From assembly GCA_043228905.1 (NCBI GenBank), contig JBHGNT010000078.1, positions 41,503-105,502 on the forward strand: 64,000 bases of DNA. The letters run 5' to 3'. Position numbers and translations under genes: made by a program. Below the pieces are notes generated by a model. It did no database searches, had not been told where the DNA came from, and saw only the letters and a program-made list of their open reading frames with translations. This DNA comes from Azolla caroliniana (lineage: Eukaryota; Plantae; Polypodiophyta). The first letter of the stretch is position 1, and each line of letters begins with the position of its first letter. Of the stretch, positions 1 to 64,000 are shown piece after piece.

Positions 1-780
1 CGAGCCAGGTATGAACAGTTTAATTTACTCACGGGGTCTTCTCCACTACCTTCTCAAATTTGCTAATTTCTTCATGTCTCTCGACTTGAGTTTCAAAATC
101 TTGATTTTTTAATTCCATATCATAGCTAGTGTTATTAGCTTCAATTCGCATGTTTGAACACAAAAATCCAATATCACACGAGCCAGGTATGAACATTTTA
201 ATTTACTAACGCGCTCTTCTCCAATACCTCCTCAAATTTGCTAATTTCTTCATGTCTCTCGACCTGTGTTTCAAAATTATAATTTTTCAATTCTATATCA
301 TAACTAGCGTTCTTAGCTTCGATTCGCATGTTTGAACACAAAAATCCGATATCACACGTGCCAGGTATGAACATTTTAATTTACTCACGGGGTCTTCTCC
401 ACTACCTCCTCCAATTTGCTAATTTCGTCATGTCTCTAGACCTGGATTTCAAAATTATAATTTTTCAATTCAATATCATAGCTGGCATTGCTAGCTTCGA
501 TTCTCATGTTTGAACACAAAAATTATAGCTATGAACATTTTAATTTACTCACGGGGTCTTCTCCACTACCTTCTCAAATTTGCTAATTTCTTCATGTCTC
601 TCGACCTAAGTTTCAAAATCTTGATTTTTTAATTCCATATCATAGATAGTGTTGTTACCTTCGATTCGCATGTTTGAACACAAAAATCCAATATCACACG
701 AGCCAGGTATGAACATTTTAATTTACTAACGCGCTCTTCTCCAATACCTCCTCAAATTTGCTAATTTCTTCATGTCTCTG

Positions 781-3700
781 GACCTGTGTTTTAAAATTAT
801 AGTTTTTCAATTCTATATCATAACTAGCGTTCTTAGCTTCGATTCGCATGTTTGAACACAAAAATCCGATATCACACGAGCCAGGTATGAACATTTTAAT
901 TTATTGACGCGCTCTTCTCAACTCCTTCCTCAAATTTGCTAATTCCTTCATGTCTCTGGACCTAAGTTTCAAATTCTTGATTTTCTAATTCCATAACATA
1001 GCTAGTGTTTTTAGCTTCGATTCGCATGTTTGAACACAAAAATCCGATATCCCACAAGCCAGGCATGAACATTTTAATTTACTCACGGGGTCTCCTCCAC
1101 TACCTTCTCAAATTTGCTAATTTCTTCATGTCTTTCGACCTGAGTTTCAAAATCTTGATTTTTTAATTCCATATCATAGCTAGTGTTGTTAGCTTCCATT
1201 CGCATGTTTGAACACAAAAATCCAATATCACACGAGCCAGGCTCTTCTCTAATACCTCCTCAAATTTGCTAATTTCTTCATGTCTCTCGACCTGTGTTTG
1301 AAAATTATAATTTTCCAATTCTATATCATAACTAGCGTTCTTAGCTTCGATTCGCAAGTTTGAACACAAAAATCTCATATCACACGAGCCAGGTATGAGC
1401 ATTTTAATTTTCTGACGCCCTCTTCTCAACTCCTTCCTCAAATTTGCTAATTTCTTCATGTCTCTGGACCTGAGTTTCAAAGTCTTGATTTTTTAATTCT
1501 ATATCATAGCTAGCGTTGTTAGCTTCGATTCGCATGTTTGAACACAAAAATCCAATATCACACGAGCCAGGTATGAACATTTTAATTTACTAACGCGCTC
1601 TTCTCCAATACCTCCTCAAATTTGCTAATTTCTTCATGTCTCTCGACCTGTGTTTCAAAATTATAATTTTTCAATCCTATATCATAACTAGCGTTCTTAG
1701 CTTCGATTCGCATGTTTGAACACAGAAATCCGATATCACACGACCCAGGTATGAGCATTTTAATTTACTAATGCGCTCTTCTCAACTCCTTCCTGTCTTT
1801 GGACTTGAGTTTCAAAGTCTTGATTTTTTAATTCGATATCATAGCTAGTGTTGTTAGCTTCGATTCGCATGTTTGAACATAAAAATCTGATATCACACGA
1901 GCCAGATATGAACATTTTAATTTACTCACGGGGTTTTCTCAACTCCTTCCTCAAGATTGCTAATTTCTTCATGTCTGTCGACCTGAGTTTCAAACTTATA
2001 ATTTTTCAATTCAATATCATAGCTAGCGTTGCTAGCTTCGATTCTCATGTTTGAACACAAAAATCTGATATCACACGAGCCAGCTATTAACATTTTATTT
2101 TACTCACCGGGTCTTCTCACCTCCTTCCTCATCTTTGCTAATTTCTTAATATCTCTCAACCTGAGTCTCGAAATCTTGATTTTTTAATTCTATATCATAG
2201 CTAGCGTTCTTAGCTTCGATTCACATTTTTGAACATAAAAATCCGATATCCCACAAGCCAGGCACGAACATTTTAATTTACTCACGGGGTCTTCTCCACT
2301 AACTTCTCAAATTTGCTAATTTGTTTATGTCTCTCGACTTGAGTTTCAAAATCTTGATTTTTTAATTCCATATCATAGCTAGTGTTGTTAGCTTCGATTC
2401 TCATGTTTGCACATAAAAATCTGATATCACACGAGCCAGGTATGAACATTTACTCACGGGGTTTCTCAACTCCTTCCTCAAGATTGCTAATTTCTTCATG
2501 TCTGTCGACCTGTGTTTCCAAATTATAATATCACAAAATCTGATATCACAAAAGCCAGGTATAAACATATTAATTTACTCACGGGGACTTCTCCACTACC
2601 TGTTCAAATTTGCTAACTTCGTCAAGTCTCTAGACCGGTGTTTCAATTCAATATCATAGCTAGCGTTGTTAGCTTCGATTCGCATGTTTGAACACAAACA
2701 TCCGATATCACACGAGCCAGGTATGAACATTTTAAATGATTGACGGGGTCTTCTCCACTACCTCCTCAAATTTGCTAATTTCTTCATGCCTCTCGACCTG
2801 AGTTTCAAAATCTTGATTTTTTAATTCTATATCATAGCTGGCGTTGTTAGCTTCGATTCGCATGTTTGAACACAAAAATCCGATATCACACGAGCCAGGT
2901 ATGAATATTTTAATTTACTCACGGGGTCTTCTCAACTCGTTCCTCAAATATGCAAATATCTTCATGTCTCTCGACCTGTGTTTCAAAATCTTGATTTTTT
3001 AATTCCATATCATAGCTAGTATTCTTAGCTTTGATTCGCATGTTTGAACACAAAAATCCGATATAAATCGAGCCAGCTATGAACATTTTAATTTCCGAAG
3101 AGGGTCTTCTCCACCTGCTCGTCAAATTTGCTAATCTCTTCATGTCTCTCGACCTGAGTTTGAAAATGTTAATTTTTTAATTCCATACCATAGCTAGCAT
3201 TGTTAGCTTCGATTCGCATATTTGAACACAAAAATCCGATATCACACCAGCCAGGTATGAACATTATAATTTACTCACGGGGTCTTCTCCACTACCTTCC
3301 CAATTTTGCTAATTTCTTCATGTCTCTCGACCTGAGTTTCAAAATCTTGATTTTTTAATTCCATATCATAGCTAGTATTCTTAGATTCGATTCGCATGTT
3401 TGAACACAAAAATCCGATATCACACGAGCCAGGTATGAACATTTTAATTTACTCACTAGGTCTTCTCCACTACCTTCTCCAATTTGCTAATTTCTTCATG
3501 TCTCTCAACCTGAGTTTCAAAATCTTGATTTTTTAATTCGATATCCTAGCTAGCGTTGGTACCTTCGATTCCCATGTTTGAACACAAAAATACGATATCA
3601 CACGAGCCAGGTATGAACATTTTCATTTACTCACCGGGTCTTCTCCACTACCTCCTCAAATTTGCTAATTTCTTGATGTCTCTTGAACTGAGTTTCAAAA

Positions 3701-4341
3701 TCTTGATTTTTTAATTGCATATCATAGCTAGCGTTGTTAGCTTCGATTCGCATGTTTGAACAAAAAAATCCAATATCACACGAGCCAGGTATGAACATTT
3801 TAATTTACTCACGGGGTCTTCTCAACTCCTTCCTCAAATTTGCTAATTTCTTCATATCTCTCGACCTGTGTTTCAAAATCTTAATTTTCTAATTCCATAT
3901 CATAGCTAGCGTTGCTAGCTTCGATTCTCATGTTTGAACACAAAAATCCGATATCACACGAGCTAGATATGAACATTTTAATTTACACACCGGGTATTCT
4001 CAACGCCTTCCTCAAGTTTGCTAATTTCCTCATGTCTCTCGATCTGAGTTTCAAAATCTTGATTTTTGAATTCTATATCATAGCTAGCGTTTTAGTTCCG
4101 ATTCGCATGTTTGAACACAAACATTCGATATCACACGAGCCAGGTATGAACATTTTAAATTACTGACGGGGTCTTCTAAACTCCTTCCTCAAATTTGCTA
4201 ATTTCCTCATGTCTCTAGACCTGAGTTTCAAAATTATATTTTTTAATTCTATATCATAGCTAGCGTTGTTAGCTTCGATTCGCATGTTTGAACACAAAAA
4301 TCCGATATCACACGAGCCAGGTATGAACATTTTAATTTACT
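781..4341. repeat. ~3.5-kb block of variant monomers duplicated 10,101 bp downstream (copy 1)
   Basis: Marker ORFs are offset by exactly 10,101 bp: 1163/11264, 1848/11949, 2919/13020, 3912/14013. The copies diverge after TTTAATTTACT at ~4341/14442. The left boundary is approximate. Confidence 0.88.
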
Positions 4342-7300
4342 CACGGGGTCTTCTCAACTCGTTCCTCAAATATGCAAATATCTTCATGTCTCTCGACCTG
4401 TGTTTCAAAATCTTGATTTTTTAATTCCATATCATAGCTAGTATTCTTAGCTTCTATTCGCATGTTTGAACACAAAAATCCGATATCACACGAGCCAGCT
4501 ATGAACATTTTAATTTACTCACTAGGTCTTCTCCACTACCTTCTCAAATTTGCTAATTTCTTCATGTCTCTCAACCTGAGTTTCAAAATCTTGATTTTTT
4601 AATTCGATATCATAGGTAGCGTTGGTACCTTCGATTCCCATGTTTGAACACAAAAATACGATATCACACGAGCCAGGTATGAACATTTTAATTTACTCAC
4701 GGGGTCTTCTCAACTCCCTCCTCAAATTTGATAATTTCTTCATGTCTCTCGACCTGAGTTTGACAATGTTGATTTTTTGATTACATATCATAGCTAGCAT
4801 TGTTAGCTTCGATTCGCATTTTTGAACACAAAAATCCGATATCACAAAAGCCAGGTATAAACATATTAATTTACTCACGGGATCTTCTCCACAACCTATT
4901 CAAATTTGCTAACTTCGTCAAGTCTCTAGACCGGTGTTTCAATTCAATATCATAGCTAGCGTTGTTAGCTTCGATTCGCATGTTTGAACACAAACATCCG
5001 ATATCGCACGAGCCAGGTATGAACATTTTAAATTACTGACGGGGTCTTCTAAACTCCTTCCTCAAATTTGCTAATTTCCTCATGTCTCTCGACCTGAGTT
5101 TCGAAATCTTGATTTTTTAATTCTATATCATAGCTAGCGTTGTTAGCTTCGATTCGCATGTTTGAACACAAAAATCCGATATCACACGAGCCAGGTATGA
5201 ACATTTTAATTTACGCACGGGGTCTTCTCAACTCCTTCCTCAAATATGCAAATATCTTCATGTCTCTCGACCTGTGTTTCAAAATCTTGAGTTTTTCATT
5301 CCATATCATAGCTAGCTTGGTTAGCTTCGATTTGCATGTTTGAACACATATATCCGATATAAATCGAGCCAGCTATGAACATTTTAATTTCCGGACAGGG
5401 TCTTCTCCACTACCTCCTCAAATTTGCTAATTTCTTCATGTCTCTCGACCTAAGTTTGAAAATCTTAATTTTTTAATTCCATATCATAGCTAGCGTTGTT
5501 AGCTTCGATTCGCATATTTGAACACAAAAATCCGATATCACACGAGCCAGGTATGAACATTTTAATTTACTCACTAGGTCTTCTCCACTACATTCTCCAA
5601 TTTGCTAATTTCTTCATTTCTCTCAACCTGAGTTTCAAAATCTTGATTTTTTAATTCTATATCCTAGCTAGCGTTGGTACCTTCGATTCCCATGTTTGAA
5701 CACAAAATTACGATATCACACGAGCCAGGTATGAACATTTTCATTTACTCACCGGGTCTTCTCCACTACCTCCTCAAATTTGCTAATTTCTTGATGTCTC
5801 TTGAACTGAGTTTCAAAATCTTGATTTTTTAATTGCATATCATAGCTAGCGTTGTTAGCTTCGATTCGCATGTTTGAACAAAAAAATCCAATATCACACG
5901 AGCCAGGTATGAACATTTTAATTTACTCACGGGGTCTTCTCAACTCCTTCCTCAAATTTGCTAATTTCTTCATATCTCTCGACCTGTGTTTCATATCATA
6001 GCTAGCGTTGTTAATTCCATATCATAGCTAGCGTTGTTAGCTTCGATTCGCATATTTGAACACAAAAATCCGATATCATAGCTAGCGTTGTTAATTCCAT
6101 ATCTTAATTTTTTAATTCCATATCATAGCTAGCGTTGTTAGCTTCGATTCGCATATTTGAACACAAAAATCCGATATCACACCAGCTAGGTATGAACATT
6201 ATAATTTACTCACGGGGTCTTCTCCACTACCTTCCCAATTTTCCTAATTTCTTCATGTCTCTCGACCTGAGTTTCAAAATCTTGATTTTCTATTTCCATA
6301 TCATAGCTAGTATTCTTAGCTTCGATTCGCATGTTTGAACACAAAAATCCGATATCACACGAGCCAGCTATGAACATTTTAATTTACTCACTATGTCTTC
6401 TCCACTACCTTCTCAAATTTGCTAATTTCTTCATGTCTCTCGACCTGAGTTTCAAAATCTTGATTTTTTAACTCGATATCATAGCTAGTATTCTTAGCTT
6501 CGAGTCGCTTGTTTGAACACAAAAATCCGATATCACACGAGCCAAGTAAGAACATTTTAATTTACTGACGGGGTCTTCTCCACTACCTCCTCAAATTTGC
6601 TAATTTCTTCATGTCTCTCGACCTATGTTTCAAAATTATAATTTTTGAATTCAATATCATAGCTAACGTTGTTACCTTCGATTCACATGTTTGAACACAA
6701 AAATCCCATAATACATGAGCTAGGTATGAACAATTTAATTTATTCACAAGGTCTTCTCCACCATCTCCTCAAATTTGCTAATCTCATCATGTGTCTAGAC
6801 CTGTGTTTCGAAATTATAATTTTTTAATTTCATATCATAGCTAGCGTTGTTAGCTTCGATTCACATGTTTGAACACAAATATCCGATATCACACGTGCTA
6901 TGTATGAACATTTTAATTTACTGACACGCTCTTCTCCAGTACCGATATCATAGCTAGCGTTGTTAGCTTCGATTCGGAGGTTTGAACACAAAAATCCGAT
7001 ATCACACGAGCCAGGTATGAACATTCTAATTTACTCACGGGGTCTTCTCAACTCCTTCCTCAGATTTGCTAATTTCTTCATTTGTCTTGACCTGTGTTTC
7101 AAAATCTTGATTTTTTAATTCCATATCATAGCTAGCGTTGTTAGCTTCGATTCGCATGTTTGAACACAAAAATACGATATCACACGAGCCAGGTATGAAC
7201 ATTTTAATTTACTCACAGGGTCTTCTCAACTCCCTCCTCAAATTTGATAATTTCTTCATGTCTCTCGACCTGAGTTTGACAATCTTGATTTTTTGATTCC

Positions 7301-10300
7301 ATATCATAGCTAGCATTGTTAGCTTCGATTCGCATTTTTGAACACAAAAATCCGATATCACAAAAGCCAGGTATAAACATATTAATTTACTCACGGGGTC
7401 TTCTCCACTACCTATTCAAATTTGCTAACTTCGTCAAGTCTCTAGACCGGTGTTTCAATTCAATATCATAGCTAGCGTTGTTAGCTTCGATTCGCATGTT
7501 TGAACACAAAAATCCGATATCACACGAGCCAGGTATGAACATTTTAATTTACTCACGGGGTCTTCACAACTCCTTCCTCAAATATGCAAATATCTTCATG
7601 TCTCTCGACCTGTGTTTCAAAATCTTGATTTTTTAATTCCATATCATAGCTAGTATTCTTAGCTTCGATTCGCATGTTTGAACACAAAAATCCGATATCA
7701 CACGAGCCAGCTATGAACATTTTAATTTACTCACTAGGTCTTCTCCACTACCTTCTCAAATTTGCTAATTTCTTCATGTCTCTCGACCTGAGTTTCAAAA
7801 TCTTGATTTTTTAATTCGATATCATAGGTAGCGTTGGTACCTTCGATTCCCATGTTTGAACACAAAAATACGATATCACACGAGCCAGGTATGAACATTT
7901 TAATTTACTCACGGGGTCTTCTCAACTCCCTCCTCAAATTTGATAATTTCTTCATGTCTCTCGACCTGAGTTTGACAATGTTGATTTTTTGATTCCATAT
8001 CATAGCTAGCATTGTTAACTTCGATTCGCATAAACTCCTTCCTCAAATTTGCTAATTTCCTCATGTCTCTCGACCTAAGTTTCAAAATTTTGATTTTTTA
8101 ATTCTATATCATAGCTAGCGTTGTTAGCTTCGATTCGCATGTTTGAACACAAAAATCCGATATCACACGAGCCAGGTATGAACATTTTAATTTACTCACG
8201 GGGTCTTCTCAACTCGTTCCTCAAATATGCAAATATCTTCATGTCTCTCGACCTGTGTTTCAAAATCTTGATTTTTTAATTCCATATCATAGCTAGTATT
8301 CTTAGCTTCTATTCGCATGTTTGAACACAAAAATCCGATATCACACGAGCCAGCTATGAACATTTTAATTTACTCACTAGGTCTTCTCCACTACCTTCTC
8401 AAATTTGCTAATTTCTTCATGTCTCTCAACCTGAGTTTCAAAATCTTGATTTTTTAATTCGATATCATAGGTAGCGTTGGTACCTTCGATTCGCATATTT
8501 GAACACAAAAATCCGATATCACACCAGCTAGGTATGAACATTATAATTTACTCACGGGGTCTTCTCCACTACCTTCCCAATTTTCCTAATTTCTTCATGT
8601 CTCTCGACCTGAGTTTTAAAATCTTGATTTTCTAATTCCATATCATAGCTAGTATTCTTAGCTTCGATTCGCATGTTTGAACACAAAAATCCGATATCAC
8701 ACGAGCCAGCTATGAACATTTTAATTTACTCACTATGTCTTCTCCACTACCTTCTCAAATTTGCTAATTTCTTCATGTCTCTCGACCTGAGTTTCAAAAT
8801 CTTGATTTTCTAAATCGATATCATAGCTAGTATTCTTAGCTTCGAGTCGCTTGTTTGAACACAAAAATCCGATATCCCACAAGCCAAGCATGAACATTTT
8901 AATTTACTCACGGGGTCTCCTCCACTACCTTCTCAAATTTGCTAATTTCTTCATGTCATATCATATCTAGTGTTGTTAGCTTCGATTCGCATGTTTGAAC
9001 ACAAAAATCCGATATCACACGAGCCAAGTATGAACATTTTAATTTACTAACGCCCTATTCTCCAATACCTGCTAAAAGTTGCTAATTTCTTCATGTCTCT
9101 CGACCTGTGTTTTAAAATTATAATTTTTCAATTCCATATCATAACTAGCGTTCTTAGCTTCGATTCGCATGTTTGAACACAAAAATCCGATATCACACGA
9201 GCCAGGTATGAACATTTTAATTTACTGACGCGCTCTTCTCAACTCCTTCCTCAAATTTGCTAATTTCCTCATGTCTCTCGACCTGAGTTTCAAATTCTTG
9301 ATTTTCTAATTCCATATCATAGCTAGTGTTGTTAGCTTCGATTCGCTTGTTTGAACACAAAAATCCGATATCCCACATGGCAGGCATGAACATTTTAATT
9401 TACTCACGGGGTCTTCTCCACTACCTTCTCAAATTTGCTAATTTCTTCATGTCTTTCGACCTGAGTTTCAAAATCTTGATTTTTTAATTCCATATCATAG
9501 CTAGTGTTGTTAGCTTCCATTCGCATGTTTGAACACAAAAATCCAATATCACACGAGCCAGGTATGAACATTTTAATTTACTAACGCGCTCTTCTCTAAT
9601 ACCTCCTCAAATTTGCTAATTTCTTCATGTCTCTCGACCTGTGTTTGAAAATTATAATTTTTCAATTCTATATCATAACTAGCGTTCTTAGCTTCGATTC
9701 GCAAGTTTGAACACAAAAATTTCATATCACACGAGCCAGGTATGAGCATTTTAATTTACTGACGCCCTCTTCTCAACTCCTTCCTCAAATTTGCTAATTT
9801 CTTCATGTCTCTGGACCTGAGTTTCAAAGTCTTGATTTTTTAATTCTATATCATAGCTAGCGTTGTTAGCTTCGATTCGCATGTTTGAACACAAAAATCC
9901 AATATCACACGAGCCAGGTATGAACATTTTAATTTACTAACGCGCTCTTCTCCAATACCTCCTGAAATTTGCTAATTTCTTTATGTCTCTCGACCTGTGT
10001 TTCAAAATTATAATTTATCAATTCTATATCATAACTAGCGTTCTTAGCTTCGATTCGCATGTTTGAACACAAAAAGCCGATATCACACGAGCCAGGTATG
10101 AACATTTTAATTTACTAACGCGCTCTTCTCCAATACCTCCTCAAATTTGCTAATTTCTTCATGTCTCTCGACCTGTGTTTGAAAATTATAATTTTTCAAT
10201 TCTATATCATAACTAGCGTTCTTAGCTTCGATTCGCATGTTTGAACACAAAAATCCGATATCACACGAGCCAGGTATGAACATTTTAATTTACTAACGCG

Positions 10301-10881
10301 CTCTTCTCCAATACCTCCTCAAATTTGCTAATTTCTTCATGTCTCTCGACCTGTGTTTCAAAATTATAATTTTTCAATTCTATATCATAACTAGCGTTCT
10401 TAGCTTCGATTCGCATGTTTGAACACAAAAATCCGATATCACACGACCCAGGTATGAGCATTTTAATTTACTAACGCGCTCTTCTCAACTCCTTCCTAAA
10501 ATTTGCAAATTTCTTCATGTCTCTGGACCTGAGTTTCAAAGTCTTGATTTTTTAATTCTATATCATAACTAGCATTGTTAGGTACGATTCGCATTTTTGA
10601 ACACAAAAATGCGATATCCCAGAAGCCAGGTATGAACATTTTAATTTACTCACGGGGTCTTCTCCACTACCTTCTCAAATTTGCTAATTTCTTCATGTCT
10701 CTCGACCTGAGCTTCAAAATCTTGATTTTTCAATTCTATGTCATAGCTAGTGTTGTTAGCTTTGATTCGCATGTTTGAACACAAAAATCCAATATCAGAC
10801 GAGCCAAGTATGAACATTTTAATTTACTAATGCGCTCTTCTCCAATACCTCCTCAAATTTGCTAATTTCTTCACATCTCTC

Positions 10882-13800
10882 GACCTGTGTTTCAAAATTA
10901 TAGTTTTTCAATTCTATATCATAACTAGCGTTCTTAGCTTCGATTCGCATGTTTGAACATAAAAATCCGATATCACACGAGCCAGGTATGAACACTTTAA
11001 TTTATTGACGCGCTCTTCTCAACTCCTTCCTCAAATTTGCTAATTTCTTCATGTCTCTGGACCTGAGTTTCAAATTCTTGATTTTCCCATTCCATATCAT
11101 AGCTAGTGTTGTTAGCTTCGATTCGCATGTTTGAACACAAAAATCCGATATCCCAGAAGCCAGGCATGAACATTTTAATTTACTCACGGGGTCTTCTCCA
11201 CTACCTTCTCAAATTTGCTAATTTCTTCATGTCTTTCGACCTGAGTTTCAAAATCTTGATTTTTTAATTCCATATCATAGCTAGTGTTGTTAGCTTCCAT
11301 TCGCATGTTTGAACACAAAAATCCAATATCACACGAGCCAGGCTCTTCTCTAATACCTCCTCAAATTTGCTAATTTCTTCATGTCTCTTGACCTGTATTT
11401 GAAAATTATAATTTTTCAATTCTATATCATAACTAGCGTTCTTAGCTTCGATTCGCAAGTTTGAACACAAAAATCTCATATCACACGAGCCAGGTATGAG
11501 CATTTTAATTTTCTGACGCCCTCTTCTCAACTCCTTCCTCAAATTTGCTAATTTCTTCATATCTCTGGACCTGAGTTTCAAAGTCTTGATTTTTTAATTC
11601 TATATCATAGCTAGCGTTGTTAGCTTCGATTCGCATGTTTGAACACAAAAATCCAATATCACACGAGCCAGGTATGAACATTTTAATTTTCTAACGCGCT
11701 CTTCTCCAATACCTCCTCAAATTTGCTAATTTCTTCATGTCTCTCGACCTGTGTTTCAAAATTATAATTTTTCAATTCTATATCATAACTAGCGTTCTTA
11801 GCTTCGATTCGCATGTTTGAACACAAAAATCCGATATAACACGACCCAGGTATGAGCATTTTAATTTACTAATGCGCTCTTCTCAACTCCTTCCTGTCTC
11901 TGGACCTGAGTTTCAAAGTCTTGATTTTTTAATTCCATATCATAGCTAGTGTTGTTAGCTTCGATTCGCATGTTTGAACATAAAAATCTGATATCACACG
12001 AGCCAGGTATGAACATTTTAATTTACTCACGGGGTTTTCTCAACTCCTTCCTCAAGATTGCTAATTTCTTCATGTCTCTCGACCTGAGTTTCAAAATTAT
12101 AATTTTTCAATTCAATATCATAGCTAGCGTTGCTAGCTTCGATTCTCATGTTTGAACACAAAAATCTGATATCACACGAGCCAGCTATTAACATTTTATT
12201 TTACTCACCGGGTCTTCTCACCTCCTTCCTCATCTTTGCTAATTTGTTAATATCTCTCGACCTGAGTCTCGAAATCTTGATGTTTTAATTCTATATCATA
12301 GCTAGCGTTCTTAGCTTCGATTCACATTTTTGAACATAAAAATCCGATATCCCACAAGCCAGGCACGAACATTTTAATTTACTCACGGGGTCTTCTCCAC
12401 TAACTTCTCAAATTTGCTAATTTGTTTATGTCTCTCGACTTGAGTTTCAAAATCTTGATTTTTTAATTCCATATCATAGCTAGTGTTGTTAGCTTCGATT
12501 CTCATGTTTGCACATAAAAATCTGATATCACACGAGCCAGGTATGAACATTTACTCACGGGGTTTCTCAACTCCTTCCTCAAGATTGCTAATTTCTTCAT
12601 GTCTGTCGACCTGTGTTTCAAAATTATAATATCACAAAATCTGATATCACAAAAGCCAGGTATAAACATATTAATTTACTCACGGGGTCTTCTCCACTAC
12701 CTGTTCAAATTTGCTAACTTCGTCAAGTCTCTAGACCGGTGTTTCAATTGAATATCATAGCTAGCGTTGTTAGCTTCGATTCGCATGTTTGAACACAAAC
12801 ATCCGATATCACACGAGCCAGGTATGAACATTTTAAATGATTGACGGGGTCTTCTCCACTACCTCCTCAAATTTGCTAATTTCTTCATGCCTCTCGACCT
12901 GAGTTTCAAAATCTTGATTTTTTAATTCTATATCATAGCTAGCGTTGCTAGCTTCGATTCGCATGTTTGAACACAAAAATCCGATATCACACGAGCCAGG
13001 TATGAATATTTTAATTTACTCACGGGGTCTTCTCAACTCGTTCCTCAAATATGCAAATATCTTCATGTCTCTCGACCTGTGTTTCAAAATCTTGATTTTT
13101 TAATTCCATATCATAGCTAGTATTCTTAGCTTCGATTCGCATGTTTGAACACAAAAATCCGATATAAATCGAGCCAGCTATGAACATTTTAATTTCCGAA
13201 GAGGGTCTTCTCCACCTGCTCGTCAAATTTGCTAATCTCTTCATGTCTCTCGACCTGAGTTTGAAAATGTTAATTTTTTCATTCCATACCATAGCTAGCA
13301 TTGTTAGCTTCGATTCGCATATTTGAACACAAAAATCCGATATCACACCAGCCAGGTATGAACATTATAATTTACTCACGGGGTCTTCTCCACTACCTTC
13401 CCAATTTTGCTAATTTCTTCATGTCTCTCGACCTGAGTTTCAAAATCTTGATTTTTTAATTCCATATCATAGCTAGTATTCTTAGATTCGATTCGCATGT
13501 TTGAACACAAAAATCCGATATCACACGAGCCAGGTATGAACATTTTAATTTACTCACTAGGTCTTCTCCACTACATTCTCCAATTTGCTAATTTCTTCAT
13601 TTCTCTCAACCTGAGTTTCAAAATCTTGATTTTTTAATTCTATATCCTAGCTAGCGTTGGTACCTTCGATTCCCATGTTTGAACACAAAATTACGATATC
13701 ACACGAGCCAGGTATGAACATTTTCATTTACTCACCGGGTCTTCTCCACTACCTCCTCAAATTTGCTAATTTCTTGATGTCTCTTGAACTGAGTTTCAAA

Positions 13801-14442
13801 ATCTTGATTTTTTAATTGCATATCATAGCTAGCGTTGTTAGCTTCGATTCGCATGTTTGAACAAAAAAATCCAATATCACACGAGCCAGGTATGAACATT
13901 TTAATTTACTCACGGGGTCTTCTCAACTCCTTCCTCAAATTTGCTAATTTCTTCATATCTCTCGACCTGTGTTTCAAAATCTTAATTTTCTAATTCCATA
14001 TCATAGCTAGCGTTGCTAGCTTCGATTCTCATGTTTGAACACAAAAATCCGATATCACACGAGCTAGATATGAACATTTTAATTTACACACCGGGTATTC
14101 TCAACGCCCTCCTCAAGTTTGCTAATTTCCTCATGTCTCTCGATCTGAGTTTCAAAATCTTGATTTTCGAATTCTATATCATAGCTAGCGTTTTAGCTTC
14201 GATTCGCATGTTTGAACACAAACATCCGATATCACACGAGCCAGGTATGAACATTTTAAATTACTGACGGGGTCTTCTAAACTCCTTCCTCAAATTTGCT
14301 AATTTCCTCATGTCTCTAGACCTGAGTTTCAAAATTATATTTTTTAATTCTATATCATAGCTAGCGTTGTTAGCTTCGATTCGCATGTTTGAACACAAAA
14401 ATCCGATATCACACGAGCCAGGTATGAACATTTTAATTTACT
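10882..14442. repeat. Copy 2 of the 10,101-bp-offset block; part of the 4.64-kb precursor of the core HOR
   Basis: Same ordered variants as 781-4341, including the 26-bp and 21-bp deleted monomers, the GAAGAGGGTC monomer and the CTTGAACTGAG monomer. Confidence 0.88.
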
Positions 14443-17400
14443 AACGCGCTCTTCTCCAATACCTCCTCAAATTTGCTAATTTCTTCATGTCTCTCGACCT
14501 GTGTTTCAAAATTATAATTTTTCAATTCTATATCATAACTAGCGTTCTTAGCTTCGATTCGCATGTTTGAACACAAAAATCCGATATCACACGACCCAGG
14601 TATGAGCATTTTAATTTACTAACGCGCTCTTCTCAACTCCTTCCTAAAATTTGCAAATTTCTTCATGTCTCTGGACCTGAGTTTCAAAGTCTTGATTTTT
14701 TAATTCTATATCATAACTAGCGTTGTTAGGTACGATCCGCATTTTTGAACACAAAAATGCGATATCCCAGAAGCCAGGTATGAACATTTTAATTTACTCA
14801 CGGGGTCTTCTCCACTACCTTCTCAAATTTGCTAATTTCTTCATGTCTCTCGACCTGAGCTTCAAAATCTTGATTTTTCAATTCTATGTCATAGCTAGTG
14901 TTGTTAGCTTTGATTCGCATGTTTGAACACAAAAATCCAATATCAGACGAGCCAAGTATGAACATTTTAATTTACTAATGCGCTCTTCTCCAATACCTCC
15001 TCAAATTTGCTAATTTCTTCACATCTCTCGACCTGTGTTTCAAAATTATAGTTTTTCAATTCTATATCATAACTAGCGTTCTTAGCTTCGATTCGCATGT
15101 TTGAACACAAAAATCCGATATCACACGAGCCAGGTATGAACACTTTAATTTATTGACGCGCTCTTCTCAACTCCTTCCTCAATTTGCTAATTTCTTCATG
15201 TCTCTGGACCTGAGTTTCAAATTCTTGATTTTCTAATTCCATAACATAGCTAGTGTTGTTAGCTTCGATTCGCATGTTTGAACACAAAAATCCGATATCC
15301 CACAAGCCAGGCATGAACATTTTAATTTACTCACGGGGTCTCCTCCACTACCTTCTCAAATTTGCTAATTTCTTCATGTCATATCATATCTAGTGTTGTT
15401 AGCTTCGATTCGCATGTTTGAACACAAAAATCCAATATCACACGAGCCAAGTATGAACATTTTAATTTACTAACGCCCTATTCTCCAATACCTCCTAAAA
15501 GTTGCTAATTTCTTCATGTCTCTCGACCTGTGTTTGAAAATTATAATTTTTCAATTCCATATCATAACTAGCGTTCTTAGCTTCGATTCGCATGTTTGAA
15601 CACAAAAATCCGATATCACACGACCCAGGTATGAACATTTTAATTTACTGACGCGCTCTTCTCAACTCCTTCCTCAAATTTGCTAATTTCTTCATGTCTC
15701 TGGACCTGAGTTTCAAATTCTTGATTTTCCCATTCCATATCATAGCTAGTGTTGTTAGCTTCGATTCGCATGTTTGAACACAAAAATCCGATATCCCACA
15801 AGCCAGGCATGAACATTTTAATTTACTCACGGGGTCTTCTCCACTACCTTCTCAAATTTGCTAATTTCTTCATGTCTTTCGACCTGAGTTTCAAAATCTT
15901 GATTTTTTAATTCCATATCATAGCTAGTGTTGTTAGCTTCCATTCGCATGTTTGAACACAAAAATCCAATATCACACGAGCCAGGCTCTTCTCTAATACC
16001 TCCTCAAATTTGCTAATTTCTTCATGTCTCTCGACCTGTGTTTGAAAATTATAATTTTTCAATTCTATATCATAACTAGCGTTCTTAGCTTCGATTCGCA
16101 AGTTTGAACACAAAATTCTCATATCACACGAGCCATGTATGAGCATTTTAATTTTCTGACGCCCTCTTCTCAACTCCTTCCTCAAATTTGCTAATTTCTT
16201 CATATCTCTGGACCTGAGTTTCAAAGTCTTGATTTTTTAATTCTATATCATAGCTAGCGTTGTTAGCTTCGATTCGCATGTTTGAACACAGAAATCCAAT
16301 ATCACACGAGCCAGGTATGAACATTTTAATTTACTAACGCGCTCTTCTCCAATACCTCCTCAAATTTGCTAATTTCTTCATGTCTCTCGACCTGTGTTTC
16401 AAAATTATAATTTTTCAATTCTATATCATAACTAGCGTTCTTAGCTTCGATTCGCATGTTTGAACACAAAAATCCGATATCACACGACCCAGGTATGAGC
16501 ATTTTAATTTACTAATGCGCTCTTCTCAACTCCTTCCTGTCTCTGGACCTGAGTTTCAAAGTCTTGATTTTTTAATTCCATATCATAGCTAGTGTTGTTA
16601 GCTTCGATTCGCATGTTTGAACATAAAAATCTGATATCACACGAGCCAGGTATGAACATTTTAATTTACTAACGGGGTTTTCTCAACTCCTTCCTCAAGA
16701 TTGCTAATTTCTTCTTGTCTGTCGACCTGAGTTTCAAAATTATAATTTTTCAATTCAATATCATAGCTAGCGTTGCTAGCTTCGATTCTCATGTTTGAAC
16801 ACAAAAATCTGATATCACACGAGCCAGCTATTAACATTTTATTTTACTCACCGGGTCTTCTCACCTCCTTCCTCATCTTTGCTAATTTGTTAATATCTCT
16901 CGACCTGAGTCTCGAAATCTTGATTTTTTAATTCTATATCATAGCTAGCGTTCTTAGCTTCGATTCACATTTTTGAACTGAGTTTCAAAATCTTGATTTT
17001 AATTGCATATCATAGCTAGCGTTGTTAGCTTCGATTCGCATGTTTGAACAAAAAAATCCAATATCACACGAGCCAGGTATGAACATTTTAATTTACTCAC
17101 GGGGTCTTCTCAACTCCTTCCTCAAATTTGCTAATTTCTTCATATCTCTCGACCTGTGTTTCAAAATCTTAATTTTCTAATTCCATATCATAGCTAGCGT
17201 TGCTAGCTTCGATTCTCATGTTTGAACACAAAAATCCGATATCACACGAGCTAGATATGAACATTTTAATTTACACACCGGGTATTCTCAACGCCCTCCT
17301 CAAGTTTGCTAATTTCCTCATGTCTCTCGATCTGAGTTTCAAAATCTTGATTTTTGAATTCTATATCATAGCTAGCGTTTTAGCTTCGATTCGCATGTTT

Positions 17401-17499
17401 GAACACAAACATCCGATATCACACGAGCCAGGTATGAACATTTTAAATTACTGACGGGGTCTTCTAAACTCCTTCCTCAAATTTGCTAATTTCCTCATG

Positions 17500-20400
17500 T
17501 CTCTAGACCTGAGTTTCAAAATTATATTTTTTAATTCTATATCATAGCTAGCGTTGTTAGCTTCGATTCGCATGTTTGAACACAAAAATCCGATATCACA
17601 CGAGCCAGGTATGAACATTTTAATTTACTAACGCGCTCTTCTCCAATACCTCCTCAAATTTGCTAATTTCTTCATGTCTCTCGACCTGTGTTTGAAAATT
17701 ATAATTTTTCAATTCTATATCATAACTAGCGTTCTTAGCTTCGATTCGCATGTTTGAACACAAAAATCCGATATCACACGACCCAGGTATGAGCATTTTA
17801 ATTTACTAACGCGCTCTTCTCAACTCCTTCCTAAAATTTGCAAATTTCTTCATGTCTCTGGACCTGAGTTTCAAAGTCTTGATTTTTTAATTCTATATCA
17901 TAACTAGCGTTGTTAGGTACGATTCGCATTTTTGAACACAAAAATGCGATATCCCAGAAGCCAGGTATGAACATTTTAATTTACTCACGGGGTCTTCTCC
18001 ACTACCTTCTCAAATTTGCTAATTTGTTCATGTCTCTCGACCTGAGCTTCAAAATCTTGATTTTTCAATTCTATGTCATAGCTAGTGTTGTTAGCTTTGA
18101 TTCGCATGTTTGAACACAAAAATCCAATATCAGACGAGCCAAGTATGAACATTTTAATTTACTAATGCGCTCTTCTCCAATACCTCCTCAAATTTGCTAA
18201 TTTCTTCACATCTCTCGACCTGTGTTTCAAAATTATAGTTTTTCAATTCTATATCATAACTAGCGTTCTTAGCTTCGATTCGCATGTTTGAACACAAAAA
18301 TCCGATATCACACGAGCCAGGTATGAACACTTTAATTTATTGACGCGCTCTTCTCAACTCCTTCCTCAAATTTGCTAATCTCTTCATGTCTCTGGACCTG
18401 AGTTTCAAATTCTTGATTTTCTAATTCCATAACATAGCTAGTGTTGTTAGCTTCGATTCGCATGTTTGAACACAAAAATCCGATATCCCACAAGCCAGGC
18501 ATGAACATTTTAATTTACTCACGGGGTCTCCTCCACTACCTTCTCAAATTTGCTAATTTCTTCATGTCATATCATATCTAGTGTTGTTAGCTTCGATTCG
18601 CATGTTTGAACACAAAAATCCAATATCACACGAGCCAAGTATGAACATTTTAATTTACTAACGCCCTATTCTCCAATACCTCCTAAAAGTTGCTAATTTC
18701 TTCATGTCTCTCGACCTGTGTTTGAAAATTATAATTTTTCAATTCCATATCATAACTAGCGTTCTTAGCTTCGATTCGCATGTTTGAACACAAAAATCCG
18801 ATATCACACGAGCCAGGTATGAACATTTTAATTTACTGACGCGCTCTTCTCAACTCCTTCCTCAAATTTGCTAATTTCTTCATGTCTCTGGACCTGAGTT
18901 TCAAATTCTTGATTTTCCCATTCCATATCATAGCTAGTGTTGTTAGCTTCGATTCGCATGTTTGAACACAAAAATCCGATATCCCACAAGCCAGGCATGA
19001 ACATTTTAATTTACTCACGGGGTCTTCTCCATTACCTTCTCAAATTTGCTAATTTCTTCATGTCTTTCGACCTGAGTTTCAAAATCTTGATTTTTTAATT
19101 CCATATCATAGCTAGTGTTGTTAGCTTCCATTCGCATGTTTGAACACAAAAATCCAATATCACACGAGCCAGGCTCTTCTCTAATACCTCCTCAAATTTG
19201 CTAATTTCTTCATGTCTCTCGACCTGTGTTTGAAAATTATAATTTTTCAATTCCATATCATAACTAGCGTTCTTAGCTTCGATTCGCATGTTTGAACACA
19301 AAAATCCGATATCACACGAGCCAGGTATGAACATTTTAATTTACTGACGCGCTCTTCTCAACTCCTTCCTCAAATTTGCTAATTTCTTCATGTCTCTGGA
19401 CCTGAGTTTCAAATTCTTGATTTTCCCATTCCATATCATAGCTAGTGTTGTTAGCTTCGATTCGCATGTTTGAACACAAAAATCCGATATCCCACAAGCC
19501 AGGCATGAACATTTTAATTTACTCACGGGGTCTTCTCCACTACCTTCTCAAATTTGCTAATTTCTTCATGTCTTTCGACCTGAGTTTCAAAATCTTGATT
19601 TTTTAATTCCATATCATAGCTAGTGTTGTTAGCTTCCATTCGCATGTTTGAACACAAAAATCCAATATCACACGAGCCAGGCTCTTCTCTAATACCTCCT
19701 CAAATTTGCTAATTTCTTCATGTCTCTCGACCTGTGTTTGAAAATTATAATTTTTCAATTCTATATCATAACTAGCGTTCTTAGCTTCGATTCGCAAGTT
19801 TGAACACAAAAATCCGATATCACACGAGCCAGGTATGAACACTTTAATTTATTGACGCGCTCTTCTCAACTCCTTCCTCAAATTTGCTAATCTCTTCATG
19901 TCTCTGGACCTGAGTTTCAAATTCTTGATTTTCTAATTCCATAACATAGCTAGTGTTGTTAGCTTCGATTCGCATGTTTGAACACAAAAATCCGATATCC
20001 CACAAGCCAGGCATGAACATTTTAATTTACTCACGGGGTCTCCTCCACTACCTTCTCAAATTTGCTAATTTCTTCATGTCATATCATATCTAGTGTTGTT
20101 AGCTTCGATTCGCATGTTTGAACACAAAAATCCAATATCACACGAGCCAAGTATGAACATTTTAATTTACTAACGCCCTATTCTCCAATACCTCCTAAAA
20201 GTTGCTAATTTCTTCATGTCTCTAGACCTGAGTTTCAAAATTATATTTTTTAATTCTATATCATAGCTAGCGTTGTTAGCTTCGATTCGCATGTTTGAAC
20301 ACAAAAATCCGATATCACACGAGCCAGGTATGAACATTTTAATTTACTAACGCGCTCTTCTCCAATACCTCCTCAAATTTGCTAATTTCTTCATGTCTCT

Positions 20401-22940
20401 CGACCTGTGTTTGAAAATTATAATTTTTCAATTCTATATCATAACTAGCGTTCTTAGCTTCGATTCGCATGTTTGAACACAAAAATCCGATATCACACGA
20501 CCCAGGTATGAGCATTTTAATTTACTAACGCGCTCTTCTCAACTCCTTCCTAAAATTTGCAAATTTCTTCATGTCTCTGGACCTGAGTTTCAAAGTCTTG
20601 ATTTTTTAATTCTATATCATAACTAGCGTTGTTAGGTACGATTCGCATTTTTGAACACAAAAATGCGATATCCCAGAAGCCAGGTATGAACATTTTAATT
20701 TACTCACGGGGTCTTCTCCACTACCTTCTCAAATTTGCTAATTTGTTCATGTCTCTCGACCTGAGCTTCAAAATCTTGATTTTTCAATTCTATGTCATAG
20801 CTAGTGTTGTTAGCTTTGATTCGCATGTTTGAACACAAAAATCCAATATCAGACGAGCCAAGTATGAACATTTTAATTTACTAATGCGCTCTTCTCCAAT
20901 ACCTCCTCAAATTTGCTAATTTCTTCACATCTCTCGACCTGTGTTTCAAAATTATAGTTTTTCAATTCTATATCATAACTAGCGTTCTTAGCTTCGATTC
21001 GCATGTTTGAACACAAAAATCCGATATCACACGAGCCAGGTATGAACACTTTAATTTATTGACGCGCTCTTCTCAACTCCTTCCTCAAATTTGCTAATCT
21101 CTTCATGTCTCTGGACCTGAGTTTCAAATTCTTGATTTTCTAATTCCATAACATAGCTAGTGTTGTTAGCTTCGATTCGCATGTTTGAACACAAAAATCC
21201 GATATCCCACAAGCCAGGCATGAACATTTTAATTTACTCACGGGGTCTCCTCCACTACCTTCTCAAATTTGCTAATTTCTTCATGTCATATCATATCTAG
21301 TGTTGTTAGCTTCGATTCGCATGTTTGAACACAAAAATCCAATATCACACGAGCCAAGTATGAACATTTTAATTTACTAACGCCCTATTCTCCAATACCT
21401 CCTAAAAGTTGCTAATTTCTTCATGTCTCTCGACCTGTGTTTGAAAATTATAATTTTTCAATTCCATATCATAACTAGCGTTCTTAGCTTCGATTCGCAT
21501 GTTTGAACACAAAAATCCGATATCACACGAGCCAGGTATGAACATTTTAATTTACTGACGCGCTCTTCTCAACTCCTTCCTCAAATTTGCTAATTTCTTC
21601 ATGTCTCTGGACCTGAGTTTCAAATTCTTGATTTTCCCATTCCATATCATAGCTAGTGTTGTTAGCTTCGATTCGCATGTTTGAACACAAAAATCCGATA
21701 TCCCACAAGCCAGGCATGAACATTTTAATTTACTCACGGGGTCTTCTCCATTACCTTCTCAAATTTGCTAATTTCTTCATGTCTTTCGACCTGAGTTTCA
21801 AAATCTTGATTTTTTAATTCCATATCATAGCTAGTGTTGTTAGCTTCCATTCGCATGTTTGAACACAAAAATCCAATATCACACGAGCCAGGCTCTTCTC
21901 TAATACCTCCTCAAATTTGCTAATTTCTTCATGTCTCTCGACCTGTGTTTGAAAATTATAATTTTTCAATTCCATATCATAACTAGCGTTCTTAGCTTCG
22001 ATTCGCATGTTTGAACACAAAAATCCGATATCACACGAGCCAGGTATGAACATTTTAATTTACTGACGCGCTCTTCTCAACTCCTTCCTCAAATTTGCTA
22101 ATTTCTTCATGTCTCTGGACCTGAGTTTCAAATTCTTGATTTTCCCATTCCATATCATAGCTAGTGTTGTTAGCTTCGATTCGCATGTTTGAACACAAAA
22201 ATCCGATATCCCACAAGCCAGGCATGAACATTTTAATTTACTCACGGGGTCTTCTCCACTACCTTCTCAAATTTGCTAATTTCTTCATGTCTTTCGACCT
22301 GAGTTTCAAAATCTTGATTTTTTAATTCCATATCATAGCTAGTGTTGTTAGCTTCCATTCGCATGTTTGAACACAAAAATCCAATATCACACGAGCCAGG
22401 CTCTTCTCTAATACCTCCTCAAATTTGCTAATTTCTTCATGTCTCTCGACCTGTGTTTGAAAATTATAATTTTTCAATTCTATATCATAACTAGCGTTCT
22501 TAGCTTCGATTCGCAAGTTTGAACACAAAAATCCGATATCACACGAGCCAGGTATGAACACTTTAATTTATTGACGCGCTCTTCTCAACTCCTTCCTCAA
22601 ATTTGCTAATCTCTTCATGTCTCTGGACCTGAGTTTCAAATTCTTGATTTTCTAATTCCATAACATAGCTAGTGTTGTTAGCTTCGATTCGCATGTTTGA
22701 ACACAAAAATCCGATATCCCACAAGCCAGGCATGAACATTTTAATTTACTCACGGGGTCTCCTCCACTACCTTCTCAAATTTGCTAATTTCTTCATGTCA
22801 TATCATATCTAGTGTTGTTAGCTTCGATTCGCATGTTTGAACACAAAAATCCAATATCACACGAGCCAAGTATGAACATTTTAATTTACTAACGCCCTAT
22901 TCTCCAATACCTCCTAAAAGTTGCTAATTTCTTCATGTCT
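17500..22940. repeat. Near-perfect 2,719-bp tandem duplication inside the core, containing 508-bp trimer duplications
   Basis: Offsets of 2,719 bp: 17910/20629, 18833/21552, 19095/21814, 19341/22060, 19603/22322. Offsets of 508 bp (178+178+152): 19095/19603 and 21814/22322. Confidence 0.88.
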
Positions 22941-23389
22941 CTCGACCTGTGTTTGAAAATTATAATTTTTCAATTCCATATCATAACTAGCGTTCTTAGC
23001 TTCGATTCGCATGTTTGAACACAAAAATCCGATATCACACGAGCCAGGTATGAACATTTTAATTTACTGACGCGCTCTTCTCAACTCCTTCCTCAAATTT
23101 GCTAATTTCTTCATGTCTCTGGACCTGAGTTTCAAATTCTTGATTTTCCCATTCCATATCATAGCTAGTGTTGTTAGCTTCGATTCGCATGTTTGAACAC
23201 AAAAATCCGATATCCCACAAGCCAGGCATGAACATTTTAATTTACTCACGGGGTCTTCTCCATTACCTTCTCAAATTTGCTAATTTCTTCATGTCTTTCG
23301 ACCTGAGTTTCAAAATCTTGATTTTTTAATTCCATATCATAGCTAGTGTTGTTAGCTTCCATTCGCATGTTTGAACACAAAAATCCAAT

Positions 23390-26300
23390 ATCACACGAGC
23401 CAGGCTCTTCTCTAATACCTCCTCAAATTTGCTAATTTCTTCATGTCTCTCGACCTGTGTTTGAAAATTATAATTTTTCAATTCCATATCATAACTAGCG
23501 TTCTTAGCTTCGATTCGCATGTTTGAACACAAAAATCCGATATCACACGAGCCAGGTATGAAGATTTTAATTTACTGACGCGCTCTTCTCAACTCCTTCC
23601 TCAAATTTGCTAATTTCTTCATGTCTCTGGACCTGAGTTTCAAATTCTTGATTTTCCCATTCCATATCATAGCTAGTGTTGTTAGCTTCGATTCGCATGT
23701 TTGAACACAAAAATCCGATATCCCACAAGCCAGGCATGAACATTTTAATTTACTCACGGGGTCTTCTCCACTACCTTCTCAAATTTGCTAATTTCTTCAT
23801 GTCTTTCGACCTGAGTTTCAAAATCTTGATTTTTTAATTCCATATCATAGCTAGTGTTGTTAGCTTCCATTCGCATGTTTGAACACAAAAATCCAATATC
23901 ACACGAGCCAGGCTCTTCTCTAATACCTCCTCAAATTTGCTAATTTCTTCATGTCTCTCGACCTGTGTTTGAAAATTATAATTTTTCAATTCTATATCAT
24001 AACTAGCGTTCTTAGCTTCGATTCGCAAGTTTGAACACAAAAATCTCATATCACACGAGCCAGGTATGAGCATTTTAATTTTCTGACGCCCTCTTCTCAA
24101 CTCCTTCCTCAAATTTGCTAATTTCTTCATATCTCTGGACCTGAGTTTCAAAGTCTTGATTTTTTAATTCTATATCATAGCTAGCGTTGTTAGCTTCGAT
24201 TCGCATGTTTGAACACAAAAATCCAATATCACACGAGCCAGGTATGAACATTTTAATTTACTAACGCGCTCTTCTCCAATACCTCCTCAAATTTGCTAAT
24301 TTCTTCATGTCTCTCGACCTGTGTTTCAAAATTATAATTTTTCAATTCTATATCATAACTAGCGTTCTTAGCTTCGATTCCCATGTTTGAACACAAAAAT
24401 CCGATATCACACGACCCAGGTATGAGCATTTTAATTTACTAATGCGCTCTTCTCAACTCCTTCCTGTCTCTGGACCTGAGTTTCAAAGTCTTGATTTTTT
24501 AATTCCATATCATAGCTAGTGTTGTTAGCTTCGATTCGCATGTTTGAACATAAAAATCTGATATCACACGAGCCAGGTATGAACATTTTAATTTACTCAC
24601 GGGGTTTTCTCAACTCCTTCCTCAAGATTGCTAATTTCTTCATGTCTGTCGACCTGAGTTTCAAAATTATAATTTTTCAATTCAATATCATAGCTAGCGT
24701 TGCTAGCTTCGATTCTCATGTTTGAACACAAAAATCTGATATCACACGAGCCAGCTATTAACATTTTATTTTACTCACCGGGTCTTCTCACCTCCTTCCT
24801 CATCTTTGCTAATTTGTTAATATCTCTCGACCTGAGTCTCGAAATCTTGATTTTTTAATTCTATATCATAGCTAGCGTTCTTAGCTTCGATTCACATTTT
24901 TGAACTGAGTTTCAAAATCTTGATTTTTTAATTGCATATCATAGCTAGCGTTGTTAGCTTCGATTCGCATGTTTGAACAAAAAAATCCAATATCACACGA
25001 GCCAGGTATGAACATTTTAATTTACTCACGGGGTCTTCTCAACTCCTTCCTCAAATTTACTAATTTCTTCATATCTCTCGACCTGTGTTTCAAAATCTTA
25101 ATTTTCTAATTCCATACCATAGCTAGCGTTGCTAGCTTCGATTCTCATGTTTGAACACAAAAATCCGATATCACACGAGCTAGATATGAACATTTTAATT
25201 TACACACCGGGTATTCTCAACGCCCTCCTCAAGTTTGCTAATTTCCTCATGTCTCTCGATCTGAGTTTCAAAATCTTGATTTTTGAATTCTATATCATAG
25301 CTAGCGTTTTAGCTTCGATTCGCATGTTTGAACACAAACATCCGATATCACACGAGCCAGGTATGAACATTTTAAATTACTGACGGGGTCTTCTAAACTC
25401 CTTCCTCAAATTTGCTAATTTCCTCATGTCTCTAGACCTGAGTTTCAAAATTATATTTTTTAATTCTATATCATAGCTAGCGTTGTTAGCTTCGATTCGC
25501 ATGTTTGAACACAAAAATTCGATTTCCCACAAGCCAGGTATGAACATTCTAATTTACTCATGGGGTTTTCTCTACTACCTTCTCAAATTTGCTAATTTCT
25601 TCGTGTCTCTCGACCTGAGTTTCAAAATCTTGATTTTTTAATTCCAGATCATAGCTAGCGTTGTTAGCTTCGATTCACATGTTTGAACACAAAAATCCAA
25701 TATCACACGAGCCAGGCTCTTCTCTAATACCTCCTCAAATTTGCTAATTTCTTCATGTCTCTCGACCTGTGTTTGAAAATTATAATTTTTCAATTCCATA
25801 TCATAACTAGCGTTCTTAGCTTCGATTCGCATGTTTGAACACAAAAATCCGATATCACACGAGCCAGGTATGAAGATTTTAATTTACTGACGCGCTCTTC
25901 TCAACTCCTTCCTCAAATTTGCTAATTTCTTCATGTCTCTGGACCTGAGTTTCAAATTCTTGATTTTCCCATTCCATATCATAGCTAGTGTTGTTAGCTT
26001 CGATTCGCATGTTTGAACACAAAAATCCGATATCCCACAAGCCAGGCATGAACATTTTAATTTACTCACGGGGTCTTCTCCACTACCTTCTCAAATTTGC
26101 TAATTTCTTCATGTCTTTCGACCTGAGTTTCAAAATCTTGATTTTTTAATTCCATATCATAGCTAGTGTTGTTAGCTTCCATTCGCATGTTTGAACACAA
26201 AAATCCAATATCACACGAGCCAGGCTCTTCTCTAATACCTCCTCAAATTTGCTAATTTCTTCATGTCTCTCGACCTGTGTTTGAAAATTATAATTTTTCA

Positions 26301-27830
26301 ATTCTATATCATAACTAGCGTTCTTAGCTTCGATTCGCAAGTTTGAACACAAAAATCTCATATCACACGAGCCAGGTATGAGCATTTTAATTTTCTGACG
26401 CCCTCTTCTCAACTCCTTCCTCAAATTTGCTAATTTCTTCATATCTCTGGACCTGAGTTTCAAAGTCTTGATTTTTTAATTCTATATCATAGCTAGCGTT
26501 GTTAGCTTCGATTCGCATGTTTGAACACAAAAATCCAATATCACACGAGCCAGGTATGAACATTTTAATTTACTAACGCGCTCTTCTCCAATACCTCCTC
26601 AAATTTGCTAATTTCTTCATGTCTCTCGACCTGTGTTTCAAAATTATAATTTTTCAATTCTATATCATAACTAGCGTTCTTAGCTTCGATTCCCATGTTT
26701 GAACACAAAAATCCGATATCACACGACCCAGGTATGAGCATTTTAATTTACTAATGCGCTCTTCTCAACTCCTTCCTGTCTCTGGACCTGAGTTTCAAAG
26801 TCTTGATTTTTTAATTCCATATCATAGCTAGTGTTGTTAGCTTCGATTCGCATGTTTGAACATAAAAATCTGATATCACACGAGCCAGGTATGAACATTT
26901 TAATTTACTCACGGGGTTTTCTCAACTCCTTCCTCAAGATTGCTAATTTCTTCATGTCTGTCGACCTGAGTTTCAAAATTATAATTTTTCAATTCAATAT
27001 CATAGCTAGCGTTGCTAGCTTCGATTCTCATGTTTGAACACAAAAATCTGATATCACACGAGCCAGCTATTAACATTTTATTTTACTCACCGGGTCTTCT
27101 CACCTCCTTCCTCATCTTTGCTAATTTGTTAATATCTCTCGACCTGAGTCTCGATATCTTGATTTTTTAATTCTATATCATAGCTAGCGTTCTTAGCTTC
27201 GATTCACATTTTTGAACTGAGTTTCAAAATCTTGATTTTTTAATTGCATATCATAGCTAGCGTTGTTAGCTTCGATTCGCATGTTTGAACAAAAAAATCC
27301 AATATCACACGAGCCAGGTATGAACATTTTAATTTACTCACGGGGTCTTCTCAACTCCTTCCTCAAATTTACTAATTTCTTCATATCTCTCGACCTGTTT
27401 TCAAAATCTTAATTTTCTAATTCCATATCATAGCTAGCGTTGCTAGCTTCGATTCTCATGTTTGAACACAAAAATCCGATATCACACGAGCTAGATATGA
27501 ACATTTTAATTTACACACCGGGTATTCTCAACGCCCTCCTCAAGTTTGCTAATTTCCTCATGTCTCTCGATCTGAGTTTCAAAATCTTGATTTTTGAATT
27601 CTATATCATAGCTAGCGTTTTAGCTTCGATTCGCATGTTTGAACACAAACATCCGATATCACACGAGCCAGGTATGAACATTTTAAATTACTGACGGGGT
27701 CTTCTAAACTCCTTCCTCAAATTTGCTAATTTCCTCATGTCTCTAGACCTGAGTTTCAAAATTATATTTTTTAATTCTATATCATAGCTAGCGTTGTTAG
27801 CTTCGATTCGCATGTTTGAACACAAAAATC
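23390..27830. repeat. ~2,312-bp tandem duplication inside the core
   Basis: Offsets: 23572/25884, 23834/26146, 24519/26831 and 25129/27440 (2,311). Both copies share the GAAGATTTT variant at ~23560 and ~25872. Confidence 0.85.
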
Positions 27831-29381
27831 CGATATCACACGAGCCAGGTATGAACATTTTAATTTACTAACGCGCTCTTCTCCAATACCTCCTCAAATT
27901 TGCTAGTTTCTTCATGTCTCTCGACCTGTGTTTGAAAATTATAATTTTTCAATTCTATATCATAACTAGCGTTCTTAGCTTCGATTCGCATGTTTGAACA
28001 CAAAAATCCGATATCACACGACCCAGGTATGAGCATTTTAATTTACTAACGCGCTCTTCTCAACTCCTTCCTAAAATTTGCAAATTTCTTCATGTCTCTG
28101 GACCTGAGTTTCAAAGTCTTGATTTTTTAATTCTATATCATAACTAGCGTTGTTAGGTACGATTCGCATTTTTGAACACAAAAATGCGATATCCCAGAAG
28201 CCAGGTATGAACATTTTAATTTACTCACGGGGTCTTCTCCACTACCTTCTCAAATTTGCTAATTTGTTCATGTCTCTCGACCTGAGCTTCAAAATCTTGA
28301 TTTTTCAATTCTATGTCATAGCTAGTGTTGTTAGCTTCGATTCGCATGTTTGAACACAAAAATCCAATATCAGACGAGCCAAGTATGAACATTTTAATTT
28401 ACTAATGCGCTCTTCTCCAATACCTCCTCAAATTTGCTAATTTCTTCACATCTCTCGACCTGTGTTTCAAAATTATAGTTTTTCAATTCTATATCATAAC
28501 TACCGTTCTTAGCTTCGATTCGCATGTTTGAACACAAAAATCCGATATCACACGAGCCAGGTATGAACACTTTAATTTATTGACGCGCTCTTCTCAACTC
28601 CTTCCTCTAATTTGCTAATCTCTTCATGTCTCTGGACCTGAGTTTCAAATTCTTGATTTTCTAATTCCATAACATAGCTAGTGTTGTTAGCTTCGATTCG
28701 CATGTTTGAACACAAAAATCCGATATCCCACAAGCCAGGCATGAACATTTTAATTTACTCACGGGGTCTCCTCCACTACCTTCTCAAATTTGCTAATTTC
28801 TTCATGTCATATCATATCTAGTGTTGTTAGCTTCGATTCGCATGTTTGAACACAAAAATCCAATATCACACGAGCCAAGTATGAACATTTTAATTTACTA
28901 ACGCCCTATTCTCCAATACCTCCTAAAAGTTGCTAATTTCTTCATGTCTCTCGACCTGTGTTTGAAAATTATAATTTTTCAATTCCATATCATAACTAGC
29001 GTTCTTAGCTTCGATTCGCATGTTTGAACACAAAAATCCGATATCACACGAGCCAGGTATGAACATTTTAATTTACTGACGCGCTCTTCTCAACTCCTTC
29101 CTCAAATTTGCTAATTTCTTCATGTCTCTGGACCTGAGTTTCAAATTCTTGATTTTCCCATTCCATATCATAGCTAGTGTTGTTAGCTTCGATTCGCATG
29201 TTTGAACACAAAAATCCGATATCCCACAAGCCAGGCATGAACATTTTAATTTACTCACGGGGTCTTCTCCACTACCTTCTCAAATTTGCTAATTTCTTCA
29301 TGTCTTTCGACCTGAGTTTCAAAATCTTGATTTTTTAATTCCATATCATAGCTAGTGTTGTTAGCTTCCATTCGCATGTTT
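26193..29381. repeat. One complete canonical HOR unit (3,189 bp)
   Basis: Unit lengths counted between successive TTGAAC anchors: 152, 178, 178, 157, 178, 178, 73, 177, 177, 177, 178, 178, 178, 178, 178, 140, 178, 178, 178, summing to 3,189. Confidence 0.92.
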
Positions 29382-32300
29382 GAACACAAAAATCCAATAT
29401 CACACGAGCCAGGCTCTTCTCTAATACCTCCTCAAATTTGCTAATTTCTTCATGTCTCTCGACCTGTGTTTGAAAATTATAATTTTTCAATTCTATATCA
29501 TAACTAGCGTTCTTAGCTTCGATTCGCAAGTTTGAACACAAAAATCTCATATCACACGAGCCAGGTATGAGCATTTTAATTTTCTGACGCCCTCTTCTCA
29601 ACTCCTTCCTCAAATTTGCTAATTTCTTCATATCTCTGGACCTGAGTTTCAAAGTCTTGATTTTTTAATTCTATATCATAGCTAGCGTTGTTAGCTTCGA
29701 TTCGCATGTTTGAACACAAAAATCCAATATCACACGAGCCAGGTATGAACATTTTAATTTACTAACGCGCTCTTCTCCAATACCTCCTCAAATTTGCTAA
29801 TTTCTTCATGTCTCTCGACCTGTGTTTCAAAATTATAATTTTTCAATTCTATATCATAACTAGCGTTCTTAGCTTCGATTCCCATGTTTGAACACAAAAA
29901 TCCGATATCACACGACCCAGGTATGAGCATTTTAATTTACTAATGCGCTCTTCTCAACTCCTTCCTGTCTCTGGACCTGAGTTTCAAAGTCTTGATTTTT
30001 TAATTCCATATCATAGCTAGTGTTGTTAGCTTCGATTCGCATGTTTGAACATAAAAATCTGATATCACACGAGCCAGGTATGAACATTTTAATTTACTCA
30101 CGGGGTTTTCTCAACTCCTTCCTCAAGATTGCTAATTTCTTCATGTCTGTCGACCTGAGTTTCAAAATTATAATTTTTCAATTCAATATCATAGCTAGCG
30201 TTGCTAGCTTCGATTCTCATGTTTGAACACAAAAATCTGATATCACACGAGCCAGCTATTAACATTTTATTTTACTCACCGGGTCTTCTCACCTCCCTCA
30301 TCTTTGCTAATTTGTTAATATCTCTCGACCTGAGTCTCGAAATCTTGATTTTTTAATTCTATATCATAGCTAGCGTTCTTAGCTTCGATTCACATTTTTG
30401 AACTGAGTTTCAAAATCTTGATTTTTTAATTGCATATCATAGCTAGCGTTGTTAGCTTCGATTCGCATGTTTGAACAAAAAAATCCAATATCACACGAGC
30501 CAGGTATGAACATTTTAATTTACTCACGGGGTCTTCTCAACTCCTTCCTCAAATTTACTAATTTCTTCATATCTCTCGACCTGTGTTTCAAAATCTTAAT
30601 TTTCTAATTCCATATCATAGCTAGCGTTGCTAGCTTCGATTCTCATGTTTGAACACAAAAATCCGATATCACACGAGCTAGATATGAACATTTTAATTTA
30701 CACACCGGGTATTCTCAACGCCCTCCTCAAGTTTGCTAATTTCCTCATGTCTCTCGATCTGAGTTTCAAAATCTTGATTTTTGAATTCTATATCATAGCT
30801 AGCGTTTTAGCTTCGATTCGCATGTTTGAACACAAACATCCGATATCACACGAGCCAGGTATGAACATTTTAAATTACTGACGGGGTCTTCTAAACTCCT
30901 TCCTCAAATTTGCTAATTTCCTCATGTCTCTAGACCTGAGTTTCAAAATTATATTTTTTAATTCTATATCATAGCTAGCGTTCTTAGCTTCGATTCGCAT
31001 GTTTGAACACAAAAATCCGATATCACACGAGCCAGGTATGAACATTTTAATTTACTAACGCGCTCTTCTCCAATACCTCCTCAAATTTGCTAATTTCTTC
31101 ATGTCTCTCGACCTGTGTTTCAAAATTATAATTTTTCAATTCTATATCATAACTAGCGTTCTTAGCTTCGATTCGCATGTTTGAACACAAAAATCCGATA
31201 TCACACGACCCAGGTATGAGCATTTTAATTTACTAACGCGCTCTTCTCAACTCCTTCCTAAAATTTGCAAATTTCTTCATGTCTCTGGACCTGAGTTTCA
31301 AAGTCTTGATTTTTTAATTCTATATCATAACTAGCGTTGTTAGGTACGATTCGCATTTTTGAACACAAAAATGCGATATCCCAGAAGCCAGGTATGAACA
31401 TTTTAATTTACTCACGGGGTCTTCTCCACTACCTTCTCAAATTTGCTAATTTGTTCATGTCATATCATATCTAGTGTTGTTAGCTTCGATTCGCATGTTT
31501 GAACACAAAAATCCAATATCACACGAGCCAAGTATGAACATTTTAATTTACTAACGCCCTATTCTCCAATACCTCCTAAAAGTTGCTAATTTCTTCATGT
31601 CTCTCGACCTGTGTTTGAAAATTATAATTTTTCAATTCCATATCATAACTAGCGTTCTTAGCTTCGATTCGCATGTTTGAACACAAAAATCCGATATCAC
31701 ACGACCCAGGTATGAACATTTTAATTTACTGACGCGCTCTTCTCAACTCCTTCCTCAAATTTGCTAATTTCTTCATGTCTCTGGACCTGAGTTTCAAATT
31801 CTTGATTTTCCCATTCCATATCATAGCTAGTGTTGTTAGCTTCGATTCGCATGTTTGAACACAAAAATCCGATATCCCACAAGCCAGGCATGAACATTTT
31901 AATTTACTCACGGGGTCTTCTCCACTACCTTCTCAAATTTGCTAATTTCTTCATGTCTTTCGACCTGAGTTTCAAAATCTTGATTTTTTAATTCCATATC
32001 ATAGCTAGTGTTGTTAGCTTCCATTCGCATGTTTGAACACAAAAATCCAATATCACACGAGCCAGGCTCTTCTCTAATACCTCCTCAAATTTGCTAATTT
32101 CTTCATGTCTCTCGACCTGTGTTTGAAAATTATAATTTTTCAATTCTATATCATAACTAGCGTTCTTAGCTTCGATTCGCAAGTTTGAACACAAAAATCT
32201 CATATCACACGAGCCCGGTATGAGCATTTTAATTTTCTGACGCCCTCTTCTCAACTCCTTCCTCAAATTTTCTAATTTCTTCATATCTCTGGACCTGAGT

Positions 32301-35300
32301 TTCAAAGTCTTGATTTTTTAATTCTATATCATAGCTAGCGTTGTTAGCTTCGATTCGCATGTTTGAACACAAAAATCCAATATCACACGAGCCAGGTATG
32401 AACATTTTAATTTACTAACGCGCTCTTCTCCAATACCTCCTCAAATTTGCTAATTTCTTCATGTCTCTCGACCTGTGTTTCAAAATTATAATTTTTCAAT
32501 TCTATATCATAACTAGCGTTCTTAGCTTCGATTCGCATGTTTGAACACAAAAATCCGATATCACACGACCCAGGTATGAGCATTTTAATTTACTAATGCG
32601 CTCTTCTCAACTCCTTCCTGTCTCTGGACCTGAGTTTCAAAGTCTTGATTTTTTAATTCCATATCATAGCTAGTGTTGTTAGCTTCGATTCGCATGTTTG
32701 AACATAAAAATCTGATATCACACGAGCCAGGTATGAACATTTTAATTTACTCACGGGGTTTTCTCAACTCCTTCCTCAAGATTGCTAATTTCTTCATGTC
32801 TGTCGACCTGAGTTTCAAAATTATAATTTTTCAATTCAATATCATAGCTAGCGTTGCTAGCTTCGATTCTCATGTTTGAACACAAAAATCTGATATCACA
32901 CGAGCCAGCTATTAACATTTTATTTTACTCACCGGGTCTTCTCACCTCCTTCCTCATCTTTGCTAATTTGTTAATATCTCTCGACCTGAGTCTCGAAATC
33001 TTGATTTTTTAATTCTATATCATAGCTAGCGTTCTTAGCTTCGATTCACATTTTTGAACTGAGTTTCAAAATCTTGATTTTTTAATTGCATATCATAGCT
33101 AGCGTTGTTAGCTTCGATTCGCATGTTTGAACAAAAAAATCCAATATCACACGAGCCAGGTATGAACATTTTAATTTACTCACGGGGTCTTCTCAACTCC
33201 TTCCTCAAATTTACTAATTTCTTCATATCTCTCGACCTGTGTTTCAAAATCTTAATTTTCTAATTCCATATCATAGCTAGCGTTGCTAGCTTCGATTCTC
33301 ATGTTTGAACACAAAAATCCGATATCACACGAGCTAGATATGAACATTTTAATTTACACACCGGGTATTCTCAACGCCCTCCTCAAGTTTGCTAATTTCC
33401 TCATGTCTCTCGATCTGAGTTTCAAAATCTTGATTTTTGAATTCTATATCATAGCTAGCGTTTTAGCTTCGATTCGCATGTTTGAACACAAACATCCGAT
33501 ATCACACGAGCCAGGTATGAACATTTTAAATTACTGACGGGGTCTTCTAAACTCCTTCCTCAAATTTGCTAATTTCCTCATGTCTCTAGACCTGAGTTTC
33601 AAAATTATATTTTTTAATTCTATATCATAGCTAGCGTTGTTAGCTTCGATTCGCGTGTTTGAACACAAAAATCCGATATCACACGAGCCAGGTATGAACA
33701 TTTTAATTTACTAACGCGCTCTTCTCCAATACCTCCTCAAATTTGCTAATTTCTTCATGTCTCTCGACCTGTGTTTGAAAATTATAATTTTTCAATTCTA
33801 TATCATAACTAGCGTTCTTAGCTTCGATTCGCATGTTTGAACACAAAAATCCGATATCACACGACCCAGGTATGAGCATTTTAATTTACTAACGCGCTCT
33901 TCTCAACTCCTTCCTAAAATTTGCAAATTTCTTCATGTCTCTGGACCTGAGTTTCAAAGTCTTGATTTTTTAATTCTATATCATAACTAGCGTTGTTAGG
34001 TACGATTCGCATTTTTGAACACAAAAATGCGATATCCCAGAAGCCAGGTATGAGCATTTTAATTTACTAACGCGCTCTTCTCAACTCCTTCCTAAAATTT
34101 GCAAATTTCTTCATGTCTCTGGACCTGAGTTTCAAAGTCTTGATTTTTTAATTCTATATCATAACTAGCGTTGTTAGGTACGATTCGCATTTTTGAACAC
34201 AAAAATGCGATATCCCAGAAGCCAGGTATGAACATTTTAATTTACTCACGGGGTCTTCTCCACTACCTTCTAAAATTTGCTAATTTGTTCATGTCTCTCG
34301 ACCTGAGCTTCAAAATCTTGATTTTTCAATTCTATGTCATAGCTAGTGTTGTTAGCTTTGATTCGCATGTTTGAACACAAAAATCCAATATCAGACGAGC
34401 CAAGTATGAACATTTTAATTTACTAATGCGCTCTTCTCCAATACCTCCTCAAATTTGCTAATTTCTTCACATCTCTCGACCTGTGTTTCAAAATTATAGT
34501 TTTTCAATTCTATATCATAACTACCGTTCTTAGCTTTGATTCGCATGTTTGAACACAAAAATCCGATATCACACGAGCCAGGTATGAACACTTTAATTTA
34601 TTGACGCGCTCTTCTCAACTCCTTCCTCAAATTTGCTAATTTCTTCATGTCTCTGGACCTGAGTTTCAAATTCTTGATTTTCTAATTCCATAACATAGCT
34701 AGTGTTGTTAGCTTCGATTCGCATGTTTGAACACAAAAATCCGATATCCCACAAGCCAGGCATGAACATTTTAATTTACTCACGGGGTCTCCTCCACTAC
34801 CTTCTCAAATTTGCTAATTTCTTCATGTCATATCATATCTAGTGTTGTTAGCTTCGATTCGCATGTTTGAACACAAAAATCCAATATCACACGAGCCAAG
34901 TATGAACATTTTAATTTACTAACGCCCTATTCTCCAATACCTCCTAAAAGTTGCTAATTTCTTCATGTCTCTCGACCTGTGTTTGAAAATTATAATTTTT
35001 CAATTCCATATCATAACTAGCGTTCTTAGCTTCGATTCGCATGTTTGAACACAAAAATCCGATATCACACGAGCCAGGTATGAACATTTTAATTTACTGA
35101 CGCGCTCTTCTCAACTCCTTCCTCAAATTTGCTAATTTCTTCATGTCTCTGGACCTGAGTTTCAAATTCTTGATTTTCCCATTCCATATCATAGCTAGTG
35201 TTGTTAGCTTCGATTCGCATGTTTGAACACAAAAATCCGATATCCCACAAGCCAGGCATGAACATTTTAATTTACTCACGGGGTCTTCTCCACTACCTTC

Positions 35301-38300
35301 TCAAATTTGCTAATTTCTTCATGTCTTTCGACCTGAGTTTCAAAATCTTGATTTTTTAATTCCATATCATAGCTAGTGTTGTTAGCTTCCATTCGCATGT
35401 TTGAACACAAAAATCCAATATCACACGAGCCAGGCTCTTCTCTAATACCTCCTCAAATTTGCTAATTTCTTCATGTCTCTCGACCTGTGTTTGAAAATTA
35501 TAATTTTTCAATTCTATATCATAACTAGCGTTCTTAGCTTCGATTCGCAAGTTTGAACACAAAAATCTCATATCACACGAGCCAGGTATGAGCATTTTAA
35601 TTTTCTGACGCCCTCTTCTCAACTCCTTCCTCAAATTTGCTAATTTCTTCATATCTCTGGACCTGAGTTTCAAAGTCTTGATTTTTTAATTCTATATCAT
35701 AGCTAGCGTTGTTAGCTTCGATTCGCATGTTTGAACACAAAAATCCAATATCACACGAGCCAGGTATGAACATTTTAATTTACTAACGCGCTCTTCTCCA
35801 ATACCTCCTCAAATTTGCTAATTTCTTCATGTCTCTCGACCTGTGTTTCAAAATTATAATTTTTCAATTCTATATCATAACTAGCGTTCTTAGCTTCGAT
35901 TCGCATGTTTGAACACAAAAATCCGATATCACACGACCCAGGTATGAGCATTTTAATTTACTAATGCGCTCTTCTCAACTCCTTCCTGTCTCTGGACCTG
36001 AGTTTCAAAGTCTTGATTTTTTAATTCCATATCATAGCTAGTGTTGTTAGCTTCGATTCGCATGTTTGAACACAAAAATCTGATATCACACGAGCCAGGT
36101 ATGAACATTTTAATTTACTCACGGGGTTTTCTAAACTCCTTCCTCAAGATTGCTAATTTCTTCATGTCTGTCGACCTGAGTTTCAAAATTATAATTTTTC
36201 AATTCAATATCATAGCTAGCGTTGCTAGCTTCGATTCTCATGTTTGAACACAAAAATCTGATATCACACGAGCCAGCTATTAACATTTTATTTTACTCAC
36301 CGGGTCTTCTCACCTCCTTCCTCATCTTTGCTAATTTGTTAATATCTCTCGACCTGAGTCTCGAAATCTTGATTTTTTAATTCTATATCATAGCTAGCGT
36401 TCTTAGCTTCGATTCACATTTTTGAACATAAAAATCCGATATCCCACAAGCCAGGCACGAACATTTTAATTTACTCACGGGGTCTTCTCCACTACCTTCT
36501 CAAATTTGCTAATTTGTTTATGTCTCTCGACTTGAGTTTCAAAATCTTGATTTTTTAATTCCATATCATAGCTAGTGTTGTTAGCTTCGATTCTCATATT
36601 TGCACATAAAAATCTGATATCACACGAGCCAGGTATGAACATTTACTCACGGGGTTTGATTTTTGAACTGAGTTTCAAAATCTTGATTTTTTAATTGCAT
36701 ATCATAGCTAGCGTTGTTAGCTTCGATTCGCATGTTTGAACAAAAAAATCCAATATCACACGAGCCAGGTATGAACATTTTAATTTACTCACGGGGTCTT
36801 CTCAACTCCTTCCTCAAATTTACTAATTTCTTCATATCTCTCGACCTGTGTTTCAAAATCTTAATTTTCTAATTCCATATCATAGCTAGCGTTGCTAGCT
36901 TCGATTCTCATGTTTGAACACAAAAATCCGATATCACACGAGCTAGATATGAACATTTTAATTTACACACCGGGTATTCTCAACGCCCTCCTCAAGTTTG
37001 CTAATTTCCTCATGTCTCTCGATCTGAGTTTCAAAATCTTGATTTTTGAATTCTATATCATAGCTAGCGTTTTAGCTTCGATTCGCATGTTTGAACACAA
37101 ACATCCGATATCACACGAGCCAGGTATGAACATTTTAAATTACTGACGGGGTCTTCTAAACTCCTTCCTCAAATTTGCTAATTTCCTCATGTCTCTAGAC
37201 CTGAGTTTCAAAATTATATTTTTTAATTCTATATCATAGCTAGCGTTCTTAGCTTCGATTCGCATGTTTGAACACAAAAATCCGATATCACACGAGCCAG
37301 GTATGAGCATTTTAATTTACTAACGCGCTCTTCTCCAATACCTCCTCAAATTTGCTAATTTCTTCATGTCTCTCGACCTGTGTTTCAAAATTATAATTTT
37401 TCAATTCTATATCATAACTAGCGTTCTTAGCTTCGATTCGCATGTTTGAACACAAAAATCCGATATCACACGACCCAGGTATGAGCATTTTAATTTACTA
37501 ACGCGCTCTTCTCAACTCCTTCCTAAAATTTGCAAATTTCTTCATGTCTCTGGACCTGAGTTTCAAAGTCTTGATTTTTTAATTCTATATCATAACTAGC
37601 GTTGTTAGGTACGATTCGCATTTTTGAACACAAAAATGCGATATCCCAGAAGCCAGGTATGAGCATTTTAATTTACTAACGCGCTCTTCTCAACTCCTTC
37701 CTAAAATTTGCAAATTTCTTCATGTCTCTGGACCTGAGTTTCAAAGTCTTGATTTTTTAATTCTATATCATAACTAGCGTTGTTAGGTACGATTCGCATT
37801 TTTGAACACAAAAATGCGATATCCCAGAAGCCAGGTATGAGCATTTTAATTTACTAACGCGCTCTTCTCAACTCCTTCCTAAAATTTGCAAATTTCTTCA
37901 TATCTCTCGACCTGTGTTTCAAAATCTTGATTTTTTAATTGCATATCATAGCTAGCGTTGTTAGCTTCGATTCGCATGTTTGAACAAAAAAATCCAATAT
38001 CACACGAGCCAGGTATGAACATTTTAATTTACTCACGGGGTCTTCTCAACTCCTTCCTCAAATTTACTAATTTCTTCATATCTCTCGACCTGTGTTTCAA
38101 AATCTTAATTTTCTAATTCCATATCATAGCTAGCGTTGCTAGCTTCGATTCTCATGTTTGAACACAAAAATCCGATATCACACGAGCTAGATATGAACAT
38201 TTTAATTTACACACCGGGTATTCTCAACGCCCTCCTCAAGTTTGCTAATTTCCTCATGTCTCTCGATCTGAGTTTCAAAATCTTGATTTTTGAATTCTAT

Positions 38301-41300
38301 ATCATAGCTAGCGTTTTAGCTTCGATTCGCATGTTTGAACACAAACATCCGATATCACACGAGCCAGGTATGAACATTTTAAATTACTGACGGGGTCTTC
38401 TAAACTCCTTCCTCAAATTTGCTAATTTCCTCATGTCTCTAGACCTGAGTTTCAAAATTATATTTTTTAATTCTATATCATAGCTAGCGTTGTTAGCTTC
38501 GATTCGCATGTTTGAACACAAAAATCCGATATCACACGAGCCAGGTATGAACATTTTAATTTACTAACGCGCTCTTCTCCAATACCTCCTCAAATTTGCT
38601 AATTTCTTCATGTCTCTCGACCTGTGTTTGAAAATTATAATTTTTCAATTCTATATCATAACTAGCGTTCTTAGCTTCGATTCGCATGTTTGAACACAAA
38701 AATCCGATATCACACGACCCAGGTATGAGCATTTTAATTTACTAACGCGCTCTTCTCAACTCCTTCCTAAAATTTGCAAATTTCTTCATGTCTCTGGACC
38801 TGAGTTTCAAAGTCTTGATTTTTTAATTCTATATCATAACTAGCGTTGTTAGGTACGATTCGCATTTTTGAACACAAAAATGCGATATCCCAGAAGCCAG
38901 GTATGAACATTTTAATTTACTCACGGGGTCTTCTCCACTACCTTCTAAAATTTGCTAATTTGTTCATGTCTCTCGACCTGAGCTTCAAAATCTTGATTTT
39001 TCAATTCTATGTCATAGCTAGTGTTGTTAGCTTTGATTCGCATGTTTGAACACAAAAATCCAATATCAGACGAGCCAAGTATGAACATTTTAATTTACTA
39101 ATGCGCTCTTCTCCAATACCTCCTCAAATTTGCTAATTTCTTCACATCTCTCGACCTGTGTTTCAAAATTATAGTTTTTCAATTCTATATCATAACTACC
39201 GTTCTTAGCTTCGATTCGCATGTTTGAACACAAAAATCCGATATCACACGAGCCAGGTATGAACACTTTAATTTATTGACGCGCTCTTCTCAACTCCTTC
39301 CTCAAATTTGCTAATCTCTTCATGTCTCTGGACCTGAGTTTCAAATTCTTGATTTTCTAATTCCATAACATAGCTAGTGTTGTTAGCTTCGATTCGCATG
39401 TTTGAACACAAAAATCCGATATCCCACAAGCCAGGCATGAACATTTTAATTTACTCACGGGGTCTCCTCCACTACCTTCTCAAATTTGCTAATTTCTTCA
39501 TGTCATATCATATCTAGTGTTGTTAGCTTCGATTCGCATGTTTGAACACAAAAATCCAATATCACACGAGCCAAGTATGAACATTTTAATTTACTAACGC
39601 CCTATTCTCCAATACCTCCTAAAAGTTGCTAATTTCTTCATGTCTCTCGACCTGTGTTTGAAAATTATAATTTTTCAATTCCATATCATAACTAGCGTTC
39701 TTAGCTTCGATTCGCATGTTTGAACACAAAAATCCGATATCACACGAGCCAGGTATGAACATTTTAATTTACTGACGCGCTCTTCTCAACTCCTTCCTCA
39801 AATTTGCTAATTTCTTCATGTCTCTGGACCTGAGTTTCAAATTCTTGATTTTCCCATTCCATATCATAGCTAGTGTTGTTAGCTTCGATTCGCATGTTTG
39901 AACACAAAAATCCGATATCCCACAAGCCAGGCATGAACATTTTAATTTACTCACGGGGTCTTCTCCACTACCTTCTCAAATTTGCTAATTTCTTCATGTC
40001 TTTCGACCTGAGTTTCAAAATCTTGATTTTTTAATTCCATATCATAGCTAGTGTTGTTAGCTTCCATTCGCATGTTTGAACACAAAAATCCAATATCACA
40101 CGAGCCAGGCTCTTCTCTAATACCTCCTCAAATTTGCTAATTTCTTCATGTCTCTCGACCTGTGTTTGAAAATTATAATTTTCCAATTCTATATCATAAC
40201 TAGCGTTCTTAGCTTCGATTCGCAAGTTTGAACACAAAAATCTCATATCACACGAGCCAGGTATGAGCATTTTAATTTTCTGACGCCCTCTTCTCAACTC
40301 CTTCCTCAAATTTGCTAATTTCTTCATATCTCTGGACCTGAGTTTCAAAGTCTTGATTTTTTAATTCTATATCATAGCTAGCGTTGTTAGCTTCGATTCG
40401 CATGTTTGAACACAAAAATCCAATATCACACGAGCCAGGTATGAACATTTTAATTTACTAACGCGCTCTTCTCCAATACCTCCTCAAATTTGCTAATTTC
40501 TTCATGTCTCTCGACCTGTGTTTCAAAATTATAATTTTTCAATTCTATATCATAACTAGCGTTCTTAGCTTCGATTCGCATGTTTGAACACAAAAATCCG
40601 ATATCACACGACCCAGGTATGAGCATTTTAATTTACTAATGCGCTCTTCTCAACTCCTTCCTGTCTCTGGACCTGAGTTTCAAAGTCTTGATTTTTTAAT
40701 TCCATATCATAGCTAGTGTTGTTAGCTTCGATTCGCATGTTTGAACATAAAAATCTGATATCACACGAGCCAGGTATGAACATTTTAATTTACTCACGGG
40801 GTTTTCTCAACTCCTTCCTCAAGATTGCTAATTTCTTCATGTCTGTCGACCTGAGTTTCAAAATTATAATTTTTCAATTCAATATCATAGCTAGCGTTGC
40901 TAGCTTCGATTCTCATGTTTGAACACAAAAATCTGATATCACACGAGCCAGCTATTAACATTTTATTTTACTCACCGGGTCTTCTCACCTCCTTCCTCAT
41001 CTTTGCTAATTTGTTAATATCTCTCGACCTGAGTCTCGAAATCTTGATTTTTTAATTCTATATCATAGCTAGCGTTCTTAGCTTCGATTCACATTTTTGA
41101 ACTGAGTTTCAAAATCTTGATTTTTTAATTGCATATCATAGCTAGCGTTGTTAGCTTCGATTCGCATGTTTGAACAAAAAAATCCAATATCACACGAGCC
41201 AGGTATGAACATTTTAATTTACTCACGGGGTCTTCTCAACTCCTTCCTCAAATTTACTAATTTCTTCATATCTCTCGACCTGTGTTTCAAAATCTTAATT

Positions 41301-44219
41301 TTCTAATTCCATATCATAGCTAGCGTTGCTAGCTTCGATTCTCATGTTTGAACACAAAAATCCGATATCACACGAGCTAGATATGAACATTTTAATTTAC
41401 ACACCGGGTATTCTCAACGCCCTCCTCAAGTTTGCTAATTTCCTCATGTCTCTCGATCTGAGTTTCAAAATCTTGATTTTTGAATTCTATATCATAGCTA
41501 GCGTTTTAGCTTCGATTCGCATGTTTGAACACAAACATCCGATATCACACGAGCCAGGTATGAACATTTTAAATTACTGACGGGGTCTTCTAAACTCCTT
41601 CCTCAAATTTGCTAATTTCCTCATGTCTCTAGACCTGAGTTTCAAAATTATATTTTTTAATTCTATATCATAGCTAGCGTTGTTAACTTCGATTCGCATG
41701 TTTGAACACAAAAATCCGATATCACACGAGCCAGGTATGACCATTTTAATTTACTAACGCGCTCTTCTCCAATACCTCCTCAAATTTGCTAATTTCTTCA
41801 TGTCTCTCGACCTGTGTTTGAAAATTATAATTTTTCAATTCTATATCATAACTAGCGTTCTTAGCTTCGATTCGCATGTTTGAACACAAAAATCCGATAT
41901 CACACGACCCAGGTATGAGCATTTTAATTTACTAACGCGCTCTTCTCAACTCCTTCCTAAAATTTGCAAATTTCTTCATGTCTCTGGACCTGAGTTTCAA
42001 AGTCTTGATTTTTTAATTCTATATCATAACTAGCGTTGTTAGGTACGATTCGCATTTTTGAACACAAAAATGCGATATCCCAGAAGCAAGGTATGAACAT
42101 TTTAATTTACTCACGAGGTCTTCTCCACTACCTTCTAAAATTTGCTAATTTGTTCATGTCTCTCGACCTGAGCTTCAAAATCTTGATTTTTCAATTCTAT
42201 GTCATAGCTAGTGTTGTTAGCTTTGATTCGCATGTTTGAACACAAAAATCCAATATCAGACGAGCCAAGTATGAACATTTTAATTTACTAATGCGCTCTT
42301 CTCCAATACCTCCTCAAATTTGCTAATTTCTTCACATCTCTCGACCTGTGTTTCAAAATTATAGTTTTTCAATTCTATATCATAACTACCGTTCTTAGCT
42401 TCGATTCGCATGTTTGAACACAAAAATCCGATATCACACGAGCCAGGTATGAACACTTTAATTTATTGACGCGCTCTTCTCAACTCCTTCCTCAAATTTG
42501 CTAATTTCTTCATGTCTCTGGACCTGAGTTTCAAATTCTTGATTTTCTAATTCCATAACATAGCTAGTGTTGTTAGCTTCGATTCGCATGTTTGAACACA
42601 AAAATCCGATATCCCACAAGCCAGGCATGAACATTTTAATTTACTCACGGGGTCTCCTCCACTACCTTCTCAAATTTGCTAATTTCTTCATGTCATATCA
42701 TATCTAGTGTTGTTAGCTTCGATTCGCATGTTTGAACACAAAAATCCAATATCACACGAGCCAAGTATGAACATTTTAATTTACTAACGCCCTATTCTCC
42801 AATACCTCCTAAAAGTTGCTAATTTCTTCATGTCTCTCGACCTGTGTTTGAAAATTATAATTTTTCAATTCCATATCATAACTAGCGTTCTTAGCTTCGA
42901 TTCGCATGTTTGAACACAAAAATCCGATATCACACGAGCCAGGTATGAACATTTTAATTTACTGACGCGCTCTTCTCAACTCCTTCCTCAAATTTGCTAA
43001 TTTCTTCATGTCTCTGGACCTGAGTTTCAAATTCTTGATTTTCCCATTCCATATCATAGCTAGTGTTGTTAGCTTCGATTCGCATGTTTGAACACAAAAA
43101 TCCGATATCCCACAAGCCAGGCATGAACATTTTAATTTACTCACGGGGTCTTCTCCACTACCTTCTCAAATTTGCTAATTTCTTCATGTCTTTCGACCTG
43201 AGTTTCAAAATCTTGATTTTTTAATTCCATATCATAGCTAGTGTTGTTAGCTTCCATTCGCATGTTTGAACACAAAAATCCAATATCACACGAGCCAGGC
43301 TCTTCTCTAATACCTCCTCAAATTTGCTAATTTCTTCATGTCTCTCGACCTTTGTTTGAAAATTATAATTTTTCAATTCTATATCATAACTAGCGTTCTT
43401 AGCTTCGATTCGCAAGTTTGAACACAAAAATCTCATATCACACGAGCCAGGTATGAGCATTTTAATTTTCTGACGCCCTCTTCTCAACTCCTTCCTCAAA
43501 TTTGCTAATTTCTTCATATCTCTGGACCTGAGTTTCAAAGTCTTGATTTTTTAATTCTATATCATAGCTAGCGTTGTTAGCTTCGATTCGCATGTTTGAA
43601 CACAAAAATCCAATATCACACGAGCCAGGTATGAACATTTTAATTTACTAACGCGCTCTTCTCCAATACCTCCTCAAATTTGCTAATTTCTTCATGTCTC
43701 TCGACCTGTGTTTTTCAAAATTATAATTTTTCAATTCTATATCATAACTAGCGTTCTTAGCTTCGATTCCCATGTTTGAACACAAAAATCCGATATCACA
43801 CGACCCAGGTATGAGCATTTTAATTTACTAATGCGCTCTTCTCAACTCCTTCCTGTCTCTGGACCTGAGTTTCAAAGTCTTGATTTTTTAATTCCATATC
43901 ATAGCTAGTGTTGTTAGCTTCGATTCGCATGTTTGAACATAAAAATCTGATATCACACGAGCCAGGTATGAACATTTTAATTTACTCACGGGGTTTTCTC
44001 AACTCCTTCCTCAAGATTGCTAATTTCTTCATGTCTGTCGACCTGAGTTTCAAAATTATAATTTTTCAATTCAATATCATAGCTAGCGTTGCTAACTTCG
44101 ATTCTCATGTTTGAACACAAAAATCTGATATCACACGAGCCAGCTATTAACATTTTATTTTACTCACCGGGTCTTCTCACCTCCTTCCTCATCTTTGCTA
44201 ATTTGTTAATATCTCTCGA

Positions 44220-47200
44220 CCTGAGTCTCACATTTTTGAACATAAAAATCCGATATCCCACAAGCCAGGCACGAACATTTTAATTTACTCACGGGGTCTT
44301 CTCCACTACCTTCTCAAATTTGCTAATTTGTTTATGTCTCTCGACTTGAGTTTCAAAATCTTGATTTTTTAATTCCATATCATAGCTAGTGTTGTTAGCT
44401 TCGATTCTCATGTTTGCACATAAGAATCTGATATCACACGAGCCAGGTATGAACATTTACTCACGGCGTTTCTCAACTCCTTCCTCAAGATTTCTAATTT
44501 CTTCATGTCTGTCGACCTGTGTTTCAAAATTATAATATCACAAAATCTAATATCACAAAAGCCAGGTATAAACATATTAATTTACTCACGGGGTCTTCTC
44601 CACTACCTGTTCAAATTTGCTAACTTCGTCAAGTCTCTAGACCGGTGTTTCAATTCAATATCATAGCTAGCGTTGTTAGCTTCGATTCGCATGTTTGAAC
44701 ACAAACATCCGATATCACACGAGCCAGGTATGAACATTTTAAATGATTGACGGGGTCTTCTCCACTACCTCCTCAAATTTGCTAATTTCTTCATGCCTCT
44801 CCACCTGAGTTTCAAAATCTTGATTTTTTAATTCTATATCATAGCTAGCGTTGTTAGCTTCGATTCGCATGTTTGAACACAAAAATCCGATATCACACGA
44901 GCCAGGTATGAATATTTTAATTTACTCACGGGGTCTTCTCAACTCGTTCCTCAAATATGCAAATATCTTCATGTCTCTCGACCTGTGTTTCAAAATCTTG
45001 ATTTTTTAATTCCATATCATAGCTAGTATTCTTAGCTTCGATTCGCATGTTTGAACACAAAAATCCGATATAAATCGAGCCAGCTATGAACATTTTAATT
45101 TCCGAAGAGGGTCTTCTCCACCTGCTCGTCAAATTTGCTAATCTCTTCATGTCTCTCGACCTGAGTTTGAAAATGTTAATTTTTTAATTCCATACCATAG
45201 CTAGCATTGTTAGCTTCGATTCGCATATTTGAACACAAAAATCCGATATCACACCAGCCAGGTATGAACATTATAATTTACTCACGGGGTCTTCTCCACT
45301 ACCTTCCCAATTTTGCTAATTTCTTCATGTCTCTCGACCTGAGTTTCAAAATCTTGATTTTCTAATTCCATATCATAGCTAGTATTCTTAGATTCGATTC
45401 GCATGTTTGAACACAAAAATCCGATATCACACGAGCCAGGTATGAACATTTTAATTTACTCACGGGGTCTTCTCCACTACCTTCTCAAATTTGCTAATTT
45501 GTTTATGTCTCTCGACTTGAGTTTCAAAATCTTGATTTTTTAATTCCATATCATAGCTAGTGTTGTTAGCTACGATTCTCATGTTTGCACATAAAAATCT
45601 GATATCACACGAGCCAGGTATGAACATTTACTCACGGGGTTTCTCAACTCCTTCCTCAAGATTGCTAATTTCTTCATGTCTGTCGACCTGTGTTTCAAAA
45701 TTATAATATCACAAAATCTGATATCACAAAAGCCAGGTATAAACATATTAATTTACTCACGGGGTCTTCTCCACTACCTGTTCAAATTTGCTAACTTCGT
45801 CAAGTCTCTAGACCGGTGTTTCAATTCAATATCATAGCTAGCGTTGTTAGCTTCGATTCGCATGTTTGAACACAAACATCCGATATCACACGAGCCAGGT
45901 ATGAACATTTTAAATGATTGACGGGGTCTTCTAAACTCCTTCCTCAAATTTGCTAATTTCCTCATGTCTCTCGATCTGAGTTTCAAAATCTTGATTTTTT
46001 AATTCTATATCATAGCTAGCGTTGTTAGCTTCGATTCGCATGTTTGAACACAAAAATCCGATATCACACGAGCCAGGTATGAATATTTTAATTTACTCAC
46101 GGGGTCTTCTCAACTCGTTCCTCAAATATGCAAATATCTTCATGTCTCTCGACCTGTGTTTCAAAATCTTGATTTTTTAATTCCATATCATAGCTAGTAT
46201 TCTTAGCTTCGATTCGCATGTTTGGACACAAAAATCCGATATAAATCGAGCCAGCTATGAACATTTTAATTTCCGAAGAGGGTCTTCTCCACTTCCTCGT
46301 CAAATTTGCTAATTTCTTCATGTCTCTCGACCTGAGTTTGAAAATGTTAATTTTTTAATTCCATACCATAGCTAGCATTGTTAGCTTCGATTCGCATATT
46401 TGAACACAAAAATCCGATATCACACCAGCCAGGTATGAACATTATAATTTACTCACGGGGTCTTCTCCACTACCTTCCCAATTTTGCTAATTTCTTCATG
46501 TCTCTCGACCTGAGTTTCAAAATCTTGATTTTTTAATTCCATATCATAGCTAGTATTCTTAGATTCGATTCGCATGTTTGAACACAAAAATCCGATATCA
46601 CACGAGCCAGGTATGAACATTTTAATTTACTCACTAGGTCTTCTCCACTACCTTCTCCAATTTGCTAATTTCTTCATGTCTCTCAACCTGAGTTTCAAAA
46701 TCTTGATTTTTTAATTCGATATCCTAGCTAGCGTTGGTACCTTCGATTCCCATGTTTGAACACAAAAATACGATATCACACGAGCCAGGTATGAATATTT
46801 TCATTTACTCACCGGGTCTTCTCCACTACCTCCTCAAATTTGCTAATTTCTTGATGTCTCTTGAACTCAGTTTCAAAATCTTGATTTTTTAATTGCATAT
46901 CATAGCTAGCGTTGTTAGCTTCGATTCGCATGTTTGAACAAAAAAATCCAATATCACACGAGCCAGGTATGAACATTTTAATTTACTCACGGGGTCTTCT
47001 CAACTCCTTCCTCAAATTTGCTAATTTCTTCATATCTCTCGACCTGTGTTTCAAAATCTTAATTTTCTAATTCCATATCATAGCTAGCGTTGCTAGCTTC
47101 GATTCTCATGTTTGAACACAAAAATCCGATATCACACGAGCTAGATATGAACATTTTAATTTACACACCGGGTATTCTCAACGCCTTCCTCAAGTTTGCT

Positions 47201-49800
47201 AATTTTCTCATGTCTCTCGATCTGAGTTTGAAAATCTTGATTTTTGAATTCTATATCATAGCTAGCGTTTTAGCTTCGATTCGCATGTTTGAACACAAAC
47301 ATCCGATATCACACGAGCCAGGTATGAACATTTTAAATTACTGACGGGGTCTTCTAAACTCCTTCGTCAAATTTGCTAATTTCCTCATGTCTCTCGACCT
47401 GAGTTTGAAAATGTTAATTTTTTAATTCCATACCATAGCTAGCATTGTTAGCTTCGATTCGCATATTTGAACACAAAAATCCGATATCACACCAGCCAGG
47501 TATGAACATTATAATTTACTCACAGGGTCTTCTCCACTACCTTCCCAATTTCGCTAATTTCTTCATGTCTCTCGACCTGAGTTTCAAAATCTTGATTTTT
47601 TAATTCCATATCATAGCTAGTATTCTTAGATTCGATTCGCATGTTTGAACACAAAAATCCGATATCACACGAGCCAGGTATGAACATTTTAATTTACTCA
47701 CTAGGTCTTCTCCACTACCTTCTCCAATTTGCTAATTTCTTCATGTCTCTCAACCTGAGTTTCAAAATCTTGATTTTTTAATTCGATATCCTAGCTAGCG
47801 TTGGTACCTTCGATTCCCATGTTTGAACACAAAAATACGATATCACACGAGCCAGGTATGAATATTTTCATTTACTCACCGGGTCTTCTCCACTACCTCC
47901 TCAAATTTGCTAATTTCTTGATGTCTCTTGAACTCAGTTTCAAAATTTTGATTTTTTAATTGCATATCATAGCTAGCGTTGTTAGCTTCGATTCGCATGT
48001 TTGAACAAAAAAATCCAATATCACACGAGCCAGGTATGAACATTTTAATTTACTCACGGGGTCTTCTCAACTCCTTCCTCAAATTTGCTAATTTCTTCAT
48101 ATCTCTCGACCTGTGTTTCAAAATCTTAATTTTCTAATTCCATATCATAGCTAGCGTTGCTAGCTTCGATTCTCATGTTTGAACACAAAAATCCGATATC
48201 ACACGAGCTAGATATGAACATTTTAATTTACACACCGGGTATTCTCAACACCTTCCTCAAGTTTGCTAATTTTCTCATGTCTCTCGATCTGAGTTTGAAA
48301 ATCTTGATTTTTGAATTCTATATCATAGCTAGCGTTTTAGCTTCGATTCGCATGTTTGAACACAAACATCCGATATCACACGAGCCAGGTATGAACATTT
48401 TAAATTACTGACGGGGTCTTCTAAACCTGTTCCTCAAATTTGCTAATTTCCTCATGTCTCTAGACCTGAGTTTCAAAATTATATTTTTTAATTCTATATC
48501 ATAGCTAGCGTTGTTAGCTTCGATTCGCATGTTTGAACACAAAAATCCGATATCACACGAGCCAGGTATGAACATTTTAATTTACTCACGGGGTCTTCTC
48601 AACTCGTTCCTCAAATATGCAAATATCTTCATGTCTCTCGACCTGTGTTTCAAAATCTTGATTTTTTAATTCCATATCATAGCTAGTATTCTTAGCTTCT
48701 ATTCGCATGTTTGAACACAAAAATCCGATATCACAAAAGCCAGGTATAAACATATTAATTTACTCACGGGATCTTCTCCACAACCTATTCAAATTTGCTA
48801 ACTTCGTCAAGTCTCTAGACCAGTGTTTCAATTCAATATCATAGCTAGCGTTGTTAGCTTCGATTCGCATGTTTGAACACAAACATCCGATATCACACGA
48901 GCCAGGTATGAACATTTTAAATTACTGACGGGGTCTTCTAAACTCCTTCCTCAAATTTGCTAATTTCCTCATGTCTCTCGACCTGAGTTTCGAAATCTTG
49001 ATTTTTTAATTCTATATCATAGCTAGCGTTGTTAGCTTCGATTCGCATGTTTGAACACAAAAATCCGATATCACACGAGCCAGGTATGAACATTTTAATT
49101 TACTCACGGGGTCTTCACAACTCCTTCCTCAAATATGCAAATATCTTCATGTCTCTCGACCTGTGTTTCAAAATCTTGATTTTTTAATTCCATATCATAG
49201 CTAGTATTCTTAGCTTCGATTCGCATGTTTGAACACAAAAATCCGATATCACACGAGCCAGCTATGAACATTTTAATTTACTCACTAGGTCTTCTCCACT
49301 ACCTTCTCAAATTTGCTAATTTCTTCATGTCTCTCGACCTGAGTTTCAAAATCTTGATTTTTTAATTCGATATCATAGGTAGCGTTGGTACCTTCGATTC
49401 CCATGTTTGAACACAAAAATACGATATCACACGAGCCAGGTATGAACATTTTAATTTACTCACGGGGTCTTCTCAACTCCCTCCTCAAATTTGATAATTT
49501 CTTCATGTCTCTCGACCTGAGTTTGACAATGTTGATTTTTTGATTCCATATCATAGCTAGCATTGTTAGCTTCGATTCGCATATTTGAATACAAAAATCC
49601 GATATCACAAAAGCCAGATATAAACATATTAATTTACTCACGGGGTCTTCTCCACTACCTATTCAAATTTGCTAACTTCGTCAAGTCTCTAGACCGTTGT
49701 TTCAATTCAATATCATAGCTAGCGTTGTTAGCTTCGATTCGCATGTTTGAACACAAACATCCGATATTACACGAGCCAGGTATGAACATTTTAATTTACT
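44220..49800. repeat. Right-flank layer with the same monomer variants as the left flank, plus local 1,171-bp and 1,067-bp duplications
   Basis: GAAGAGGGTC at ~45104 and ~46275 matches ~3097 and ~13198. AAAAGCCAG(G/A)TATAAACATATT occurs on both flanks. Offsets are 44926/46097 (1,171) and 47090/48157 (1,067, six monomers). Confidence 0.85.
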
Positions 49801-52800
49801 AACGCGCTCTTCTCGAATACCTCCTCAAATTTGCTAATTTCTTCATGTCTCTCGACCTGTGTTTCAAAATTATAATTTTTCAATTCTATATCATAACTAG
49901 GGTTCTTAGCTTCGATTCGCATGTTTGAACACAAAAATCCGATATCACACGAGCCAGGTATGAACATTTTAATTTACTGATTTGCTCTTCTCAACTCCTT
50001 CCTCAAATTTGCTAATTTCTTCATGTCCCTCGACCTGAGTTTCAAAGTCTTGATTTTTTAATTCTATATCATAGCTACCGTTGTTAGCTTCAATTCCCAT
50101 TTTTGAACACAAAAATCCGATATCCCACAAACCAGGCATGAACATTTTAATTTACTCACGGGGTCTTCTCCAATACCTTCTCAAATTTGCTAATTTCTTC
50201 ATGTCTCTCGACCTGTGTTTCAAAATTATAATTTTTCAATTCTATAAGATAACTAGCGTTCTTAGCTTCGATTCGCATGTTTGAACACAGAAATCCGATA
50301 TCACACTAGCCAAGTATGAGCATTTTAATTTACTGACGCGCTCTTCTCAACTCCTTCCTCAAATTTGCTAATTTCTTCCTGTCTTTGGACCTGAGTTTCA
50401 AATTTTTGATTTTCTAATTCCATATCATACCTAGTGCTGTTAGCTTCGATTCGCATGTTCGAACATAAAAATCTGATATCACACGAGCCAGATATGAACA
50501 TTTTAATTTACTCACGGGGTTTTCTTAACTCCTTCCTCAAATTTGCTAATTTCTTCATGTCTCTCGACCTGAGTTTGAAAATCTTAATTTTTTAATTCCA
50601 TATTAAAGCTACCGTTGTTAGCTTCAATTCGAATATTTGCACACAAAAATCCGATATCACACCAGCCAGGTATGAACATTTTAATTTACTCACGGGGTCT
50701 TCTCCACTACCTCCTCAAATTTGCTAATTTCGTCATGGCTCTAGACTCGTGTTTCAAAATCTTCATTTTTGAATTCCATATTATAGCTAGCGTTGTTCGC
50801 TTCGATTCACATGTTTGAACACAAATATCCGATATCACACGAGCTAGGTATGAACATTTTAATTTACTGACGCGCCCGGTATGAACATTTTAATTTACTC
50901 ACGGGGTCTTCTCAACTCCGTCCTCAAATTTGCTAATTTTTCATGTCTCTCGACCTGAGTTTCAAAATCTTGATTTTTTAATCCAATATCATAGCTTCCA
51001 ATGTTAGCTTCGATTCGAATGTTTGAACACAAAAATCCGATATCACTTGAGCCAGGTATGAACATTTTAATTTACTCACGGGGTCTTCGCAACTCCTTCC
51101 TCAAATTTGTTAATTTCTTCATTTCTCACGACCTGTGTTTCGAAATCTTGATTTTTTAATTCCATAATATAGATAGCGTGGTTAGCTTCGATTCGCATGT
51201 TCGAACACAAAAATCCGATATCAATCGAGCCAGCTATGAACATATTAATTTACGAATGGGGTCTTCTCCACTACCTCCTCAAATTTGCTAATTTCTTCAT
51301 GTCTCTCGACCTGAGTTTGAAAATCATAATTTTTTAATTCCAGATCATAGCTAGCATTGTTAGCTTCGATTCGCATATTCGACACAAAAATCCGATATCA
51401 CACCAGCCAGGTATGAACATTATAATTTACTCACGGGGTCTTCTCCACTACCTCCTCAAATTTGCTAATTTCTTCATCCCTCTCGACCTGTATTTCCAAA
51501 TCTTAATTTTTTAATTTCATATCATAGCTAGCGTTGTTAGCTTCGATTCACATGTTTGAACACAAAAATCCGATATCACACGAGCCACGTATGAACATTT
51601 TAATTTACTGACGGGGTCTTCTCAACTCTTTCCTCAAATTTGCAAATTTCATCATGTGTCTCGACCTGAGTTTCAAGATCTTGATTTTTTAATCCAATAT
51701 CATAGCTAGCGTTGTTAGCTTCGATTCGCAGGTTTGAACACAGAAATCCGATATCACACGAGCCAGGTATGAACATTTTAATTTAGTCACGGGGTCTTCT
51801 CAACTCCTTCCTCAAATTTGCTAATTTCTTCATGTCTCTCGACCTGTGTTTCAAAATCTTGATTTTTTAATTCCATATCATAGCTAGCGTGGTTAGCTTC
51901 GATTCACATGTTCGAACACATAAATCCGATATCAATCGAGCCATCTCTGAACATTATAATTTACTCACGGGGTCTTCTCCACTACCTCCTCAAATTTGCT
52001 AATTTCTTCATGTCTCTCGACCTGAGTTTGAAAATCTTAATTTTTTAATTCCATATCATAGCTAGCGTTGTTAGCTTCGATTCGCAAATTTGAACACAAA
52101 AATCCGATATCACACCAGCCAGGTATGAACATTATAATTTACTCACGGGGTCTTCTCCACTACCTCCTCAAATTTGCTAATTTCTTGATGTCTGTCGACC
52201 AGTATTTCAAAATCTTGATTTTTTAATTCCATATCATAGCTAGCGTTGTTAGCTTCGATTCGCATGTTTGAACACAAAAATCCGATATCACACACGAGCC
52301 ACGTATGAACATTTTAATTTACTCACGGGGTCTTCTCAACTCCTTCATCAAATCTGCAAATTTCATCATGTGTCTCGACCTGAGTTTCAAGATCTTGATT
52401 TTTTAATCCAATATCACATGAACCAGGTATGAACATTTTAATTTACTCACGGGGTCTTCTCAACTCCTTCCTCAAATTTTTCTAATTTCTTCCTGTCTCT
52501 CGATCTGAGTTTCCAAATCTTCCATTTTTAATTCCATAGTATAGCTAGCGTTGTTAGCTTCGATTGGCAGGTTTGAACACAAAAATCCGATATCACACGA
52601 GCCAGGTCTGAACATTTTAATTTACTCACGGCGTCTTATCAACTCCTTCCTCAAATTTGCTAATATCTTCATGTCTCTCGACCTGTGATTCAAAATTTTG
52701 ATTTTTTAATTCCATATCATAGCTAGCGTGGTTCGCATGTTCGAACACATAAATCCGATATCAATCAAGCCAGCTATGAACATTTTAATTTACGAACGGG

Positions 52801-55800
52801 GTCTTCTCCACTACCTTCTCAAATTTGCTAATTTCTTCATGTCTCTCGACCTGAGTTTGAAAATCTGAATTTTTTAATTCCATAGCATAGCTAGCGTTGT
52901 TAGCTTCGATTCGCATATTTGAACACAAAAATCCGATTTCCCACAAGCCAGGTATGAACATTATAATTTACTCACGGGGTCTTCTCCACTACCTCCTCAA
53001 ATTTGCTAATATTTTCATGTCTCTCGACCTGTATTTCAAAATCTTGATTTTTTAATTTCATATCATAGCTAGCGTTGTTAGCTTCGATTCGCATGTTTGA
53101 ACACAAAAATCCGATATCACACGAGCCACGTATGAACATTTTAATTTACTCACGGGGTCTTCTCAACTCCTTCCTCAAATTTGCTAATTTCTTCATGTCT
53201 CTCGACCTCAGTTTCAAAATCTTCCAATTTTAATGCCAAAGTATAGCTAGCATTGTTAGCTTCGATTCGCATATTTGAACATAAAAATCCGATATGACAC
53301 CAGCCAGGTATGAACATTTTCATTTACTCACCGGGTCTTCTCCACTACCTCCTCAAATTTGCTAATTTCTTGATGTCTCTCGAACTGAGTTTCAAAATCT
53401 TGATTTTTTAATTGCATATCATAGCTAGCGTTGTTAGCTTCGATTCGCATGTTTGAACAAAAAAATCCAATATCACACGAGCCAGGTATGAACATTTTAA
53501 TTTACTCACGGGGTCTTCTCAACTCCTTCCTCAAATTTGCTACTTTCTTCATATCTCTCGACCTGTGTTTCAAAATCTTGATTTTTTAATTCCATATCAT
53601 AGCTAGCGTGGTTAGCTTCGATTCGCATGTTCGAACACATAAATCTGATATCAATCAAGCCATCTATGAACATTTTAATTTACGAACGGGGTCTTCTTCA
53701 CTACCTCCTCAACTTTGCTAATTTCTTCATGTCTCTCGACCTGAGTTTGAAAATCTTAATTTTCTAATTCCATATCATAGCTAGCGTTGCTAGCTTCGAT
53801 TCTCATGTTTGAACAAAAAAATCCGATATCACACGAGCTAGATATGAACATTTTAATTTACACACCGGGTATTCTCAACGCCTTCCTCAAGTTTGCTAAT
53901 TTCCTCATGTCTCTCGATTTGAGTTTCAAAATCTTGATTTTTGAATTCTATATCATAGCTAGCATTTTAGCTTCGATTCGCATTTTTGAACACAAAAATC
54001 CGATTTCCCACAAGCCAGGTATGAACATTTTAATTTACTCACGGGGTGTTCTCAACTCCTTCCTCAAGTTTGCAAACTTCATCATGTGTCTCGACCTGAG
54101 TTTCAAGATCTTGATTTTTTAATCCAATATCATAGCTAGCATTGTTAGCTTCGATTCGCAGGTTTGAACACAGAAATCCGATATCACACGAACCAGGTAT
54201 GAACATTTTAATTTACTCACGAGGTCTTCTCAACTCCTTCCTTAAATTTGCTAATTTCTTCATGTCTCTGGACCTGAGTTTCAAATTCTTGATTTTTTAA
54301 TTCCATATCATAGCTAGCATTGTTAGCTTCAATTCCCATTTTTGAACACAAAAATCCGATTTCCCACAGGCTAGGTATGAACATTTTAATTTACTCACGG
54401 GGTCTTCTCCACTACCTTCTCAAATTTGCTAATTTCTTCATGTCTGTCGACCTGAGTTTCAAAATCTTGATATTTCAATTCAATATCATAGCTAGCGTTG
54501 CTAGCTTCGATTCTCATGTTTGAACTTCAAAATTCGATATCACACGAGCCAGCTATGAACATTTTAATTTACTCACCGGGTCTTCTCAACTCCATCCTCA
54601 TCTTTGCTAATTTCTTCATGTCTGTCAACCTGAGTTTCAAAATCTTGATTTGTTAATTCCATATCATAGCTAGCATTGTTAGCTTCAATTCCCATTTTTG
54701 AACACAAAAATCCGATTTCCCACAGGCCAGGTTTGAACATTTTAATTTACTCACGGGGTCTTCTCCACTACCTTCTCAAATTTGCTAATTTCTTCATGTC
54801 TGTCGACCTGAGTTTCAAAATCTTGATATTTTGATTCCACATCATAGCTAGTGTTGTTAGCTTCGATTCGCATGTTTGAACACAAAAATCCAATATCACA
54901 CGAGCCAGGAATGAACATTTTAATTTACTAACGCGCTCTTTTCCAATACCTCCTGAAATTTGCTAATTTCTTCATTTCTCTCGACTTGTGTTTTAAAATT
55001 ATAATTTTTCAAGTCCATATCATAACTAGCGTTCTTAGCTTCGATTCGCATGTTTGAACACAAAAATCCGATATAACACGAGCCAGGTATGAACATTTTA
55101 ATTTACTGACGCGCTCTTCTCAACTCCTTCCTCAAATTTGCTAATTTCTTCATGTGTCTGGACCTGAGTTTCAAATTCTTGATTTTCTCATTCCATATCA
55201 TACCTAGTGTTGTTAGCTTCGATTCGCATGTTTGAACATAAAAGTCTGATATCACACGAGCCAGATATGAACATTTTAATTTACTCACGGGGTTTTCTCA
55301 ACTCCTTTCTCAAGTTTGCAAATTTCTTCATGTCTCTGGACGTGAGTTTCAAAGTCTTCATTTTTAAATTCTATATGATAGCTAGCGTTGTTATCTTCGA
55401 TTCGCATCTTTTAATACGAAAATCCGATATCACACGTGCCACGTATGAACATTTTAATTTACTCACGGGGTCTTCTCCACTACCTCCTCCAATTTGCTAA
55501 TTTCATCATGTCTCTAGACCTGTATTTCAAAACTATAATTTTTCAATTCAATATCATAGCTAGCGTTGCTAGCTTCGATTCTCATGTTTGAACACAAAAA
55601 TTCGATATCACACGAGCCAGCTATGAACATTTTAATTTACTCACCGGGTCTTCTCAACTCCATCCTCATCTTTGCTAATTTCTTCATGTCTCTCAACCTG
55701 AGTTTCAAAATCTTGATTTGTTAATTCCATATCATAGCTAGCATTGTTAGCTTCAATTCCCATTTTTGAACACAAAAATCCGATTTCCCACAGGCCAGGT

Positions 55801-58800
55801 ATGAACATTTTAATTTACTCACGGGGTCTTCTCCACTACCTTCTCAAATTTGCTAATTTCTTCATGTCTCTCGACCTGAGTTTCAAAATCTTGATTTTCT
55901 AATTCCATATCATAGCTAGCGTTGTTAGCTTCCATTCGAATTTTTGAACACAAAAATCCGATATCCCACAAGCCAGGTATGAACATTTTAATTTACTCAC
56001 GGGGTCTTCTCCACTACATTCTCAAATTTGCTAATTTCTTCATGTCTCTCGACCTGAGTTTCAAAATCTGGATTTTCTAATTCCATATCATAGCTAGCGT
56101 TGTTAGCTTCAATTCGAATTTTTGAACACAAAAATCCGATATCCCACAAGCCAGGTATGAACATTTTAATTTACTCACGGGGTCTTCTCCACTACATTCT
56201 CAAATTTGCTAATTTCTTCATGTCTCTCGACCTGAGTTTCAAAATCTTGATTTTTTAATTCCATATCATAGCTAGTGTTGTTAGCTTCCATTCGCATGTT
56301 TGAACACAAAAATCCAATATCACACGAGCCAGGTATGAACATTTTAATTTACTAACGCGCTATTCTCCAATACCTCCTAAAATTTGCTAATTTCTTCATT
56401 TCTCTAGACCTGTGTTTTAAAATTATAATTTTTCAATTCCATATCACAACTAGCGTTCTTAGCTTCGATTCGCATGTTTGAACACAAAAAGCCGATATCA
56501 CACGAGCCAGGTATGAACATTTTAATTTACTGACACGCTCTTCTCAACTCCTTCCTCAAATTTGCTAATTTCTTCATGTCTTTGGACCTGAGTTTCAAAT
56601 TCTTGATTTTCTAATTCCATATCATAGCTTGTGTTGTTAGCTTCGATTCGCATGTTTGAACATAAAAATCTGATATCACACGAGCCAGGTATGAACATTT
56701 TAATTTACTCACGAGGTTTTCTCAACTCCTTCCTCAAGTTTGCTAATTTCTTCATGTCTGTCGACCTGAGTTTCAAAACCTTGATTTTTTAATTCTATAT
56801 GATAGCTAGTGTTGTTAGCTTCGATTCCCATGTTTGAACACGAAAATCCGATATCATACGTGCCAGGTATGAACATTTTAATTTACTCACGGGGTCCTCT
56901 CCACTACCTCCTCGAATTTGCTAATTTCGTCATGTCTCTAGACCTGTATTTCAAAACTATAACATTTTAATTCAATATCATAGCTAGCGTTGCTAGATTC
57001 GATTCTCATGTTTGAACACAAAAATCCGATATCACACGAGCTAGATATGAACATTTTAATTTACACACCGGGTATTCTCAACGCCTTCCTCAAGTTTGCT
57101 AATTTCCTCATGTCTCTCGATCTGAGTTTCAAAATCTTCATTTTTTAATTCTATATCATAGCTAGCGTTTTAGCTTCGATTCGCATTTTTGAACACAATA
57201 ATCCGATTTCCCACAAGCCAGGTATGAACATTTTAATTTACTCACGGGGTCTTCTCCACTACCTTTTCAAATTTGCTAATTTCTTCATGTCTGTCGACCT
57301 GAGTTTCAAAATCTTGATATTTTAATTCCATATCATAGCTAGTGTTGTTAGCTTCCATTCGCATGTTTGAACACAAAAATTCAAGATCACACGAGCCAGG
57401 TATGAACATTTTAATTTACTAACGCGCTATTCTCCAATACCTCCTAAAATTTGCTAATTTCTTCATGTCTCTTGACCTGTGTTTTAAAATTATAATTTTT
57501 GAATTCCATATCATAACTAGCGTTCTTAGCTTCGATTCGCATGTTTGAACACAAAAATCCGATATCACACGAGCCAGGTATGAACATTTTAATTTACTGA
57601 CGCGCTCTTCTCAATTCCTTCCTCAAATTTGCTAATTTCTTCATGTCTGTCGACCTGAGTTTCAAAACCTTGGTTTTTTAATTATATATGATAGCTAGCG
57701 TTGTTAGCTTCGATTCACATTTTTGAACACAGAAATCCGATTTCCCACAAGCCAGGTATGAACATTTTAATTTACTCACGGGGCTTCTTTACTAACTTCT
57801 CAAATTTGCTAATTTCTTCATGTCTCTCGACCTGAGTTTCAAAATCTGGATTTTCTAATTCCATATCATAGCTAGCGTTGTTAGCTTCAATTCGAATTTT
57901 TGAACACAAAAATCCGATATCCCACAAGCCAGGTATGAACATTTTAATTTACTCACGGGGTCTTCTCCACTACATTCTCAAATTTGCTAATTTCTTCATG
58001 TCTCTCGACCTCAGTTTCAAAATCTTGATTTTTTAATTCCATATCATAGCTAGTGTTGTTAGCTTCCATTCGCATGTTTGAACACAAAAATCCAATATCA
58101 CACGATCCAGGTATGAACATTTTAATTTACTAACGCGCTATTCTCCACTACCTCCTCCAATTTGCTAATTTCATCATGTCTCTAGAACTGTATTTCAAAA
58201 CTATAATTTTTCAATTCCATATCATAACTAGCGTTCTTAGCTTCGATTCGCATGTTTGAACACAAAAATCCGATATCACACGAGCGAGGTATGAACATTT
58301 TAATTTACTGACGCGCTCTTCTCAACTCCTTCCTCAAATTTGCTAATTTCTTCATGTCTGTCGACCTGAGTTTCAAAACCTTGATTTTTTAATTCTATAT
58401 GATAGCTAGCGTTGTTATCTTCGATTCGCATGTTTGAACACGAAAATCCGATATCACACGTGGCAGGTATGAACATTTTAATTTACTCACGGGGTCTTCT
58501 CCACTACCTCCTCCAATTTGCTAATTTCATCATGTCTCTAGACCTGTATTTCAAAACTATAATTTTTCAATTCAATATCATAGCTAGCGTTGCTAGCTTC
58601 GATTCTCATGTTTGAACACAAAAATCCGATATCCCACAAGCCAGGTATGAACATTTTAATTTACTCACGGGGTCTTCTCCACTACCTTCTCAAATTTGCT
58701 CATTTCTTCATGTCTCTCGACCTGAGTTTCAAAATCTTGATTTTCTAGTTCCATATCATAGCTAGCGTTGTTAGCTTCAATTCGAATTTTTGAACACAAA

Positions 58801-60400
58801 AATCTGATTTCCCACAGGCCAGGTATGAACATTTTAATTTACTCCCGGGGTCTTCTCCACTACCTTCTCAAATTTGCTCATTTCTTCATGTCTCTCGACC
58901 TAAGTTTCAAAATCTTGATTTTCTAGTTCCATATCATAGCTAGCGTTGTTAGCTTCAATTCGAATTTTTGAACACAAAAATCCGATATCCCACAAGCCAG
59001 GTATGAACATTTTAATTTACTCACGGGGTCTTCTCCACTACCTTCTCAAATTTGCCAATTTCTTCATGTCTCTCGACCTGAGTTTCAAAATCTTGATTTT
59101 TTAATTCCATATCATAGCTAGTGTTGTCAGCTTCCATTCGCATGTTTGAACACAAAAATCCAATATCACACGAGCCAGGTATGAACATTTTAATTTACTA
59201 ACGCGCTATTCTCCAATACCTACTAAAATTTGCTAATTTCTTCATGTCTCTCGACCTGTGCTTTAAAATTATAATTTTTCAAGTCCATATCATAACTAGC
59301 GTTCTTAGCTTCGATTCGCATGTTTGAACACAAAAATCCAATATAACACGAGCCAGGTAACAACATTTTAATTTACTGAGGCGCTCTTCTCAACTCCTTC
59401 CTCAAATTTGCTAATTTCTTCATGTCTTTGGACCTGAGTTTCAAATTCTTGATTTTCTAATTCCATATCATAGCTAGTGTTGTTAGCTTCGATTCGCATG
59501 TTTGAACACAAAAATCCGATATCCCACAAGCAGGCATGAACATTTTAATTTACTCACGGGGTCTTCTCCACTACCTTCTCAAATTTGCTAATTTCTTCAT
59601 GTCTATCGACCTGAGTTTCAAAATCTTGATTTTCTAATTCCATATCATAGCTAGCGTTGTTAGCTTCAATTCACATTTTTTACCACAAAAATCCGATATC
59701 CCACAAGCCAGGTATGAAGATTTTAATTTACTCACGGGGTCTTCTCCACTGCCTTCTCAAATTTGCTAATTTCTTCATGTCTCTTGACCTGAGTGTCAAA
59801 ATCTTGATTTTCTAATTCCATATCATAGCTAGTGTTGTTAGCTTCCATTCGCATGTTTGAACACAAAAATCCAATATCACACGAGCCAGGTATGAAGATT
59901 TTAATTTACTAACGCGCTATTCTCCAATACCTCCTAAAATTTGCTAATTTCTTCATGTCTCTCGACCTGTGTTTTTAAATTATAATTTTTGAATTCCATA
60001 TCCTAACTAGCGTTCTTAGCTTCGATTCGCATGTTTGAATACAAAAATGCGATATCACACGAGCCGGGTATGAACATTTTAATTTACTGACGCGCTCTTC
60101 TCAACTCCTTCCTCAAATTTGCTAATTTCTTCATGTCTCTGGACCTGAGTTTCCAAATCTTGATTTTTTAATTCCATATCATAGCTAGTGTTGTTAGCTT
60201 CCATTCGCATGTTTGAACACAAAAATCCAATATCACACGAGCCAAGTATGAACATTTTAATTTACTAACGCGCTATTCTCCACTACCTCCTCCAATATGC
60301 TAATTTCATCAGGTCTCTAGACTTGTATTTCAAAACTATAATTTTTCAATTCCATATCATAACTAGCGTTCTTAGCTTCGATTCGCATGTTTGAACACAA
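49800..60400. repeat. More diverged satellite layer, largely without long exact HORs
   Basis: Many private substitutions and small indels (for example ~50875, 52291, 52411, 52731). I saw no kilobase-scale exact repeat by eye. Confidence 0.75.
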
Positions 60401-60599
60401 AAATCCGATATCACACGAGCGAGGTATGAACATTTTAGTTTACTGACGCGCTCTTATCAACTCCTTCCTCAAATTTGTTAATTTCTTCATGTGTTTGGAC
60501 CTGAGTTTCAAATTCTTGATTTTCTAATTCCATATCATAGCTAGTGTTGTTAGCTTCGATTCGCATGTTTGAACACAAAAATCCGATATCCCACAAGCC

Positions 60600-60683
60600 A
60601 GGGTTTAGGGTTTTCATGTCTCTCGACCTGTGTTTCAAAATTATAATTTTTCAATTCTATATCATAACTAGCGTTTAGGGTTT
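60600..60683 (+). repeat. Short Arabidopsis-type telomere motifs (TTTAGGG), copy 1
   Basis: AGGGTTTAGGGTTT at 60600-60613 and GTTTAGGGTTT at 60673-60683. Both are absent from the satellite consensus. Confidence 0.8.
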
Positions 60684-61428
60684 TAATTTACTCAAAAATC
60701 CGATATCCCACAAGCCAGGTATGAACATTTTAATTTACTCACGGGGTCTTCTCCACTACCTTCTCAAATTTGCTAATTTCTTCATGTCTATCGACCTGAG
60801 TTTCAAAATCTTGATTTTCTAATTCCATATCATCGCTAGCGTTGTTAGCTTCAATTCGCATTTTTGACCACAAAAATCCGATATCCCACAAGCCAGGTAT
60901 GAAGATTTTAATTTACTCACGGGGTCTTCTCCACTACCTTCTCAAATTTGCTAATTTCTTCATGTCTCTTGACCTGAGTTTCAAAATCTTGATTTTTTAA
61001 TTCCATATCATAGCTAGTGTTGTTAGATTCCATTCGCATGTTTGAACACAAAAATCCAATATCACACGAGCCAGGTATGAACATTTTAATTTACTAACGC
61101 GCTCTTTTCCAATACCTCCTATAATTTGCTAATTTCTTCATTTCTCTCAACTTTTGTTTTAAAATTATAATTTTTGAATTCCATATCATAACTAGCGTTC
61201 TTAGCTTCGATTCGCATGTTTGAACACAAAAATCCGATATAACACGAGCCAGGTATGAACATTTTAATTTACTTAGGCGCTCTTCTCAACTCCTTCCTCA
61301 AATTTGCTAATTTCTTCACGTCTTTGGACCTGAGTTTCAAATTCTTGATTTTCTAATTCCATATCATAGCTAGTGTTGTTAGCTTCTATTCGCATGTTTG
61401 AACACAAAAATCCGATATCCCACAAGCC

Positions 61429-61512
61429 AGGGTTTAGGGTTTTCATGTCTCTCGACCTGTGTTTCAAAATTATAATTTTTCAATTCTATATCATAACTAG
61501 CGTTTAGGGTTT
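61429..61512 (+). repeat. Short telomere motifs, copy 2
   Basis: Identical to 60600-60683 at +829 bp. Confidence 0.8.
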
Positions 61513-62257
61513 TAATTTACTCAAAAATCCGATATCCCACAAGCCAGGTATGAACATTTTAATTTACTCACGGGGTCTTCTCCACTACCTTCTCAAATTT
61601 GCTAATTTCTTCATGTCTATCGACCTGAGTTTCAAAATCTTGATTTTCTAATTCCATATCATCGCTAGCGTTGTTAGCTTCAATTCGCATTTTTGACCAC
61701 AAAAATCCGATATCCCACAAGCCAGGTATGAAGATTTTAATTTACTCACGGGGTCTTCTCCACTACCTTCTCAAATTTGCTAATTTCTTCATGTCTCTTG
61801 ACCTGAGTTTCAAAATCTTGATTTTTTAATTCCATATCATAGCTAGTGTTGTTAGATTCCATTCGCATGTTTGAACACAAAAATCCAATATCACACGAGC
61901 CAGGTATGAACATTTTAATTTACTAACGCGCTCTTTTCCAATACCTCCTATAATTTGCTAATTTCTTCATTTCTCTCAACTTTTGTTTTAAAATTATAAT
62001 TTTTGAATTCCATATCATAACTAGCGTTCTTAGCTTCGATTCGCATGTTTGAACACAAACATCCGATATAACACGAGCCAGGTATGAACATTTTAATTTA
62101 CTTAGGCGCTCTTCTCAACTCCTTCCTCAAATTTGCTAATTTCTTCACGTCTTTGGACCTGAGTTTCAAATTCTTGATTTTCTAATTCCATATCATAGCT
62201 AGTGTTGTTAGCTTCGATTCGCATGTTTGAACACAAAAATCCGATATCCCACAAGCC

Positions 62258-62341
62258 AGGGTTTAGGGTTTTCATGTCTCTCGACCTGTGTTTCAAAATT
62301 ATAATTTTTCAATTCTATATCATAACTAGCGTTTAGGGTTT
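62258..62341 (+). repeat. Short telomere motifs, copy 3
   Basis: Identical to 60600-60683 at +1,658 bp. Confidence 0.8.
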
Positions 62342-62969
62342 TAATTTACTCAAAAATCCGATATCCCACAAGCCAGGTATGAACATTTTAATTTACTCAC
62401 GGGGTCTTCTCCACTACCTTCTCAAATTTGCTAATTTCTTCATGTCTATCGACCTGAGTTTCAAAATCTTGATTTTCTAATTCCATATCATCGCTAGCGT
62501 TGTTAGCTTCAATTCGCATTTTTGACCACAAAAATCCGATATCCCACAAGCCAGGTATGAAGATTTTAATTTACTCACGGGGTCTTCTCCACTACCTTCT
62601 CAAATTTGCTAATTTCTTCATGTCTCTTGACCTGAGTTTCAAAATCTTGATTTTTTAATTCCATATCATAGCTAGTGTTGTTAGATTCCATTCGCATGTT
62701 TGAACACAAAAATCCAATATCACACGAGCCAGGTATGAACATTTTAATTTACTAACGCGCTCTTTTCCAATACCTCCTATAATTTGCTAATTTCTTCATT
62801 TCTCTCAACTTTTGTTTTAAAATTATAATTTTCGAATTCCATATCATAACTAGCGTTCTTAGCTTCGATTCGCATGTTTGAACACAAAAACCCGATATCA
62901 CACGAGCCAGGTATGAACATTCTAATTTACTCACGCGCTCTTCTCAACTCCTTCCTCAAATTTGCTAGT

Positions 62970-64000
62970 TTCTTCATGTCTCTGGACCTGAGTTTCAAAG
63001 TCTTGATTTTTTAATTCTATATCATAGCTAGCGTTGTTAGCTTCGATTCGCATTTTTGAACACAAAAATGCGATATCCCACAAGCCAGGTATGAACATTT
63101 TTATTTACTCACGGGGTCTTCTGAACTCCTTCCTCAAATTTGCTAATTTCTTCATGTCTCTCGATCTGTGTTTGAAAATCTTGATTTTTTAATTTCATAT
63201 CATAGCTAGCATTGTTAGCTTCGATTCGCATGTTTGAACACAAAAATCCAATGTCACACGAGCCAGGTATGAACATTTTAATTTACTAACCTGCTCTTCT
63301 CCAATACCTCCTCAAATTTGCTAATTTCTTCATATCTCTCGACCTGAGTTTCAAAATTATAGTTTTTCAATTCTATAATCATAACTAGCGTTCTTAGCTT
63401 CGATTCGCATGTTTGAACACAAAAATCCAATATCACACGAGCCAGGTATGAACATTTTAATTTACTAACGCGCTCTTCTCCAATACCTCCTAAAATTTGC
63501 TAATTTCTTCATGTCTCTGGACCTGAGTTTCAAAGTCTTGATTTTTTAATTCTATATCATAGCTAGCGTTGTTAGCTTCGATTCGCATTATTGAACACAA
63601 AAATGGGATATCCCACAAGCCAGGTATGAACATTTTTATTTACTCACGGGGTCTTCTGAACTCCTTCCTCAATTTTGCTAATTTCTTTATGTCTCTCGAC
63701 CTGTGTTTGAAAATCTTGATTTTTTAATTTCATATCATAGCTAGCATCGTTAGCTTCGATTCGCATGTTTGAACAAAAAAATCCAATATCACACGAGCCA
63801 GGTATGAACATTTTAATTTACTAACCTGCTCTTCTCCAATACCTCCTGAAATTTCCTAATTTCTTCATATCTCTCGACCTGAGTTTCAAAATTATAGTTT
63901 TTCAATTCTATATCATAACTAGCGTTCTTAGCTTCGATTCGCATGTTTGAACACAAAAATCCAATATCACACGAGCCCGGTATGAACATTTTAATTTACT
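62970..64000. repeat. 535-bp trimer duplication (three-monomer HOR), running off the window end
   Basis: Private variants recur at a 535-bp offset: CTGAACTCC at 63121/63656, CTAACCTGCTC at ~63286/63821, and TTTTTATTTAC. Confidence 0.8.

Follow-up and report, generated by a model that had tools for sequence, protein, structure and literature searches.

A young patchwork scar with telomere-register junctions, amplified as a small higher-order repeat in a 178-bp satellite array of the fern Azolla caroliniana

TTTAGGG is the Arabidopsis-type plant telomere repeat and the presumed chromosome-end motif of Azolla caroliniana. It has been reported for all bryophytes analysed (PMC10856949); for ferns, no telomere motif is given in the accessible parts of PMC8287931 and PMC9498494 or in the abstract of PMC13622026. 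The closest described scars are the primate and rodent ITS of Nergadze et al. 2007 (PMC2246262), perfect repeats inserted at a break junction and counted in that study from four units upwards. The 3' end at such mammalian break sites is 3 nt in register in 33-40% of cases, versus less than 2% expected; the flanks display deletion, addition or duplication, and the choice between telomerase and fragment capture was left open in that work. In plants, de novo telomere addition has been described in Arabidopsis (10.64898/2026.07.24.740321), including a telomerase-type capping of broken centromeric satellite during centromere fission, and in maize and wheat (PMC12094224), healed wheat breaks showing 2-4 nt of homology as cited in the latter source. 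The CenTel mosaic satellites of Arabidopsis ITR-1R and ITR-4L carry telomere motifs in the 178-bp satellite beside truncated monomers, in units of approximately 500-600 bp with telomere islands of about 180 bp that spread as higher-order repeats over blocks of 69-484 kb; their authors attribute the first motif to point mutation and propose telomerase healing, BIR or MMEJ for the multi-motif units (10.64898/2026.05.10.723265). The kind of telomere scar considered here is thus known from mammals and has so far mostly been proposed for plant satellites: among the open-access papers listed we found neither a base-level case of such a scar in a plant satellite nor a 178-bp satellite in a fern.

The DNA stretch analysed here (the window, 64,000 nt) consists of one satellite array. 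A consensus was built from 288 full monomers and the whole window was then segmented by a profile parse, which returned 141 segments, all on the + strand, with a longest filler of 14 nt (Table 1). Towards its 3' end, the array includes a tandem tract whose 829-bp unit is made of a 117-bp patchwork and four local monomers, forming the series a, a', b, c, and the three patchwork copies are letter-for-letter identical at offsets +829 and +1658. The monomer step from c to a, which holds the patchwork, is uninterrupted at 59331-59509. The ancestral state lacks the telomere tracts described below, both in the 288-monomer consensus and in the paralogues. Directly 3' of the tract, several monomers at 62885-64000 have their closest neighbours in the 1-40 kb block and not at 52-62 kb, which places the scar close to a repeat-subfamily boundary.

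Table 1. Coordinates of the satellite array, the amplified tract and the components of the patchwork in the window.
Feature	Position	Strand	Remarks
178-bp satellite array	1..64000	+	single orientation, without non-satellite block
Example of candidate donor unit	40501..40806	+	exact 63-bp piece; monomer with GGGGTTTT variant 298 bp further 3'
Nearest uninterrupted paralogous monomer pair	59331..59685	+	empty-site analogue
Young tandem tract, period 829 bp	60494..62888	+	2.9 units; 3 single-base differences
Patchwork, first copy (117 bp)	60576-60692	+	
Patchwork, second copy (117 bp)	61405..61521	+	
Patchwork, third copy (117 bp)	62234..62350	+	
Left break end, monomer positions 1-27	60576..60602	+	AGG end in telomere-repeat register; copies at +829 and +1658
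Junction 1, perfect telomere-register tract of 14 nt (2 units)	60600..60613	+	10-nt filler at 60603-60612
Satellite piece of 63 bp, positions 89-151	60613..60675	+	3' end is the only near-telomere 7-mer of the satellite
Junction 2, telomere-register tract of 11 nt	60673..60683	+	5-nt filler at 60676-60680
Satellite piece of 12 bp, positions 36-47	60681..60692	+	junction 3 to position 1 via 2-nt CA overlap
Right flank, second copy of positions 1-27	60693..60719	+	possible target duplication, not diagnostic

Each patchwork copy runs through monomer positions 1-27, a 10-nt filler, positions 89-151, a 5-nt filler and positions 36-47, and then returns to position 1, so that every base of the 117 bp is assigned to a satellite piece or to the telomere register. 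The three joins are all out of monomer register and display the end processing of end joining (deletion, addition, duplication), with pieces that have exact donors and overlaps of 1-4 nt. Both telomere tracts start on 3 nt of satellite already in register, AGG at junction 1 and GTT at junction 2, and both are continued by a fourth, non-telomeric T; junction 3 is devoid of telomere motif. The two tracts share a 12-nt core, and their 15-mers are one mismatch apart, so that independence of the two motifs is not assured. Positions 145-151 (TAGCGTT) have their 3' end at junction 2; this entry site matches the telomere repeat at 6 of 7 bases and, with all 178 positions checked on both strands, is the sole consensus 7-mer that differs from the telomere 7-mer by no more than one base. 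With this single near-telomere site against a shuffle mean of 3.4, the idea of a generally telomere-rich satellite was rejected. The 27-bp repeat flanking the filler was similarly discarded as target-site-duplication proof of a single staggered break, being found at 32 other places; the same layout would result if the local repeat of four monomers had undergone two independent deletions, against which the distant donor of the 63-bp piece (see below) argues.

These results bear out most of the original prediction, which had described a 117-bp patchwork of non-adjacent satellite fragments amplified three times with an 829-bp period (the copies are identical in sequence, their number being that of the assembly), same-strand TTTAGGG in register at two of the three junctions, and satellite ends already in telomere phase. 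Its proposal that each tract is left through a T-run shared with the next fragment stands in part: a hop over a TTTT overlap was probably used, but junction 1 shares just one T with the consensus monomer.

As also predicted, TTTAGGG occurs nowhere else in the window: the six matches are all on the + strand and inside the patchwork copies (60604, 60674 and their counterparts at +829 and +1658), and the - strand of the 64,000-nt window has none. They represent two sites in three copies, so that position and phase, not count, carry the signal. The raw count of six is at chance level (shuffle mean of 4.17, with 27 of 100 shuffles reaching six) and was dropped as evidence, being non-significant and tested against the wrong null. 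The signal comes from the junctions: among the 38 junction types in the window (13 indels of 1-2 nt and 25 larger ones), a telomere-register tract longer than 6 nt is present in only two, at 14 and 11 nt, and none of the other 36 comes near them. Outside the copies, none of the 15,458 distinct 30-mers contains a telomere-register tract longer than 7 nt. When all primitive units of 5-8 nt were fitted to both junctions, the plant 7-mer came out best (14 + 11 nt), followed by an 8-mer (11 + 12 nt), the vertebrate 6-mer reaching 8 + 8; five other telomere motifs gave a poorer fit than TTTAGGG. A single monomer at 49898 displays a 7-nt telomere-register word created by point mutation, C-to-G at position 148, resembling the single-substitution motifs of Arabidopsis CEN178.

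The donors of the patchwork are unevenly distributed in the array. The 63-bp piece is matched exactly by 13 monomers at 249-40501 and by none of the 99 monomers at 41001-60500; the 48 nearest monomers differ from it at no fewer than 4 bases and the 8 downstream monomers at no fewer than 3. Its template was therefore probably a more distant stretch of the array, 20 kb or more off if inside the window; a donor beyond the window end is possible. In 8 of the 13 exact donors (units 11734-40501), the GGGGTTTT variant is found 298 bp away, compared with 36 of 295 monomers overall, these eight units being copies of one repeat and counting as one independent observation; the 12-bp piece lies directly 5' of the variant in seven of the eight. 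The fillers themselves have no such source. The original prediction had raised rebuilding of the motif from a satellite variant as a check, and no one-piece satellite donor was found for either filler when both strands were considered: the 10-nt filler has no satellite variant within 2 mismatches on either strand, and the longest exact satellite pieces across the fillers are of 5-8 nt. The GGGGTTTT variant is the caveat that stands. If it supplied the rest, junction 1 would require a single A and junction 2 the dinucleotide TA from outside the satellite, with 5 nt left unexplained at junction 1 and 2 nt at junction 2, or 1 nt were the second junction a copy of the first. A multi-step rebuild from GGGGTTTT thus needs one or two untemplated bases, for which naive odds are too generous, simulation giving at most 42 per million.

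In this simulation, patchworks were grown from satellite sequence alone over a million trials per setting, allowing self-copying and untemplated bases biased towards A, with parameters of our choice. Tracts of at least 14 nt arose 3, 4, 7 and 8 times per million when the entire upstream array could be copied, 3 and 11 times when copying was confined to the donor unit, and 20, 42 and 30 times in the worst case, in which every trial additionally began from the AGG end seen here. A lone 7-mer appeared in 0.4-2.8% of the trials, and one motif alone would consequently mean little. The locus was picked from a very large scan, and the corresponding figure of about 25 x 1e-5 per window is small, without being nil over many windows.

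A chance look-alike of this type would form at junction 1 if the AGG end switched to the GGGGTTTT variant, acquired an A without template and copied the variant a second time (a 7-bp duplication), and at junction 2 by copying of junction 1 or by duplicating the 7 bp at positions 145-151 with a single base change. The presence of the variant in the candidate donor unit speaks for it, together with the satellite-only patchworks at 5993-6094 and 36642-36665, the one existing C-to-G change at position 148, the chance-level raw 7-mer count and the fact that the simulation does yield the junction-1 string. It is made improbable by the rarity of such outcomes (3-42 per million simulated trials), by its requirement for hops without microhomology and for exactly three G and three T twice, and by the failure of all 36 other junction types to approach such tracts. 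An artefact of assembly or sequencing has been considered in view of the near-identity of the copies (three differences in 2.4 kb), and was confronted with contigs from public runs, of which five among 20 listed were compared (X1, X2, X3, X4 and X6), the small-share runs X10-X20 being unused. Junction 1 was retrieved in X4 (69-nt contig with no other letter, depth 2.77) and X6 (69-nt contig with one other letter, depth 3.35), and junctions 2-3 in exact contigs of X4 (110 nt, depth 12.9) and X2 (77 nt, depth 56.1). The sequencing support sought by the original prediction thus comes from three of the five runs and from two studies, X4 and X6 belonging to one and X2 to the other, either of which may be the assembly's own source; only X4 over junction 2 reaches 31 letters on each side, the remaining contigs reaching 29-30. 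On the other side, X1, the run with the most shared words, has neither junction 1 nor junction 2 in its contigs, X3 shows zero depth across junction 2 and no junction-1 contig among the matches listed, and none of the compared contigs extends across the full patchwork or across all three copies. With exact or near-exact junction contigs and units that differ at three bases, an artefact is very improbable: the junctions are real DNA, whereas the three-copy number rests on the assembly and could on its own still be artefactual.

Two observations were made along with this comparison. X2 covers junctions 2-3 at depth 56 without a junction-1 contig and X6 does the reverse at depth 3; the contrast was set aside as evidence for the order of events, although raw reads carrying junction 2 but not junction 1 would mean that the tracts were added separately. 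In X3, from organism B, 0.42 of the sampled words are present, indicating that the satellite is common to a second organism label.

The scar is accordingly real, well resolved, very young and telomere-templated, and it was amplified as a small higher-order repeat. Its best-supported explanation, in agreement with the original prediction, is that a broken satellite end was extended on a telomere template, rejoined and amplified; taking telomerase and telomeric DNA jointly as the template, we regard this extension as highly probable. The two templates are indistinguishable from sequence. We lean, with some reserve, towards telomerase as the enzyme that extended the end. Both primers would fit within the Arabidopsis telomerase template CTAAACCCT (PMC6765143), with extension to the template boundary, one translocation and a partial second round; both tracts stop mid-template, which is a point against telomerase, and no telomerase-RNA flank was found in the fillers, all 117 bp being assigned. 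Alternatively, a template-hopping polymerase may have copied the tracts from telomeric DNA that was already there, be it at a telomere, in an interstitial block, on a free fragment or on a satellite end healed earlier, telomerase being inactive at this break. This would suit a scar that is a template-hopping patchwork anyway, and DNA priming likewise needs in-register microhomology; fragment capture is moreover the standing alternative for mammalian ITS (PMC2246262) and was shown at a yeast site (PMC12709191), nearly half of the apparent additions at one telomere-like site in yeast being recombination according to the same source. Against it, the remaining pieces all come from this array and from one strand, the window offers no telomeric donor, the tracts are perfect and very short, and no longer telomere run lies behind either junction among the contigs listed for X1-X4 and X6, which cannot prove absence. 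We therefore regard it as a serious though rather unlikely source.

Under the telomerase reading, the 3' end at monomer position 27 (AGG) would have primed in register and gained about 1.5 repeats. The new GGGTTT end would then have annealed back into the array, plausibly on a GGGGTTTT variant monomer, and 63 bp would have been copied from a monomer type at least 20 kb distant. Release at position 151, the one near-telomere site, would have been followed by the second short tract, made in a second telomerase round or copied from the first tract; two further microhomology hops (TTTT and CA) would have closed the break, short template hops having probably rejoined the extended end instead of its being capped. 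For the second tract, re-entry of both GGGTTT ends on GGGGTTTT (6-nt match) and copying of junction 2 from junction 1, where 5 of 6 bases would match at the primer, appear evenly balanced. A later tandem triplication of 829 bp would have completed the process; the tandem structure is observed, and its mechanism is what we infer. More tentatively, telomerase and a template-hopping polymerase may have alternated twice on one end, the 829-bp unit then being a newborn telomere-satellite mosaic. Such an alternation would be favoured because the satellite offers both priming sites (AGG and the 7-mer at 145-151) and a landing site for GGGTTT. Support for the mechanism comes from one locus.

Compared with the ITS of Nergadze et al. 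(PMC2246262), the scar likewise has perfect repeats at a break junction, a 3' end 3 nt in register, an empty ancestral site and processed ends. It differs by its length of 2 and approximately 1.5 units, below the four-unit threshold of that study, by carrying a pair of tracts, spaced 70 bp, within a single multi-template patchwork, and by its plant 7-mer, its location within a satellite and its tandem amplification. It is distinct from TERC-ITS, defined by insertion of a telomerase-RNA piece beyond the template, all 117 bp being otherwise assigned. Like CenTel, it is a mosaic of satellite and telomere motif beside a truncated monomer, amplified in situ in three tandem copies, and it corresponds to the multi-motif step for which the CenTel authors propose telomerase healing, BIR or MMEJ. 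Unlike CenTel, its motifs are junction fillers totalling 25 nt in an 829-bp unit, with three copies over 2.4 kb, far from the roughly 180-bp islands and the blocks of tens to hundreds of kb, in a satellite that resembles CEN178 in its 178-bp length. It shares sharp repeat addition on a few nt of homology with the de novo additions of Arabidopsis (10.64898/2026.07.24.740321), maize and wheat (PMC12094224), which in these accounts end in kilobase caps, whereas the extension here would have been aborted and the end rejoined. Microhomologies of 1-4 nt and templated pieces after repeated attempts also characterise plant polymerase-theta end joining (PMC12153051). The patchwork has both microhomology and templated pieces, the enzyme itself being unreadable from a scar; the portions of that account available to us do not mention telomere repeats, and the nearest exact 63-bp donor in the window is here 20 kb or more away. 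The telo-box model of Gaspin et al. 2010 (PMC3022908) similarly has telomerase add roughly one repeat, non-processively, to a free 3' end before strand invasion and error-prone repair; it concerns gene promoters and relies on motif distribution, while the empty-site consensus gives base-level junctions here. Endonuclease-less Penelope elements were considered as an origin of the repeats and rejected, since the scar contains no sequence of such an element.

The array displays other irregularities. Out-of-register monomers (152, 157, 140 and 73 bp) were amplified 6-16 times in window positions 1-45800. The array thereby tolerates and spreads broken monomers, unlike the Arabidopsis mutation-accumulation lines, in which 56 of 56 large indels kept the 178-bp register in the part of the study consulted (10.1101/2025.06.02.657473). 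The patchwork at 5993-6094 results from four short back-jumps among positions 110-155 and has satellite pieces only, without telomere motif; that at 36642-36665 is a single-copy junction starting in a GGGGTTT variant, with a 9-nt filler resembling positions 119-127. A complex unit (6-bp deletion, 5-nt filler and further deletion) is found in four distant copies at 2452-2645, 12553-12747, 44459-44652 and 45630-45823.

As it stands, the finding amounts to a two-unit scar of a known kind at a single small locus. For the large internal telomere blocks of plants, the CenTel authors argue an origin from centromeric satellite, in which point mutation could not place several motifs in one unit. This scar shows two motifs entering one satellite unit, base by base, and then amplified with it, a view afforded by the hundreds of empty-site controls that the satellite supplies. 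If telomerase and a template-hopping polymerase did alternate on the broken end, the 829-bp unit would capture at single-base resolution, in a distant plant lineage, the step for which point mutation proved insufficient in the CenTel model.
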